Shown here: piece by piece, positions 1 to 64,000 of the stretch | How the letters are laid out: the number at the start of each line of letters is the position of its first letter | Numbering within the stretch: the stretch's first letter is position 1 | Origin: an uncultured Alphaproteobacteria bacterium | GTDB lineage: Bacteria; Pseudomonadota; Alphaproteobacteria; RF32; CAG-239 | Length of the DNA stretch: 64,000 nt | Direction of reading: 5' to 3' | NCBI GenBank assembly: GCA_944390355.1 | Contig: CALXPT010000001.1 | Location: 175,507 to 239,506 of the forward strand | Made by a program: the position numbers and the translations under genes | The notes under the pieces: generated by a model | What the model was told of the DNA's origin: nothing | The model's input: the letters and a program-made list of their open reading frames with translations, nothing else | The model's database searches: none

Positions 1-1672
1 ATTCTTGCTGTACTTTGGCTATGTGTTCATGTATATCCGACCAGTTTGAATATTTATCTATAAATTTTTTGGCTTCTTCCGGTGATTTGGACAATTGGAC
101 GGCTATCGTCTCTTCCAAAATTTTGTGCATTACTTCCGGCAGTTTGGCGAAATTTATGCTTAATTTGCCGTTGCCGTCAAATGCTATTGCTCCGTGTTCC
201 AACAAAAAGTTGAAATGAATTAAATCGCCTAAGCGGTGTGGTTGGCTGGGCTGGGGTTTGGATTTTAACAACAGCCTTACTATCCATGTGGTATAAACCT
301 CTTTTAGCGTGGTTTCATTTATTATACCTGCCTTTACATATTCCGGCATAAATGTTATGGAGACAACATCGGCTTTATTTTCTTCTATCGTGTGTTTGTA
401 CAAACCTAAGGCATTTTGATAACTGCTGTCGGGGCCGAGAGAATGGCCGTTTTCATGCCCTATTACAAATATATGCTCCGCTTCTTCATTGAAATACTGA
501 TGAAAGTCTTTTTGAACCAATGCATCTAAGAGCTTTTTCTGACGGATTTTATCACCGCTCATGCGGACTTGACGGTGATAAACATTGCGTCTTCCTCCGC
601 CAGTTTTAATTGATAATTTATCATTATTGGGCAAATTTTGCGCCGTTGTAATTGCTCCGCGGCATTGCGCATAATCCCCACATAATGCGGTCAAATCAAC
701 ATCTACCATCGTTTGCTTGAGCTCGCCGCCTTGTGCTACATTTTGGGCATAGCGTTCACTATAAGGCATTAAAGCGGCTAAGGTTTTCATATGGTCTTTA
801 AATTTCAGCAAAAGCTTGGTTCCTTCCGGATTGACTATTCCTACTCGTATCCCAAGCATATCTTTTGCGACAATTTCTATACCCCGCGCGGAAAGCATTG
901 CCGATAGTTTGGCGTTCTCGCAAATCGTGCCACTCATTTCATCATCATAATTTTCACGGCTTATTGTAAATTCAAGCGGTGTATTTTGCATTTGCGCCCA
1001 ATGTTTGTCGGCAAGCATATCCATATCTTCATTATTTTGCAAAAGAGCCTGTGCCTGCCAGCCTAAATATTCTTTAAACAATTCGTCGGTTGTGTAATGG
1101 GCGGCAAGCTCCAACAAATTTGCTATTTCGGAAAACTCTTTTGAAAAATATTCGGTATAGTCAATCGCTTTTAATTCATTTCCATTCCGCCTGACCATCG
1201 TTCTTGCGCTTAAAATCTTTTTGACCTCTGAATCTTTGCCTTCATTTAGCATTTGTTCAATTATCCGGTGAAATTCTTCAACGCTCATATCGTGCGGATA
1301 AAAATTGCGCCCTGCAAAACCATGAATCCCTTCAAATATCTCTATCGGCTTAGAATCTATGCCATTCAAGCCCTCTACGCCGCTCATCATTTGAAACAGC
1401 TTAAGTGCTTTGGCCGCATGCGTGCTGTTCGGAGCGGCTTTTTCCAGTTCTCTCCTCATAATACGATTCATGTGGTGATCTTGTTCTTGGGCTACATCCG
1501 TCATTATCTTTCCGGCATTTACCAAATACTGCAAGGCTTTCTTATCCCCTTCCGCTAAATTTTGATAGCCCGCAAAATCTTTGCCGATTAATTCTATCGG
1601 CAGCGTCTGTTCAGTTATGATTTCATCTAATTTGTTTTCACTTATCGCTATTTCGTATCCGTTAATTTGCAT
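1..1672 (-). CDS. Zinc metallopeptidase-like protein (HExxH motif IGHENGH), 5'-partial at window edge (C-terminal part lies beyond position 1)
   Basis: Long stop-free minus-strand frame from window start to ATG at 1670-1672 (manual translation; not in ORF track because open at edge). HENGH motif. Family assignment (M49/DPP-III-like) uncertain. Confidence 0.5.
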   Translation of the reverse strand, partial: MQINGYEIAISENKLDEIITEQTLPIELIGKDFAGYQNLAEGDKKALQYLVNAGKIMTDVAQEQDHHMNRIMRRELEKAAPNSTHAAKALKLFQMMSGVEGLNGIDSKPIEIFEGIHGFAGRNFYPHDMSVEEFHRIIEQMLNEGKDSEVKKILSARTMVRRNGNELKAIDYTEYFSKEFSEIANLLELAAHYTTDELFKEYLGWQAQALLQNNEDMDMLADKHWAQMQNTPLEFTISRENYDDEMSGTICENAKLSAMLSARGIEIVAKDMLGIRVGIVNPEGTKLLLKFKDHMKTLAALMPYSERYAQNVAQGGELKQTMVDVDLTALCGDYAQCRGAITTAQNLPNNDKLSIKTGGGRRNVYHRQVRMSGDKIRQKKLLDALVQKDFHQYFNEEAEHIFVIGHENGHSLGPDSSYQNALGLYKHTIEENKADVVSITFMPEYVKAGIINETTLKEVYTTWIVRLLLKSKPQPSQPHRLGDLIHFNFLLEHGAIAFDGNGKLSINFAKLPEVMHKILEETIAVQLSKSPEEAKKFIDKYSNWSDIHEHIAKVQQE

Positions 1673-3167
1673 CTTCTTCTATCTCCACGGTGTAAAATTT
1701 ATAAATATTGATTTGATTTGACCAATAGCTCGGATTTAAGCCTGCTTTGAACTTCAAATCATTTAAAAAGGCTTGTTTGCTTTCATAGTTTTTCCATTGT
1801 TGCGGCAAAAATATTGCCTGTCTGTTCCCTGAACGCAGAATTACGCCGTCTTGGTTTTCATCTAACTTATTTAACAGGTCTTGCTCGTCTTTATATTTAA
1901 TTCGCTCTATGTCCGTAATCAACAGAATTGTGATTTTTAAATCTTCAGAATTGAGGTTTTTATCTAAAATCGTTTTGGCTGCATTATAGGTATTTTCAGC
2001 AACATCCAAAGATACACCCTGAGAAGGCAGAACATGTCCGTTTTGGGCTATGAGTTCTTTATCTTGAAACAAAAGAACATATGTTGCCCCGCGGTTAAAC
2101 AAAACATTATTATAATTTTTTCGCGAAGGTTTGTATTGGTGATTGCTTTCTAAAAACTCCGTTAAAGTCCGTTCGGCTATTTGCATCAAGTATTTACCGT
2201 GCACCGAAGCAAAATCCTGAAGTGATTTTTGCTCTTTTTCTATGCTCGGCGAGCTTGTTTTATCCACTGTGCCAAAGTCCAGTTCATAAGCCGAGTATTT
2301 TTCAAACTGTTTCATCTCCTGTTCGGCATTTACCAAATCTATGGTTTTTGGGGTTAGATTTAGGGATTGGGCTATTTTTAAGGCCGCCTCTATCCCTCTT
2401 TTGCCACAATCTAAATGCTCATCTTCGCTTTCGGATAACGGATTTTGCGTGCCGGTATAATAATTAGCCAAATCTGCTGAAATTATCACAACCGTATCAT
2501 TTCTTTTGGTGTATGGAATGAGTGCTTGGGCTAAGTCTTCCGCCGTTATTTGGCTGTACAAAACAGGGATAATGTTAAACTGCGGCAAGGCTTTTTGCAA
2601 ATATGACAACTGCTCCAAAATTACCGTTTCTCCGACAAAGGCTTTTGAATAATAGCGAAAAGATTTGGCTTCACTTAAGGAGGCGGCTACCTCTTGATTA
2701 ATCGGTGTGCCGGCTAAATTATCACGTTTTAAGATACCGGCTCCGGGGAAAATTTGGTTATGTGCAGGCGCGACAAAAATAACATTCTTTATGTCTTTTG
2801 CATAAGGTGCAAGCGTTTGGAATGCCTCCGTCGCTACTGCTGCCGAATACTGATAGCCGGCATGCGGGATAACAAAAAGCTCGGGGCGATGCTCAAAATC
2901 TTCACTTCCTTTGCGTTTACCGATAAAGCGTTCATAACGAATTTGGGCTTCTTTGGCTGAAGTCGGATAAAATAATCCTGCAACTACCGAGGGTCTTGTC
3001 CGCTCTACATATTCTTCCGGTATTTCATAATTATTAATACTTTGCGAGTTTGAGGCAATATGTCTGACAAAACTTTTGTAATTTAAAACCAGAACAAATA
3101 ACAAAAATATCCCTAACATCCCATATTTTATTATTTTGGAATAATTGGCTTGATTGGATATCGACAT
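1662..3167 (-). CDS. MEMO1-family (AmmeMemoRadiSam protein B-like) protein with a C-terminal AMMECR1-like region; N-terminal TM segment
   Basis: 501-aa ORF. Motifs LFYPTSA...VIPHAGYQYS...FVAPAHN are typical of Memo-like proteins. C-terminal about 150 aa unrelated to Memo and AMMECR1-like. Overlaps upstream gene by 11 nt. Confidence 0.5.
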   Translation of the reverse strand: MSISNQANYSKIIKYGMLGIFLLFVLVLNYKSFVRHIASNSQSINNYEIPEEYVERTRPSVVAGLFYPTSAKEAQIRYERFIGKRKGSEDFEHRPELFVIPHAGYQYSAAVATEAFQTLAPYAKDIKNVIFVAPAHNQIFPGAGILKRDNLAGTPINQEVAASLSEAKSFRYYSKAFVGETVILEQLSYLQKALPQFNIIPVLYSQITAEDLAQALIPYTKRNDTVVIISADLANYYTGTQNPLSESEDEHLDCGKRGIEAALKIAQSLNLTPKTIDLVNAEQEMKQFEKYSAYELDFGTVDKTSSPSIEKEQKSLQDFASVHGKYLMQIAERTLTEFLESNHQYKPSRKNYNNVLFNRGATYVLLFQDKELIAQNGHVLPSQGVSLDVAENTYNAAKTILDKNLNSEDLKITILLITDIERIKYKDEQDLLNKLDENQDGVILRSGNRQAIFLPQQWKNYESKQAFLNDLKFKAGLNPSYWSNQINIYKFYTVEIEEDAN

Positions 3168-3172
3168 TTTGC

Positions 3173-3850
3173 TTATTCCTTCCCGCTGATGAGCGTTTCA
3201 TATAATTTTTGAAAGCCCGAAAAATGTATCATTTTATTTGAATTATCGCTTTCATCTCCCCATATTGACTGATTAATGCGAATCGGCAAGGCGTTTATTC
3301 TTTCTGCCATTAAGCTATCTTGCGGACTATCTCCTATCACCCAGACATTTTGCGGGGAGATTTCTTTCTCCGAAATATAATCTTTTAAAGCATAAAGTGC
3401 GTGCTCTTTATGAGGCTTGTCGGCTTTAGCCTCGTGCCCGCAAACGATGTTGCAAAACAAATTTTTATCATATAAAAGCGGAAGTTCATATTCTATCAAA
3501 CAACGTTCCTTGTTGGTTACTATCATCATTCGGACATTGTGGGCGGCGAAAAAATCAAGCACCTTTTGCGCGTAGGGAAATGATGCTATTCGCGTCGGCA
3601 CAAGTTCTTTATATATTTCTCGATATTGTTCATAGGCGGCTTCCGCATTTTGCTTTCCAAAAACATTGGCAAAATTATCCTTAAAAGATAGGTTGCAATC
3701 TCTTTTTTCTTTAGATATTTCCCAATCAGGCAAGTTATAAGCCGCCAAAACTTTATTAACTGCCGCGACCAATGCAGGACGACTTTCGGCTAATGTATTA
3801 TCCCAATCAAAAAGCACATATTTTAATTTTGAAATATCCAATGGTTCCAT
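3173..3850 (-). CDS. HAD-superfamily hydrolase (phosphatase)
   Basis: 225 aa. N-terminal FDWDNTL (DxDxT-type HAD motif I). Later GDSxxD motif. Confidence 0.7.
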   Translation of the reverse strand: MEPLDISKLKYVLFDWDNTLAESRPALVAAVNKVLAAYNLPDWEISKEKRDCNLSFKDNFANVFGKQNAEAAYEQYREIYKELVPTRIASFPYAQKVLDFFAAHNVRMMIVTNKERCLIEYELPLLYDKNLFCNIVCGHEAKADKPHKEHALYALKDYISEKEISPQNVWVIGDSPQDSLMAERINALPIRINQSIWGDESDNSNKMIHFSGFQKLYETLISGKE

Positions 3851-3982
3851 ATTCTAAACTCCGTTGTCATCATAAAAGATGCGAAGTTATTTCTCAAGTA
3901 AAATTTATAAACTTCACATATGGAAAACTTTTTTTTTGCAAAATACTTTGCCCAAACCCGCGGAAAACCTCGAAAATTTCTA

Positions 3983-4011
3983 TTGAAAGGATTTTTTTCT
4001 TGTGGTATAAT
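3983..4011 (+). promoter_or_regulatory. Sigma70-type promoter with extended -10 (TTGAAA-17nt-TGgTATAAT) for the Cys-rich secreted protein operon
   Basis: Near-consensus -35/-10 with 17-nt spacer and TGn. Identical architecture upstream of the paralog at 60782-60810 (minus). Confidence 0.55.
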
Positions 4012-4058
4012 ACGAGTCGTGGAGACAAATGTAATTAGAACTTTTTACGAGGTGTATT

Positions 4059-4940
4059 ATGATGAAAAAGGGTTGCCTTTTGCTGTGTGCTACAGCATTA
4101 AGCTTGGCTTGTTTGGATAATCAAGTTCAGGCATCAATTAATTTTAATCTAAAAGCACCTCCCGTTCCGAGCTATGCTAAATTACACACATCGCATACTT
4201 CACACCTCATAGCTCGACATTTGTCTCCCGAGAGTTTTAGGGAGAGACAAGAAATCAAGGTTGCGCAGGTTTGTTGGATTTTGGATACCGAAGACTGCGG
4301 CGGGGCGGACTTTGTCGGCACGGATTTGGAAGGCGGCACGCCGGAAGTTATTCCCCCAGGGGGAGGTGGCGGTGATAACAGTTGTATTGAAATGGGTTTT
4401 ACCAAAACCTCATGTCCGAGCGGTTATAAGCCTAATAAATATTGTCCTCTGAATAATACCTATTTTGCCGAATGTATTCTGGACTGCCCGAGTAATTACG
4501 TAACTTGTGAAGCACCGTTAAAAGGTGTCGGTACGGTCTGCGGCAATGGGTTATACAAAGACTGTTGTACGCCGACGTGTCCGGCGGAATACAAGTACAC
4601 ATTGGGTTCTATTCCCGATGGTTATGAAGCGGACGGCGAACCATGTGTAGAATGCGACGAAGGCGGATTGAAAATCAAGGAAAAATACAAAATCAAAGAG
4701 AAAGACTGTTCGGGATATTTGGATTGCGGCGACATGGGCTGTGCGGATGGCGCAACCGCTTGTCAAAGCGGCAATACAACCCTGTGTTCGGATTGCAAAA
4801 AATGCCCAAACCTCGGCACGGAGAGCGAATGTCCGCCGTGTTCGGTCTGCACGTTTGAAGAATGCTCGAATTTATATGTTGTAACCGGCTGTAAGTCTGG
4901 TTGCACCGACTGGTGCGACTATTGCGCTTTTGAACAATAA
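4059..4940 (+). CDS. Secreted cysteine-rich protein (signal peptide; about 40 Cys in C-terminal 200 aa), paralog of 59878-60741
   Basis: 293-aa ORF with signal peptide MMKKGCLLLCATALSLA. C-terminal about 200 aa nearly identical to the minus-strand paralog. RBS GAGG. Confidence 0.7.
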   Translation: MMKKGCLLLCATALSLACLDNQVQASINFNLKAPPVPSYAKLHTSHTSHLIARHLSPESFRERQEIKVAQVCWILDTEDCGGADFVGTDLEGGTPEVIPPGGGGGDNSCIEMGFTKTSCPSGYKPNKYCPLNNTYFAECILDCPSNYVTCEAPLKGVGTVCGNGLYKDCCTPTCPAEYKYTLGSIPDGYEADGEPCVECDEGGLKIKEKYKIKEKDCSGYLDCGDMGCADGATACQSGNTTLCSDCKKCPNLGTESECPPCSVCTFEECSNLYVVTGCKSGCTDWCDYCAFEQ

Positions 4941-4968
4941 TCTGAAATTATTATCAAGGAGATGTGTT

Positions 4969-5727
4969 ATGAGAAAGATTTTATTAATGAGTTCGGCTTT
5001 GGTGGTGAGTGGTTTGTTGAGCGGTGTGGCTGATGCGGCCTGTATTCAAACCCCGACCTGTTCATCTTTGGGATATACCTCGAGTTCATCTTGCACCGGT
5101 GGAACGAAATGCCCGTTCGGCAATGCTTGGAACTGCACTGGACCGAATAATACAACCGAAATTAAAAATATTAAAAATGAAATTACTAATATCAAAAATA
5201 GAATTACTAAATTGGAGAATAACTCGGGTTCCGGTTCAGGGACTGGCTCTGGGTCAGGAACTGGCGGGTATAGCCAAGCCTGCAGTGGATGTCAGGTGGG
5301 GGACCTTTACAATGGTTCAAATTGCTATAGTTTTTTATTAATAACTCCGGTTGGAGGATATTTCGTTTATGAAAAGGAAAACGGAAAATGCAAAGCTATG
5401 TCTCTCCAAGAGAGTGAAAGCATGACTGTGGATTATCTAAAAGGTGGTATAGTTGAAACCGATAAGGCAGGGGAAATGATTTGTAGACTCTTCAATATTG
5501 TTAATCCTAACCATATTAATTCAATTTTTAACGTTGAATATCATGACTCATGGAGTGTTCCAAACATTTATGAAGGAAATGACGGAAAGATGCATATATC
5601 AGGTTCTCTTACAGTATATCGGTCTTGTTCTAAGAGTAGTACTAGAATCTTTAGATATGATGGTGATGAAGTTGGAGTGGAGCAATATTTAAGTCAATTT
5701 AGAATGCCTAAAATGATTACTTTTTAA
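4969..5727 (+). CDS. Secreted protein with conserved N-terminal Cys module (AACIQTPxC...KCPFGNAWNCT), coiled-coil heptads and GS-rich linker
   Basis: ORF 4930-5727; likely start at ATG 4969 after AGGAG RBS. Signal peptide. N-terminal module shared with 59054-59836. Confidence 0.6.
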   Translation: MRKILLMSSALVVSGLLSGVADAACIQTPTCSSLGYTSSSSCTGGTKCPFGNAWNCTGPNNTTEIKNIKNEITNIKNRITKLENNSGSGSGTGSGSGTGGYSQACSGCQVGDLYNGSNCYSFLLITPVGGYFVYEKENGKCKAMSLQESESMTVDYLKGGIVETDKAGEMICRLFNIVNPNHINSIFNVEYHDSWSVPNIYEGNDGKMHISGSLTVYRSCSKSSTRIFRYDGDEVGVEQYLSQFRMPKMITF

Positions 5728-5742
5728 TCTTAAATATAACTT

Positions 5743-5778
5743 CAAGCCCGCTCTTTTAAGAGCGGGCTTGGAGGTTTT
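5743..5778. terminator. Bidirectional intrinsic terminator (13-bp stem, T-run) between convergent genes
   Basis: CAAGCCCGCTCTT-TT-AAGAGCGGGCTTG followed by GAGGTTTT. A-run upstream for the opposite strand. Confidence 0.6.
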
Positions 5779-5795
5779 AGTTCATAAAAGGACGT

Positions 5796-7475
5796 TTAAC
5801 GATGCAAGGGTTTGTAGCGAATCGCGTGCGGGTTGCAAGCGTCTTCACCCAAACGGCGCTTCTTGTCTTTTTCATATTCTTCAAAGTTGCCCTCAAACCA
5901 TACAACCTGAGAATCCCCCTCATACGCTATAATATGCGTTGCCAATCTATCCAGAAACCAGCGGTCGTGCGAGGTTACCAATACGCACCCAGGGTATGCC
6001 ATAATGCCTTCTTCCAAAGAACGCAAAGTATCTACATCCAAGTCATTGGTCGGCTCATCCAGCAAAATTACATTCGCCCCTTTGCGCAGCATTTTGGCCA
6101 AGTGGACACGATTGCGCTCACCGCCCGATAACTGCCCGACTTTCTTTTGTTGGTCTGCCCCTTTGAAATTGAACTGGCCGACGTAAGCGCGCGAGGGCAT
6201 TTCTTTTTTGCCAAGTTGAATGATATCCAGTCCGTCAGAAATTTCTTCCCACACCGTTTTGTCGGCGTCCAGCTCATCGCGGCTTTGGTCAACATAGCCC
6301 AGATCTACCGTATCGCCTAGTCTCAACTCTCCCGAATCGGGCTTTTCTTGTCCGGTTATCATCTTAAACAAGGTGGTTTTGCCCGCGCCGTTCGGCCCGA
6401 TGATACCGACAATCGCGCCCTTAGGAATCTTAAAGGACAAATTATCTATCAGCAATCTATCGCCAAAGCCTTTGGAAATGTTCTTGGCCTCAATCACCAA
6501 ATCGCCCAGACGCTCGGTCATCGGGATATTGATATGCGCCTGCGTGATTTTTTCTTTTGTAGCTTGAGACAGCAACTCATCATAAGCATTGATTCTCGCC
6601 TTAGACTTTGCCTGACGCGCTTTCGGATTTTTGCGAATCCATTCCAGCTCGTTGGCCAATGTGCGTTGTCTCGCACTCTCCTCCTTAGCCTCTTGAGCTA
6701 AGCGTTTTTCCTTTTGCTCCAGCCAAGAGCTGTAATTGCCTTCATACGGAATACCTTGTCCGCGGTCAATCTCTAATATCCAGCCGGTTACATTATCCAA
6801 GAAATAGCGGTCGTGGGTAACCATAACCACCGTACCTTTATAGTCTTGCAAATGTTTTTCAAGCCAAGCAACAGATTCCGCGTCCAAGTGGTTGGTCGGT
6901 TCATCTAAAAGCAACATATCGGGTTTTTGCAACAGCAAGCGGCACAAAGCAACACGGCGTTTTTCACCACCGGAGAGTTTAGTTACATCCGCATCTGAGG
7001 GCGGGCAACGCAAAGCGTCCATCGCGATTTCAATCGTGCGCTCCAAGTCCCAGCCGTCGCAAGCGTCGATTTTTTCCTGCAAGGCGGCCTGCTCTTCTAT
7101 CAAAGCGTTCATTTCATCGTCTGTCATCTCTTCGGCGAACTTCATCGAAACTTCTTCATATCTCTTCAGCAAGTCTCTGGTTTCACCAAGACCGTCCATG
7201 ATGTTTTCCATGACATTTTTATTGGGGTCTAACTGTGGCTCTTGCTCCAAGTATCCGACCTTGACGCCTTCTGCCGCCCAAGCCTCGCCGTTGAAGTCCT
7301 TATCAACACCGGCCATTATTTTTAGCAATGTTGATTTACCGGCACCGTTTACACCCAAAACGCCAATCTTTGCCCCAGGGAGAAACGACAAGGTTATGCC
7401 CTTGAACAACTCTTTGCCGTTTGGAAAAACTTTGGTTAAATTTTGCATGACAAAAACATATTGATATGCAGCCAT
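5796..7475 (-). CDS. ettA: Energy-dependent translational throttle protein EttA (ABC-F ATPase)
   Basis: 559 aa. Two ABC ATPase domains with Walker [10 protein letters not shown] / GPNGAGKTT and signature LSGGE. Collinear with E. coli EttA (YjjK) along whole length. Confidence 0.9.
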
Positions 7476-7586
7476 GTATTTTGCTCCTTATTCTTTTTTA
7501 TTCAAACTGTGTTGAAGTATAATGATTATTTCTCAACTTGCAATCTTTTTCCGTTATTACAAGGAAATCCTTATATCGGTATTCCA

Positions 7587-8285
7587 TTACCATTTGGATT
7601 TGATATGACCGATTGTATCATTTTTAACAACCGTGCTTTTAGAGGCCGGATGCTCCTCAACCGAGGGAGAAGGCTCTACACTCCTTGTACCGGAAACACT
7701 TTGCGAACCCGAAGGCAAACTTACGGAAACTTTTTTCGGCGGGGTTACGGTTTGAACCTCTGCGTTGCCCTCAGCTTTTATCTTCACCTCACCTACTTCA
7801 ACTTCACTTCCTTTATCATAAATTTTTTTGGCTTGTCGGCGCTGCTTGTCGCCGTCCTTTTTATAAATCACGCTTGCGTCATAGGCTTGTCTTGGCTTGA
7901 TAATCGTTCCATCGGGCATTTTTATTGTGCCGTCGGCGTACAAAACTGCCTGAAATATTTGCTGTGCATTAAATCGACGATTAATCTCCGCACAATCAAA
8001 CATCCCATCCATCTGTTTTGACATGTAGGCATTGGCTTTTTCTTCATTATAAGCATACATTGCTTGTGCCTGCATCGAATCATTCGGGGCTTTTGATATT
8101 AAAATCGCTCGCGCCAACCACTCAAATGTATCATATTTTGATGCATTGCACGCAAGCCCTTGCCCCGCTACCGAACCTAAAGCTCGTATCTCGTCTATAT
8201 AACTCACATCTTGGGCGGAGACTCTGCTTGCACAGATTCCCATAATCAGACTAAACAATAGCTTTTTTTGCATGTTTTTCTCCAC
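7587..8285 (-). CDS. Secreted hypothetical protein (signal peptide)
   Basis: 232-aa ORF. N-terminal signal peptide LLFSLIMGICASRVSAQD. No recognisable domain. Confidence 0.5.
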   Translation of the reverse strand: MEKNMQKKLLFSLIMGICASRVSAQDVSYIDEIRALGSVAGQGLACNASKYDTFEWLARAILISKAPNDSMQAQAMYAYNEEKANAYMSKQMDGMFDCAEINRRFNAQQIFQAVLYADGTIKMPDGTIIKPRQAYDASVIYKKDGDKQRRQAKKIYDKGSEVEVGEVKIKAEGNAEVQTVTPPKKVSVSLPSGSQSVSGTRSVEPSPSVEEHPASKSTVVKNDTIGHIKSKW

Positions 8286-8354
8286 TTAAGCTTCTTGATT
8301 ATACTTGTTTCGCCCTTAAGCGCAAGTTTTTTTAATCTTTTTTGAAAATTATAG

Positions 8355-8383
8355 TTGACAAATTATGCAAATTAACTTATGGT
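8355..8383 (+). promoter_or_regulatory. Candidate sigma70 promoter (TTGACA-17-TATGGT) for rpmJ
   Basis: Consensus -35 and 17-nt spacer. Weak -10. Confidence 0.4.
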
Positions 8384-8414
8384 GCAGGCAAATATTTGTG
8401 AAGGAATTATAACA

Positions 8415-8540
8415 ATGAAAATTTACAGTTCTTTGAAATCTAAAAAAGTGCGCGATAAAGACTGCAAAGTTGTTCGTCGTAAAGGTCGCGTTTATATCAT
8501 TAACAAAAAGAACCCTAAGATGAAAGCTCGTCAAGGTTAA
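8415..8540 (+). CDS. rpmJ: 50S ribosomal protein L36, Cys-less (zinc-independent) type
   Basis: 41-aa ORF missed by ORF track (too short): [41 protein letters not shown]. Matches the alphaproteobacterial-type L36 ending KxRQG. RBS GAAGGA. Terminator downstream. Confidence 0.75.
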
Positions 8541-8571
8541 TTGTTAAAGATACCTTTTGTTATGTTGATTT

Positions 8572-8601
8572 GAGCCTACTGTCTTTAAGTAGGCTTTTTT
8601 G
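8572..8601 (+). terminator. Intrinsic terminator after rpmJ
   Basis: AGCCTAC-loop-GTAGGCT followed by TTTTTT. Confidence 0.55.
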
Positions 8602-8663
8602 AGTGTTTGTTTTCATATTTGTACTCTGACAGATATTTTATTTTGGTTTTTTATCTCCCATAT

Positions 8664-8696
8664 AAAAAGGCATCTCTCCCAAGATGCCTTTTTTTT
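8664..8696. terminator. Bidirectional hairpin terminator downstream of pyk
   Basis: A-run, GGCATCTCTCCCAAGATGCC, T-run. Confidence 0.5.
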
Positions 8697-8711
8697 CATA
8701 TCTGCTGACAC

Positions 8712-10139
8712 TTACGGAATATAAACCGTGTGCAGCATATTCGTTCGACCCTTTTTGCCCAACGGGAAACCTGCCGTAATAATTATATGTTCCCCTGATT
8801 TGGCGTAGCCACTCTTTACCGCTAATTTGACAGCCTCTTCTTCAAACTTGTCAAAGCTGGCGAATATCTTTTTATTCACAAAGCTGTCAACGCCCCAAGC
8901 CAAACCTAAGCGACAGGCAATTTTTTCTTCCGGCGTTATCGCTAATATCGGCAGACGCGGACGCTCCCTTGAGGTTAAAAATGTCGTTAAGCCCGATGAA
9001 GAAAATGTTACGATGGCCGAAACATTTTTTAGTACCGAAGATATTTCACTTGCCGCAAAGGTTATCGAATCTGATTCGCCCTCGCAACAATGATGCTCCT
9101 GGCGCGCACCATCCATCAGTTTGTAAAAAAGAGGGTCGGCCTCTACTTCCGTGATAATATTATTCATCATTTGAACGGCCTCTACCGGATAACGTCCTGC
9201 CGCACTCTCGGCTGACAACATCACTGTATCTGCTCCGTCATAGACTGCCGTGGCAACGTCTGAAGCCTCCGCTCGCGTCGGGGTCGGATTGCTAATCATC
9301 GACTCTAACATTTGAGTGGCTATTATTACCGGACGCGCGTATTTGCGGCAACAAGAAACTATTCTTTTTTGCAATACCGGTACTTGTTGAATCGGGCATT
9401 CTACCCCTAAGTCGCCTCTCGCAACCATTATTCCGTCCGATAACTTGACTATTTCATCTAACTCGGCTATGGCACTCGGTTTTTCAAGCTTAGAGATAAT
9501 CAAAGCCTTATCGCCGATTATGCTTCTTGCCTCACGGACATCGTCCGCCTTTTGGATGAATGACAATGAAATCCAATCAAAACCAAGCTTTAGTGCAAAA
9601 TCTATGTCTTTTTTATCTTTTGCTGTGATTGCTGAAATCGGCAAAGTAATATTGGGGAGATTTACGCCCTTATGACTCGATAAAGCCCCTCCGACTTCAA
9701 CCTTGGTCCAGATATGTGTTTTATCATGTTTTTCAACCAGCAATCTTATGTTGCCGTCGTTTAAGAGCAAATGGTCGCCGGTCTTGACTGCTTGAAAAAT
9801 TTCGGGATGCGGCAAAGTTACACGCTTGACATCTCCCAATTCTTTATCCATATCGAGTAAAAATTTTTGCCCCTCTATCAACATTACCTTGTCTTCTTTG
9901 AACTCGCCTACTCTTAGCTTGGGGCCTTGCATATCGGCTATCAGCGTTATGTGGCGGCCTTTCTCCTTAGCAAGCTTGCGCACAATGTTGTATCTCTCCT
10001 TATGTTCATCATGCGTGCCATGGCTGAAGTTAAAGCGAAACGCATCCGCGCCCGCGTCTATCAACTTTTCTATCACCTCTTTGGAGGCTGATGACGGGCC
10101 TAGAGTTGCTAATATATTCGTCTTGGTTTTTATGGGCAT
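8712..10139 (-). CDS. pyk: Pyruvate kinase
   Basis: 475 aa. Typical PK N-terminus (TKIVATLGP-like), MQGPKLRVG, MVARGDLG motifs. Confidence 0.9.
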   Translation of the reverse strand: MPIKTKTNILATLGPSSASKEVIEKLIDAGADAFRFNFSHGTHDEHKERYNIVRKLAKEKGRHITLIADMQGPKLRVGEFKEDKVMLIEGQKFLLDMDKELGDVKRVTLPHPEIFQAVKTGDHLLLNDGNIRLLVEKHDKTHIWTKVEVGGALSSHKGVNLPNITLPISAITAKDKKDIDFALKLGFDWISLSFIQKADDVREARSIIGDKALIISKLEKPSAIAELDEIVKLSDGIMVARGDLGVECPIQQVPVLQKRIVSCCRKYARPVIIATQMLESMISNPTPTRAEASDVATAVYDGADTVMLSAESAAGRYPVEAVQMMNNIITEVEADPLFYKLMDGARQEHHCCEGESDSITFAASEISSVLKNVSAIVTFSSSGLTTFLTSRERPRLPILAITPEEKIACRLGLAWGVDSFVNKKIFASFDKFEEEAVKLAVKSGYAKSGEHIIITAGFPLGKKGRTNMLHTVYIP

Positions 10140-10302
10140 ATTGTTCCTCCCTTTTTTATTTTCTGCATTATTCTTACCAAATATTCTTTAACAATGTATT
10201 ACATTTTTTTGGGGCTGTGCGTAAATTTATTGCTTGTAAATTAATTCTCTTTTTGTTACAGTCTATGGCAATGTTAACTTATTTTTTTTAAGGAGCTTTA
10301 TT

Positions 10303-10545
10303 ATGAGTGAAGTTGGGGGAATTGACAGCACTAGACTGGCATCTTTGATTGAGAGAATCGAACATCTCGAAGAAGAAAAAGCCGCGATTGCGTCGGATAT
10401 TCGCGATATTTTTGCCGAGGCAAAATCTGCCGGTTTTGATGTTAAAATTATGCGCGCGGTCTTGAAACTGCGCAAGATGAATGCCGCTGACCGCGACGAG
10501 CAAGAAATTTTGCTTGAAACCTATCGTAAGGCATTGGACATCTAG
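10303..10545 (+). CDS. DUF2312 (UPF0335) family small protein, alphaproteobacteria-specific
   Basis: 80-aa ORF with conserved LxxxIERIExLEEEK...IY(A/F)EAK(A/S)xGFD pattern. Terminator follows. Confidence 0.65.
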   Translation: MSEVGGIDSTRLASLIERIEHLEEEKAAIASDIRDIFAEAKSAGFDVKIMRAVLKLRKMNAADRDEQEILLETYRKALDI

Positions 10546-10570
10546 TCTTAGCTTATACAATTTGCTTTAC

Positions 10571-10597
10571 AGCCTCCCTTGCGGGAGGCTTTTTTTG
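10571..10597 (+). terminator. Intrinsic terminator
   Basis: AGCCTCCC-TTGC-GGGAGGCT then TTTTTTT. Confidence 0.6.
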
Positions 10598-10730
10598 TTG
10601 GGTTGGACATATTATTCTTGACAAAATTACACAAATATTATATTCTTTTCTTGTTTATTTTATTATTGTTTAACCCCATAATTTTTTTGTTTATGAATGA
10701 TTATTTTAAAAGACAGTTGGAAAAAAGAGA

Positions 10731-11783
10731 ATGGAACAACTTGCGACTTTTGCAAAAAATAACTCGTTTCCTGAAGATGTGCAGCTTGCTTTAGTTGAGG
10801 CTTTTGCCAATGCTAAATCCGATAAAGAAAAACAAGGTTTGCGCTCTCTGTTTATAGTATTGTTTGCAAATAGTTCATGCAAAATTAGTCCTCAGCTGGT
10901 TCAGCTCTTTGCTGAACAATATCCTTGTGATGCTCTTTTCCAATACGAGCTCGGTATTTCGGACTATAATACAGATGTTAATAACAAGCATTTCTCGGAG
11001 CTTTTAGAAATTGCTGTCAAAAAGCATTTCTTTTCTAATTCTGAATTTCGTCAACGGCTATTTGGTGTTCATTTGCCGTCAAGTGTCGCCGATTATTTGG
11101 TGGATGAGTACCCCAAACATTCCAAGAACGAAAAGGGATGGATTTTGGAATTGTTCAAGTCCTCTTTGTTAAGCAAGAAAGTTCCTAATTTTTCGTTGAA
11201 AACCTATGTTTTTTTATTTCAGCAACATTTAGACATTTCCGATTTTTCAGATCTTTCTCTCGAAGCCGAACGGGAATTACACAACCATTATTCTCTGACT
11301 GAACTATATGGTTATTACCTCAGAAATTTTAATAAGAATAAAGATTATTCCTCTGTGGTTCAGATTTTCCATAAAGTTTTGGCTCATCGTTATGATTCTG
11401 TTTTATCTGAAGTAGTTAATTCTTTATGTCGTGATGAAGAAAAAGTCGTTTGGTTGGCACGCAATTATCCGGAATTTTTTATATTCTATCTGTCTGTCGG
11501 CTCGTTTGATAGCAATATCGTACGGATTTTTCTGTTAGAATCTTCCACTAATGTCAGAAAAATGTTTGTAAATAAGCTGCGTACATCCATAACCTTTGAT
11601 GATAACATACTTGTTCAAACATTTTCCTTGCTTAACGATGACGAGTTGGTCGGATATTTGGATTTTCTTATCAGCCTAGACACTATCAAAGAAATTTTTC
11701 AAAATTCTGCTCTCCGCCAAGCCCTTTTACAAAGAACTGATTGCCCGCTGGCCTTGGAAGTCTTCCGGCAATATGCTCAGTAA
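10731..11783 (+). CDS. Hypothetical protein
   Basis: 350-aa ORF, no recognised domain. Terminator hairpin at about 11806-11836. Confidence 0.45.
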   Translation: MEQLATFAKNNSFPEDVQLALVEAFANAKSDKEKQGLRSLFIVLFANSSCKISPQLVQLFAEQYPCDALFQYELGISDYNTDVNNKHFSELLEIAVKKHFFSNSEFRQRLFGVHLPSSVADYLVDEYPKHSKNEKGWILELFKSSLLSKKVPNFSLKTYVFLFQQHLDISDFSDLSLEAERELHNHYSLTELYGYYLRNFNKNKDYSSVVQIFHKVLAHRYDSVLSEVVNSLCRDEEKVVWLARNYPEFFIFYLSVGSFDSNIVRIFLLESSTNVRKMFVNKLRTSITFDDNILVQTFSLLNDDELVGYLDFLISLDTIKEIFQNSALRQALLQRTDCPLALEVFRQYAQ

Positions 11784-11846
11784 ACTCTCTCTTTTTCTTT
11801 TGTGCAAAAGCTCCCTCTCGGAGGCTTTTTTGTGTTGGTTTCCTGA

Positions 11847-12332
11847 CTAGAAGCCCCAGCGGTTGTAGGGTGGGAGTTTGATTAAGTTACAGCCTTTATC
11901 CCCCATTTTTTCACAATCTGCCGACACCTCGCTCATCTCTATATTCAAGACATTATATATCACATAATTTTTGGCTTTAATCGTTACATGATACGGCGTC
12001 ATAAAAGTTTGTACCGATATATCTTGGTAGGTGCTGTGTTTGTCCATTTCATTCGGGCTTTTCAAAAACGGCAGGCAGGTGTATGTGTCCTCATCTTCTT
12101 CCGGCGTGCAGGACAATGCGTGATTTTCCTTATCATAAACTATCAGCAAATAAGGATTTTGCGCGCCCTCTTTATTTTTGATTTTGGTTACAATGATGTC
12201 GCCCGAAAAAATGTTGCCTTCCTGCGGGTTAGGATTTTTCCACCAGCCGTATTTGGACTCTCTTAAGAGCAAAAAGCTTAATGCTATCACAACAACCAAA
12301 ACCGCTGATACAATAACGTAAATCTTTTTCAT
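11847..12332 (-). CDS. Hypothetical membrane-anchored/secreted protein
   Basis: 161 aa. N-terminal hydrophobic segment. Confidence 0.45.
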   Translation of the reverse strand: MKKIYVIVSAVLVVVIALSFLLLRESKYGWWKNPNPQEGNIFSGDIIVTKIKNKEGAQNPYLLIVYDKENHALSCTPEEDEDTYTCLPFLKSPNEMDKHSTYQDISVQTFMTPYHVTIKAKNYVIYNVLNIEMSEVSADCEKMGDKGCNLIKLPPYNRWGF

Positions 12333-12349
12333 CTTGTCCCCCTTTTTTA

Positions 12350-12868
12350 TTACAGTTTCAAAATTATACCAACAACCGCACCCAAAACAATATAGAGAAT
12401 CGGGCTTTTTTTGAACTTATGAAACGCGGCAAAAAACACAACAAATATCACCCCATCCACCCAGCTTTGCATGGAAATTTTAACAATTTCCCAGCCGGCC
12501 ATACAGATTAAGGCGATTACGGCCGGACGGATGCCTGACAAAACGCTATGAACTATCGGATTATCCTTAAAGCGCGTCAGTAAGCGCGCGATGATGACTA
12601 TAATTATAACCGAGGGCAATACCAAACCCAAAGTCGAAACCGCTGCCCCGCTCACTCCTGCCGCCTTAAATCCCGCAAAAGTTGCCATATTCACACCCAA
12701 GGGGCCAGGGGTGGACTCCGAAACAGCTATCATATCCGCCAATTCCGAGGCCGTGAACCAGCTATAATGCTCAGTTAAATCAAACAAAAACGGAACCGTT
12801 ACCAGTCCGCCGCCAATCGCAAATAGGCCGATTTTGAAAAACTCAAAAAACAAGGTTAGGTACAGCAT
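12350..12868 (-). CDS. chrA: Chromate transporter ChrA, C-terminal half (split short-chain CHR)
   Basis: 172 aa, repeated CHR domain pattern (FKIGLFxxGGG...). Start overlaps stop of upstream half. Confidence 0.7.
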   Translation of the reverse strand: MLYLTLFFEFFKIGLFAIGGGLVTVPFLFDLTEHYSWFTASELADMIAVSESTPGPLGVNMATFAGFKAAGVSGAAVSTLGLVLPSVIIIVIIARLLTRFKDNPIVHSVLSGIRPAVIALICMAGWEIVKISMQSWVDGVIFVVFFAAFHKFKKSPILYIVLGAVVGIILKL

Positions 12869-13413
12869 TATTTGCCCCCTTTCTTGTTTAATCCACTTAT
12901 CTTATACTTGGCGAATCCAAGTAAACCGGCCGATACTACCACAATCACCGCCGATACATTCAAAAACAGCACCGACACGAATGATAATGCAAAAATAACA
13001 TATCCCAATTTGCAATTCACGCTCTTTTGCCACAAATCCCACACCGTGGCGGCAATCAAGGCGACGACGACAATCCTTATCCCTGCAAAGGCATGATTTA
13101 AGTACGGGTTTTGCATATAAACATCGAGAATCGCCGCAATCGTACTAATTATGATAAATGACGGCAATATAATCGCCAATGTTGCAAGACACGCGCCCAA
13201 TACACCATACAACTTATAGCCAATAAAAGTCGCAACATTAACAGAAATTATCCCAGGGGTGCTTTGCCCAACCGCGTAATAATCCAATAGTTCTTCTTCT
13301 GAGGCCCAATGATGTCTGCGCACTACTTCATCTTGCAATAACGGCAGCATTGCATAGCCACCGCCAAACGTAAACAGTCCGATTTTGAAAAAGGTTATGA
13401 ACAACTGCAGCAT
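12868..13413 (-). CDS. chrA: Chromate transporter ChrA, N-terminal half
   Basis: 181 aa, CHR motif FKIGLFTFGGGYAMLP. Confidence 0.7.
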   Translation of the reverse strand: MLQLFITFFKIGLFTFGGGYAMLPLLQDEVVRRHHWASEEELLDYYAVGQSTPGIISVNVATFIGYKLYGVLGACLATLAIILPSFIIISTIAAILDVYMQNPYLNHAFAGIRIVVVALIAATVWDLWQKSVNCKLGYVIFALSFVSVLFLNVSAVIVVVSAGLLGFAKYKISGLNKKGGK

Positions 13414-13499
13414 TTTTTGAAATATCCGTTTTTTTATTTTTTTCGTTATTATATTATTTATGTTAGTTCAAAGAGTCAAAGAAATTTAAGAGGTTAACA

Positions 13500-14606
13500 A
13501 TGATTATTTCTATTCCTAAAGAAATAACTAAAGATGAAAAAAGAGTGGCGGCTACGCCCGAAACCGTCAGAAAACTTAAGGCTCTCGGCGCGGAGGTTTA
13601 TGTCGAATCCATGGCGGGGGGGCTTTCCGGTTTTGATGATGCGGCGTTTGCCAATGCCGGTGCAAAAATTTGTGTTAATCCTCGCGATGTTTACGAAAAT
13701 GCCGATTTAGTCTTAAAAGTTAATGCTCCTCTTAACGAAGAACTTGAGCTCATTAAAAAAGGAGCTATCATCATTGCTCACTTTAATACTCTTCAGAATA
13801 AAGAATCTCTCGCGTATTTGGCGCAGAAAGATTTGACCTGTTTGGCTATGGATTTAATCCCGAGAATCTCTCGCGCGCAGAGTATGGATGTGTTATCCTC
13901 TCAGAGCAATTTGGCCGGATATCGAGCCGTTATCGAAGGTGTTTATCAACTCCGGCGCGCCGTGCCGTTCATGATTACCGCTGCGGGGACAATTTCTCCG
14001 GCAAAGGTTTTGGTGTTGGGGGCGGGCGTGGCCGGTTTGCAGGCCATTGCAACTGCCAAAAGGCTCGGAGCGCAAGTGTTTGCTTCCGATGTGCGCGCGG
14101 CGGCCAAAGAACAGGTCGAATCGCTCGGGGCTAAGTTTTTGGCGGTTGATATGAAAGAAAACCTCGAATCCGCCGGAGGCTATGCCAAAGAAGCTTCCCA
14201 AGAGTATCAGCAACGGCAAAAAGAACTCGTTACGCAACAACTTTCCCAAACCGACATCGCCATTACAACCGCCCTTATCCCAGGGAAAAAAGCACCGATT
14301 TTAATTACGCGTGAAATGCTTAAAAATATGCCGGACGGTGCCGTGGTCGTTGACCTTGCTTCTGCTAACGGCGGAAACGTCGAAGGGGTTAAAGACGGAG
14401 AAATCTCTTATATTCACGGGGTGAAAGTTATCGGCTACTCTCATGCCGTTAATGATGTGGCGCAAACAGCCTCCGAGCTCTTTGCACGCAATCTTTTTAA
14501 TTTGGTCGCGGCTTTTTGGGACAAAGACTCTCTTGCTTTTGTTCCTAAAACGGATGATGAAATTTGTAATGCTATTTGTATCGTTGAACACGGAGTGTTA
14601 AGATGA
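13500..14606 (+). CDS. pntA: NAD(P) transhydrogenase alpha subunit part 1 (dI)
   Basis: 368 aa. AlaDH/PNT N- and C-domains. GAGVAGL Rossmann motif. Confidence 0.85.
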
Positions 14607-14914
14607 TTGATTTTTGGATGCTTATGACAATTTTGGTTTTGGCTTGTTTTGTCGGCTATTTTGTTGTGTGGGGCGTTACTCCCGCTTTGCACTCCCCGTT
14701 GATGAGTGTTTCTAACGCTATCTCGGGCGTGGTTATTGTCGGGGCTTTAATAACCGCCGGAATTGATGATATGAATGAGGTTAAAATCTTGGGTTTGGCG
14801 GCCGTTGTTCTTGCTTCTATCAACATTTTCGGAGGGTTTGCCGTTACGCAACGTATGCTCCTCATGTTCAAGAAAAAGAAAGCTTCAACCCCTGCCCTTA
14901 AGGAGAAGAAATAA
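14603..14914 (+). CDS. pntA: NAD(P) transhydrogenase alpha subunit part 2 (membrane dII-alpha)
   Basis: 103-aa hydrophobic ORF overlapping pntAA stop. Three-gene pnt arrangement. Confidence 0.8.
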
Positions 14915-16275
14915 TGTCCGCTTCTATGTTAAGTTTTTGCTATTTGCTCTCTTGTGTTTTGTTTATCCTTTCCATTCGCGGATTGGCCAGCCCCGAAACC
15001 GCTCGAAAGGGAAATGTTTTGGGCTTAGTCGGCATGGTACTCGCTATTGCCGCTACCATCGCTTCCCCTTCCGTTGCCGAATATGTCTGGGTTATTATTG
15101 CTATTTTGCTCGGCGGGGGAATCGGTACCTATTTCGCTCTTAAGGTCAAAATGACTTCTCTCCCGCAGATGATTGCCGCTTTTAACGGAATGGGCGGTTT
15201 GTCCGCCGTGTTTATCTCCCTAGCGGAGATACTCTCCGGTTCCGATATGCGAATTGAAAATACGCTCGGACTTATTATCGGAGCCGTGGCTTTTTCCGGC
15301 TCAATGATTGCTTTTGCTAAACTCCATGGACTCATTAAGGCTAAAGCTATTGTTTTTGTCGGACAGCAATTTTTAAACCTTATTTTGGCTCTGTGTTCCC
15401 TCGGGGTTTGTGCTTATTTTGTTATCAGCGGCGATATTGTCGGCTTTTATGCCCTTGCCGGTCTGTGTCTTGTTTTGGGAATTTTGATTGTTTTGCCTAT
15501 CGGCGGGGCTGATATGCCCGTGGTTATCTCTATCCTTAATGCTTATTCCGGTTGGGCCGGCGTGGCTATCGGTTTTTCCCTCAACAATGTTCTTTTGATT
15601 ATTGTCGGGGCTATTGTCGGTGCCAGCGGTGCTATTCTCTCCTATATTATGGTTAAAGCCATGAACCGCTCTCTATCCTCGGTTATGCTTGGTGGTTTCG
15701 GGGGCAGACATACTGCGGCCGCTTCCTATCAAGATGATGCTAAAGTTGCTAAAGTCGGAAGTCCCGAAGACGCTGCTTTTGCAATGGAAAATGCAAATAA
15801 AGTCATTATTGTTCCGGGGTATGGGATGGCGGCGGCTCAAGCTCAGCATATTTTGAAAACCATGGGCGATGATTTGCACAAAAAATATGGGGTCAAAGTT
15901 ATGTATGCTATTCATCCGGTGGCGGGGCGTATGCCGGGGCATATGAATGTTCTTCTTGCCGAAGCTAATGTCCCTTATGAAGATGTGTTTGAACTCGAGG
16001 CAATTAACCGTGAGTTTGCCACCGCCGACGTTGCCTATGTTATCGGCGCAAACGATGTAACCAACCCTTTGGCTAAAACAGCTCCGGACTCCCCTATCTA
16101 TGGTATGCCGGTTCTTGACGTTGAAAAAGCAAAAACCGTGTTCTTTGTCAAACGTTCGCTCAACAGTGGCTATTCCGGCGTGGAAAACCCTTTGTTTTTT
16201 GCCGATAACACTTTTATGCTTTACGGCGATGCCAAAAAAGTTACCGAAGAAATTGTCAGCGTTTTGGAAAAGTAA
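14914..16275 (+). CDS. pntB: NAD(P) transhydrogenase beta subunit
   Basis: 453 aa. Membrane N-terminus plus dIII NADP(H)-binding C-terminus (GYGMAAAQA motif). Confidence 0.85.
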   Translation: MSASMLSFCYLLSCVLFILSIRGLASPETARKGNVLGLVGMVLAIAATIASPSVAEYVWVIIAILLGGGIGTYFALKVKMTSLPQMIAAFNGMGGLSAVFISLAEILSGSDMRIENTLGLIIGAVAFSGSMIAFAKLHGLIKAKAIVFVGQQFLNLILALCSLGVCAYFVISGDIVGFYALAGLCLVLGILIVLPIGGADMPVVISILNAYSGWAGVAIGFSLNNVLLIIVGAIVGASGAILSYIMVKAMNRSLSSVMLGGFGGRHTAAASYQDDAKVAKVGSPEDAAFAMENANKVIIVPGYGMAAAQAQHILKTMGDDLHKKYGVKVMYAIHPVAGRMPGHMNVLLAEANVPYEDVFELEAINREFATADVAYVIGANDVTNPLAKTAPDSPIYGMPVLDVEKAKTVFFVKRSLNSGYSGVENPLFFADNTFMLYGDAKKVTEEIVSVLEK

Positions 16276-16330
16276 CTGCTTATAGTGTTATGATAAAATA
16301 TGATGCGGTTGAAACTCTATTAAAACCGAA

Positions 16331-16365
16331 GGTCTTGAGTCAATATCAAGGCCTTTGTTTTTTTC
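16331..16365 (+). terminator. Intrinsic terminator after pntB
   Basis: GGTCTTGA-loop-TCAAGGCC then TTTGTTTTTTT. Confidence 0.5.
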
Positions 16366-17570
16366 TAACTCACTTTGATTTCACATTTGCGGATGTTATC
16401 CTGCGACAGGCTTATAATGTAATTCTCCAGTTCGCTTATTATCGGTTCTTCCAATTGTTCTATTTGTGATTTCGGGGTTATTGCCAAATGGTAGTATATC
16501 GCCCCGTTTTCGTATTCTCCCCAATAACGGACATCGCCGCCGTTATATAAATTCGCTTGCCAATTGGCATCTAATTTATCCAGTGCCCAAGCAAACTCTG
16601 CTTCCCTACTCTCCTTATTTTCATATGCATCAAATGCATTATACACTTCGTTGTTAAACGGAGCTGGCGTGGTTGCTCGGATATAGCGTATCGCCTCCTG
16701 CTCCCGTTGAATCTTTTCTAACTTCATCGCCGCATTGTTATATTGCACCGATAACGGAATATCTCCCGTTCTCGCCTCTACTATATCATGAGCCAAAATA
16801 ATTCGGTACAATGCATTTTCATCCATTGTGTGCTGACACAACGGTGTTAAAAACAGTGCCCAATACAAAACTTTTATGATATGCAAATCATCCGTTTCTT
16901 TGCCTCCGCTTGATTTCAGATTATCTCGCTCTACCTTGCACAATTTTTCGACTACTTGCAAAAATTCAAGCAGATTTTCCGTTATCGGAGACACTTCTTG
17001 CTGCTGCGGCGTTACTATTCCCAACAGCGAAGCATAAATTTCGTGGATTATCGGTTCTTTGATTTTTTCTAATAAAACCTCATTTAATAATCCATCACTT
17101 GCCTTGGACTTTTTGAATGTCGGCGACATTATTTCACTATATCGCGTTTGCCAATGCGCTAATGCTCTTACAAGCTTGCTGATATTACTTTTTTGCGATA
17201 AGGCCTCGGTTAAGAGTTCATCTACATTCGGGGCGACTGCCGAAGGGAGTTTGTATATCTCCAATTTTGAAAGCAGCGTTCCCATGTCTTTTTGCTGCAT
17301 TCCTTTAACCACATTATAGTCAAAAAATGTTTCCGGTGCCAACCATGAGCCCAGCAATGCTAATTTTAGCATCTTGGGCAGGTTGAACTTGCCATGCAAA
17401 TACGGATGTATCATAAAACACAAAAAGCACAATTTCAGACAGCGGGCGGCATTGCTCTCTTCCCTTTTCGTGCGGCCTTTTTGCGGAATTGTCTGAGAAT
17501 AAAAAATTTCTATATTTTTCATTACGTCAACAATAGCGGAAATTGTGCTTTTCATGAACGGATACTCCAT
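16365..17570 (-). CDS. HD-domain protein (YfbR/HDDC2-like phosphohydrolase C-terminal domain), translationally coupled to serS
   Basis: 401 aa. H...HDxxExxxGD...D pattern (QHT...AHDIVEARTGDI...LDKLD). Start overlaps serS stop (TAATG). Confidence 0.5.
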   Translation of the reverse strand: MEYPFMKSTISAIVDVMKNIEIFYSQTIPQKGRTKREESNAARCLKLCFLCFMIHPYLHGKFNLPKMLKLALLGSWLAPETFFDYNVVKGMQQKDMGTLLSKLEIYKLPSAVAPNVDELLTEALSQKSNISKLVRALAHWQTRYSEIMSPTFKKSKASDGLLNEVLLEKIKEPIIHEIYASLLGIVTPQQQEVSPITENLLEFLQVVEKLCKVERDNLKSSGGKETDDLHIIKVLYWALFLTPLCQHTMDENALYRIILAHDIVEARTGDIPLSVQYNNAAMKLEKIQREQEAIRYIRATTPAPFNNEVYNAFDAYENKESREAEFAWALDKLDANWQANLYNGGDVRYWGEYENGAIYYHLAITPKSQIEQLEEPIISELENYIISLSQDNIRKCEIKVS

Positions 17571-18859
17571 TATTTTACATTTTTGCCAATCTTGGTTTTG
17601 CCTCCCAGATAGGGGCGCAACTTACTTGGGATATTTACACTGCCGTCTTCGTTTTGGTGGCACTCTATAAACGGTACCAATGCGCGCGGCGTGGCTATGC
17701 CGGTGTTGTTTAAGGTATGAACAAACTTCACCTTGCCGTCGGCATTATCGCGATAACGCAAATTCGTACGGCGAGCTTGCCACTCCGTGATATTTGAGCA
17801 TGAATGCGTTTCCCGATAGCAATTTTGCGACGGAACCCATGCCTCTAGGTCATACTGACGGTATTTCGGCGCACCCATGTCTCCGGTACAAATATCTAAG
17901 ACCTGATACGGCAATTCCAAGTCCTGCAAAACTTCTTCCGAAATTTTTAGCAATGTTTGATGCCACTTCTCGCTCTCTCTTATATCATTTTTGCAGATGA
18001 CAAACTGTTCGGTTTTCATAAACTGGTGGACACGAACCAATCCTCTCGTATCTTTGCCCGCGGCTCCCGCTTCTCGTCTGAAACACGGCGAGAATCCGGC
18101 ATAAAGTATCGGAAGCTCGTTTTCGGGAATGATTTCATCGGCGCGCAGAGAGTTCAAGATAAGCTCCGCCGTACCCGATAGGTATATATCGTCTGCAGGC
18201 ATATAATAAATTTCATCCCGCGAAAAAGGCAAATATCCCTGCCCATACAGCGGTTTTTCTTTCGATAATGCCGGAACGGTTATCACCGTAAAACCATGCG
18301 CACGCAATTTATCCAAAACCATCATGTGCAGGGCTAATTCCAACTGCGCTAAATCATTCTTTATGGCATAGGTACGCGAGCCAGAAACCTTTGTTATCCG
18401 CTCTAATTCCGACCAATCGTTGATTTCCATTAATTCAACATGGTCTCTCGGCTTAAAGTTAAAGTGCGGAATTTCACCAACCTTGCGTATAACCTTATTG
18501 CCGCTTTCATCCGGACCAACGGGGCAATCTGCACTCGGCATATTGGGCATGCGCCACATAATTTCGTCATATTTCTTTTGTTCGGCATCCAGTTTTTCAA
18601 GTTCTACTTTTAATTTTTCACCTATCGATTTACTCTTGGCGATAATATTCGGGCGTTCTTCCGCGCTTGCTGATTTGATTGAATTACTGAGTTTATTTTT
18701 TTCTTCGGACAGGGCTTGGGAGGAGGTTTTTAACTTGGCTATATCTTTATACAATGCTATTAAGGCGTCTATATCTATATCTTGTTGCGTGTATCCTTTT
18801 TTGGCAAGTCCTTCCTTAATCTCGGCTGGATTTTCCATTATGTATTTTATATCAAACAT
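17570..18859 (-). CDS. serS: Seryl-tRNA synthetase
   Basis: 429 aa. N-terminal coiled-coil arm plus class II core motifs (FRRE, GxGxG-like). Confidence 0.9.
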   Translation of the reverse strand: MFDIKYIMENPAEIKEGLAKKGYTQQDIDIDALIALYKDIAKLKTSSQALSEEKNKLSNSIKSASAEERPNIIAKSKSIGEKLKVELEKLDAEQKKYDEIMWRMPNMPSADCPVGPDESGNKVIRKVGEIPHFNFKPRDHVELMEINDWSELERITKVSGSRTYAIKNDLAQLELALHMMVLDKLRAHGFTVITVPALSKEKPLYGQGYLPFSRDEIYYMPADDIYLSGTAELILNSLRADEIIPENELPILYAGFSPCFRREAGAAGKDTRGLVRVHQFMKTEQFVICKNDIRESEKWHQTLLKISEEVLQDLELPYQVLDICTGDMGAPKYRQYDLEAWVPSQNCYRETHSCSNITEWQARRTNLRYRDNADGKVKFVHTLNNTGIATPRALVPFIECHQNEDGSVNIPSKLRPYLGGKTKIGKNVK

Positions 18860-19042
18860 TTTTCTGTCCTAAATTTCAAAAATAAAAAAAATTACTCTCT
18901 AACGCCTTAAATCATATCTGTTTTGAAAATAAAAACAACAGAAAATTATTATTTCTTATACAAAATATATTCGTGTTGATTTTTATTCGGCCTTGTCTTA
19001 TATTGGCGGAAACGTTTATTGTTTATTTAAGGAATATAAGTC

Positions 19043-20059
19043 ATGTTTGAAGGAAAGACCATTCTAACCGGTGTTAAACCAACCGGAACACCGCATTTGG
19101 GCAATTATCTCGGAGCCATAAAACCAGCCGTTAAGCTCGGAAAAGAGACATTGGAAAAAGGCGGAAAGCACTATATGTTTATTGCCGATTATCATGCCAT
19201 CAATGCCGAAAAGAACCCTGAAGTGTTAGCCGAAAAGCTCAAGGAAATTGCCTGCATTTATTTGGCAAGCGGTCTAGATCCGAAGAAGTCATATTTTTAT
19301 CGTCAGTCCGATATTCCCGAAATTCCTGAAATCACCACCATTCTTTATGCCTATACCCCTAAAGGATTTATGAACAAGGCTCACGCCTACAAAGCCGCGG
19401 TTGATAAAAACCGTGCCGCCGGCAAACCCGATGATGACGGTATTAACATGGGCTTATTTACATACCCGACCTTAATGGCAGCCGATATTTTGGCTTATGA
19501 TTCCGATATCGTGCCGGTCGGCAAAGACCAAGTTCAACATGTTGAAATTGCCAGAGATATAGCCGGCGCGATTAATGCGCATTATAATCAGCCCTTGCTG
19601 CATCTGCCAGAATATTATATTGACGAACATGTTGCCGTTGTCCCTGGGATAGACGGACGCAAAATGAGCAAGTCTTACGGCAATGTTATTCCGTTGTTTG
19701 AAGATGACAAGGCTATCAAAAAAGCTATTTTCTCGATTAAAACAGACTCTCGGCCGATGGAAGAGCCTAAAAATCCCGATGAAATTTTGGTGTATGATAT
19801 TTACAAGTCCATCGCGACACCGGAGCAACTTCAAGAAATGGGAGATGGTTTGCGCCAAGGCAAATTGGGGTACGGACATATCAAAAATATGTTGCTCGAT
19901 GCCGTGATTGATGAAATTAAAGACGCGCGCGAAAAATATAATTACTATATGGCGCACTATGCTGAGGTTGAAGGAATGCTTGAAGACGGCGCAGTCAAGG
20001 CTCGTCCCGTGGCGCAAGCGACTCTTAAACGCCTTAAAGACGCCGTGTTCGGTCGCTAA
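19043..20059 (+). CDS. trpS: Tryptophanyl-tRNA synthetase
   Basis: 338 aa. HLGN (HIGH-like) and KMSKS motifs. Class Ic length. Confidence 0.85.
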   Translation: MFEGKTILTGVKPTGTPHLGNYLGAIKPAVKLGKETLEKGGKHYMFIADYHAINAEKNPEVLAEKLKEIACIYLASGLDPKKSYFYRQSDIPEIPEITTILYAYTPKGFMNKAHAYKAAVDKNRAAGKPDDDGINMGLFTYPTLMAADILAYDSDIVPVGKDQVQHVEIARDIAGAINAHYNQPLLHLPEYYIDEHVAVVPGIDGRKMSKSYGNVIPLFEDDKAIKKAIFSIKTDSRPMEEPKNPDEILVYDIYKSIATPEQLQEMGDGLRQGKLGYGHIKNMLLDAVIDEIKDAREKYNYYMAHYAEVEGMLEDGAVKARPVAQATLKRLKDAVFGR

Positions 20060-20075
20060 ATTTTATAACCAGCAA

Positions 20076-20108
20076 AAAGCCCTGTTTTTTTATGAAACAG
20101 GGCTTTAA
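20076..20108. terminator. Bidirectional terminator between trpS and downstream convergent genes
   Basis: AAAGCCCTGTTT-loop-AAACAGGGCTTT flanked by A- and T-runs. Confidence 0.6.
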
Positions 20109-20110
20109 TT

Positions 20111-20473
20111 TTATTTGATTACCGAAATAAATTTTGAATACCTGTTTTGAAAGTCATTATCTTGCTTAAGTGCTACCTCATGCATGATTTTATTTTTATA
20201 TAACTCCAGCGCAAACTCATCGGGTGTGGCGGTCAGCGTTTCACTCGAATCGTCATATTCAAAATTTATTCCTAAAAACGGAGACTGAATCTCGTAATTT
20301 TTGACTTGTTCGAAATAGTCTTTTGATATTTTGAACTTGGTCGGAAGTGTCGGATAATTGCCGTTTTCATCCGCATTCTTTAAACAGGTTACTATTGATT
20401 CAAGCCGGATGTAATTTTCAATCAAAAGCGGGAAAAATCCCTCTATCGGCTCTAAAGGTACTGAATCGGACAT
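20111..20473 (-). CDS. Hypothetical protein
   Basis: 120-aa ORF directly downstream of META lipoprotein gene. Confidence 0.45.
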   Translation of the reverse strand: MSDSVPLEPIEGFFPLLIENYIRLESIVTCLKNADENGNYPTLPTKFKISKDYFEQVKNYEIQSPFLGINFEYDDSSETLTATPDEFALELYKNKIMHEVALKQDNDFQNRYSKFISVIK

Positions 20474-20475
20474 GG

Positions 20476-20877
20476 CTATTTTTCTTCGGCTGACGGCGTA
20501 TATTCGTCAAAGGCTATCTTCTTGCCGTCTTTTCCGGAAAGAATAAGTTGTTTTCCTTTGATTTCAAAGCTCTCTACCGTTGCTAAAAAGGCAAAATACT
20601 CACTTTCGGCTTTCATTAACGGAACCGGTGCGGCCATCATTGTGGCTCCGGCCGGTGAAAATGTCAGCTTATTGTCTTTTTGTTCATAGTTGCCAAAGTA
20701 GTTATTCACCGCTTTTCCAAAGTAGCGCGGGGCTTCTTTATCAAAACCGAGTGTAATTTCCATTTTGGTTTCGGAATCCTGAGTTTTGAAGTTTTTGCCT
20801 TTTAAGTCAACAGGCGCATCCTTAAAACAACCGGCAACCGTTAGTACGCAAATTAATACAGACAAAAGCTTTTTCAT
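20476..20877 (-). CDS. META-domain (HslJ-like) lipoprotein
   Basis: 133 aa. Lipobox LTVAGC. META motif NNYFGNY...LxFSPxxATxMA. Confidence 0.6.
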   Translation of the reverse strand: MKKLLSVLICVLTVAGCFKDAPVDLKGKNFKTQDSETKMEITLGFDKEAPRYFGKAVNNYFGNYEQKDNKLTFSPAGATMMAAPVPLMKAESEYFAFLATVESFEIKGKQLILSGKDGKKIAFDEYTPSAEEK

Positions 20878-21015
20878 CTTGTTTCTCCTTTTATTAAAAT
20901 TGCTTCCGTGATAGGTTATACGATAAAAAAAAATTTGTCAGTTAAAAAAAATGCAAAATATAAAAAATTATACTTGATTTTTGTTTCGGAGTTTTGTATG
21001 TTTCATCTGCAATGT

Positions 21016-21090
21016 GCCGCCGTAGCTCAGTGGTAGAGCACGTCATTGGTAATGACGGGGTCGTAAGTCCGATTCTTATCGGCGGCACCA
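21016..21090 (+). tRNA. tRNA-Thr (anticodon GGU)
   Basis: Manual fold. Acceptor GCCGCCG/CGGCGGC. D-arm GCTCAGTGGTAGAGC. Anticodon loop TTGGTAA. T-arm. Encoded CCA. Confidence 0.85.
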
Positions 21091-22623
21091 TTTATCAGTT
21101 TCTGGCGTTTTTAGTAGTTCATTGAATGGCTTAACTATTGAAAACGCTATATTTTTTCCTTCAGTTTTGCAGTCCGATAATATTAATTTCAAAATGTCTC
21201 TTTTTTCAGAAATAATCGGACTTTTTAAGAATTTTCCTACATTTGCTGCTATTTCCGCGATATTTGCTAGTATTTCATCAGTTTCAGCATCAATCTCAAG
21301 GTATTTATCCATATCTTTTTGTAGTTTTTCTTTTTCCATTTCAATTTCAGTTTTCAGTTCATTATACATTTTTTCATCACATTTGCCTTGAATATAGCCA
21401 CGGAACAAGGTTTTGAGCTGTTCATCTAATTGATTTACCTTGATAGTAATATCACGTTTGAGAGTCGCTGTATTTACTCTTTCTTCTTTAAGCTGCTTTT
21501 TGACTTCGGCTTTAATATTTTTTAGCATATCGTCACTAACGGCAAGAGGTAACGACAATTCTTTTTCAAGCTGGGCGAGGATTTTGGCTTCATTGATTGG
21601 TTTTTGTGAACATTTGGAACGTAATTTGTTACATTTTAAATAATTGTAAGAATGTTTATCGTCTTTTACTTTAGTTTCACAAGTCATTAAACTACCACAA
21701 CAACCACATCTGACTAAACCTGTAAAAATATATTGTTTATCTCCATAATATAATTTACTTGGTGCTCGTTTTCTTCCTTCCATAGTATCTTGGACAATTT
21801 GAAACAATTCTTTATCTATAAATAAAGGATAAGGATGTTTGTAAACTTTGCCTTTTTGCGTAAAATATCCAATGTAAAAAGTGTTTTTCAGTATATTTTG
21901 AACTTGAGCTCGACTAATTGTTTTATTTACACGACACATTTTTGAAGATAATCCTAAGGTTCTGGCTAGATTGGTAATGTCTTGCAAGGTTCGACCGCCT
22001 TTGGCATATTCTTCAAAAAGTCTTTTAACCTTTGGTGCTCGTTCTTCATCTATAATTATATTTGCTGGAGTCGATTTGGTTTTTGATATATTTAAATATC
22101 CTACCGGTGCACAAGATTGCCATTGTCCTGCTTCTCTTTTATATTCCTGACTGCGTAAAACATTGTCTCTTAAAGCACCCACATACATCTTAGCGGATAA
22201 AATTCCCATATCCCAACGTAAAATATCAGAAGAGGTACTGTCTTTATGCAAATAGAAACCTTCTTTATAAAAATGTATCTCTATTCTTCCTTGTTTACGC
22301 AAATCGTCTAATTCAACACATTCCTTATATCCTCTTTGCAATCTATCGACACAATTTACAACAATAGCGGTTTTGTGTTTTTGAGATTTTACAAACTCAA
22401 GCATTTCATAAAATTTTAAACGCCCACCTCGCGTTGAACTTTCAACAATAGAGAATTTATCAAGAATCTTAAATTTGTGATTGTTACAATAATCAACAAC
22501 CGTTTTAAGTTGTGCATCAATGGACGCTCCTTTCTTTTGTTCTTCCGATGAAACTCGAGCAAATATAACGGCTTGTTTACATTCTTCATCTGCAATATTT
22601 TGATATTTATTTCTTTTAGACAT
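21076..22623 (-). CDS. Large serine recombinase (island integrase)
   Basis: 515 aa. N-terminal resolvase catalytic domain (VIFARVSSEEQ with catalytic Ser). Recombinase domain, Cys-rich zinc ribbon (CGCCGSLMTC), C-terminal coiled coil. 3' end overlaps tRNA-Thr 3' end by 15 nt. Confidence 0.85.
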   Translation of the reverse strand: MSKRNKYQNIADEECKQAVIFARVSSEEQKKGASIDAQLKTVVDYCNNHKFKILDKFSIVESSTRGGRLKFYEMLEFVKSQKHKTAIVVNCVDRLQRGYKECVELDDLRKQGRIEIHFYKEGFYLHKDSTSSDILRWDMGILSAKMYVGALRDNVLRSQEYKREAGQWQSCAPVGYLNISKTKSTPANIIIDEERAPKVKRLFEEYAKGGRTLQDITNLARTLGLSSKMCRVNKTISRAQVQNILKNTFYIGYFTQKGKVYKHPYPLFIDKELFQIVQDTMEGRKRAPSKLYYGDKQYIFTGLVRCGCCGSLMTCETKVKDDKHSYNYLKCNKLRSKCSQKPINEAKILAQLEKELSLPLAVSDDMLKNIKAEVKKQLKEERVNTATLKRDITIKVNQLDEQLKTLFRGYIQGKCDEKMYNELKTEIEMEKEKLQKDMDKYLEIDAETDEILANIAEIAANVGKFLKSPIISEKRDILKLILSDCKTEGKNIAFSIVKPFNELLKTPETDKWCRR

Positions 22624-22742
22624 GATGTTACTCCTTTGTTTTTACATTACATTTATTATGTCGTGTTATTTTGGGAAAGTACGCAGTTATTTTCAGTTTC
22701 TTGCAATTTTTTTACTAACAAATTACTGATATTTCAAAATGT

Positions 22743-22799
22743 TAACCTAATTCCCAATTGGAACGAGGTTATAAAAAGTTATTGTCGTTAACGTCACGA
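22743..22799. repeat. Composite site: 27-bp imperfect palindrome (AACCTAATTCCCAATTGGAACGAGGTT) plus TTATTGTCGTTAACGTCACGAA motif; left direct repeat of the module
   Basis: Near-identical arrangement at 27960-28030. Related 27-bp site at 26461-26487. Confidence 0.6.
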
Positions 22800-22844
22800 A
22801 GTTAAAAAATAACCTCTGCTAAAATTTACAGAGGTTTGAGGTAT

Positions 22845-23030
22845 TCAAGGTGATTTAGTGTCATTAATGTCCGTTAGTTGTTTTTCAGATTGCTTTGCAT
22901 GATAAACAGCCTTTGCTCCTAAATAGAAAAAACGGATTAATTTGTTAGTCATTTCAGTTAATTCATCATCCGTAAAATCGGGATAATAAATCTTTAATTC
23001 TTCTTTTATTTCATTAAACGTATCAATCAT
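22845..23030 (-). CDS. Small hypothetical protein
   Basis: 61-aa ORF, no clear RBS. Weak. Confidence 0.2.
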   Translation of the reverse strand: MIDTFNEIKEELKIYYPDFTDDELTEMTNKLIRFFYLGAKAVYHAKQSEKQLTDINDTKSP

Positions 23031-23229
23031 AATAATTATATGTCGGGATTGAATAAATATGTAAAACAGGAAACGAAAAATTTTAATTTCTAGCAGATTT
23101 TAGTTTATAGTATGTGTACGTTTAAGGTTTCTTTATTGCTTAATTATATTTTAATTGTTAGAATTACATTAAGATATGCATAAAAGAAATATATATAAAA
23201 AATTTACTATTCCATATTAAAATATAAAG

Positions 23230-24228
23230 TTGAGGAATATTGTGTGGAACAATTTTAGATTTATAGATTTATTTGCAGGTATTGGTGGAATAAGGCTTGG
23301 CTTCGAAGCTGTTGGCGGTCGTTGTGTTTTTTCTTCAGAATTTGATGAGGATGCTTGTAAGACATACGAAGCTAATTTTGGAGAACATCCATCTGGTGAT
23401 ATTACAAAAATAAATGCCGCAGATATACCAGACTTTGATATTCTTTTAGGCGGATTTCCTTGTCAAGCCTTTTCTATAATTGGAAAAAAAGAAGGATTTG
23501 CAAATGAAACTTGTGGGACTTTGTTTTTTGATATTGAACGAATATTAAAAGAAAAACGACCAGCTGCATTTATGCTAGAAAATGTAAAAAATCTTACGGC
23601 ACATGATGGCGGAAAGACATTTAAAATTATAAAAGAACATTTAGAACATTTGGGGTATCATATATACGCAAAGGTTTTAAATGCTATAGACTTTGGTGTG
23701 CCACAAAATAGAGAGCGTATAATAATCGTGGGTTTTTTAGAAAATGTAAATTTTCATTTTCCAGTACCTGTCTCAATTGAAAATCGCAAAGTATTAAAAG
23801 ATATATTAGAGCAAAATGTTGATAAAAAATACTATGTGAATGACAAAATTAAAAAGTCTAGATTGGAGAGACTAAAAGACAAAAATTATCCTAAACCTTA
23901 TATTTCTCATGAAAATATGGCAGGTTCTGTTACTCCACATCCTTATTCTTCTGCTTTAAGAGCTGGAGCATCAGCAAATTATATATTAATTAATGATGAA
24001 AGACGTCCTACTGAAAGAGAAATGCTAAGAATACAAGGCTTTCCTGATAGTTTTAAGATTGTACTTCCATATAGTAAAATAAAAAAGCAATGTGGAAACT
24101 CCGTTGCTGTCCCCGTTATTCAAGCTGTTGCTCGAGAAATGATTAAAGCTTTAACTTCACCAACAAGGATAAAAAACAATTCTAGCAAGAGTTCTTGTGA
24201 TTATTTAAAACAAGGAGTTTTATTATGA
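23230..24228 (+). CDS. DNA cytosine-5 methyltransferase
   Basis: 332 aa. Motif I FAGIGG, motif IV GFPCQAFS, ENV motif. Start TTG 23230 or GTG 23242 after GAGGAA. Confidence 0.85.
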   Translation: MRNIVWNNFRFIDLFAGIGGIRLGFEAVGGRCVFSSEFDEDACKTYEANFGEHPSGDITKINAADIPDFDILLGGFPCQAFSIIGKKEGFANETCGTLFFDIERILKEKRPAAFMLENVKNLTAHDGGKTFKIIKEHLEHLGYHIYAKVLNAIDFGVPQNRERIIIVGFLENVNFHFPVPVSIENRKVLKDILEQNVDKKYYVNDKIKKSRLERLKDKNYPKPYISHENMAGSVTPHPYSSALRAGASANYILINDERRPTEREMLRIQGFPDSFKIVLPYSKIKKQCGNSVAVPVIQAVAREMIKALTSPTRIKNNSSKSSCDYLKQGVLL

Positions 24229-25277
24229 GTATATACGATGATGCCAAAAAGGCATTAGACACAGTATTAAACAAATCAAGAGTACATTTATACAAACCGA
24301 TTCAAATTGCTGAAATTTTATATCATGATCGTATATACAAAGATATAAATCTTCTGAATTTAGAAGATTACAGAAATAAAAGTAAAAAATGGCGAGATGA
24401 TATATGTATTCAATTATTAGGTAGGGTATGTACTAGTAGTGCAAAATTCCAAGACAATTTGTTTGAAACTAACGCTCTTCCTCCAAAATTTATCAATGCA
24501 CTAGGCATAAAAAACAGAGAAACACATGGAGCTATTGAAGCATATATATACAACAAATTTATAGCAAAACACAGTCAATTGTCCTCGGCATTATCGTACT
24601 GTATAGATTCGACTATTAGCACTTTTGATGTTAAGCATTTAATAGATTCATTTTGGTGTGAACCTGGACTTAAGCGTAGCTTAGATAAAATTTATGAAAT
24701 TATCGTGTATGCATTATTTGCAACATTAGTGGAAATTTTGGAATTTAAAGTTCAAGTACATGTAGAAAAAAAGCATTTAGACTTACTAGATGATTTTTCT
24801 GAATTTGCACAAAAAGTGATGTGTATAGACTTTCAAAATCCCCAATATATTCAAGATGCAAGAGTGTATCGTGTCGGAGTGACAAATGCAGCCGATAGAG
24901 GTTTGGATATGTATTCTAACTGGGGACCTGCTATACAAATAAAGCACTTAAGTTTAGATGTCGAGCTTGCTGAAAATATAGTAAATAGTGTATCATCTGA
25001 TAGAATAGTAATTGTTTGTAAAAATGCAGAAAAAGATGTTATTTTATCTCTTCTAACTCAGATAGGTTGGAAAAGTAAAATACAAAGTATTATTACAGAG
25101 AACAACTTAATTAATTGGTACGAAAAGGCATTGCGAGGAAAATTTGCTAAAATTATCGGCCAAAAATTATTAGACCGTTTAAGAGATGAAATTATCAATG
25201 AATTTCCTCCCATTAATAATATTCCTGATGTTATAAAAAATCGTCATTATGATAAGATATCAATAGAAATGTTATAA
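24225..25277 (+). CDS. Putative Type II restriction endonuclease partner of the C5-MTase
   Basis: 350-aa ORF overlapping MTase stop (ATGA). No fold-level motif confidently seen. Confidence 0.45.
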   Translation: MSIYDDAKKALDTVLNKSRVHLYKPIQIAEILYHDRIYKDINLLNLEDYRNKSKKWRDDICIQLLGRVCTSSAKFQDNLFETNALPPKFINALGIKNRETHGAIEAYIYNKFIAKHSQLSSALSYCIDSTISTFDVKHLIDSFWCEPGLKRSLDKIYEIIVYALFATLVEILEFKVQVHVEKKHLDLLDDFSEFAQKVMCIDFQNPQYIQDARVYRVGVTNAADRGLDMYSNWGPAIQIKHLSLDVELAENIVNSVSSDRIVIVCKNAEKDVILSLLTQIGWKSKIQSIITENNLINWYEKALRGKFAKIIGQKLLDRLRDEIINEFPPINNIPDVIKNRHYDKISIEML

Positions 25278-25639
25278 ATTTAACTATTCTTTGTTTCTAT
25301 TAATAAGATAACTTCTAGTTCAAATCTGGAAGTTATTTTTTACTATTCGACTTAAAGATTTATCATCCTAGAATCGTAGCAAAATGTTACCAAGAACGTG
25401 AGTTTTAGGGGCTCGCGGATGGGAAAATATACTGCATAATATAAATAGTTAATGAGTGAAACAACTATTTATGAAAGGAAAAACAATGTGGCATGTAAAA
25501 TTAAATAATACAATTCTTCCAACGCCTTATCAATATTTTAGCGATTGTCTTAAGGAATGCAAAAGACTGCAATGGGTTATGGTTGCGGTATGTACTGAAC
25601 CTGTATTTGTTGACTAATTTGGTATCAAGGAGATTTGCT

Positions 25640-25909
25640 ATGTTAAAAGATTTTGAAAACTGGTTGCTAAATAATAATTACAGACCTACCACCGCTTTTG
25701 ATTATCAAGGAAGAATTGAAAGATTATGTCGTGCTGAAGGTTATACTTTGTCTCATTTGGTTGAAAACATTGCTTTGATTTTACCTGAATATGAAATTAA
25801 CGGTAAAAAATCAAGTTATGGTAAAAGAAGCCATACTTCAGTTAGACAAGCCTTAAGACGTTTTAAAATGTTTTTGATATCAAATAAATTAATTGAAAGT
25901 GCAAACTAA
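25640..25909 (+). CDS. Small hypothetical protein
   Basis: Strong RBS AAGGAG before ATG 25640 (ORF-track start 25583 less likely). Stop overlaps next start (ATGA). Confidence 0.4.
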   Translation: MLKDFENWLLNNNYRPTTAFDYQGRIERLCRAEGYTLSHLVENIALILPEYEINGKKSSYGKRSHTSVRQALRRFKMFLISNKLIESAN

Positions 25910-26226
25910 TGACTGATATCAAAACATTAAATGATAACTTTAGAAGAACCTTTAGCGGTGGAGGAGTTATGTTAACTTGTGGAATTAATGCCAAAAATCA
26001 AAGTGAACAGGCTGAAATTCTTAATCAAGTTAGATGTTTTAATAATTTTACCACCGCCAATGAGCCGTATAATGAACATGATTTTGGAAGTTTTAACTAC
26101 AAAGGAGAACAAATTTATTGGAAAATTGATTATTATGATAAAAATTATCAATTTTGTTCAGAAGATCCAAGTAATCCAAATATAACTAACCGAATTATGA
26201 CGATTATGTTATCTCACGAATATTAA
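25909..26226 (+). CDS. DUF3768-like small protein
   Basis: 105 aa. N-terminal pattern LNDNFRRTFSGGGVMLTCGI resembles the DUF3768 family common on plasmids/ICEs of alphaproteobacteria. Confidence 0.4.
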   Translation: MTDIKTLNDNFRRTFSGGGVMLTCGINAKNQSEQAEILNQVRCFNNFTTANEPYNEHDFGSFNYKGEQIYWKIDYYDKNYQFCSEDPSNPNITNRIMTIMLSHEY

Positions 26227-26330
26227 AACAATTTAGTCCGATTTGAGTAATATCAAGTCGGATTTTTTATTATTGATAATTTAACTTCTTAACATCAACG
26301 ACAACAAGTTATTTTAAACATCTCATTTTT

Positions 26331-26401
26331 TAACCCGTGGATACAATCGTTTTATTTGATATAGGTTTTATTACTTTTATTAAATTCGGATATCCACGGG
26401 T
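26331..26401. repeat. Inverted repeat AACCCGTGGATA ... TATCCACGGGTT (12-13 bp arms, about 46-bp spacer)
   Basis: Seen directly. Lies downstream of the HUH Rep gene. Candidate hairpin origin/nick region. Confidence 0.5.
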
Positions 26402-26460
26402 TGTTTATGGAGATATGGGATATAATTTTATAAGATATTTATGAAATTTCAAATAATTAA

Positions 26461-26487
26461 CCTAATTCTCAATCGGAATGAGGTTGT
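26461..26487. repeat. 27-bp imperfect palindromic site (AACCTAATTCTCAATCGGAATGAGGTT)
   Basis: Related to sites at 22743 and (inverted) 27960. Confidence 0.55.
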
Positions 26488-26662
26488 TTTTTATATCATA
26501 CTAACTTCACAATACAACTTTTGCAAAATTCAGCAGAAGTTAAACATAATAATACCTATTTACAATGTGTTATAACTTTTCAAAAGAATCTGATATAATT
26601 GTATTGTCGTGAATTTTGGGATTTGTAAACGGTTAAACTTCCATTATGATGTTTTTTATAAT

Positions 26663-27658
26663 TTAGTTTCTTTGAGGATTAAGATTAAATAAGTCTTCAG
26701 AAAAAATCATATGGTCATTATCAAATTTACCATTCCAATATATTTTTATTTCTTTCATACAATAATAAGTAACATTTAACAATTTTGGTTCAATTGGTTT
26801 TAAATTCATGCAATATGACGGTAAGTTTTCTCTCATCATTGCTTGAAAAATAGCATCTTGGAGTTCTTGTTCACTAAATCTTCCTCGATTAAATAATATA
26901 TGAAAATGCCAGTCCGAACTTATTCCATTTTCAGCAAATGCAATAAACCGAAGATGGTGATGCTCCCAATTGTTCATCAAACTCTTTTCAAATGCTTTCA
27001 TAATGTTTCTTAAATGACTAATTGAGTTATATAAATCTTTAGTCTTCTTGTTTTCTGGTAGTTGTACAGTTAAAAAATGAGTCGGTTTATATTCTTTAGC
27101 AATCCATTTATTTAATCTTTTTTTTATCGTGGAAGAATTTGTTGCCTTTTTTCCTTGAGACACAGATTTTATGATATTACCCATTTTTTGACTGTAGGAA
27201 TCAGTGTTTTTATTTGGTATAGGTTCGATTGCTTTTATATCATTTTGTAGTTCATGGGTTGTTTTAGGCTTGTTTATGCTCGTGTTTTGGTTAAGATTTT
27301 CATTATTAGCACATCTGGAGATATAAGAGAGTGTATTAACTATTTTCTGTATATAGTTTATTTTATTTTGCTTGAGTTTTTCATTATAAATACTCTTAAA
27401 TTTATTATAAAAACCATTTAATAAAGAAGAATTAACTAAATAATCCTTAAAAGAAATACCATATTCAATAAGAAAAGGACTCAATTTTACTTTATCAATA
27501 ACAGAAATTAATCCATATCTTCTTATAATACCTAAGACATATACATAATCATCAATACATCTTGTTGCATGACTTATTGACAATTTTAACATCTTGTTTT
27601 CTGTCATTATCTCTTGCAACCATATTCTTTCATATTTGTATTTATTCATTTTTATCAT
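26663..27658 (-). CDS. HUH-endonuclease (rolling-circle Rep/relaxase-like) protein
   Basis: 331 aa. HUH motif WHFHILF preceded by HLRFIAFAENG. Tyr candidates in YYCMKE. Flanked by inverted 27-bp sites and TTGTCGT repeats. Confidence 0.5.
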   Translation of the reverse strand: MIKMNKYKYERIWLQEIMTENKMLKLSISHATRCIDDYVYVLGIIRRYGLISVIDKVKLSPFLIEYGISFKDYLVNSSLLNGFYNKFKSIYNEKLKQNKINYIQKIVNTLSYISRCANNENLNQNTSINKPKTTHELQNDIKAIEPIPNKNTDSYSQKMGNIIKSVSQGKKATNSSTIKKRLNKWIAKEYKPTHFLTVQLPENKKTKDLYNSISHLRNIMKAFEKSLMNNWEHHHLRFIAFAENGISSDWHFHILFNRGRFSEQELQDAIFQAMMRENLPSYCMNLKPIEPKLLNVTYYCMKEIKIYWNGKFDNDHMIFSEDLFNLNPQRN

Positions 27659-27959
27659 CCAATTAGTATTTATTTAAGTTATTAATTTTATTTATTTTTT
27701 TAATAATAATTAAGTTATTTTTTGATATAAAAATAACAAAGGCCGCATGAATAAAAGCTTCCTCGTATCCCGAACTGATGAAACAGTTATACCAAGATTA
27801 TGGTGGATTTTGGTAATCGGTTTATAATGATACATTTAAATAGAATTGTTTTTTTCACAAAATCTAATGATAAAATTTCTTAAAGATAAAAATTTTTTGG
27901 TTTTACATTTTTGTTTTCCATGACATTATACATATAAAATCACATAAAAATAATGAGTT

Positions 27960-28030
27960 AACTTCATTCCAAATAAGAATTAGGTTGTTGGGTTATTTTA
28001 TAAAAAAGTTATTGTCGTTAACGTCACGAA
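27960..28030. repeat. Composite site (27-bp palindrome inverted relative to 22743 copy, plus TTATTGTCGTTAACGTCACGAA); right direct repeat of the module
   Basis: 24-nt motif identical to 22776-22799. Confidence 0.6.
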
Positions 28031-28447
28031 CTTTTAACATCTGAATATCAAAGGTTGAAATCATTAAATGACATTGATGTCGGTTAATCAACTTTTGTAA
28101 AAATTTGCAGAAGTCTATTTGAAAAATAAAAATCAAAGAAGCTCTCTCGCACGCAAAGGCCTTGACTAAAATTCGCTTAACAAAAAAACTAATCTTATCC
28201 AGTATGGTACGGCATAGTATGGCAGTATGGTATCCATGGAGGGTGTAGATGTCGGGCATCCTTTATGGCGGTGGAGCTATCCCGTTATGCTTATGCCAGT
28301 CCGATATTAAAATAAAGAGACAAAGACGGTTAAATCCTTGCCTCTCTATATATCTGTGCTATACAGTTTTTGAACTCCGAAGTTATATTGTCGTGTTATT
28401 TGCCAAATCGGAGCGGTAAAAACTCAACCTGTGCGTAAGTTGATAAA

Positions 28448-28930
28448 TTAAAATAAATCAAGTTGCTGATCTTTTTCTATATGCTTAATATTTAAAATAG
28501 AATCTATTTGTTTATTATTTACAACCATACCATCAATAACTACAAAAAACTGTTTATTTAAATTTTTCATAAGCATTATATTATTTAATGTTCCTTTGCT
28601 TTCTCCATCCCATATCATTAATCCATAATCCGTGTCATTAGCCATCTGTTCATCTTTTAAAGTGTATAAATTACGACCTTTCTCATTATGCAAAGCATAG
28701 ACATTCTTAGTTTGCCACTGTCCTACATTGTTCCTTATAGTTTTACCTGCATAATATACAAAGACATTTTGATAATTTTTCTTAAACAAATATTTTTGAA
28801 TACTTAAATCAACCCCTTTAGCATCACCAACTAAAATGGTAATATTCTTAGATATAATATTATCAATTTTTTTTACCGCAGATAATGGTAATTTCTTTAT
28901 GCTAATAGATCCAGAAATAAAAACTTTCAT
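28448..28930 (-). CDS. SLOG/DprA-LOG-like Rossmann domain protein
   Basis: 160 aa. ILVGDAKGVDLSIQKY resembles the GxAxGxD motif of DprA/Smf/YpsA-type SLOG domains. Start overlaps PRTase stop (ATGA). Confidence 0.45.
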   Translation of the reverse strand: MKVFISGSISIKKLPLSAVKKIDNIISKNITILVGDAKGVDLSIQKYLFKKNYQNVFVYYAGKTIRNNVGQWQTKNVYALHNEKGRNLYTLKDEQMANDTDYGLMIWDGESKGTLNNIMLMKNLNKQFFVVIDGMVVNNKQIDSILNIKHIEKDQQLDLF

Positions 28931-29574
28931 TAATCAGAAATCCTTGTTTTGGTTAAGGTAAAAACAGATATGTTATTATACCCGTTTTCCTTTAAAGCAT
29001 CCACATAAGCTCTCAACGTATTTCCACTATCAAAAACATCGTCAAAAATAAGATAATTATTATCCTTATTCAACAAAGAATAACGGATTGAAAGAGAATT
29101 TTTAACTTGTGCATATTTATCTTGTTCATCAATATTTTTAATCTGTTCTATATTTGTGGTATCCAAAGCATTAAATAAAAATTGTTTATTAAAAGTTTCT
29201 GATATTCCTTTGGCTACTTCAAATACAGGTTGAAAAGGACGAGCCTTATTAGATGGTGGAACTATTAAAATTGTATCTATGTTTGCTATAAATTTCTTAA
29301 AATCTTCCGAATTTGATAACAATTCAAGAATCCTTGTTACAGCAGAAAGATTATAACGATATTTTAATTGGTAAACCAAATTCCCCATTTCAGTTCTTTC
29401 TGTATCAAATTTACCAACTCCATTTGAGTATTCTTCAACGAGCACACTTCTTAATGTATGTTTATCGTATGCAAAACCTAAATTCCAAGGACCATATAAT
29501 GCAATCATATTTGAATTCTCCGAGTAATTTCTTTCAGTATACATATAAAAAAAATAAAAGCAATATTTACACAA
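28930..29574 (-). CDS. Phosphoribosyltransferase (type I PRTase) domain protein
   Basis: 214 aa. PRPP-binding motif YLIFDDVFDSGNTL (compare VLLVDDVLTTGSTL in the housekeeping comF-like gene at 48170). Confidence 0.65.
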   Translation of the reverse strand: MCKYCFYFFYMYTERNYSENSNMIALYGPWNLGFAYDKHTLRSVLVEEYSNGVGKFDTERTEMGNLVYQLKYRYNLSAVTRILELLSNSEDFKKFIANIDTILIVPPSNKARPFQPVFEVAKGISETFNKQFLFNALDTTNIEQIKNIDEQDKYAQVKNSLSIRYSLLNKDNNYLIFDDVFDSGNTLRAYVDALKENGYNNISVFTLTKTRISD

Positions 29575-29627
29575 GTATTATACAGTATGATTAGTTTAAT
29601 GAAATAATTCTAATTTTCGACTTAATT

Positions 29628-29791
29628 TCTTAAAATCGTCATAGAAATTAGTCCGATAATTGCATAGTATCTCGCACCATTTTTAAGATAGCACCTTTTA
29701 AGGTGCTTTTTTGCTATATAAACCAAGCCTTTCATTCAGTCCGATTTTATATATTTTGAAATTAGCGATTTTTGTAAACTTATCGGACTTT
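29628..29791. repeat. Inter-cassette repeat element copy A (140-bp core with TIRs AGTCCGATAA/TTATCGGACT, GCACCATTT core, internal hairpin+T-run, third AGTCCGAT half-site)
   Basis: Core 29650-29789. Conserved upstream CTTAAAATCGTCATA. Copies at 31729-31868, 34206-34565 (with 221-bp insert), 36345-36598 (truncated). Confidence 0.65.
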
Positions 29792-29910
29792 GAATGAAAA
29801 AAAACAATTTCTAAGATTTTTTTATTGCATAAAGGTGTGCGAAAATTAAAAATATAAATAGATAAATGCATTTTTTTTAATATAATAAATAATATTTAAT
29901 AGTCTGTTGG

Positions 29911-30807
29911 ATGATGATAGAAGAAAACGTTAAAAATATTTTTAAGAAAAATTTCTTACCATTTTATGAAGAAAGCAATGGTGAGTTGTTTTTGGGTGAC
30001 TGCATACAAAATATGAAAAAAATCAAAGACAATACTATTGATTTAATTTTTGCAGATCCTCCATATTCTATAAAAAAAGCCAAATGGGATACATTCAAAA
30101 GCAGAGAAGAGTATATCAAATGGTCCATAAAGTGGATTAAAGAAGCTCATAGGATATTAAAAGATACAGGAAGCCTTTATATTTGTGGATTTTCTGAAAT
30201 TTTAGCAGACCTTCATTTTCCTGCAATGAAGTATTTTAAAAATTCTCGTTGGTTAATTTGGTATTATAAAAACAAAGCTAATCTAGGAAAGGATTGGGGG
30301 CGAAGTCATGAAAGTATCATGTGCTTAAGAAAGTCAAATAATTATACTATTAATATTGAGAATATTCGTATACCTTATAATGCTCATACATTAAAGTATC
30401 CGGAACGTTCTCAAGCTACAAGTAGTCAATATGGAAACGGAAAAAAATATGATGGCTGGTCACCCAATCCTGCAGGTGCAAAGCCTAAAGATGTCATTGA
30501 AATTCCAACAACATGCAATGGAATGGGCGAAAAAACGCCTCATCCGACACAAAAACCTGAAGAATTGTTAAGAAAAGTCATTCTTGCTTCTTCTAATGAG
30601 AATGATATCATTTTGGATCCATTCTCAGGCAGTGGAACAACTGCTGTTTGTGCAAAACAGCTAAAGCGCCGCTGGATTGGTATTGAACAATGTCCGGAAT
30701 ATCTCGAATGGTCAATAGCTCGCTTAAAAAAGGTTCCTGATAAAAATATTGAAGACTGGATTAAATATGATAAAGATGTTTCAAAAAGAAGGGAAGCTAT
30801 TAGATGA
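29911..30807 (+). CDS. N6-adenine/N4-cytosine DNA methyltransferase (beta class)
   Basis: 298 aa. DPPY catalytic motif (FADPPYS) followed later by AdoMet motif DPFSGSGTT. Confidence 0.85.
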   Translation: MMIEENVKNIFKKNFLPFYEESNGELFLGDCIQNMKKIKDNTIDLIFADPPYSIKKAKWDTFKSREEYIKWSIKWIKEAHRILKDTGSLYICGFSEILADLHFPAMKYFKNSRWLIWYYKNKANLGKDWGRSHESIMCLRKSNNYTINIENIRIPYNAHTLKYPERSQATSSQYGNGKKYDGWSPNPAGAKPKDVIEIPTTCNGMGEKTPHPTQKPEELLRKVILASSNENDIILDPFSGSGTTAVCAKQLKRRWIGIEQCPEYLEWSIARLKKVPDKNIEDWIKYDKDVSKRREAIR

Positions 30808-31691
30808 AAACACTATGGGAAATTATGTCTTGGGTATCCCAAAAAGAAAAATTTACAAATATCAAAGACTATATTAATTTTGCAAAAGTTTATTTAGAAT
30901 TCATTTCCTCAGAACTACAGGCTGAGATTGTTGCTAAAAACGAAAATAATTATAAATTTTTGCAATATAGAAGAGATGGTGAATATAATATCACCAGACC
31001 AATTAATGGAAACTTATTTATGAGTTCTGATAAATATGATGAGTTTTCAAAGAGATTTATTGAAATATTAAATAATATAAAAAATATTAAACATGACTTT
31101 GCATTAAGAAACGATATTAATAGCTTTATTTATACAACGCAACAATCTATTGGTTGCGCCTTAGATGCTCTTCCTTCGTCTAAAACAAATACATCAAGAA
31201 AAGTTAATGGAGATTTATTTGAAAGATTAATGCAGCTTATCATTGCTCAATTAGGTTTTGATATAACATCTGAAACTTTGGGAGTAAAAATTCCTCAATC
31301 AAATGAAATAATGAATTACCAAAATGATATAGAAATCAAAATTAAAGGAGAAATTGTTGCCATTGGCTCTGTCAAAACTTCAAGTAAAGATCGAATAGAT
31401 AAAATTTTTCTTGATAAACTAATGTATAATAGACTAACGGCTACAGAAACGCCTCATTTTGCGATTTTTTTACATGATGTTCAACGAGCTGGAAAAGAGC
31501 CCGAATATAAAATAGGTCAAACATTTTTAACAGGACACTTTAAGGCCTATACAATAGGTTTAAATCCCCTTGATGGAGTATATTACTGTGATTTACGACC
31601 GATTATGAAAACAGATAACTTATTGAAAAGACATATTCAATCTTTAGATTGTCTTCTTTGTCAAGATATATGGAATTTTGTTTCTAAATAA
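30804..31691 (+). CDS. Putative Type II restriction endonuclease (PD-(D/E)xK-like)
   Basis: 295 aa. Overlaps MTase stop. Candidate D...DIEIK motif. Confidence 0.45.
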   Translation: MKTLWEIMSWVSQKEKFTNIKDYINFAKVYLEFISSELQAEIVAKNENNYKFLQYRRDGEYNITRPINGNLFMSSDKYDEFSKRFIEILNNIKNIKHDFALRNDINSFIYTTQQSIGCALDALPSSKTNTSRKVNGDLFERLMQLIIAQLGFDITSETLGVKIPQSNEIMNYQNDIEIKIKGEIVAIGSVKTSSKDRIDKIFLDKLMYNRLTATETPHFAIFLHDVQRAGKEPEYKIGQTFLTGHFKAYTIGLNPLDGVYYCDLRPIMKTDNLLKRHIQSLDCLLCQDIWNFVSK

Positions 31692-31728
31692 TTTTCTTAC
31701 TCAAAAGCTTAAAATCGTCATAGTTTTT

Positions 31729-31868
31729 AGTCCGATAATTGCACGGTATCTCGCACCATTTTTGATAATGCACCGATTTAGGTGCTTTTTTTGTATATAT
31801 TCCAAGCCTTTCAGAGAGTCCGATTTTTGAGTTTTTAAAATTAGAGATTTTTGATGAATTATCGGACT
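31729..31868. repeat. Inter-cassette repeat element copy B
   Basis: Same TIRs, GCACCATTTTT core, hairpin GCACCGATTTAGGTGC+T-run. Extra AGTCCGATAAAA half-site at about 31915. Confidence 0.65.
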
Positions 31869-32055
31869 TTTTGTGCAAACGCTAAGAAAATCAAGCTTTT
31901 TAGCATTTCAAATTCTAGTCCGATAAAATTTAATATAAACAATCTCTCAAACGAACATTTTTAGAACATTATTGTTGATTTTTAACTTTTTTACTTTATG
32001 ACTTGTAATAAGTATGGTAATTTTCTTAATAGAATCACTGTTAATGAGTTGAAAT

Positions 32056-32895
32056 ATGAAAAAAAATAACTTGGTCGTTCCTTTTGTTAAATGGGCTGGT
32101 GGTAAAAGGCAATTACTTCCAGAACTGATAAAACGTGTTCCGAAGTTTACTACATATTGTGAACCTTTTGTCGGAGGTGGTGCGCTGTTCTTTTATTTAC
32201 AACCGAAAAAAGCCATTATTAATGATTTTAACAAGGATTTAATTAATACTTATATCACAATACAAAATGATGTTGAATCGCTGATACAGCATTTATCCAC
32301 TTACAAAAATGATTCTGAAAGTTACTACAAAATAAGAGAGTTAGATAGAACACCTTTATTTCATAGAATGTCTGCTACAGAAAAAGCTTCCCGACTTATT
32401 TATCTTAATAAGACATGTTATAATGGACTATTTAGAGTCAATAGTATGGGTGAATTTAATTCTCCCTTTGGAAGTTATAAGTCTCCGAATATTGTCAATG
32501 AACCAACTCTTCGTGCTATTCATAATTATTTTCAAAATGCAGATGTTACATTTCTTAGTGGGGATTTTGAAGCAGCTGTTAAAGGATTAAAGAAAGGAAC
32601 ATTTGTTTATTTTGATCCTCCTTACGATCCTGTTTCCGCATCTTCAAATTTTACAGGTTATACTAATCTTGGATTTGGAAAACAAGAACAGAGAAGATTA
32701 AAAGAAGTATGTGACGAATTAAATGCAAAAGGTATTAAATTTTTGCTGTCTAATTCTGCTACTGATTTTATTTTAGACCTATATAAAGAATATAATATTG
32801 AGAAGATATCCGCTAAAAGAGTTATAAATTCCAATGCTAACAATCGCGGTAATGTTGATGAGGTTTTAATAAGAAACTATGACGAAAATAAATAG
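32056..32895 (+). CDS. Dam-like N6-adenine DNA methyltransferase (alpha class)
   Basis: 279 aa. N-terminal FVKWAGGKRQLL and DPPY motif. Confidence 0.85.
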   Translation: MKKNNLVVPFVKWAGGKRQLLPELIKRVPKFTTYCEPFVGGGALFFYLQPKKAIINDFNKDLINTYITIQNDVESLIQHLSTYKNDSESYYKIRELDRTPLFHRMSATEKASRLIYLNKTCYNGLFRVNSMGEFNSPFGSYKSPNIVNEPTLRAIHNYFQNADVTFLSGDFEAAVKGLKKGTFVYFDPPYDPVSASSNFTGYTNLGFGKQEQRRLKEVCDELNAKGIKFLLSNSATDFILDLYKEYNIEKISAKRVINSNANNRGNVDEVLIRNYDENK

Positions 32896-34159
32896 TTATT
32901 GGAACAATATTTTTGAAAAATATAAAATATTAGATCAAATTGATAAAGACGGAAAATTTGAAATTTCAGCAAGTCAGATAAATGAGTTTAAAGAAGCTCG
33001 TCTTATGACGAAATTTGATAATGCATCTCAATTGCCGCGAATTTTTACGGAAAATGAATTATCAATTTTACCGATAACACGCGGTAACTATGTAATTGCT
33101 CCGATGGATATTTTTCACAAATTTCCAATGATTGAATCTTCGAATGAAATTTCGTATTTTAATTTTCCTGATAATATACAAACATTATTGCCGGATAATA
33201 TCAATAGTGAATCTTTAGCTTTAAATGCTGTTTATATTTCAGAAATTTTAGAAGATTTTATACAAGATGAAAAATTATTGCCTACCATTAATGGTAGAAT
33301 GTCATCATCATTATTTAATTTTAACATTAAAAACACAAAAACGGAAAAAATCTTAAATATAAATGTAAACAATGCACAGATAGAAATAGATGCAGGTTAT
33401 GAAGGTGTAGAATCTTTTTCTATTATTGAAGCTAAATCGCATTTTGCTGATGACTTTGTTATTAGGCAACTATATTATCCTATGCGTCTATGGTCTAGTA
33501 GGGTAAGAAAAAATATTAAAACCATATTCATGGTTCATACTAATGGGATTTACTATTTGTATGATTTTAAATTTAATGACTTAAATAATTATAATTCATT
33601 GACTTTAAATAAATTCAAGAGATATAGCTTTGATAAATTGGAAATTAATATTGAAGACATCGAAAAGATAGTCTCAAATACGCATTTAGTAAATGAACCG
33701 CAAATTCCTTTTCCTCAGGCTGATAGTTTTGAACGTATTATAAATTTATGCGAACTATTAAATCAAAGAGAGTTAACAAAAGATGACGTAACAATGGAAT
33801 ATGGTTTTGATAAAAGGCAAACAGATTATTATTTAAATGCGTGCAAATATTTAGATTTGGTTGAAGAAAGAGATAGTAAATTTTTATTATCATCAACGGC
33901 AAGAAGAATAATGCAACAGTCGCCAACAACAAAACAGTTAGCTTTTGCAAAGCAAATACTGAGTCATCCTGTTTTTAGTGAGGTGTTGAAAAAACAATTG
34001 GAAACAGGTAAAGTTTTATCAAAACAACAAATAATTGATATAATGAAGAAATATCCTTTATTTAATGTAAAAACATATAACACTTTTTATAGAAGATCAT
34101 CAACCGTAAGCTCTTGGATTGATTGGATAACTTCATTGACATCAAATACTACTGTTTAA
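32879..34159 (+). CDS. Putative Type II restriction endonuclease partner of the Dam-like MTase
   Basis: 426 aa. Overlaps MTase 3' end. Candidate IEIDAG...IIEAKS PD-(D/E)xK motif. Confidence 0.45.
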   Translation: MTKINSYWNNIFEKYKILDQIDKDGKFEISASQINEFKEARLMTKFDNASQLPRIFTENELSILPITRGNYVIAPMDIFHKFPMIESSNEISYFNFPDNIQTLLPDNINSESLALNAVYISEILEDFIQDEKLLPTINGRMSSSLFNFNIKNTKTEKILNINVNNAQIEIDAGYEGVESFSIIEAKSHFADDFVIRQLYYPMRLWSSRVRKNIKTIFMVHTNGIYYLYDFKFNDLNNYNSLTLNKFKRYSFDKLEINIEDIEKIVSNTHLVNEPQIPFPQADSFERIINLCELLNQRELTKDDVTMEYGFDKRQTDYYLNACKYLDLVEERDSKFLLSSTARRIMQQSPTTKQLAFAKQILSHPVFSEVLKKQLETGKVLSKQQIIDIMKKYPLFNVKTYNTFYRRSSTVSSWIDWITSLTSNTTV

Positions 34160-34205
34160 TTAACTCCAGATTATATGCCAACTGCTTAAATTCATCATAG
34201 TTTTC

Positions 34206-34565
34206 AGTCCGATAACTGCATAGTATCGCGCACCATTTAACACAAAAGCCTCCGTTTGGGGGCTTTTGTGTTAAATGCATGAACGCTATTGAAGCGGACT
34301 TACGGGGGCAGAGTAAGTCCGGAGCGGGTAGTTGGTGAAAACAAGTGTAGAGCTTTAGCGAATAGCTTAGCGAAACACGAAGTTTGAACCTTACGGCGCG
34401 AAAGGGACCCGTTGGCTCAAAGCCAATGGGAATATACATTCTTATCGGCGGCACCATTTTTAGAATGCACCGATTGAGGTGCTTCTTTTATATATATTCC
34501 AAGCCTTTCCAAAAGTCCGATGTTGAGAATTTTTAATTTGATAATTTTTGTAAACTTATCGGACT
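34206..34565. repeat. Inter-cassette repeat element copy C, interrupted by a 221-bp segment that ends with a copy of the tRNA-Thr 3' end (attR-like)
   Basis: TIRs at 34206-34215 and 34556-34565. Insert flanked by GCACCATTT direct repeats (34230-34238 and 34451-34459). ATTCTTATCGGCGGCACCATTT at 34438-34459 equals tRNA 21072-21093. Confidence 0.65.
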
Positions 34566-36232
34566 TTTGTATGATTATCTAAGAACTCAACAAAATCTTT
34601 CGCTTGTTCCGGCGTTACATTTTTATTTTCATATTTTTGCGGAGGATAAAAGTTTTCTACTAGAGATGTTGGCGCTCTCTTGATATTTCCCCAATATGGA
34701 GCTTTACCGCTTAAATAATCATAAACACTCATTCCTTTTGAATCTTTCAGATTTATGTTCGCCCCTTTTTCTACCAGATATTTTGCTATATCCAGATGTC
34801 CTTCTTGCACGGCATACATCAAGGCCGTACGTTCTCCATTTGCAATGCAAATATGTTCCCAACAATTATTATCTTCTAAATTTCCCTTCTTTGTTTGAGC
34901 ATTGATATCCGCTCCGGCTTCAAGCAAAATTTTTACGCTTTCCATAAATCCATATTGAGCTGCATACATTAAAGCTGTTTTGCCAAATTCATTTTGAGCA
35001 TTGACATCCGTATTTAAGCCTATGCAATTCAATTTTTTTTCATTATTAGGGCAAGCTTCAATCAATACCTTTAATGCATCCGGTCGGTGTATGCTTACCA
35101 TTAAAATTTCATCTTTTTGATCCGGCGTTTCAGGTTCTGTAAAGACTTCCCCTTTTATTTTCTTATTTTCAATCCACGTTTTAATTTCCTGAACAGGAAC
35201 TCCTGAAAAAATCTTATAACGCAACGTGTCTTCATCAACAATAGAACTCTGTGCTGCCATTGGAATCATCGTGTAACGAGCATAAGAGTAAGCTTTTTCT
35301 TCAGAAACCTGAAATGTTTTTACATAATGTTTTGTTAGTTTCTCAACAGCTTGATTAAAGCCTATTCCATGTTTTATAACTTCATCAAAATATTTATAAT
35401 TCGGATATGATTCCATTGCCCATGCTTCAAGAGGCAAAGCTTGCAAATATTTTTGATCCGGATAATAACGACGCTCAAAGTTCCAATCCGGATCATAATG
35501 GCTTAAAATATTTTCATAAATATTTTTTGCCATATAAACATAACGTATTGAGCCTGGGTTATAAAATTCGAGTTCTCGTTGAATATAGTTATAATATTCT
35601 TCAACATCTGCTGGAAATTCATATTGAGGATACTGACTGCAATCTGAAATATCTAAAGTTTCTGCACCGTGACCACCACCAGCACTATCTAAAATAGCTG
35701 TTAAATGCAGTTTTTGTGCTGTTTTGCATGGGACAACAATTTTCCATGGAACATAACGCATATTTGTACTTTGCTGGTTCCATATATTGAAAAATTTTGA
35801 AAAATTAAACACTCCTACTTCTATTAAACAACTTAAATCTTTGTAACATTTCATATAATCATTCTTGATTAACTCTTCATTTTTATGCTGATACATTCTA
35901 TAAAACGGAGAATCAGGAACAACTTTTTCATATTGTGCAATGACATCTGTATGTAAGCGATGAGCTATTTTCTCAAATTCTGGCGTATTTACTTTTTGAG
36001 GTTCATATATACTAAGCAATATTAAATATTCGATAGCCGCAGAGTTATTTTTATCTGCTAATTTTTTTAAGTCTTTTATGGCTTGTTGGGGATTATCTTT
36101 TATATGTTTTACAATATTTTCATACTGTTTATCAATATCTTGTTCTATTTGTTCAGCTGTAACAAGAGAGGAGAAAAAAAGAAATGCAAAACAAATCATA
36201 AAAATTATTTTTTTAGCTCGAAACAAAATCAT
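34556..36232 (-). CDS. Secreted ankyrin-repeat protein
   Basis: 558 aa. Signal peptide. At least three ankyrin repeats (GKTALMYAAQYGFMESVKILLEAGADINAQ; GERTALMYAVQEGHLDIAKYLVEKGANINLKD). Confidence 0.8.
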   Translation of the reverse strand: MILFRAKKIIFMICFAFLFFSSLVTAEQIEQDIDKQYENIVKHIKDNPQQAIKDLKKLADKNNSAAIEYLILLSIYEPQKVNTPEFEKIAHRLHTDVIAQYEKVVPDSPFYRMYQHKNEELIKNDYMKCYKDLSCLIEVGVFNFSKFFNIWNQQSTNMRYVPWKIVVPCKTAQKLHLTAILDSAGGGHGAETLDISDCSQYPQYEFPADVEEYYNYIQRELEFYNPGSIRYVYMAKNIYENILSHYDPDWNFERRYYPDQKYLQALPLEAWAMESYPNYKYFDEVIKHGIGFNQAVEKLTKHYVKTFQVSEEKAYSYARYTMIPMAAQSSIVDEDTLRYKIFSGVPVQEIKTWIENKKIKGEVFTEPETPDQKDEILMVSIHRPDALKVLIEACPNNEKKLNCIGLNTDVNAQNEFGKTALMYAAQYGFMESVKILLEAGADINAQTKKGNLEDNNCWEHICIANGERTALMYAVQEGHLDIAKYLVEKGANINLKDSKGMSVYDYLSGKAPYWGNIKRAPTSLVENFYPPQKYENKNVTPEQAKDFVEFLDNHTKVR

Positions 36233-36344
36233 GTTATGTCCCTCTAATTATATCATTAATTTTAGCTTAGATTGAAAACATTAAAATTTTATTATGATAA
36301 GTTTTAACTTTCCTTATTATTTTCTTAAAATCGTCATAAAAATT

Positions 36345-36598
36345 AGTCCGATAACTGCATAGTATCGCGCACCATTTAACACAAAAGCCTCCGTTTGGGG
36401 GCTTTTGTGTTAAATGCATGAACGCTATTGAAGCGGACTTACGGGGGCAGAGTAAGTCCGGAGCGGGTAGTTGGTGAAAACAAGTGTAGAGCTTTAGCGA
36501 ATAGCTTAGCGAAACACGAAGTTTGAACCTTACGGCGCGAAAGGGACCCGTTGGCTCAAAGCCAATGGGAATATACATTCTTATCGGCGGCACCATTT
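36345..36598. repeat. Repeat element copy D (left TIR + 221-bp segment + second tRNA-Thr 3' end copy); island right boundary
   Basis: 36320-36600 is identical to 34180-34460 (about 280 bp). ATTCTTATCGGCGGCACCATTT at 36577-36598. Degenerate half-site AAGTCCGAT at 36652. Confidence 0.65.
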
Positions 36599-36726
36599 TT
36601 GATATTTCCGCCTAAATGGTGGATTTTTTTATTTTTAAATAAATGCTTGTCAAGTCCGATTAATTTATTATTTGACTTTAACAAATACTATATGTAGGGT
36701 ACTAAATATAGAGCACGGAGAGGACT

Positions 36727-37131
36727 ATGAAAAAATTAGTTATTATAATATGTTTATATTGGTTATCTGGTTGTGCAACTGTTATGAGAGATAGTAGTCA
36801 GATTGTTCCCATTCAAGCAAATGTAGATGATGTTGATATAGAAATAACAAATTCAGATGGTGCTACTGTTTATAGAGGTAAGACACCTACAACTATTTGG
36901 CTGAAAACAGCAAAAAAAGGTTATTTTAGTCCTGAAACATATTATGTAAAAGCATCAAAAAATGGTTATGTTACGCAATACACGACAATTAATTGGCATA
37001 TTAGCAACTGGTATTGGTTTGGGAATTTAGTTTTTGGTTTTATCGCAGGATGGTTCTTTGTCGACCCATTAACAGGCAAGATGTATTATTTGGATGATAT
37101 AGCAACTATTAATATGCCCCCAAGCTCTTAA
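36727..37131 (+). CDS. Hypothetical lipoprotein
   Basis: 134 aa. Lipobox LSGCAT. Confidence 0.5.
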   Translation: MKKLVIIICLYWLSGCATVMRDSSQIVPIQANVDDVDIEITNSDGATVYRGKTPTTIWLKTAKKGYFSPETYYVKASKNGYVTQYTTINWHISNWYWFGNLVFGFIAGWFFVDPLTGKMYYLDDIATINMPPSS

Positions 37132-37292
37132 TACATATCATTTGAATAATTTTTTATCTTATTTTGAAAAATGTTTCGATATTTGTTCATATATATATTT
37201 TTTATTTTTTCAAAACAAACAACCTCTTGATAACTTGTCCGGCGTTAAGCTTGGGGGCAAATTATGCAAGAGGCTGTTTAGTATTTACACCA

Positions 37293-37673
37293 TCACACCA
37301 GAAGTATTTTTTCTTTCAGCACCAAGCGGAGGAAAGAATACATCAGGAATGGATAGAAAACGGCAGAATATTCTTTGTAGATGGAAATAACCAAGAGTGC
37401 CGTATCGGCAACGGTATTTTCATCTATTGGAAAATGGTCTATTTTTTGGATTGAATCCATAATACTTTTGACTAACTTCCAATAATAAATATGCAAAAAA
37501 GGCTGACGGTCAATATTGTTGAGTTGCGCATCTTGTCTTTCTAACAACTCTGAAATTACTTCATATTCTTTAAAATAACTATTTTGCTTTACCTTTTGTG
37601 CGATTTCATCTTTGCTTAGCAGCACAGAATGAAAATTTGTGTTGATGATTTGTAATAAATATTCTCTGTCCAT
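37293..37673 (-). CDS. Hypothetical protein
   Basis: 126-aa ORF. Weak support. Confidence 0.3.
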   Translation of the reverse strand: MDREYLLQIINTNFHSVLLSKDEIAQKVKQNSYFKEYEVISELLERQDAQLNNIDRQPFLHIYYWKLVKSIMDSIQKIDHFPIDENTVADTALLVISIYKEYSAVFYPFLMYSFLRLVLKEKILLV

Positions 37674-37769
37674 AATTCATAATTTTTAGGGTGAAACATA
37701 ATAATTTATTTTACGGTCTCCTATATCCCAAGATTAAAAATTTGTCAATATTTTTTAATTCTTGTTCTT

Positions 37770-38736
37770 TTGTCAAAATTATGCTATACTTTGCTTTATA
37801 CGGAGGTTGAAATGTTTTCTCAACAAGATTTTAATAAAGAAGTTTTTGCCGCTATTGTCAGAAAAACCGGTGCCATTCCTTCAAATGAAGAATGCAAAGC
37901 CGTCGCTCATCATATGGAATATAATATCCGTGCTGACAGGCATTTGGCTAATAACGGACATTTGAAAATTTCTACTCAAGAACTCAGACAACGTATCATT
38001 CAACAAATAAATCAAAATTTGCACAAAAACGATTTGCCGAGATATACCGATCAATACAGAAAATACAAAAAAAATCAGCGTTTTGGTTTGTTCTCTCTAC
38101 AAGACAAACAAATTATTGCCGATATTGCTACCGGCAAAAAAAATGTGGCGGATTTTACGGACAAAGAACTTCTTAAAAATGCTTATTTAAAATATTTTAA
38201 CCAAATCCTTATGCCTAAAATTGAAAAAATTTCGTTGCAAAAAAAGAATAATCTCCAATATCACGGATTGTGGCACACCGAACAGGTCGCTATGCTCTCG
38301 ATTGATATTGCCATTAAAGAAAACCGAAACCCTTTGCCTATCTTATTAACATGATTGCGCCAGAACCACTGATGATAAAGACCCTAATCACGGTGTTAGC
38401 TGCATGCCGATTGCTGAAAATTTTTTGAATTCTTTTCCTGATAAAAACCTTGTTTCTTCTTATGATAAAAGGCAAATCGTTGAGGCTATTGTTTTTCACA
38501 ATGTTTCTTCTTCCAGACCTAAAAACAATCCTATTTTGGATTGTTTACAAGATGCCGACAGCATGCGTCTCTTGTGGTCAGGTCATCAACGCTTTACGCC
38601 TAACACAAATACCGGGCGATATTTGGCTCAATATTCATCTTATGAGCAGATTAAATATTTGGCATCTTTAATTGAAGGTATTCGGGCGGCCAGACCCAGC
38701 AATTACGGAAATAACGGAAACTATTTTGCCAGATAA
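37770..38736 (+). pseudogene. HD-domain protein gene split by a +1 frameshift near 38347-38354 (ORFs 37770-38354 and 38404-38736)
   Basis: Second frame is open from 38350 reading HDCART... directly after the first ORF's stop. Combined H...HD...H...D pattern spans both ORFs. Confidence 0.45.
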
Positions 38737-38892
38737 AACTGTTTGTTTAAACGCTAATATCTAAATTGCGTCTTTTCTTCGCTCAGATGATTTTGTTTTA
38801 CAAAAAATTTCAATCTTAAAAGAATCTTTACTTGATTAGCTTAGAATATACTCAATTGTTTATTTTGTTTCCTTATCCGAGGAGATTGATTG

Positions 38893-39446
38893 TGTTCAGA
38901 AAAATTTTGTTTTTTGCCTTGTTTTTACTTGTTGGTTGCTCTACATCGTCCAAAGATGATGCTTACTGGTGTTCTTCCTGTTCGCAGCAAATTGATGGAC
39001 TGAACTGCTCTAAAGAGCAGGTTTGGGTGCCCAGAGATATTGTCGGCAATGCCGTTTATGCCGAAGATACATGGTTTTGGTTTGCGGATTTGCAAAAATG
39101 CTATGATTTTGTTCATGATAAAAAGAACAAAAAGCTTATTAATGCCAAAGGGAATATGCCTGCTCAAAACTGCGGTTTGATTAACAAGCAAGGAAGGGTT
39201 TCGGGGGCGGAAACGTTTTATATCTATTCTGACGGAAAGGGAGACAATGAACATTACTACCTTATTGAAGATGACTTCAAGGTCGCACTTCCGGAATATA
39301 AAGGGAAAGCCAGCGCGCAACCGATTGAACGATACAAAATTCTATTGACCTCTGAAAGCGCACTCGAAATTATGAAAAAAGACGCTGCGCAAAAAGGTTA
39401 TTATCCGACCAAAGTTAAACAAATCACCATTAAGCGGCAATATTAA
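38893..39446 (+). CDS. Hypothetical lipoprotein
   Basis: Likely GTG start 38893 after GAGGAG. Lipobox LLVGCS. ORF track lists 38832-39446. Confidence 0.45.
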
Positions 39447-39457
39447 CAGATAAAAAA

Positions 39458-39500
39458 TACAGCCCTTTTGCTTGTTTGGGCAAAGGGGCTGAGTTTTGCG
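39458..39500 (+). terminator. Intrinsic terminator (repeat family member)
   Basis: CAGCCCTTTTGC...GCAAAGGGGCTG then T-rich. Near-identical element at 42040-42090. Confidence 0.5.
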
Positions 39501-39512
39501 GAAGTTCTTAAT

Positions 39513-40028
39513 TTACGGGCGGCCTCTTCTATTGCCGTAGAGGTGATTTATGATTTCGGGGTTTACAATCATATTAGCCTTTGATTGTGAAACCGCGGCA
39601 TTGGCAAAATCTTCCAGATACGCTTTAAGTTTATCTTTTAAGCCAAATTTGCGCCCTTCTTTTTGCGCTTTTTCGTAAGCTTTTCTATATTGCGGAAAGT
39701 ATTTCATTTTTAAGTCATGTTTGTACTTCTTATCTTTTATTTGTGCCGTTGCAAATCCATAAGACAGAGCATTGCGAAAACGGAGCAATTTTGCTCTCAT
39801 GGTCAGGCTTTGACCTTTTTCCTGACGCCAATGTTGCAATCCGAATTTGAACGCATTTAACAATTTTGTATCATTTTTCAAATATAAATATCCGGCGCCG
39901 AGACCAATAAGCGGATTGCCGGTGGCAACCATTGTCCCCAGTGCAACCGTCATCCCTATTGTACCTCGGGAAACACCGCGGGCGGCTTGCGTTAAGTCTT
40001 GTTTTAATTTATTTTTGGTATCGACCAT
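39513..40028 (-). CDS. Hypothetical protein
   Basis: 171-aa ORF. Confidence 0.45.
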   Translation of the reverse strand: MVDTKNKLKQDLTQAARGVSRGTIGMTVALGTMVATGNPLIGLGAGYLYLKNDTKLLNAFKFGLQHWRQEKGQSLTMRAKLLRFRNALSYGFATAQIKDKKYKHDLKMKYFPQYRKAYEKAQKEGRKFGLKDKLKAYLEDFANAAVSQSKANMIVNPEIINHLYGNRRGRP

Positions 40029-40099
40029 GGGGTTACCCTTTTCGTATCTTGTTATTTGAAAGTATCATAGCCTATTTTACTCTATTTGTCAAATAAAGG

Positions 40100-40441
40100 T
40101 TAGTCCCATTTTTTAAACACGAAAAAGACCGCCAGCATTATCAAAACAAAGCCGACTATTTCATTCCACTTTAAATCTTCCTTCAAATACAGAACCGAAA
40201 AAATGCAAAAAATGATGATGGTAATGGCCTCTTGCATGATTTTGAGTTGTGCCGCGCTGAAGAATTCGTGTCCGATACTGTTGGCAGGAACCTGAAATAT
40301 GTATTCAAAAAAGGCTATGCCCCAGCTCACCAATATGACTACCCAAAGCGCGGTTGACTTAAATTTTAGATGGCCGTACCATGCAAAAGTCATAAATATG
40401 TTTGATATGGTTAAGAGGATTAGCGGATAATATTGTCTCAT
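40100..40441 (-). CDS. Small DMT-like (DUF486-like) membrane protein
   Basis: 113 aa, four predicted TM segments. Confidence 0.45.
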   Translation of the reverse strand: MRQYYPLILLTISNIFMTFAWYGHLKFKSTALWVVILVSWGIAFFEYIFQVPANSIGHEFFSAAQLKIMQEAITIIIFCIFSVLYLKEDLKWNEIVGFVLIMLAVFFVFKKWD

Positions 40442-40662
40442 GTTTTATTCTCGTTGTTGTTTTATCTTTAACCTGACTGTAATACATTTTTTGGTAATTT
40501 AAAATGTTTTTTGACTTTTTTGAATGGTGATTTATTGTTAACTTTCACTCATATGCATGTTGTTTTGTCATAGTTAGCGTTCTTTAGACAAAAAAATGCT
40601 TGCATAGGGCGGGGATTTATGATATATTTGTTTTCAATGAAATATAATTAAATCTATATATT

Positions 40663-41043
40663 ATGACAAAGAAATTTAAAATTTCCGCCGCGGAGATGTT
40701 ATGTCTCATTTCTGGTTTTTTGGTTGAGGGTGTGAGTTATGGTGCAACCACGCTGAAAGTTTCAAAATATTTGCGTTATGCCGAGTTTTTTAATTATGAC
40801 TTAAATAAGTCAGCGGCGCAAAACATTGCTGACTTGGCCGTGATTTGTGGCTTTGGCGAAAACCTCAAAAATGCGGCTGAAGCCTACCAAAAAGCAGTCA
40901 TCAAGCTGCCATGGCACGCCAGTACCGCCTCTATAGCAAGAAAAATTATTAAAAAATTTAATCTTCCGGACATCGTGATTGACTGCGCAGTACCTCAGGA
41001 AGATTACGCTCCACAGCGGCGACATCTTGTCTGCTGTACGTAA
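40663..41043 (+). CDS. Hypothetical protein
   Basis: 126-aa ORF. Terminator hairpin at about 41050-41095. Confidence 0.4.
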   Translation: MTKKFKISAAEMLCLISGFLVEGVSYGATTLKVSKYLRYAEFFNYDLNKSAAQNIADLAVICGFGENLKNAAEAYQKAVIKLPWHASTASIARKIIKKFNLPDIVIDCAVPQEDYAPQRRHLVCCT

Positions 41044-41177
41044 CAAAAAAAACACAAGCTTTTGCCTTAACGGGCAGAGGCTTGTTTTTTTTACAAAAAA
41101 GCTTGACATTTTGTCTAAACATGATAATATGGCGGCGATGTTAAAATTATTGTGTAACCTAAAAAAATAATAAAATT

Positions 41178-42035
41178 ATGGAAAAAAGAATTATTATTGA
41201 TGAACATCAGAATGTGTTTGCGCTTAACGGTACAAATCTTGAACCTCTGGGCGAGGCCAGTGAAATGAAGAATGTATGGCAGCAAAAGGTTTTTACAATT
41301 GGAAAAAATCTGTATTTCAAAAAGGGGAATGAAATTTTTCTCTTGGCTGAAAATATTGAATCCACTTATGAAATTAAAATAGATGATTTTGCTTGGAAAC
41401 AATTTGAGCTGGTGGGCGATGTTCTGGTCATGGTGGATACGGATATGGACGGCATCAAAAAGTTGAATAAAGCCTATGCACCCTATCTGAATTGGACAAT
41501 CCCCTGTAAAGAAAAGCCGATTTTGTTCTTGAAGCAAGAAAACGAAAAGAGCCTTTGGGTTGTGATAGAAGATGAAAACGGCAATATTCGGCTGTCTGAA
41601 CAAAAAGTTTTTTATCTTGATAAAGGTTCTTCGTTCTTATATTGGAACTATCGAATTTATAGTTATTCCGGCGGAGAATTTAATTTAGCTCCTTTTTATA
41701 TGCATCTCATTTTTATCAACGATCCTGATGACGATGATGATATTCGTACGGCAATTGCAATTGACAAAGACGGAAATATGACACCGTTAGGAGAAGATGC
41801 TGAAATTGTTGAAACTCCGAACGCTATCCTGCTTAAGTCTTCAAAAGGTGTTTATCATTTGAAGAAAGACGCGTTTAGGTGTGTCACGAGTTCTTGCTAT
41901 TCGGACAACTTCTTTGATGTTGAAGGCGACGGAACAATTGTTCATGAATATACGATTGAGCAATCTGATGCTCCGGATGTTTCCTATCAAGATGTTTATC
42001 GCTTGATTGACGGCGAATATCGCCTTGTTCGATAA
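41178..42035 (+). CDS. Hypothetical protein
   Basis: 285-aa ORF. Terminator 42040-42090. Confidence 0.5.
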   Translation: MEKRIIIDEHQNVFALNGTNLEPLGEASEMKNVWQQKVFTIGKNLYFKKGNEIFLLAENIESTYEIKIDDFAWKQFELVGDVLVMVDTDMDGIKKLNKAYAPYLNWTIPCKEKPILFLKQENEKSLWVVIEDENGNIRLSEQKVFYLDKGSSFLYWNYRIYSYSGGEFNLAPFYMHLIFINDPDDDDDIRTAIAIDKDGNMTPLGEDAEIVETPNAILLKSSKGVYHLKKDAFRCVTSSCYSDNFFDVEGDGTIVHEYTIEQSDAPDVSYQDVYRLIDGEYRLVR

Positions 42036-42159
42036 AGCATAAAAAACACAGTCCTTTTGCTGTTTGCAAAGGGGCTGTTTTTTTTGCAAAAAATATATTG
42101 ACTTAGCGATTTTATTTTTGTAAATTTTGTACAGTTATTAATTATTTAATTTATTTATT

Positions 42160-42678
42160 ATGGATACTAAAGAATTTTGCCCTCGGCAATATTTGGATTG
42201 GTTGCAAGAGGCGAAAAATCAGCGGAATTTGTCCGATGCCGAAGCCATAAAATTTGTGGATGGTTTTATTGATGTTTGCTGGTTGTTGGAAAATCTTCAA
42301 GATGAATGTTTTTCTCGTTTGGTCGACATTGTCTTACACACCTCTCCTGCTCATTATGCAAAGCTTGTGGTCTATTTGGAGCAGAAAAGCATAAACTTTC
42401 CCAAATTTTTGCTCTTAGCCAAGCGATTGCTTGAAGATGTTGCCCCCGAAGTTAAACAAACAATGAAAATCCCCGTTATCGGTTGGTCAAAAACAGATGA
42501 CTACACCTTTATTTCAGAAGCGGAATTTCTTTGGCGGAAAAAACACGATTTGCCCTGCTCTCAGCAAGAAAACGGTGCTTTTACTCGGCCGATGATGCCT
42601 TCCGACTTGGAATATTTTTATGTTTCAATGGAATTATCTTTTAAAACCGGTGGTGAGGCATTTTTTTACATTCACTAG
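42160..42678 (+). CDS. Hypothetical protein
   Basis: 172-aa ORF. Terminator 42680-42715. Confidence 0.45.
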   Translation: MDTKEFCPRQYLDWLQEAKNQRNLSDAEAIKFVDGFIDVCWLLENLQDECFSRLVDIVLHTSPAHYAKLVVYLEQKSINFPKFLLLAKRLLEDVAPEVKQTMKIPVIGWSKTDDYTFISEAEFLWRKKHDLPCSQQENGAFTRPMMPSDLEYFYVSMELSFKTGGEAFFYIH

Positions 42679-42794
42679 AACCAAGCTCCCCTTTGGGAGC
42701 TTTTGGCTTTTTAAAATGATGTTTTTTTGGTTTCTTTTTATTTTATTTACGCTATACTTGTTTATCTTTTCTTCATTAATGAAAGGTATAATCC

Positions 42795-42950
42795 ATGCCA
42801 GATACACAAAACACGCAGAAAAAGCGCAAACAAATCAGAATCGAAAAAGAGGCCGAGGCTTTGCAACGCAATCTTGCCAAACGCAAAAAACAACAGGCCG
42901 AACGCGAAAAACTTAAAGCGCAAAAAACTGCAAATAACACAAAACAATAA
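42795..42950 (+). CDS. Small Lys/Arg-rich hypothetical protein (51 aa)
   Basis: ATG after AAAGG RBS. MPDTQNTQKKRKQIRIEKEAEALQRNLAKRKKQQAEREKLKAQKTANNTKQ. Not in ORF track. Low-complexity, so uncertain. Confidence 0.3.
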   Translation: MPDTQNTQKKRKQIRIEKEAEALQRNLAKRKKQQAEREKLKAQKTANNTKQ

Positions 42951-42958
42951 GGAATTCT

Positions 42959-44257
42959 TTGACTATGGATAAAATCAAAATCAGAGGCGGCAAAAAGTTA
43001 GAAGGCAAAATTTATATCAGCGGGGCAAAAAACGCCGCCCTCCCTCTTATCTGCGCCTCTCTCCTTACCGATGAAACCGTTACGCTGACCAATATGCCCA
43101 TGCTCTCAGACATTACGGCGATGAACGCCCTTCTTAAGGAGCTCGGCACCGATATTGATGAGTTTGATGATTTTGTGGACGGGCATAATACCAAAACTTA
43201 TTCTTATCGCACTAAAGAGTTCAAAAGTCTTATTGCGCCTTATGATTTTGTGCGAAAAATGCGCGCCTCTTATTATGTTTTGGGGCCATTGCTGGCGCGC
43301 GAGGGGCATATTGAACTCTCTCTTCCGGGGGGATGCGCCATCGGTGCGCGGCCGATGGATATTCATCTGTCTGCATTGGAACAAATGGGCGTGAAAATCG
43401 AAATTAAGCAAGGTTATGTTTATGGCGACGTGCAAGGCAAACTTAAAGGCGCGCACATTATTTTGCGAATTGCTTCCGTCGGGGCTACCTGCAATATCCT
43501 TATGGCCGCAGTGCTTGCAGAGGGCAAAACCATTATCGAAAATGCCGCCAAAGAACCCGAAATCGGCGATCTTATCGATTTGCTCAACGCTATGGGCGCA
43601 AAAATCGAAGGAAAAGATTCTTCCGTGTTAACCATTTATGGCGTGGAAAAGCTCCATGGAGCTCAGCACAAAGTTATTCCCGACCGCATTGAAGCAGGCT
43701 CTTATGCCGTGGCGGCCGCCATTACCCGCGGGAGAATCGAACTCTTAAATGCGCAAGCCGAAACCCTGCAATCCCCGATTAAGGTTTTGCGCGATATGGG
43801 CGTTACGGTTGAAGAAAAAGAACATTCTCTCATCGTAGATGCGCAGGAGGCTACGCTTTGGGGGCAAGATATCATGACAGATTATTACCCAGGGTTTCCT
43901 ACAGATTTGCAAGCGCAGTTTATGGCTCTCATGCTTACGGCCAAAGGTGCCAGCATGATTACCGAAAATATTTGGGAAAATCGGTTTATGCATGTGCCCG
44001 AACTTATGCGCATGGGCGCAAACATCAATGTTCACGGGCACGCGTCCGCAATTGTCCGCGGTGTTAAACAGCTTTCGGGAGCTCCGGTTATGGCTACCGA
44101 TTTGCGCGCGTCTTTCGCTCTTATATTGGCCGGACTGGTGGCTGAAGGCGAAACAATCGTAAATCGTGTTTATCACCTTGACCGCGGTTATGAACATTTG
44201 GAAGAAAAGCTTAAAGGCGTCGGGGCTGACATTGAGCGTATTAAAGAACCTGACTAA
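42959..44257 (+). CDS. murA: UDP-N-acetylglucosamine 1-carboxyvinyltransferase
   Basis: 432 aa. Typical MurA N-terminus (KIRGGKKLEGKIYISGAKNAALP) and active-site Cys region. Confidence 0.9.
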   Translation: MTMDKIKIRGGKKLEGKIYISGAKNAALPLICASLLTDETVTLTNMPMLSDITAMNALLKELGTDIDEFDDFVDGHNTKTYSYRTKEFKSLIAPYDFVRKMRASYYVLGPLLAREGHIELSLPGGCAIGARPMDIHLSALEQMGVKIEIKQGYVYGDVQGKLKGAHIILRIASVGATCNILMAAVLAEGKTIIENAAKEPEIGDLIDLLNAMGAKIEGKDSSVLTIYGVEKLHGAQHKVIPDRIEAGSYAVAAAITRGRIELLNAQAETLQSPIKVLRDMGVTVEEKEHSLIVDAQEATLWGQDIMTDYYPGFPTDLQAQFMALMLTAKGASMITENIWENRFMHVPELMRMGANINVHGHASAIVRGVKQLSGAPVMATDLRASFALILAGLVAEGETIVNRVYHLDRGYEHLEEKLKGVGADIERIKEPD

Positions 44258-44272
44258 ATCTTTTTTCGGTGA

Positions 44273-44710
44273 ATGGTTATGAGTGATACGTCTGCGGATG
44301 ATACTGAACAACAATTATTGGCCGCTTTGGTCATGCAAGATAATTCCTTGGATTTAAACAAGGAATATGTTGCTTATGCCGGAAAAGACAAGCCCGATGA
44401 CGAACCAACCGCCACAAAAGATGATGTAATTACCGCCCTTAAAACCGTGTGCGACCCCGAGATTATGATTAATATCTATGACATGGGATTAATCTATAAC
44501 ATCAATATTCATGACAACGGCGATGTGTTTATCGACATGACGCTTACCGCTCCGGGGTGTCCCGCAGCCGGTGTCTTGCCGCAACAAGCCGCCGATGCCG
44601 TTTCCGCCCTTAAAGGTGTGGGGAATGTCGAGGTCAAAATCGTATGGGAACCTGCTTGGTCTTTGGATAAGCTCTCCGATGAGGCGCGCGCCATGATTGA
44701 TTTCTTTTAA
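44273..44710 (+). CDS. DUF59/MIP18-family Fe-S assembly protein (SufT-like)
   Basis: 145 aa. Conserved IYDMGLIY...TLTAPGCP motif. Confidence 0.65.
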   Translation: MVMSDTSADDTEQQLLAALVMQDNSLDLNKEYVAYAGKDKPDDEPTATKDDVITALKTVCDPEIMINIYDMGLIYNINIHDNGDVFIDMTLTAPGCPAAGVLPQQAADAVSALKGVGNVEVKIVWEPAWSLDKLSDEARAMIDFF

Positions 44711-44732
44711 TCTTTAATGCTAAGAGGAACAG

Positions 44733-45611
44733 ATGCCGCAGATTTTGTATATGAAACGCGAATTTTTAGAGAATGCGATTTGCGCGACTTATTTGTTGAG
44801 TGATGAACTCCTTCCTTCCGACATGAACGACGTTGATATTCAAATCAGTCCGAGAGACTTGGAGGCACTCGGCGGGGGCGATGAAATCACCCTTAATAAT
44901 CCTCCCCTCATCGGGGTGCTTTTGGCACGCGAAAAGCAGAATTATTCCATTGATGAACCTTATCTTCAAGCCTTGGTTATGAACGGGGCTCGGTTTCGCC
45001 TTATTCATTATGACAATATCGAAAAACAATGCTGCAATCTTGACGGGATTTTGTTAATCGGGGGTTTTTTTCCTACTCCTCCTGCTTGGTATATTAATCC
45101 CAAGTCCGATGATGCCCCCCCTAGCAAGCGCACCAATGCTTATCTCAAACTCTTGGAAATTGCCGACAAACAAAAAATTCCTGTTTTGGGGATATGCGGC
45201 GGTATGCAGATGATGGCCGGCTTTTACGGGGCTAAAATCAGCCGTTCTACCCCATCAAAAGGGGTTGAACACCGCCTTATTCGCGCCGATAAATATGCTC
45301 ACGACATTAAGATTGCCCCAAACAGCATTTTAGCTCAAATCGCTTTGGAAAATTTGCAAGCAAAGGTTAACTCCGTTCACTCCGAAATGGTTGCCGAAGT
45401 TCCTCAAAATACTCTAAAAATTTCTGCTTGGGCGAATGACGGCGTTATCGAGGCGATTGAAATCTGCAATCCCAAGCATTTCGCGCTCGGCGTTCAATGG
45501 CATCCCGAACGGCTGGCCTTAAACGGTGATGATTTTGCAAAAGCTATTTATGCGCGCTTTTGCGATGAGGCGCGAAATTTTCAATGTTGTAAAAAAAATT
45601 CTTCAAATTGA
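44733..45611 (+). CDS. Class I glutamine amidotransferase-like / peptidase C26 (gamma-glutamyl hydrolase-like)
   Basis: 292 aa. GICGGMQMM nucleophile motif and WHPE. Confidence 0.65.
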   Translation: MPQILYMKREFLENAICATYLLSDELLPSDMNDVDIQISPRDLEALGGGDEITLNNPPLIGVLLAREKQNYSIDEPYLQALVMNGARFRLIHYDNIEKQCCNLDGILLIGGFFPTPPAWYINPKSDDAPPSKRTNAYLKLLEIADKQKIPVLGICGGMQMMAGFYGAKISRSTPSKGVEHRLIRADKYAHDIKIAPNSILAQIALENLQAKVNSVHSEMVAEVPQNTLKISAWANDGVIEAIEICNPKHFALGVQWHPERLALNGDDFAKAIYARFCDEARNFQCCKKNSSN

Positions 45612-45670
45612 CTTTGCTATCGGTTAGGATATACTTAACTTTGTTTTTGTAATATTAAAGAAGATAAAAT

Positions 45671-46084
45671 ATGGATATTCAAGAGCTGCAAGATAATTTT
45701 GAATTGCTTGATGACTGGGAAGACAAGTACCGCTATCTTATTGAACTCGGCGAGAAAAATCTTAACCTGCCGGCAGAATTGCACTTGGATGTTTGGAAAG
45801 TTATCGGTTGTCAATCCCAAGTGTGGCTGGTGCCTGAGGTTAAAATGCAAAACGGGCAAAAAGTTCTTTATTTTATGGGCGACAGCGATGCGGCTATCGT
45901 GCGCGGGTTGATTGCCATTGTCATCTCGGTTTTTTCCGGCAAAACCGCGGCCGATATTTTGGACTTGGATGTCGATGCCGTGTTTGCTGAAATCGGCTTA
46001 CAAGAACATCTTAGCCCCAGTCGCCGCAACGGGCTGGAGGCCATGTTGGAGAAAATCAGATATTATGCAAAAAATTTGGGGTAG
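45671..46084 (+). CDS. sufE: Cysteine desulfuration protein SufE
   Basis: 137 aa. Conserved GCQSQVWL active-site Cys region. Confidence 0.8.
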   Translation: MDIQELQDNFELLDDWEDKYRYLIELGEKNLNLPAELHLDVWKVIGCQSQVWLVPEVKMQNGQKVLYFMGDSDAAIVRGLIAIVISVFSGKTAADILDLDVDAVFAEIGLQEHLSPSRRNGLEAMLEKIRYYAKNLG

Positions 46085-46090
46085 GCGTTA

Positions 46091-47296
46091 ATGAATATTC
46101 ACGAATATCAAGCAAAAAAAATTTTGGCCGATTACGGAATCTTAATCCCCGAAGGAAAAATTGCTTATACCCCTCATGAGGCTAAAGAGGCCGCATCTAA
46201 AGTTTCCAGACACGGGCCTTGGATGCTCAAAGCGCAAATTCAATCCGGCGCAAGAGAAAGCGGACATTTTTTGGGAAAACGCGGCAAAGGCGGCGTGCGC
46301 TTTATTCAACGAAAACGAGATATTCTCCCCGAGGCGGAAGAAATGCTCGGGGAAATTTTGGTTACCAATCAGACCGGTGCTAAAGGCCGCTTGGTCAGCC
46401 GTGTTTATGTGGAAGCTTTTAAAAACGTTTATTTTAAGTTTTATGCCGGTATGGTTATTCATAGAATCAGCGCAAAGCCGACATTTTTACTCGCGTCGTT
46501 TGTTTCCGGCTCTAAAAGTATTTTGCAACGTGCCGAAGAAAATCCAGATACCGTGCTGAAACTCCCCATTGACATTGACAAAGGAATCAGTCGTTCCCAA
46601 GTCAGAAGTGCCTGTATTTTTTTGGGCTTGGATGAAAAAAGCGAGCCTCATCTTAAAAAGTTTATTAATCGTCTCTACAAGGTTTTTATTGAAAAAGACG
46701 CTACCATGATTGAAATTAATCCGGCCGGCGTTAACCGCAGAGGTCAGATTTTTGCCTTGGATGCCAATATGTCTTTTGATGATAATGCCGCTTATAGGCA
46801 TCCCGAAATTCGTAAAATTCAAGATGACTATGAAGAAGAAGACCGTGCCTTGAAGGCTAAAAAATTCGGCTTTAAGTACAATGATTTTGACAGAGGAAAT
46901 GTCGGATGCATTGTGAACGGCGACGGAATCGCTCTTGCCGCTATGGATTTAATCAAGAAAAACGGCTTTGATACCAGTTGCGTTCTCAATGTTAAAGGCG
47001 GTGTCGACAAAGACAAAATTGCCGCCGGTATTAAAATTATTATGACAAACCCCAGAGTTGAGGGAATCCTTATTAATATTCTCGGCGGCTTTTTAAGATG
47101 CAATCTTATTGCTGAAGGAATTGTCGATGCCGCGTCCGAAGTCGGGGCTAATGTCCCCTTAGTCGTACGCTTTGAGGGAACAAACAAGGATGATGCTACC
47201 GATATTATTGAAAATTCTAAACTCCCGATTATTATTGCTCACACAATGGAAGAATCCGTTGATAGACTCACTTTAGCCATGCAGGAGGCCGAATAA
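46091..47296 (+). CDS. sucC: Succinyl-CoA synthetase beta subunit
   Basis: 401 aa. MNIHEYQAKKIL N-terminus, ATP-grasp plus CoA-ligase domains. Confidence 0.9.
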   Translation: MNIHEYQAKKILADYGILIPEGKIAYTPHEAKEAASKVSRHGPWMLKAQIQSGARESGHFLGKRGKGGVRFIQRKRDILPEAEEMLGEILVTNQTGAKGRLVSRVYVEAFKNVYFKFYAGMVIHRISAKPTFLLASFVSGSKSILQRAEENPDTVLKLPIDIDKGISRSQVRSACIFLGLDEKSEPHLKKFINRLYKVFIEKDATMIEINPAGVNRRGQIFALDANMSFDDNAAYRHPEIRKIQDDYEEEDRALKAKKFGFKYNDFDRGNVGCIVNGDGIALAAMDLIKKNGFDTSCVLNVKGGVDKDKIAAGIKIIMTNPRVEGILINILGGFLRCNLIAEGIVDAASEVGANVPLVVRFEGTNKDDATDIIENSKLPIIIAHTMEESVDRLTLAMQEAE

Positions 47297-48177
47297 TGTC
47301 TATTTTTGCCGATAAAAATACAAAGGTTCTTATTCAAGGCATTACCGGTACGCAGGCTTCTTTTCATGTGCGACGCTCTATTGATTACGGCACAAACGTC
47401 GTGGCCGGTGTTACCCCCGGAAAAGGCAGTAGTATCCATTTGGGCATCCCTGTTTTTAACACCGTTCGTGAGGCTGTTTTGGCTACGGGGGCTAATGCTT
47501 CCGTCGTGTTTGTTCCGGCTAAAGCTTTTAAAGGTGCCGTGATTGAGGCAATTGAGGCCGATTTGGATTTATGTGTTTGCATTACCGACGGGGTGCCGAT
47601 TTTGGATATGATGGAAATTCGCCACCTTGCCGAAAAGCATAAGACGAAAATTATCGGTCCGAATACCCCCGGGTTGATTACCCCCAATGAGGCCAGACTG
47701 GGAATTTTTCCTGAAAATATTCACCAGAAAGGAAGAATCGGGATTGTTTCGCGCTCCTCTACACTCACCTATGAAGCCGTTTTGGAAACTAACCGTGCTC
47801 AACTCGGGCAAAGTACCGTTATCGGTTTGGGTGATGACGTTATTATCGGTATTGATTTTATTCCGGCTATTGAAGCTTTTATCAAGGATGATGATACAGA
47901 TGCCATTGTCCTTATCGGGCAAATGGGCGGCGGGTTTGAAGAAGAAGCGGCTTATTATTACGAAACTTTAGACGCTAAAAAGCCGATTATTGCTTTCGTG
48001 GCAGGCAGCACAACGCCTTCCGCGCAAAAAATAGGTTATGCCGGTGATATTGTTGCCGGTGGGAAAAGAAGTATTCAATATAAAAAAGAAATTTTGAAAA
48101 ATTCCGGTATGATTGTTGTGGATGAAATTAACCAAATTCATGACGAACTCTTAAAACTATATCCTCCTCATGTTTAA
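47296..48177 (+). CDS. sucD: Succinyl-CoA synthetase alpha subunit
   Basis: 293 aa. Overlaps sucC stop. Conserved His-loop region. Confidence 0.9.
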   Translation: MSIFADKNTKVLIQGITGTQASFHVRRSIDYGTNVVAGVTPGKGSSIHLGIPVFNTVREAVLATGANASVVFVPAKAFKGAVIEAIEADLDLCVCITDGVPILDMMEIRHLAEKHKTKIIGPNTPGLITPNEARLGIFPENIHQKGRIGIVSRSSTLTYEAVLETNRAQLGQSTVIGLGDDVIIGIDFIPAIEAFIKDDDTDAIVLIGQMGGGFEEEAAYYYETLDAKKPIIAFVAGSTTPSAQKIGYAGDIVAGGKRSIQYKKEILKNSGMIVVDEINQIHDELLKLYPPHV

Positions 48178-48889
48178 GTTCTTTAGAGAAATTTTGGACA
48201 TCTTACTGCCTCCGAGGTGTAAGCTTTGCGGAAAGGTTGTGGCCGATGATGATACGCTCTGTCCTGATTGCTACAACAAATTTGATTTCATTTCAAAGCC
48301 TTATTGTGTTCACTGCGGACATCCGTTTGAAGAATCATCTTCTTCTCGCAAAATGCTCTGTGCAACTTGCGCCAAAGATAAGAAGCCTTGGTTTCGGCTT
48401 TGTCGTTCGGCATACCGTTATCAAGAAGAATCCAGAAACCTGATTTTGTCTTTTAAATTTCATGACTGTACCGATGATGCCAAAATATTGGCCAAATGGA
48501 TGAAACAAGCCGGTGAAGATATTTGGGATAAAGGCGTGGATGTTATCGTGCCCGTGCCTTTGCACTATACCAGACTGGTTAAGCGCAAATATAATCAAGC
48601 CGCCATGCTTGCCGTCGAACTCTCAAAAATGACCGGAATTCCGGTGGACTTGACGCATTTGGTGCGTCATAGAAAAACGCGCCCTCAAGTCGAATTTTCG
48701 GGACATGTGCGCGTGAAAAATGTTAAAGGGGCTTTTTCCGTTAAATCTATCAACGCTTTTCAAGGAAAACGCGTGCTTCTCGTGGATGATGTTTTGACTA
48801 CCGGTTCAACTCTCAGAGAATGCGCCAAAGCCATATCTAAAGCAAAACCCAAATCCATTGATTTGCTTACCGCCGCAAGAGTTTGTTAG
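48170..48889 (+). CDS. ComF-family protein (double zinc ribbon + phosphoribosyltransferase domain)
   Basis: 239 aa. CxxC pairs N-terminal. VLLVDDVLTTGSTL PRPP motif. Confidence 0.7.
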   Translation: MFKFFREILDILLPPRCKLCGKVVADDDTLCPDCYNKFDFISKPYCVHCGHPFEESSSSRKMLCATCAKDKKPWFRLCRSAYRYQEESRNLILSFKFHDCTDDAKILAKWMKQAGEDIWDKGVDVIVPVPLHYTRLVKRKYNQAAMLAVELSKMTGIPVDLTHLVRHRKTRPQVEFSGHVRVKNVKGAFSVKSINAFQGKRVLLVDDVLTTGSTLRECAKAISKAKPKSIDLLTAARVC

Positions 48890-48900
48890 TGGGCTTGTTT

Positions 48901-50115
48901 TCAGAAAAATGTTTTGGCCTTGTCTATGGCTTTAATCAAAATATCTATATCTTCTTTATTCGAATATACTCCTATGCTCGCACGCGCAACCGTTTCATAG
49001 CCCATTCGGTGAACCAGCGGTTCGGCGCAATGATGCCCCGTGCGAATCGATACGCCCTCTTGATTCAAAATAAAAGCCAAATCCTGCGGATGTATCTTGT
49101 CTACCACAAAGGAAAAAACACCGCCTTTATTTGCGGCCGTGCCGACTTGGGTCAGTCCTTTTACCGTTGACAGGGCGTTGGTTGCATATTCCACTAAATC
49201 TTGCTCATATTCCAAGATATTTTTCCAGCCCAGATTTTCTACATAACGCAAAGCCTCAGCCATACCGATTGCTTCCGCAATTGCCGGCGTACCGGCCTCA
49301 AAACGTGCAGGCGGCGGGGCAAAAGTTGTTTTCTCGTAGGTTACGGTATCTATCATCTCTCCGCCGGTTTGATACGGCGGCATATCTTCCAATAACTCTA
49401 ATTTTCCATACATGACGCCTATGCCCGTCGGTCCATAGATTTTGTGTCCCGAAAAAGCCATAAAGTCGCAATCCCAATTTTGAACATCAATCGGGGCATG
49501 AACCGCATACTGGCAGGCATCAACCACAACTTTTGCTCCTGCTTGATGCGCCGCTTTTGCTATTTCTTCAATCGGGAAAATCGTTCCTAAAACATTCGAC
49601 ATTGCGGTTACGGCCACAATCTTGGTTTTATCACTCAACGCTGATAAAAACGCTTCTTTGTTAAAGCTGCCGTTGTCATTTATCTTAAAGACTTTCAACT
49701 TAAGGGATTTTTCTTCCGCTAGCATTTGCCACGGAATTAAGTTGGCGTGATGTTCGGCCTCCGAAATTAATATCTCGTCTCCCGCATTTAACTTTGAACG
49801 GCCGTATGTGGCGGCAACCAAATTTATGCTCTCGGTCGCATTGCGCGTAAAGACTATTTCTTTGGGTGAACGAGCCTTTATAAATTCGGCCGTTTGCTTG
49901 CGCGCTTGTTCATACTCATAGGTCAGTTGTTCGGAGAGGCTATATGATCCACGGTGCACATTGGCGTACTTACGGGTCAGCGTTTCCAGCAGGCTATCAA
50001 TTACGACTTGAGGTTTTTGGGCTGAGGCCGCCGTGTCTAAAAATGTGTTGCGTTTGCCGTTTATCAATAATGAAAGTTCGGGAAAATCGGCTCTGACTTT
50101 TTCTATGTTTAACAT
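48901..50115 (-). CDS. sufS: Cysteine desulfurase SufS
   Basis: 404 aa. Class V aminotransferase. PLP-Lys motif SGHKIYGP. C-terminal active Cys region. Confidence 0.85.
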   Translation of the reverse strand: MLNIEKVRADFPELSLLINGKRNTFLDTAASAQKPQVVIDSLLETLTRKYANVHRGSYSLSEQLTYEYEQARKQTAEFIKARSPKEIVFTRNATESINLVAATYGRSKLNAGDEILISEAEHHANLIPWQMLAEEKSLKLKVFKINDNGSFNKEAFLSALSDKTKIVAVTAMSNVLGTIFPIEEIAKAAHQAGAKVVVDACQYAVHAPIDVQNWDCDFMAFSGHKIYGPTGIGVMYGKLELLEDMPPYQTGGEMIDTVTYEKTTFAPPPARFEAGTPAIAEAIGMAEALRYVENLGWKNILEYEQDLVEYATNALSTVKGLTQVGTAANKGGVFSFVVDKIHPQDLAFILNQEGVSIRTGHHCAEPLVHRMGYETVARASIGVYSNKEDIDILIKAIDKAKTFF

Positions 50116-51437
50116 TTTTCTTCACCCGTGTTGATGTTTGCCGAATCTGAAAACCAGTTTTTAACATCTTCATTGCTTATTGTGTTTATAACTTCCGTCA
50201 AATAGGCATCGATTAGGATTTGTTTGGCCTCTTCTTCTCCTATTCCCCGCGAGCGCATGTAAAACAACTGCTCTTTATCCAGCTCGCCGCTCGCCGCTCC
50301 GTGTGAGCACTTGACATCATCGGCATAGATTTCAAGCTCGGGTTTGCAATCTATCTCGGCCTCATCGCTTAGCAACAAAGCTTTGTGCAGTTGGCTGCCT
50401 TCCGTCTTAACTGCATTGGGCGCAATATGTATCTTGCCTTGAAAAACGCCCTTGGCATTGCCCCCGACAACACCTTTCACCAACTGATGCGATTTGCTGT
50501 GGGCTGATAAATGCTCAATATCGGTCGTGGTATCTACCGTGGCCCAGCCGTTTATCATGTAGGCGGCATTGACAAACGCTTCGGCTTGTTCTTCTTTTAA
50601 GCTGATTTTGCTTTCGTTGCGTGCTAAATTGGCTCCCTTTTGCAAGCAAAAACTCTCATAAAAACCATTTTCTCTGACTTTGACACGTGACAATGCTATA
50701 TGGACTGCCTTATAGGCCTCATCTTGCAATTTGTAATGTCTTAAGCATGCGCCGCGCCCGATATATATTTCATTTACTATATTATTAAAGTAACGCGATT
50801 TTTCATTGCCGCTATAATTAAAATTCTCGATAATCGTTGCTTGCGCGCCTCTCTCTAGTATTATTAAATTCCTCAAGTGCGCCATCAAATTTTGGCGGCA
50901 GGCGTGTGTATGATTAATTATTGCTATCGGTTTTGTTAAAGAAACGTCCCTTTCTACTGCTATATAAACTCCTTCTTCCATATAGGCGGTGTTTAATGCG
51001 GCAAAAGGATAATGCGCCATGTCTATCTCTTTGCCAAGATAGGATTTTACCGCATCCTCCTCATAAATCGCTTCAATCAACGGTTTTATTGTTACGCCCT
51101 TCGGCAGCTCAAAGTCTATCGCTTGCATGATACCGTTTTCAAAACGGATTTCATAGCTTGGAAAGCTCAGAGCTTTTTGACTCTCATGGTGGTGTCCGCA
51201 CCGGCACTCTCCTTGATGATAATTGCAATGCTCTTCCTCATGGCTCTCATCTTCATCCGTGCCGGTCAAAATAAAATCTTCGGTCATTAAATCACGCGGA
51301 CGTGTGTATTTCCACGCTTCGGTTTTGGCCGTGGGCAATCCCTGTGCCAAAAACAGCTCTCTACCCTTTTCTCTCTGCCCCTCGAGCCAAGGAATATCAT
51401 CTCCCGCCAAAGCTACTTCTTGCAACAATCCGCCCAT
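50109..51437 (-). CDS. sufD: Fe-S cluster assembly protein SufD
   Basis: 442 aa. SufB/D beta-helix family. Positioned between sufC and sufS. Confidence 0.8.
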   Translation of the reverse strand: MGGLLQEVALAGDDIPWLEGQREKGRELFLAQGLPTAKTEAWKYTRPRDLMTEDFILTGTDEDESHEEEHCNYHQGECRCGHHHESQKALSFPSYEIRFENGIMQAIDFELPKGVTIKPLIEAIYEEDAVKSYLGKEIDMAHYPFAALNTAYMEEGVYIAVERDVSLTKPIAIINHTHACRQNLMAHLRNLIILERGAQATIIENFNYSGNEKSRYFNNIVNEIYIGRGACLRHYKLQDEAYKAVHIALSRVKVRENGFYESFCLQKGANLARNESKISLKEEQAEAFVNAAYMINGWATVDTTTDIEHLSAHSKSHQLVKGVVGGNAKGVFQGKIHIAPNAVKTEGSQLHKALLLSDEAEIDCKPELEIYADDVKCSHGAASGELDKEQLFYMRSRGIGEEEAKQILIDAYLTEVINTISNEDVKNWFSDSANINTGEEKC

Positions 51438-51439
51438 GG

Positions 51440-52201
51440 TTATTTCTCTTTCGTAAATTCGGCATAGCCGTTCTTTTCTATTTCTGCGGCTAACTCTTTG
51501 CCACCCGATTTTACTATATGCCCATCGGCGTAAACATGGACAAAGTCCGGTACAATATCATTTAAAAGCCGTTGATAATGCGTGATAACCAACATTGCAT
51601 TATGCTCGTTCCTTTCGGCATTTATTCCTTCCGAAACGACTTTCAGCGCGTCTATATCCAACCCCGAATCCGCTTCATCCAAAATGGCAAACTGCGGTTT
51701 TAATATTGTTAACTGCAAGGTTTCAAGCCGTTTTTTTTCACCACCCGAAAATCCGACATTAATCGGACGCTTGAGCATATCGGCCGATATGCCGAGCTTT
51801 CGCCCCTCTTCCCGCAAAAGCTTCATAAAGTCCATCGTATCTAATTCCGGCTGATTGTGATATTTTCGCTGCGCATTGACGGCGTGTTTCAAAAAGGTTG
51901 TTACGGCAACTCCTGGGATTTCTACCGGATACTGCATTATTAAAAACAGGCCTTCTCTGGCGCGTTCCTCAACCGACATAGACAGCAAATCTTTGCCCTT
52001 AAAACGGACATGACCCGAGGTTACTTCATAACCGGATTTACCGCATAGGACATAAGACAAAGTTGATTTTCCTGCTCCGTTCGGCCCCATAATGGCGTGG
52101 ACCTCTCCTTCGTTAATCGTTAGGTTAAAACCTTTGATTATCTCTTTATCTTTAACGCGGGCACTTAAATCTTCAATCTCCAATAATGGTGTGTTACTCA
52201 T
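51440..52201 (-). CDS. sufC: Fe-S cluster assembly ATPase SufC
   Basis: ABC ATPase ([18 protein letters not shown]). Start set at MSNTPLLEI (ATG ending 52201); ORF-track N-terminal extension overlaps sufB. Confidence 0.85.
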   Translation of the reverse strand: MSNTPLLEIEDLSARVKDKEIIKGFNLTINEGEVHAIMGPNGAGKSTLSYVLCGKSGYEVTSGHVRFKGKDLLSMSVEERAREGLFLIMQYPVEIPGVAVTTFLKHAVNAQRKYHNQPELDTMDFMKLLREEGRKLGISADMLKRPINVGFSGGEKKRLETLQLTILKPQFAILDEADSGLDIDALKVVSEGINAERNEHNAMLVITHYQRLLNDIVPDFVHVYADGHIVKSGGKELAAEIEKNGYAEFTKEK

Positions 52202-52215
52202 TTTCTTTCCTTCTT

Positions 52216-53670
52216 TTATCCTACGCTGCCTTCTAAGCTTATGTTTATTAACTTGGCCGCCTCTATGGCAAATTCTAACGGCAAATGCTGCATAACCTCT
52301 TTGCAAAAACCGTTGACGATTAAACTGACTGCCGTTTCCTCGTCTATGCCTCTTTGCCGGCAATAAAACAATTGCTCATCACTAATCTTGGATGTCGTTG
52401 CTTCATGTTCCAAAACTGCGCTTTTATTACGGTTCTCAACATAAGGCACGGTATGCGAACCACAGTTTTGCCCTATCAACAAACTGTCGCATTGCGAATA
52501 ATTGCGCGCATTGTCGGCATTGGGACTAACCCTCACCAGACCGCGATAGGTTTGATTTGAGTGGCCGGCCGAAATTCCTTTGGATATGATTTTTGAGGTG
52601 GTGTTTTTACCAATATGTATCATCTTGGTGCCGGTATCTGCCTGCTGATAATTGTTGGTTAAGGCTACCGAATAAAACTCACCTACAGAATTATCTCCTT
52701 GCAAAACACATGACGGATATTTCCATGTTACCGCAGAACCCGTTTCTACTTGTGTCCATGAAATTTTAGCATTTTTTCCACGGCATGCCGCGCGTTTGGT
52801 TACAAAGTTATAGACACCACCCTTGCCATCCTTATCTCCGGGGTACCAATTTTGCACCGTGGAATATTTTACTTCCGCATTATCTAAAACAACTATCTCA
52901 ACTATGGCCGCATGAAGTTGGTTCTCATCCCTTTGCGGAGCCGTGCAACCTTCCAGATATGAAACGTAGCTTTCGTCATCGGCCACTATCAATGTTCTTT
53001 CAAACTGTCCCGTGTTTTGCGCATTGATCCTAAAATAGGTCGACAATTCCATCGGACATTTCACGCCTTTTGGAATATACACAAATGAACCATCCGTAAA
53101 TACCGCCGAATTTAAGCTGGCAAAAAAATTATCCGTATAGGGTACTACCGTTCCCAGATATTTTTGTACTAAGTCCGGATGTTCTCTTACCGCCTCCGAT
53201 ATTGAGCAAAAAATAATTCCCTTTTCGGCAAGCTTGGCTCGATAGGTCGTTGCTACCGATACCGAATCGAAAACCGCATCTACGGCCACAACGCCCGATA
53301 AAATTTCTTGTTCCTTTAAGGGGATTCCCAGTTTCTCATAAGTTGCTAGTAATTTTGGGTCAATTTCATCCAGACTTTTGGGGCTGACCTTTTGTTTGGG
53401 GGCCGCGTAATAATACAAATCTTGATAATCTATCTTATCATAGTTTAATTTCGCCCATGTCGGCTCTTTCATATTTTGCCAATAATTAAATGCACGCAGG
53501 CGAAAATCCAATAACCATGCGGGTTCTTGCTTCTTGCCCGAAATTAAGCGGATTATTTCTTCGTTTAATCCTTTCGGCGCGCTTTCCGTGGCTATGTCGG
53601 TTACAAAGCCGTATTTATATTTGTCGCCGCTTTCATCCGCTATTTCCGGTGTTTGTTTCTTCTCTGTCAT
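52216..53670 (-). CDS. sufB: Fe-S cluster assembly scaffold SufB
   Basis: 484 aa. SufB family signature regions. Confidence 0.85.
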
Positions 53671-53796
53671 TTGTCTTAATTCTATATTTCTTCCTTTACA
53701 CGGGTTAAAGTATGTTTTTTTAAGGCAAATTGCAACATCTTTTTGTTAGTGAAACTTTAAAACTTGGTGCTATAATGTTTCGGAATCGAGTTTTTT

Positions 53797-54849
53797 GTGC
53801 GGAGAAATTTTATGTGGGCAGTTTTTTGGGCGGTTTTGTTTGGGATTACAGGGGCTGTAACAGGGTTTGTCATCAGCATTTTGAAAGCTAAAAATACCGC
53901 ACTTAAAATTGAAATCAAATCCCTTTTGAACGACAGCCGTTCTTTGGTCGACAAAGAAAACCGAAACCGAGACGATATCTACTTTCATATTGACAATAAC
54001 ATGAATATTTCTTTCATGAACGAAACGGCCTGCTCCTTTTTCAAAATCGGAAAAAACGATTGGCTTCATTTGTCGGTGTTAGGGCATATCATCGAAGAAA
54101 ACAGAGCAAACCAAGTTTATTTGAATGCTGCTTTCAACCGTGTTAAACGAAATCCTTCCACCATCAATGAAAATATCGTGGTCAAAATGCCTACCGGCAA
54201 AGGCAGAGTTATGCGAATCCGCATTCGTCCCATCCTTGATGAGGTTCTGAACTGTGTCGGCATGAGTGTGGTACTTAAGGATATGCAAGAAGCGGAAATT
54301 TTGCAAGAACGCCTCAATAAGCTTAAAAACCGCGACACTCTCTCTAAAGATATTTTGAACGAAAAAGCTCTCTTTGTGAAAACAGATAAAGATTTTAGCC
54401 GTTGTCGGCGTTACAATTATCCATTTTCTTTGATTGTCATTGAAGTTCGCGATATCTATGAATTTATTTGCAAAGGTATTGATTTTGAGCGCGGTGATAA
54501 ATTATTTATAAACTGCGCCGAAATTTGTCTGAAGAACGGCTTTAAGAACAGTTATGTCGGACGTTTTAATAAAACCAAGTTTGCCATTGTTTTGCCAAAT
54601 GTTTCTCGCGAACAGGCCGCAGATGCCGCCGAAAATCTTTATTACCCCATGATTAAAATGATACAATCTCTCGGGGTTGATAAATATAATGCCGAAATGT
54701 TTGTCGTGTCTTATTCGAATCGAAAAAACTTTAATGATTCCGCCGATGCTTTGCTCGGACGAATCAATGCCCATATTGAACGCGCCCTTAAAAATAAAGA
54801 TTACGGCATTAAGGCTTCTGATAAAAATTATAAATTATTCAATGATTAA
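53797..54849 (+). CDS. Membrane-anchored PAS domain protein with degenerate GGDEF domain
   Basis: 350 aa. N-terminal TM. PAS-like block. C-terminal GGDEF fold with GRFNK in place of GG(D/E)EF. Confidence 0.5.
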   Translation: MRRNFMWAVFWAVLFGITGAVTGFVISILKAKNTALKIEIKSLLNDSRSLVDKENRNRDDIYFHIDNNMNISFMNETACSFFKIGKNDWLHLSVLGHIIEENRANQVYLNAAFNRVKRNPSTINENIVVKMPTGKGRVMRIRIRPILDEVLNCVGMSVVLKDMQEAEILQERLNKLKNRDTLSKDILNEKALFVKTDKDFSRCRRYNYPFSLIVIEVRDIYEFICKGIDFERGDKLFINCAEICLKNGFKNSYVGRFNKTKFAIVLPNVSREQAADAAENLYYPMIKMIQSLGVDKYNAEMFVVSYSNRKNFNDSADALLGRINAHIERALKNKDYGIKASDKNYKLFND

Positions 54850-54901
54850 ATAAATTGTTAAGCTTATTCTGCTAGTCTTTTAACTATATTAGGGCTCTAA
54901 T

Positions 54902-55978
54902 TTGGGTGAGGTTATGCTGAAAAAGGTTATTGTCTTTTTATGCTTGGTTATTGTGCTGTCTGCATGTTCCTTTAACTCAGGGCGCGTGCGGCTGCTTAAC
55001 TATGACCTCGGCACGACCTTGTTCGGAAATGTTCCCGAAAGTATTACCGTTACTAAGGGGGATACGCTTTACAGCATTTCTAAACGATATAACGTCCCGC
55101 TCCGCGACCTTATTACCACCAACAACCTTACGCCTCCTTATACCCTTAAAATCGGGCAAGTTATCCGAATCCCCAGCGCAAAATATCATACCGTTGTCAA
55201 AGGCGACACACTTTACAATATTTCAAAACGTTATGATGTCGATATGGCGGCTCTCAGTAATCTTAATGATTTGGAGGCTCCGTATACGCTTTCTCTCGGG
55301 CAAAAGCTTCTGCTTCCGGGGACACTTAATTCTCCAAATGAGTATATTGTTGAAAGCGATGATGTTTATAGTAACGACGTTACTTATAAAGAAAGCCAAG
55401 AAGATGAAACCGGTACAATTTGGATTATGCCCACGCAAACGGCTAAGAAAAGTGTCGGCACGTCTAAGACAAATGTGAAAAAAGCCTCTTCTTCGGCTAA
55501 AAAATCAACCACTACCGCCGCCAAGAAAAAAACAACCTATAAGAAAACCGCCGCTCAAACCAAGACTAAAAAAATTTCTGCCAAAGCAACCAAAGTCAGC
55601 GCGCGCAAGAGCAAGTTTTTGTGGCCGGTGCAGGGAAAAGTTATTTCTAAGTTCGGCTCACTCGGCAACGGGCGCAACAATGACGGTATCAATATTCAAG
55701 CCGCCCAAGGTGCTACCGTACGCGCGGCTGATGCCGGTACAATCGTTTATGCCGGAAACGAACTCAAAGGTTTCGGCAATCTGATTTTAGTGAAACATTC
55801 GGGGGGGTGGATTACCGCTTATGCCCATAATCAAAAGCTCCTTGTTAAAAAAGGCCAAAAGGTTAAACGCGGCGAAAAAATCGCTACCGTCGGCAATACC
55901 GGCGGCGTCTCTTCCCCTCAGCTCCATTTTGAAGTCCGCGCCGGCAAAAAAGCCGTTAACCCGCTTAATTACCTCTAA
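54902..55978 (+). CDS. LysM-domain M23 peptidase lipoprotein (NlpD-like)
   Basis: 358 aa. Lipobox. Two LysM repeats (GDTLYSISKRYNV; GDTLYNISKRYDV). Thr/Lys-rich linker. C-terminal M23 domain. Confidence 0.8.
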   Translation: MGEVMLKKVIVFLCLVIVLSACSFNSGRVRLLNYDLGTTLFGNVPESITVTKGDTLYSISKRYNVPLRDLITTNNLTPPYTLKIGQVIRIPSAKYHTVVKGDTLYNISKRYDVDMAALSNLNDLEAPYTLSLGQKLLLPGTLNSPNEYIVESDDVYSNDVTYKESQEDETGTIWIMPTQTAKKSVGTSKTNVKKASSSAKKSTTTAAKKKTTYKKTAAQTKTKKISAKATKVSARKSKFLWPVQGKVISKFGSLGNGRNNDGINIQAAQGATVRAADAGTIVYAGNELKGFGNLILVKHSGGWITAYAHNQKLLVKKGQKVKRGEKIATVGNTGGVSSPQLHFEVRAGKKAVNPLNYL

Positions 55979-56106
55979 TTTAATTCGTTTACATTCGAAA
56001 ACTTAAACTTTTTTGTGAAAATGTACGCTTTTTATGGTTGTTTATGCGAAATATTCGTGTATAGTGTCTCCAGACTTTTTGTATTTATAAAAGGAGATGT
56101 ATACGC

Positions 56107-56454
56107 ATGTTTATTAATAACGCTTGGGCACAAGCCGCCGATGCCGCCGGAAATGCTAATCCGGGGTTGGCTTTCTTGTTCCAAATTGTTCTTTTTATTC
56201 TTATTCTTTATTTTATTATTTTCAGACCGAATCAGAAAAGATATAAAGCTCATCAAGCCATGCTGATGGCTATTAAGGCCGGTGATGAAATTATTACCGG
56301 CGGCGGGTTGTATGCTAAGGTTATTAAATGCGAAGGCGAATATGACCTTTGGGTCGAAATTGCGCCAAATACTCAGGTTAAAATTAACCGTTTAACGGTT
56401 AGAGATGTTGTCGGGGATAAATCTCAGACCCCCGCAAATTCAAACAAAAAATAA
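56107..56454 (+). CDS. yajC: Preprotein translocase subunit YajC
   Basis: 115 aa. Single TM plus conserved MLMAIKAGDEIITGGGLYAKV. Confidence 0.85.
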   Translation: MFINNAWAQAADAAGNANPGLAFLFQIVLFILILYFIIFRPNQKRYKAHQAMLMAIKAGDEIITGGGLYAKVIKCEGEYDLWVEIAPNTQVKINRLTVRDVVGDKSQTPANSNKK

Positions 56455-56467
56455 GGATTATCAGGCA

Positions 56468-58015
56468 ATGTATAAACTTTCTAAGTCTAGAGTCATACTG
56501 ATTTTGACAATCTGTCTTATCGGTATATTTTTTGCTTTGCCAAATTTGTTCAAGGACTCATCTAAGCTTCCGTCTTGGTGGCAGCCGGTTAACCTCGGAC
56601 TCGATTTGCAAGGCGGTTCTTCTTTATTGATGCAGGTCGAAGTCGACGAGGCTATTAAAGAGCGTTTGGGAAATGTCGAAGATGCCGCTCGTCAGATTTT
56701 GCGCGAAAACAAAATTCGTTATACAAATTTGAAAAACGGTGCCGACGGCGTTCATGTTAAAATCGAAAACGCACTTTCTCGCGACAAAGCCGCTAATTTA
56801 TTCCGAAAGATTGATGACGGAATCGAAGTTAAAGATGCCGAAGACGGTCAGACTTTAATTATCAATTACAGCGAAGTGGCTCTCAATCAACTTAAACACA
56901 AAATCGTCGACCAGTCTATTGAAATCGTTCGCCGCAGAATCGATGGTATGGGCACAACCGAACCGGTTATTCAAAGTCAAGGCACGGACAGAATCGTACT
57001 CCAACTCCCGGGGTTGCAGAATCCTGAGGAAGTTAAGCAGATTTTGGGACGCACGGCCAAAATGGCTTTTCATATGGTTGATTCCCGTACTTCTGCCTTG
57101 GATGCACGCAGGGGTATGCTCAGCAACACCTCACGCCTTGTAAAAGGCTCAGAAGGCGAAACTTATGTGATTACGCGCAAGCCCGTTGTCAGCGGTGAAA
57201 ATTTGGTGGACGCCAATGTATCTTACCAAGAAGGGCAACCGGTGGTGAGTTTCAAGTTTGATTCTCTCGGGGCGAAAAAATTCGGCGAGGCAACCAAAAA
57301 CAATATCGGCGAGCGCTTAGCCATTGTTCTTGATAATGAAGTTATTTCCGCTCCAACCATTCAAAGCGCAATTATGGGCGGAAGCGGCGTGATTACCGGA
57401 AATTTCTCGGTTAAATCCGCTAATGATTTGGCTTTATTGCTACGTTCCGGTGCGTTGCCTGCTCAGCTCCAAGTGTTGGAAGAAAGAACCGTCGGTGCGG
57501 GGCTTGGTGCTGACTCTATTCGTGACGGCGTGTTTGCCTCTATCATCGGGTTTATCGCCATTGTGTTGTTTATGCTGACGGCTTATGGTTTGTTTGGTTT
57601 GTTTACAACCATTACCGTGTTTATGAACCTGTTCTTGATGCTCGGTGCTTTAAGCATGATTAACGCAACGCTTACCCTCCCAGGTATCGCAGGTATTATC
57701 TTAACCATCGGTATGGCCGTAGACGCCAATGTGTTGATTTTTGAACGTATGCGCGAAGAAGTTAAAGCCGGACGCTCCACAAAAGACGCCGCGGAAGCAG
57801 GATTTACCGAAGCTTGGTCAACGATTGTCGATTCAAACCTCACAACCCTCGTTGCTGCTTTTGTGTTGTTTTATTTCGGTACGGGACCGGTCAGAGGTTT
57901 TGCCGTTACACTCGCAATCGGTATTGCAACATCCATGTTCACCTCGGTTACGGTTACACGTTTGATTATCACATGGTGGCTGAACAAGTATAAACCGAAA
58001 AAACTGCCTATTTAA
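56468..58015 (+). CDS. secD: Protein translocase subunit SecD
   Basis: Start at MYKLSKSR (ATG 56468) after yajC stop. SecD periplasmic and membrane domains. Confidence 0.85.
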   Translation: MYKLSKSRVILILTICLIGIFFALPNLFKDSSKLPSWWQPVNLGLDLQGGSSLLMQVEVDEAIKERLGNVEDAARQILRENKIRYTNLKNGADGVHVKIENALSRDKAANLFRKIDDGIEVKDAEDGQTLIINYSEVALNQLKHKIVDQSIEIVRRRIDGMGTTEPVIQSQGTDRIVLQLPGLQNPEEVKQILGRTAKMAFHMVDSRTSALDARRGMLSNTSRLVKGSEGETYVITRKPVVSGENLVDANVSYQEGQPVVSFKFDSLGAKKFGEATKNNIGERLAIVLDNEVISAPTIQSAIMGGSGVITGNFSVKSANDLALLLRSGALPAQLQVLEERTVGAGLGADSIRDGVFASIIGFIAIVLFMLTAYGLFGLFTTITVFMNLFLMLGALSMINATLTLPGIAGIILTIGMAVDANVLIFERMREEVKAGRSTKDAAEAGFTEAWSTIVDSNLTTLVAAFVLFYFGTGPVRGFAVTLAIGIATSMFTSVTVTRLIITWWLNKYKPKKLPI

Positions 58016-58035
58016 TTGTTTAAGGATTTGTGAAA

Positions 58036-58971
58036 ATGAAACTTTTTAGTTGGGTTACAAAAGACACGTCGATTGACTTTATGAAAGCCAGAAAATTTAC
58101 TTATGCGCTTTCGATTGCGATGTGTGTCTTGTCTATTGTTTGTATTTGCGTTAAGGGCTTTAACTTCGGAATTGATTTTTCCGGCGGTATTTTGATGGAA
58201 CTCAAAGCCGGACAAGTTATCAATCTCGATGAAATGCGCCAGAAACTTGATGATGCGCATGTAAAAGATGTTAACTTGCAGACTATCGGTGAAACAGGCG
58301 ATGAGGTTATGATTCGTGCACAGGCCGAAACCATGGACGAAAAACAGCAGATGGCTGTTGTTAACACTATTAAACAGACTCTGGGCAGCGAATATGAATA
58401 TCGCCGCGTGGAGTTGGTCGGTCCGCAAGTTGGTGATGAACTCAAGATGGACGGTATTGTCGCCTCGGTGATTGCGATTTTGGCAATCAGTGCATATATT
58501 TGGTTTAGATTTGAGTGGCAATTTGCTTTGGGCGCGATGATTGGTTTAATCCATGACGTATTAACCACGCTCGGCGTTTTGTCTTTGCTCGGATTTGACT
58601 TTAGTTTGACAACCGTTGCCGCGATTTTGACCTTGGCCGGTTATTCTGTTAACGATACGGTGGTTACTTATGACCGTGTGCGTGAAAACTTGCGCAAGTT
58701 TAAGAAAATGCCGCAGATTGAACTTTTGAACAAGAGTATCAATGACATTTTCTCTCGCACGATTTTGACAGGTTTGACAACCTTGCTCGCGGCTTTGGCC
58801 TTGTTCTTATTCGGCGGCGACACGCTCAGGAGCTTTTCGTTCGTGATTGTTTGGGGTGTGATTGTCGGAACATATTCTTCCATTTATGTTTCGGCCGTGT
58901 TCCTCAACTTGTTTGACCTGCGCAAACGTCCGGATGAAAAAGCCATCAACCCGTTTGGGAATGTTGAGTAA
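58036..58971 (+). CDS. secF: Protein translocase subunit SecF
   Basis: ATG 58036 with AAGGA RBS (alternative GTG 58030). SecF membrane domain. Confidence 0.85.
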   Translation: MKLFSWVTKDTSIDFMKARKFTYALSIAMCVLSIVCICVKGFNFGIDFSGGILMELKAGQVINLDEMRQKLDDAHVKDVNLQTIGETGDEVMIRAQAETMDEKQQMAVVNTIKQTLGSEYEYRRVELVGPQVGDELKMDGIVASVIAILAISAYIWFRFEWQFALGAMIGLIHDVLTTLGVLSLLGFDFSLTTVAAILTLAGYSVNDTVVTYDRVRENLRKFKKMPQIELLNKSINDIFSRTILTGLTTLLAALALFLFGGDTLRSFSFVIVWGVIVGTYSSIYVSAVFLNLFDLRKRPDEKAINPFGNVE

Positions 58972-59003
58972 GTCAAACTGGCTTAAAATAAAGAAAAAAG
59001 AGA

Positions 59004-59036
59004 GTTCGGCAAAATGTAAATTTGCCGAACTTTTTT
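59004..59036. terminator. Bidirectional terminator between secF and convergent DUF1566 gene
   Basis: GTTCGGCAAA-loop-TTTGCCGAAC then TTTTTT. Confidence 0.55.
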
Positions 59037-59053
59037 GTGTTTTGATATATCCC

Positions 59054-59836
59054 CTAAAAAGCTAGGACTGGGCGAACGGAATAGCCTTTATCCTTATCGT
59101 TGTTGTCCATATCAGCATCATAGAAGTACAACATCCAAGCATAGGCATCAGAATACTCGGAAGAAGACCAATGGCTCATTGAATTCAATGCTTCTCCTCC
59201 GATTTTACTCAAGGCTGTGTCCAAACTATTTTGGCTATCATATATAGCCTTCAATTCCCCTGCTGCCGGCAAGTACCAATCTCCGGCTTTGGTTCCTTCC
59301 GTTTGATAGCTGTTTACATATTCAAACGCAGGGCAACTATATCCTTTTGCTTTACAATATTCTGACACAATCTGCGTGTTTTTCTTACCCTGCCAATCTG
59401 CCGTTACGGATGATGTTATATTACTTAATTCCGGAACGTCAAAATATTTGTCTGACCAATATTCTGCTGATGACTCCAACCCTATTGCCAGTCTGTTGGT
59501 TGTATCAAAAATTACACCTATCGGGGTTTTGCTTGCTACAACATTTGCATTGCAGCTCATATCCGAATATAAAATATCTCCGATTTGGCATTTTGAAAGA
59601 GCCTCATCCTGTACGGTTTGTTCCAATTTTTCAATTGTTATTTTGAGTTGGGAAATTTCGTCGGCCAGCGTGCAATTCCAAGCATTTCCGAATGGGCATT
59701 TAATTCCGCCCTCGCAGGCCGTGGTGGAGGTATAGCCCAGTGTGGTACAATTCGGGGTTTGAATGCAAGCAGCCTCAGCCACGCCGCTCATCGCAAAAGC
59801 CACCAAAGCCGATGAATATAATAAAAACTTTCTCAT
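59054..59836 (-). CDS. Secreted protein with N-terminal AACIQTP Cys module and C-terminal DUF1566 (Lcl C-terminal-like) domain
   Basis: 260 aa. Signal peptide. N-terminal module shared with 4969-5727 product. C-terminal GDWYLPAAGEL...SMSHWSSSE...YSVRPVLAF typical of DUF1566. Confidence 0.6.
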   Translation of the reverse strand: MRKFLLYSSALVAFAMSGVAEAACIQTPNCTTLGYTSTTACEGGIKCPFGNAWNCTLADEISQLKITIEKLEQTVQDEALSKCQIGDILYSDMSCNANVVASKTPIGVIFDTTNRLAIGLESSAEYWSDKYFDVPELSNITSSVTADWQGKKNTQIVSEYCKAKGYSCPAFEYVNSYQTEGTKAGDWYLPAAGELKAIYDSQNSLDTALSKIGGEALNSMSHWSSSEYSDAYAWMLYFYDADMDNNDKDKGYSVRPVLAF

Positions 59837-59877
59837 TTTCTTTCTCCCATATAATAGTTTTAGTTCTAAAAAATTGG

Positions 59878-60741
59878 TTATTGTTCAAAAGCGCAATAGT
59901 TGCAGTAATCGGTACATCCGGTTGCACAACCGGTTATGATGTATAAATTTGAGCATTCTTCATAAGTGCAGATCGAACACGGTGGACATTCGCTTTCCGT
60001 GCCTAAGTTCTGGCAGGGTTCGCATTCCGAACACAAGGTTGTATTACCTGTTCGACAAGTCGGTGTGCCTGCTTTGCACCCCATATCGCCGCAGTCCAAA
60101 AATCCCGAACAGTCTTTCTCTTTGATTTTGTATTTTTCCTTGATTTTAAGGCCGCCTTCATCACATTCTTCGCAAGGTTCGCCGTCCGCTTCATAACCGT
60201 CGGGAATGGAACCAAGTGTGTATTTGTATTCTGCCGGACAAGTCGGCGTGCAGCAGTCTTTGTATAAACCATTGCCGCAAACCGTACCGACACCTTTTAA
60301 CGGCGATTGGCAAGTTACATAATTACTCGGACAATCTTGCACACATTCGGCAAAATATTTGTTATCTAACGGGCAGAATTTGTTTGGTTTATACCCTGTC
60401 GGGCATGAGGTTTTGCCATAGCCCATTTCGGTACAGCTTTCTTTATAATCATCACCCCCCGGAGGAAGAATCTCAGGCGGTGTCCCTGTCGTCCCATCGG
60501 TGCCGACAAAGTCTGCCCCGCCGCAGTCATCCGTATCGGTTATCCAGCATACCTGCGCAACCTTAATCTCCGACTGCCCTCTAAAACTTGGAGGAGATAA
60601 ATAATCTTCAGAAAAGAGGTGTGTGTGAAGTGTGTGAACAAATGTAATTTTTTCTGAAGGAAGGGAAATACCGGCTCTCACATCCGGCGCAAAAATCGCC
60701 GCCGAAGATAACAGCCCAAACAACAAATAAACCTTGTTCAT
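59878..60741 (-). CDS. Secreted cysteine-rich protein, paralog of 4059-4940
   Basis: Start at MNKVYLL (ATG ending 60741, RBS AAAGGA). ORF-track extension to 60810 runs through the promoter. Confidence 0.7.
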   Translation of the reverse strand: MNKVYLLFGLLSSAAIFAPDVRAGISLPSEKITFVHTLHTHLFSEDYLSPPSFRGQSEIKVAQVCWITDTDDCGGADFVGTDGTTGTPPEILPPGGDDYKESCTEMGYGKTSCPTGYKPNKFCPLDNKYFAECVQDCPSNYVTCQSPLKGVGTVCGNGLYKDCCTPTCPAEYKYTLGSIPDGYEADGEPCEECDEGGLKIKEKYKIKEKDCSGFLDCGDMGCKAGTPTCRTGNTTLCSECEPCQNLGTESECPPCSICTYEECSNLYIITGCATGCTDYCNYCAFEQ

Positions 60742-60781
60742 GATAAAAGTCCTTTCGATATTACTTATCTCCACGACTCGT

Positions 60782-60810
60782 ATTATACCACAAAAGAAAA
60801 TTTCTTTCAA
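60782..60810 (-). promoter_or_regulatory. Sigma70-type promoter with extended -10 (TTGAAA-17-TGgTATAAT), paralogous copy
   Basis: Reverse complement identical in architecture to 3983-4011. Confidence 0.55.
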
Positions 60811-60986
60811 TAGAAATTTTCAAGGCTGGACAAGGGTTTGCACGAACTCTTTTGCATAAAAAAATCTTTTTTTGGAGCTGATGGTGCTTAACCTATTTCT
60901 GTGTGTGTTTTGATTTGCATGGTTGATTTTTGCGAATTTTGGTTTTATCCTTGTTCTATTATTTTTGATTATTGAAAGAATTGCTT

Positions 60987-61961
60987 ATGAAAAAAATTTC
61001 TCTTATCGGATGCGGGCGTTGGGGAACTTTCTTGGGATACTATGCCGCTAAATACTGCGGATATGATGTTGATATGTATGATATTCCTACCTCCCCTAAC
61101 TTTATTGAACTCAGAGATACCCGTAAAAATTCTTATCTCTCTCTTTTGGATAATATGAAACTCTATGACAATCTTTCCGATGTTCTTAAAAATGATACCG
61201 TGATTATTTCTATCGGCTGTCAATATTTCAGAGGTTTGTGCAAGGAACTTAATCAATATGACCTTAACGGAAAATTCTTCTTGCTTGCAATGAAAGGCTT
61301 GGAGGAAACTTCTGCCAAATATATGCACCAAATTATGAAAGAAGAAATTAAACAAGATATTCATGTCGCGGTTTTGGCCGGCCCTGGGCATGTGCAAGAC
61401 TATATGAAAGGCGTTCCCTCCTGTGTGGTGGTCGACTCCGATGAAGACGCTACAAAAAATTACTTTATCCAAAATCTTTCCAGCGAGCTTATTCGATTCT
61501 ATTACGGTGCAGACCTCATCGGCAACCAAATCGGTGCCGCTCTCAAAAATGTTATCGGTCTTGCCGCCGGAATACTCGACGGACTTGAATGGTATGGGCT
61601 TAAAGGGGCTCTCATGGCACGCGCTCCGATTGAGGTCGGTCGCTTTATCAAGGCTTTTGGCGGCAACCCACAAACGGCTTATGGTTTGGCTCATCTCGGC
61701 GACTACGAAGCTACCCTGTTTTCTCAATATAGTCATAACCGTACATTCGGCGAAAAATTTGCTAAAGGCGAAGATTTCGGAAAACTCGCAGAAGGTGTGC
61801 CTACGCTTAAAGCCGTTAAACTCATTGCCGATGAACGCCACATTGATATGCCGATTTGTCAGGCTCTCTATCAAGTCATTTACGAAAAACAAGACATTAA
61901 GTCTACCATTCGTAATTTGTTTACTCGTCATATTAAACAAGAATTTGAAGATTGGGATTAG
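60987..61961 (+). CDS. gpsA: NAD(P)H-dependent glycerol-3-phosphate dehydrogenase
   Basis: N-terminal Rossmann ISLIGCGRWGT. GpsA-length and C-terminal domain. Alternative TTG start 60972. Confidence 0.85.
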   Translation: MKKISLIGCGRWGTFLGYYAAKYCGYDVDMYDIPTSPNFIELRDTRKNSYLSLLDNMKLYDNLSDVLKNDTVIISIGCQYFRGLCKELNQYDLNGKFFLLAMKGLEETSAKYMHQIMKEEIKQDIHVAVLAGPGHVQDYMKGVPSCVVVDSDEDATKNYFIQNLSSELIRFYYGADLIGNQIGAALKNVIGLAAGILDGLEWYGLKGALMARAPIEVGRFIKAFGGNPQTAYGLAHLGDYEATLFSQYSHNRTFGEKFAKGEDFGKLAEGVPTLKAVKLIADERHIDMPICQALYQVIYEKQDIKSTIRNLFTRHIKQEFEDWD

Positions 61962-61964
61962 AAA

Positions 61965-62447
61965 ATGAAAAATAAAATCGCCGAAATTATTGCGACTTGG
62001 TTTGGTTGTGGAAAATCTCCTAAAGCTCCGGGGACAGTCGGCTCACTCGGCGCACTTCCCGTTATATGGCTCTTGTCCCACTATCACGCTGATGTTTTCG
62101 CTATGCTGATTTTGGCTTTGTTTCTGTTTTTTATCGGCGTTTGGGCTACCGATGTCATGATAAAAAAATCAGCAGTCAAAGACCCCTCTTTTGTCGTGAT
62201 TGATGAGGTAGTCGGGCAAATGATTTCTTTTGCATTAATTTGGCCTATGCTCGGTCATCAGCATGCTTGGGGTTTTTATGTGTTTGCATTTGTTCTCTTC
62301 AGGTTTTTTGACATCAAGAAAATGGGGCCGGTGCGCTTTTTTGATAAAAAAGTTCGCAATGCTTGGGGGGTTATGCTTGATGATGTTTTTGCCGGTATTC
62401 TTGCCGCCGCCGTTCTTTATATCGGGGCGTTTTTGTTTGTTCGTTAA
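61965..62447 (+). CDS. pgpA: Phosphatidylglycerophosphatase A
   Basis: 160 aa. PgpA motif WFGCGKSPKAPGTVGSL. Confidence 0.8.
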   Translation: MKNKIAEIIATWFGCGKSPKAPGTVGSLGALPVIWLLSHYHADVFAMLILALFLFFIGVWATDVMIKKSAVKDPSFVVIDEVVGQMISFALIWPMLGHQHAWGFYVFAFVLFRFFDIKKMGPVRFFDKKVRNAWGVMLDDVFAGILAAAVLYIGAFLFVR

Positions 62448-62459
62448 ACTGATAACCGC

Positions 62460-63248
62460 TTAGAATGCAATCTCTTCTATCTGAATATTTGCAAATAGTT
62501 GGGTGGCTATTTGTTCGGATTTAATGTTTTTTCGGGTTACACAAAATTTTCGGCTCTGCCTTTGCGTCAGGCAATGTTCTATTTCGGGGTGGCGGTTGAG
62601 GTAATCTTTTAGTTTTTTGCCTATCAATTCGTCTTGTGAAATTACTCTGACGCTTGGCATTTGGCGGCGGCAATATTCTTTTATCAACGGATAATGTGTA
62701 CAACCCAAAATCAGACTTTCTACCCCTCTTAATTGGCTTAGATATTGCTTTATTATATCTTCCATCTCTTTAAAATTGTTTTGTTCTATCAGAGGCACAA
62801 GACGAGGGGTGGCTTGCTCGATAACGTCTATGTTCGGATTGATTTTTTGCAACTCGGTTTGATAAATATGCGAATTAATCGTGGCTTGCGTAGCAATAAC
62901 CCCTACCTTCTTTTCTCCCGAAGACAGGGCTACTTCCACGGTGGGAATAATCACCCCCAAAACCTTTACATCCGGCGCATTTGAGGGGATGAATTTTTGC
63001 TGTATATATCTCAGGCATATTGAAGTCGCCGTATTGCAGGCTATAATTATCAATTTACAGTCCTGTTTTATCAGATAGGATATAGAATCGAGCGTGTATT
63101 TCAAAATACGTCCCGATGTCTTGTCTCCGTAAGGTAAATGCGCCGTATCACCCAGATATAAGTAGTCATACTGAGGCAGGGCTTTGATTAAGGCTGTCGT
63201 TATAACCAAACCGCCTAAGCCGGAATCAAACACTCCTATCTTTGACAA
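62460..63248 (-). CDS. murI: Glutamate racemase
   Basis: 262 aa. VFDSGLGGL and ACNTA / GCTHYP catalytic Cys motifs. Confidence 0.85.
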   Translation of the reverse strand: MSKIGVFDSGLGGLVITTALIKALPQYDYLYLGDTAHLPYGDKTSGRILKYTLDSISYLIKQDCKLIIIACNTATSICLRYIQQKFIPSNAPDVKVLGVIIPTVEVALSSGEKKVGVIATQATINSHIYQTELQKINPNIDVIEQATPRLVPLIEQNNFKEMEDIIKQYLSQLRGVESLILGCTHYPLIKEYCRRQMPSVRVISQDELIGKKLKDYLNRHPEIEHCLTQRQSRKFCVTRKNIKSEQIATQLFANIQIEEIAF

Positions 63249-63474
63249 GGCTAAAACTCCTTTTTTTATTTTAACGCGGTTAATTTAGCGGAAAATTCCG
63301 TAATTGAAAAGTTTATTTTTCGAGCTTTATAAATTTTTTTATTTTTGAATCAAAAACTTAGTAATATAAAGAACAAAATTAGAACTTTTATACTTGACTT
63401 TCATTTTGTTTTGTTCTAAATATGTTCTATCAAAACAAATTTACTTTTATCTCTAAAACTTAAGGAGAATCAAA

Positions 63475-63543
63475 ATGAACAAGCTCAATATCATCATCTA
63501 TTTTGTTTTATACTGCACAAGCTCTGCCGCCGTTATTCTCTAA
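63475..63543 (+). CDS. Small ORF (22 aa) with strong SD (AAGGAG), upstream of tRNA-Val
   Basis: MNKLNIIIYFVLYCTSSAAVIL. Coding status uncertain. Confidence 0.2.
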   Translation: MNKLNIIIYFVLYCTSSAAVIL

Positions 63544-63613
63544 TTTTTTTTGTAAATACGAAAAAACTACTTGCATTTATAAAAAAAATAGGCTAGAAGT
63601 TTCTTTGCACGTT

Positions 63614-63690
<77 letters not shown>

Positions 63691-63699
63691 ATCGCAGAG

Positions 63700-63731
63700 A
63701 GGCTTCAAGCTTTGGCTTGAGGTCTTTTTTT
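63700..63731 (+). terminator. Intrinsic terminator after tRNA-Val
   Basis: CTTCAAGC-TTTG-GCTTGAGG then TCTTTTTTTT. Confidence 0.55.
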
Positions 63732-64000
63732 TGGTTTTCTTATTGCAACTTTGTTTTTTTCTTTAGGTAAGTTTTTTTTGAAAATACAAAAATATTATTT
63801 ATGCATGAATTGTTTGTATCTGATGCTAAACATTTTGTTTCCATGTCAATTGTTTTTTATAAACCTTTACTTTCTTTGAGCGAATGCTTTTTCAAGATTA
63901 TTACAGATTTAATAACTGATATTGGATAGAAAAACTCGTTGACAAAGCTTCATACATTCGCTAAAAAATTCAAAAAAAATAAAACAGGAGCACAAAAGAA

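Follow-up and report, generated by a model that had tools for sequence, protein, structure and literature searches.

Small swappable cassettes stacked at a tRNA-Thr gene beside a large serine integrase in an uncultured human gut alphaproteobacterium

Introduction

The nearest precedents for the locus described here are the Dehalococcoides ssrA islands, tandem SCC-like cassettes, and the tycheposons, and it resembles them in the following respects. In Dehalococcoides, islands follow one another in tandem on the downstream side of a tRNA-like gene, and direct repeats of the 3' end of that gene delimit each of them (McMurdie et al. 2011, PMC3146451). The large serine recombinase DsiB sits at the left edge; its 3' end always overlaps attL and therefore takes its stop codon from whatever lies next to it, and many of the islands, which have no integration module, were proposed to be mobilizable in cis (PMC3146451). 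The available part of the account of SCC and SCCmec composite islands (Hossain et al. 2024, PMC11470126) describes large serine recombinases with tandem cassettes bounded by att-core repeats, as well as SCC-like cassettes without a recombinase that are enriched in anti-phage defense and mobilized in trans. Tycheposons of Prochlorococcus, in the available part of their description (bioRxiv 10.1101/2020.12.28.424599), integrate at tRNA genes, successive integrations pushing older elements deeper into the island, and leave behind degenerate remnants that contain integrase fragments and incomplete tRNAs. Replication genes are present in many tycheposons, and a minority use large serine recombinases.

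Here, we analyze a stretch of 64,000 nucleotides (the window) from an uncultured human gut alphaproteobacterium that hosts a large serine integrase, with small swappable cassettes stacked at tRNA-Thr. The repeats, which an initial annotation had described as 140-bp elements bounded by terminal inverted repeats (TIRs), are recombination junctions of a 15-kb island at the tRNA-Thr gene and not a mobile mini-element. We consider it probable that the repeat region is the far section of an accretion island of 15.3 kb, made by the large serine integrase at the 3' end of tRNA-Thr(GGU) through site-specific recombination. The kind of system is already known, and the present lineage and several details appear to be undescribed so far. 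All sequences compared are short-read metagenome assemblies.

Results

The window contains exactly four copies of the 33-nt left block AGTCCGATAAYTGCAYRGTATCKCGCACCATTT (at 29650, 31729, 34206, and 36345, copies A to D), each with 0 mismatches and against a chance expectation of 0, and no fifth copy appeared when up to three mismatches were allowed. The motif AGTCCGAT was observed 20 times (1.25 expected) and GCACCATTT seven times (0.8 expected), at 21085 (tRNA 3' end), 29674, 31753, 34230, 34451, 36369, and 36590. The four annotated copies are real and nonrandom, but the rest of the proposed anatomy (CTTAAAATCGTCATA block, GCACC-n5-GGTGC hairpin with T-run, and third half-site) is found in A, B, and C. 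Copy D has no right TIR (TTATCGGACT), no GCACC/GGTGC hairpin, and no right arm; beyond its second core the DNA is native chromosomal flank, in which another hairpin (CCGCC..GGTGG) and a lone half-site lie. The inverted pair that is truly conserved is AGTCCGAT-N36-ATCGGACT, of 52 bp, which lies in the right arm and occurs four times, once in the recombinase gene. The annotation of the region as a cassette array, and of the cassette contents as a PRTase, two methyltransferase-endonuclease pairs, and an ankyrin protein, was confirmed (Table 1); restriction-modification and other (anti-phage) defense genes predominate in the cargo.

Table 1. Coordinates of the island, its junctions, and its borders in the window
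Feature	Position	Strand	Remarks
tRNA-Thr(GGU) gene	21016..21090	+	ARAGORN, Rfam, and sequence
Primary attB left arm (T)			tRNA-Thr 3' end, ..GTAAGTCCGATTCTTATCGGCG followed by GCACCA
Large serine integrase gene	21076..22623	-	515 aa in the integrated state, ending ..KWCRR-stop
Core GCACCATTT of attL-type junction T/R'	21085..21093	+	Minus strand AAA TGG TGC, K-W-C codons of recombinase
Island	21094-36377		15,284 bp; D-left junction (L/X) is the attR-type right end
Recombinase-bearing integrative element	21094..29673	.	Backbone kept at 21085-23087, 25370-26230, 26326-28441; variable slots in between
52-bp site AGTCCGAT-N36-ATCGGACT	21171..21222	.	In recombinase 3' coding end; encodes SPIISEKRDILKLILSD
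Small ORF	22845-23030	-	In integrase element
C5 MTase	23230-24228		In integrase element
HaeII-type REase	24225-25277		In integrase element
DUF3768	25909-26226		In integrase element
Rep-like gene	26663-27658	-	In integrase element
160-aa ORF	28448-28930	-	In integrase element
ShosT/PsyrT-like PRTase	28930-29574	-	In integrase element
Junction A, L arm	29602..29673	-	Open recombinase-tail frame (KWC)EILCNYRTNFYDDFKKLSRKLELF, tblastn E 9e-10; AGTCCGATAA at 29650, 24 nt from core
Junction A, core (L/R)	29674..29682	+	
Junction A, R arm	29683..29800	+	Terminator hairpin 29690-29707, 52-bp palindrome 29738-29789; looks like a decayed recombinase 3' end (FIQSPISLQKSLISKYIKSD)
Cassette 1	29683..31752	.	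R arm, N4/N6 MTase 29911-30807, type II REase 30804-31691, L arm
Junction B	31660..31879	.	L arm (tail frame to 31660), core 31753-31761, R arm (terminator 31770-31785, palindrome 31817-31868); extra half-site just outside, 31917-31924
Cassette 2	31762..34238	.	Dam-like MTase 32056-32895, type II REase 32879-34159
Junction C-left (L/X), L arm and core	34155..34238	-	Tail frame KWCAILCSYRTENYDEFKQLAYNLELIK, tblastn E 8e-11
X segment copy 1	34239..34459	+	Duplicate of native tRNA-downstream DNA; terminator hairpin, conserved structured region, partial tRNA 3' copy (T'), second core 34451-34459
Junction C-right (T'/R), R arm	34460..34568	+	Terminator 34467-34482, palindrome 34514-34565
Cassette 3	34460..36368	.	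Ankyrin-repeat protein 34556-36232 (-)
Junction D-left (L/X), L arm and core	36285..36377	-	Island right end
X segment native copy	36378..36598	+	Ends in T' and secondary attB core 36590-36598
Native flank F	36599..36660	+	Terminator-like hairpin 36607-36623; lone AGTCCGAT at 36653-36660, 63 nt from core, same spacing as R arms

Each junction consists of a left arm, the crossover core, and a right arm. The core is the 8- to 9-bp GCACCATT(T) at the tRNA-Thr 3' end (GCA-CCA), and on the opposite strand it codes for K-W-C of the integrase; the earlier proposal that GCACCATTT is a recombination core common to the tRNA crossover site was correct. Left arms are of three kinds, the tRNA arm (T), a partial downstream copy (T'), and the element arm (L), and right arms of four, the native 221-bp segment (X), the native chromosomal flank (F), the integrase gene 3' end (R'), and R. 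We found T/X, T'/F, T/R', T/R, T'/R, T'/R', L/X, L/F, L/R, and L/R' junctions, that is, all arm combinations, switching exactly at the core, and this grammar was identical in 35 species-level MAGs and >100 metagenome contigs.

The annotation had also considered a Correia/RPE-like MITE family, in which the 140-bp units would spread by transposition and supply intergenic terminators. Copies A and B do have terminal inverted 10-mers ca. 140 bp apart, each unit contains a terminator-like hairpin, several copies lie in a small region, and terminators are indeed supplied by the right arms. However, the halves of the unit occur apart, separately joined to tRNA, X, or F sequences, so that there is no unit with fixed ends, and the left half is an open coding tail of the integrase. 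Apart from the shared core, target-site duplications are absent; the island contains every copy present in the 64-kb window, and a search of IMG/VR gave no match. In ca. 115 related loci of gut Alphaproteobacteria, every L arm adjoins the core and then a hairpin-bearing right arm, mostly of the R, X, or F type. Transposition of such a family is thus largely refuted and very improbable.

Copies C and D have 277 nt in common (97% identity), including a GC-rich 221-bp segment whose terminal sequence, ttcttatcggcgGCACCATTT, copies the 3' end of tRNA-Thr. This segment had been taken for an insertion, with A and B as deletion products, but the direction is wrong. In the empty-site strain L008, which equals the window minus 21095-36377 (flanks 99.2 to 99.6% identical), the island is absent and X directly follows the tRNA, in the order tRNA, 221 bp, T' (partial tRNA copy), and flank. 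The 221-bp segment is therefore native DNA, and the L/R copies A and B are junctions between neighboring cassettes. Since the segment folds as a conserved structure, it may encode a noncoding RNA.

The recombinase, rightly singled out in the initial annotation as the obvious enzyme, was shown to have the architecture of a canonical large serine integrase, with Resolvase, Recombinase, and Zn_ribbon domains (Pfam), a coiled coil in the AF2 model, and full-length SPbeta, Bxb1, phiC31, and LI integrases as best Foldseek matches (E down to 1e-18). Its frame runs across the crossover core (K-W-C), so its stop codon lies inside the tRNA and recombination swaps its C-terminal tail. Homologues are identical as far as KWC and continue with a tail set by the adjoining arm, ending directly in RR beside the tRNA and adding ca. 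30 residues (ILCxYRTxxYDDFKxL..) beside an L arm. The long form would be made in the circular state or behind another cassette, where an L arm adjoins, and the tail swap might modulate integrase activity. An 8,545-bp contig (L048) closes on itself with an L/R' junction and a 545-aa long integrase, its circularity being based on a 20-nt end overlap and the restored ORF, which a tandem duplication could yield alike. Other species have series of N-terminally truncated integrase remnants adjoining the tRNA, and in L040 the integrase gene is fused to an R-type arm.

The L arm corresponds to the coding tail of the integrase gene, which is detachable. In integrase-less cassettes its tail frame is still open (tblastn E 8e-11 to 3e-8), with pN/pS of 0.47 to 0.60 outside the half-site, whereas TATCGGACT is invariant in 28/28 arms, synonymous positions included; in most other species, this motif also occurs immediately 5' of the integrase ribosome-binding site. 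The R arm, with its terminator and 52-bp palindrome, appears to be a decayed integrase 3' end, mainly because of the shared 52-bp architecture; the similarity to the integrase C terminus is weak (tblastn E about 1 to 2). The 52-bp site in the integrase gene is the prototype of the R-arm palindrome, and in one variant (L048) the R' motif is degenerate (AGTTCGAT). The palindrome would be an accessory or regulatory binding site, and AGTCCGAT(AA) would be the motif bound by the integrase zinc-ribbon domain. The distance of this motif to the core is 24 nt in L and 19 nt in T, where it lies upstream of the core within the tRNA-Thr T-loop; for large serine integrases, the zinc-ribbon-domain motifs of attP and attB are known to be offset by 5 bp (PMC3783163). 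No clear inverted copy of the motif was seen in the right half-sites, and T' has no AGTCCGAT motif, yet is used as a site.

Comparisons between strains, as the initial annotation had proposed, revealed both cassette gain or loss exactly at the core and the same cassettes in other positions. L011 corresponds to the window without cassette 2 (Dam/REase, 2,477 bp), precisely absent at the core. In L005, the recombinase element has cassette 3 on its opposite side, and in L004, L007, and L012 cassette 3 comes after a Fic/HTH cassette, while cassette 1 also sits directly at the tRNA in L113 and L131 (85% identity). The integrase element occupies the secondary site T'/F in L005, L023, and L035, and the left arm at its junction in L038 was likewise classed as T'. 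When 138 inter-junction segments were clustered, the same cassettes (clusters c0, c4, c5, c6, c7, c8, and c10) turned up next to the tRNA as well as after other cassettes or after integrase elements, such differences in position extending across the ca. 115 loci. In favor of the possibility that errors of metagenome assembly at repeats created the repeated junctions and the strain differences are the short-read origin of all data, a contig (L002) that breaks inside the island, and the 277-bp repeat, which could mislead assemblers. Nevertheless, the same cassette order was found again in three independent samples (L003, L006, and L011), the alternative arrangements were likewise assembled from several samples (L004, L007, and L012), and the MAGs and contigs share one junction grammar. 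Such an origin is extremely unlikely.

A cassette, with the structure R-cargo-L, can be read as an integrase-less derivative that keeps both attP arms and could, for that reason, be excised, inserted, and reshuffled by an integrase acting in trans. The same integrase would make all junctions, including noncanonical attP x attL/attR-type events that give L/R. Canonical large serine integrases pair only attP with attB, or attL with attR when a directionality factor is present (PMC3783163), so L/R junctions in arrays need relaxed pairing, composite excision, or homologous recombination. The last of these could account for all cassette gain, loss, and reshuffling if the integrase merely seeded the array and DNA taken up from relatives recombined between the conserved 50- to 180-bp L/R linkers, which would be passive portable homology and not active sites. 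The linkers are 78 to 97% identical, the deletion endpoints of L011 fall inside a 55-nt stretch homologous between two L arms, the C/D duplication resembles unequal exchange, no small cassette was recovered as a circular contig, and attP x attL or attR pairing is not expected of canonical enzymes (PMC3783163). However, homology between the T and L arms is limited to an 8-mer plus the core, and the T/R and L/X breakpoints are nonetheless exact in every species; the bases of the L arm of L011 remain of the B type as far as the last variable position ahead of the core; and, from species to species, the same cassettes occupy T, T', or a place after different neighbors. Conservation of the arms at synonymous sites, and in the noncoding R arms, further argues for selection on the arms as sites. 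We thus regard homologous recombination as an unlikely source of the cassette movements and favor site-specific recombination by the integrase.

Discussion

The integron analogy of the initial annotation holds in function, as an ordered array of small exchangeable cassettes beside a site-specific recombinase. The size (0.7 to 2.5 kb) and single-function content of the cassettes are alike, and defense cargo is also reported for chromosomal integrons in the available part of one account (bioRxiv 10.1101/2024.07.02.601686). A true integron, with folded single-stranded attC-like sites, a tyrosine integrase, and a common promoter, has a negligible probability here. IntI, attI, and attC features are absent, no tyrosine recombinase was found in or beside the island, and the enzyme adjoining the array is a serine integrase. 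Around a fixed core, the junction arms behave as double-stranded half-sites in recombination, giving hybrid att sites unlike the folded attC, and in place of an attI/Pc expression platform there are cassettes with genes on both strands and a terminator in each R arm. The concept of CIMEs was described for ICEs driven by tyrosine integrases. As far as it is cited in PMC3146451, it covers att-flanked, deletion-derived elements without recombination genes that are mobilized by a neighbor's integrase, as may be the case here, whereas at the present locus the integrase is of the serine type and the remnants keep defined pieces of its gene.

Tycheposons differ in being defined in cyanobacteria and mostly driven by tyrosine recombinases, and the available part of their description mentions neither an att site in the integrase frame nor conserved two-arm mini-cassettes (bioRxiv 10.1101/2020.12.28.424599). 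Mobilization in trans, reported for SCC-like cassettes in the available text of PMC11470126, is what we infer here. SCC has a CcrA/CcrB pair and targets rlmH, in contrast to the single recombinase, the tRNA 3' end, and the Gram-negative gut alphaproteobacterial host found here. SCC elements seem to be much larger than the present cassettes. Membership of the integrase in the Ccr family was rejected (CcrB model score of 90 bits versus a cutoff of 900).

The Dehalococcoides islands target tmRNA instead of tRNA-Thr and are larger, multi-gene islands with reductive-dehalogenase genes, in contrast to the single-function cassettes described here. Unlike them, the integrase element has no second, DsiA-like small serine recombinase. 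DsiB tails, compared here by their description, are reported to be divergent (PMC3146451), whereas the exchangeable tail of the present integrase is conserved as protein. Features that this locus has beyond those of Dehalococcoides are the 52-bp palindrome and, after the structured 221-bp segment, a secondary attB.

The repeats are junctions of a cassette array at tRNA-Thr

All four repeat copies (A to D, from left to right) that the initial annotation had reported lie where it placed them: the 33-nt left block, AGTCCGATAAYTGCAYRGTATCKCGCACCATTT, matches the window only at the four positions listed below when up to three mismatches are allowed, and no match is expected by chance. Copy D departs from the common pattern, as it has no right arm and chromosomal flank follows its second core. 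Copies C and D have 277 nt in common at 97% identity, including the GC-rich 221-bp segment. The motif AGTCCGAT was counted 20 times in the window against 1.25 expected, and GCACCATTT seven times against 0.8; since the tRNA-Thr ends in ..GTAAGTCCGATTCTTATCGGCG-GCACCA-ttt, the first corresponds to its T-loop region and the second to its 3' end. A 52-bp site of the form AGTCCGAT-N36-ATCGGACT appeared four times. The gene contents first assigned to the cassettes held, and the cargo of the island comprises three type II restriction-modification pairs together with a ShosT/PsyrT-like PRTase.

Positions of the main features (window coordinates unless a related locus is named)
Feature	Position	Strand	Description
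tRNA-Thr(GGU)	21016-21090		
T-loop of tRNA-Thr	21064-21074		UCCGAUU
Integrase gene	21076-22623	opposite to tRNA-Thr	515 aa, overlaps tRNA 3' end
33-nt left block, copies A to D	29650, 31729, 34206, 36345		
52-bp site	21171, 29738, 31817, 34514		
221-bp segment	34239-34459, 36378-36598; L008:8984-9204		
Dam/REase cassette	31762-34238		2,477 bp
Variable slots of integrase element	23088-25370, ~26230-26500, 28441-29620		
Direct repeats, families D4 and D6	22711-22810, 26426-26485, 28003-28040		TTAACCTAATTCCCAATTGGAACGAGGTT, AAAAAGTTATTGTCGTTAACGTCACGAA
Terminator-like hairpin	26235-26264		past DUF3768 gene
APH-family cassette in L053	L053:647-1768		cassette cluster c13

To compare the junctions, we named the arms T (tRNA arm), X (221-bp segment), T' (partial tRNA copy ending X), F (native flank), L and R (left and right arms of the repeat) and R' (3' end of the integrase gene), with a slash standing for the core. 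In these terms the window reads T/R'-[integrase element]-L/R-[MTase/REase]-L/R-[Dam/REase]-L/X-T'/R-[ankyrin]-L/X-T'/F. Any two junction types diverge exactly at GCACCATT(T), and this comparison bounds the crossover to within GCACCATT.

An empty site and strain variants

The window is part of an ENA metagenome contig of human-gut type, and a look-up of the right-flank gene led to nine other arrangements of the locus. One of them, L008, is island-free and equals the window minus 21095-36377, with flanks 99.2 to 99.6% identical; its order is tRNA, directly the 221-bp segment, second core and flank. This empty site shows that the 221-bp segment is native and that the native locus already has two cores, T/X and T'/F. 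It rules out the segment as an insertion or small mobile element, and the earlier view that it had been inserted in copies C and D is withdrawn. Gain or loss of cassettes between strains, which had been proposed as a check, was found in L011, where exactly the Dam/REase cassette is missing. In L005, the integrase element sits in the secondary site (T'/R' ... L/F), flanked on the other side by the ankyrin cassette, and in L004, L007, and L012 a Fic/HTH cassette is linked via L/R to the ankyrin cassette. Copies A and B, previously suspected to be deletion products, are L/R junctions between cassettes, and the deletion explanation is ruled out because the cassettes that flank these junctions occur singly elsewhere. 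The initial reading as a cassette array was largely right; its TIR-bounded elements were not, as the L and R arms occur apart (L/X, L/F, T/R, T'/R).

A large serine integrase with an exchangeable tail

The N-terminal catalytic domain of the integrase matches Pfam PF00239 (Resolvase, E 9.5e-15), residues R23, V24, and S25 are invariant among 46 homologues, and the protein also carries PF07508 (Recombinase) and PF13408 (zinc ribbon). Because a phmmer search of the PDB with the integrase sequence gave only spurious RecA matches, a fold search was used. AlphaFold (AF2) modeling of a long-form homologue gave a structure (mean pLDDT 80.7) that comprises a catalytic domain, helix E, a recombinase domain, a zinc ribbon into which a long coiled coil is inserted (helices 364-411 and 417-460), and two C-terminal helices. 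Its best Foldseek matches were full-length large serine integrases, SPbeta (9dxd, E 9.5e-19) followed by Bxb1, phiC31, and LI. The enzyme therefore has the features of the large serine recombinases and integrases (LSR/LSI), namely, a catalytic domain with the serine nucleophile plus recombinase and zinc-ribbon domains with the inserted coiled coil. By NCBIfam cut-offs it falls outside the Ccr and XisF families, with a score of 90 bits for the CcrB model, whose cut-off is 900.

On the minus strand, the core reads AAA TGG TGC and codes for K-W-C. Integrase homologues of 66 to 97% identity are identical through KWC, and their tails beyond it are dictated by the adjoining arm. Tails read into tRNA-Thr variants are KWCR, KWCRR, or KWCRWQESDLRPRHYQ, each followed by a stop, and those read into an L arm are KWC[A/E]ILCxYRTxxY[D/E][D/E]FKxL.., giving proteins of 540 to 548 aa, in which the "CTTAAAATCGTCATA block" codes for Y-D-D-F-K and AGTCCGAT for Y-R-T. 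All four L arms of the window match the integrase tail (E 8e-11 to 3e-8). Across 95 distinct L arms, mostly from cassettes lacking an integrase, the tail frame is nearly always open, with a pN/pS of 0.47 to 0.60 outside the inner half-site. Within a subset picked independently of the inner sequence, TATCGGACT was invariant in 28/28 L arms, third codon positions included; this covers the Arg codon CGG, for which six synonymous codons are possible, and the adjoining codons vary. Invariance at synonymous positions points to a constraint on the DNA itself besides the coding one.

The Trp hardly varies even among distant homologues (38 to 50% identity), whose tails resemble tRNA read-through (DSN/DLN); this suggests that members of this whole clade of large serine integrases use tRNA CCA ends as crossover sites within their own coding frames. 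In alignment A3 (46 homologues, 38 to 96% identity), the codon for this Trp is likewise nearly invariant; it reads TGG and is thus the reverse complement of CCA. In several proteins (P0045, P0049, P0056, P0063, P0067, P0075, and P0079), the C-terminal half of the integrase is fused to other domains (Fic/HTH, DpnII, N4/N6 MTase, NERD, C5 MTase, or NgoFVII); these are probably in-frame products of cassette-making deletions, or assembly chimeras.

Two further observations concern the tRNA and the start of the integrase gene. The T-loop has a C at its second position (55), versus U in the cmscan tRNA consensus; this C is kept in all related species and may be linked to recognition of the loop by the integrase. 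In most other species, AGTCCGATAA is located ca. 8 nt upstream of the integrase Shine-Dalgarno/ribosome-binding site, an operator-like position (L013, L014, L016, L017, L019, L020, L023, L025, L032, and L042). Neither the window (~22630-22660) nor L018 has it ahead of the integrase start.

A probable origin of the right arms from the integrase gene

The R arms of 11 species follow one plan: core, 6 to 10 nt, a GCACC-n5-AGGTGC hairpin, a T-run, CCAAGCCTTTCAG, and the 52-bp palindrome, in which the 8-mer ends are conserved (ATCGGATT at the right end in two arms) and the 36-nt spacer has diverged. The prototype of the palindrome lies within the integrase gene, coding for SPIISEKRDILKLILSD, and translations of R arms are weakly similar to the integrase C-terminal peptide (e.g., KSPIIHQKSLILKTQKSD). 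Other species have a graded series of N-terminally truncated integrase remnants beside the tRNA, and in L040 the integrase gene is fused to an R-type arm. From this truncation series and fusion, we read the R arm as a decayed integrase 3' end and the cassettes as deletion derivatives. A terminator-like hairpin is found just past the core in all right arms, native or not, and would be expected to be needed by anything inserted behind a tRNA gene. Neither an inverted AGTCCGAT motif nor clear dyad symmetry was found in the right half-sites; a weak TGCAT..TATC / GATAATGCA symmetry, centered near core A3-C5 and judged by eye, is insufficiently robust for placing the central dinucleotide.

The native segment as a candidate structured RNA

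The 221-bp segment was retrieved in 17 variants, seven of them of the window's type, from which a consensus fold of 53 pairs was built. Paired cells amounted to 96.7%, against 35 to 44% with the partners slid, and compensatory double changes affected 16 pairs, against 0 to 2 in the slid controls. The G-U pairs of the fold lie on the plus strand. The segment comprises the tRNA terminator, a hairpin, a long stem with bulges, a GC hairpin, and a single-stranded tail that matches the last ca. 20 nt of the tRNA-Thr exactly. Rfam searches of the whole window (gathering threshold) and of 34100-34650 (E ≤ 10) returned only two tRNAs and noise, and the segment belongs to no RNA family known to Rfam. 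Drawn from seven sequences only, the fold is suggestive, though not proof, of a candidate noncoding RNA of ca. 170 nt.

Distribution, cassette reuse, and cargo

A protein-guided scan of species-representative genomes provided 35 loci, nearly all labeled as uncultured gut Alphaproteobacteria, and the integrase or a remnant of it abuts tRNA-Thr(GGU) in at least 27 of the 30 loci scanned with ARAGORN. Metagenome contigs scanned by the L-arm pattern contributed 103 stretches. The junctions of 80 of these were L/x (67), L/R (21), T/x (15), T/R (11), L/R' (9), L/F (7), T'/F (5), T/R' (4), and T'/R (4), where x is a right arm without the AGTCCGAT motif; by sequence, the x arms resemble X, R, or F, and only a few of them lack a hairpin.

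Clustering of 138 inter-junction segments revealed the same cassettes at differing positions. The MTase/REase cassette of the window lies directly at the tRNA in L113 and L131 (85% identity), a 920-bp cassette appears behind the tRNA, behind two other cassettes, or behind integrase elements, and one cassette is present in the primary site as well as in the secondary one. Such shuffling might also arise by homologous exchange through the linkers, a real alternative to exchange by the integrase that we nevertheless regard as quite unlikely.

The related loci carry NERD nucleases, AbiEii-like ATPases, GIY-YIG, Fic, type I and type II restriction-modification systems, HamA with a helicase, a KAP NTPase, an APH-like kinase, a YgjV membrane protein, and unknowns. 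The cassette of cluster c13, found in L053 and L103, codes for a phosphotransferase of the APH family (Pfam PF01636, E 9e-10), so cargo goes beyond defense genes; a resistance function is possible. In L049 (ENA ERZ1307739 NODE_1761), a long-form integrase with L/R' lies beside a glycosyltransferase/sugar-modification cluster in place of defense genes.

The integrase element has a conserved backbone and three variable slots, filled by different defense cargo in other species. The slot boundaries lack the GCACCATT core, and the slots are a second, distinct level of modular exchange. The D4 and D6 direct repeats are located upstream of the integrase and also close to two of the slot boundaries. 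Just past the DUF3768 gene, AGTCCGAT and an imperfect inverted copy at short spacing form a terminator-like hairpin. This hairpin, near which a stretch weakly matches the integrase C-terminal peptide, may be the relic of an internal junction.

After trimming of a poly-G artefact, the 8,570-bp contig L048 (ENA ERZ28578861 scaffold_2369) closes on itself: its first 20 nt recur ahead of the terminal GGGGG, and joining the ends makes a 335-aa ORF whole again. Besides L/R' and the integrase in its 545-aa form, the contig carries Vsr, a C5 MTase, and a Rep-like gene, so it may represent an excised circle or a plasmid-like form. Circular contigs of small cassettes were absent from all loci. Since the L-arm pattern had no match in IMG/VR and the integrase was the sole phage-like match to PHROGs, the element is not a prophage.

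A possible mechanism and its significance

The junction grammar, the empty site, the exact presence or absence of cassettes, the use of the secondary site, the reuse of cassettes, and the architecture of the integrase are shown by the sequence analysis. We infer that the integrase performs the exchanges, with the crossover inside GCACCATT. Its binding motif would be AGTCCGAT(AA), probably recognized by the zinc-ribbon domain. This motif is preserved at synonymous sites and in the non-coding R arms, and its distance from the core is 24 nt in L versus 19 nt in T. In the LI integrase, the outer motif is shifted 5 bp toward the center in attB compared to attP (PMC3783163), a shift that the left half-site spacing fits; the right half-sites and T' have no matching motif, T' being devoid of AGTCCGAT. 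In size, the 52-bp palindrome corresponds to a symmetric attP-type site; it may act as an accessory or regulatory site, and tail exchange may tune integrase activity. L/R junctions call for pairings that canonical serine integrases avoid, implying relaxed pairing or other routes.

As a tentative further reading, these loci could be a dedicated serine-integrase cassette platform, the counterpart in function of integrons, in uncultured human-gut Alphaproteobacteria. The L arm of each cassette would be a conserved "tail exon" completing the integrase frame once joined, so that the truncated form would be made beside the tRNA and the full-length form beside an element arm or on a circle. Sensing of the neighbor would then switch activity or directionality without a separate directionality factor. 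Further control would come from the enzyme binding to the AGTCCGATAA motifs within the 52-bp palindrome and at the ribosome-binding site of its own gene, and the native 221-bp segment would supply a new tRNA-like structured RNA and a second landing pad.

What appears to be new is the host lineage and the tRNA-Thr target; the integron-sized, single-function cassettes that retain defined pieces of the integrase gene; and the exchangeable tail conserved as protein, the palindrome, and the secondary site behind a structured segment. The array is a clean natural case of a large serine integrase building and reshuffling very small, mostly defense cassettes at a tRNA gene, in an uncultured human-gut lineage that offers both an empty and a secondary site as well as many strain variants for comparison. 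With the att crossover inside the integrase frame and the tail conserved as protein, control of directionality by the C-terminal tail becomes a question that can be asked. That tail would be set by the recombination state itself, and directionality control is the central issue for the use of these enzymes in genome engineering. Natural attP/attB pairs can also be taken from these loci, as can a pseudo-attB and a catalogue of compact defense cassettes.

Comparison with known systems

Searches of the literature on serine recombinase/tRNA-Thr islands, integron-like serine systems, and att sites within integrase genes gave no description of this lineage. Membership of the Ccr, ssrA island, integron, and MITE families fails on defining features. 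Unlike in integrons, there is no tyrosine recombinase IntI among the island ORFs and no attI/Pc platform, the adjoining enzyme being a serine integrase; the cassette genes lie on both strands, the R arms have terminators, and the junction arms, unlike attC, separate and recombine at a fixed double-stranded core. A MITE (Correia/RPE-like) unit was rejected on account of the separate occurrence of the arms and of the core as the only flanking repeat. Copies of the L or R arm were absent from the 64-kb window outside the island, and the related loci are without exception tRNA-Thr arrays.

The nearest known parallel is the ssrA islands of Dehalococcoides, tandem islands between repeats of the tmRNA 3' end, in which the 3' end of the large serine integrase (DsiB) always overlaps attL and some islands without an integration module were proposed to be cis-mobilizable (PMC3146451). 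Here too, the integrase gene sits at the left edge and overlaps the tRNA end, and the tails follow the neighbor. However, the target is tRNA-Thr instead of ssrA, and 21094-29673 contains no DsiA-like resolvase-domain partner and no ParB/RecF-like genes of the six-gene integration module. In KplE1, it is the IntS promoter that overlaps attL, and a coding tail is not involved.

As in SCC, tandem cassettes, some of them without recombinase, are bounded by att-core repeats. Unlike SCC, the element has no CcrAB/CcrC and no second recombinase, and its target is tRNA-Thr(GGU), not the 3' end of rlmH (orfX). The working principle is, in outline, that described for SCC/SCCmec, where tandem defense cassettes are mobilized by Ccr enzymes (PMC11470126), and also that of tycheposons. 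Like cis-mobilizable elements (CIMEs), the cassettes (R-cargo-L) are flanked by att sites, lack recombination genes, and would derive from an integrative element by deletion, since the R arms share the 52-bp site and a weak protein similarity with the integrase 3' end and graded truncations are found elsewhere.
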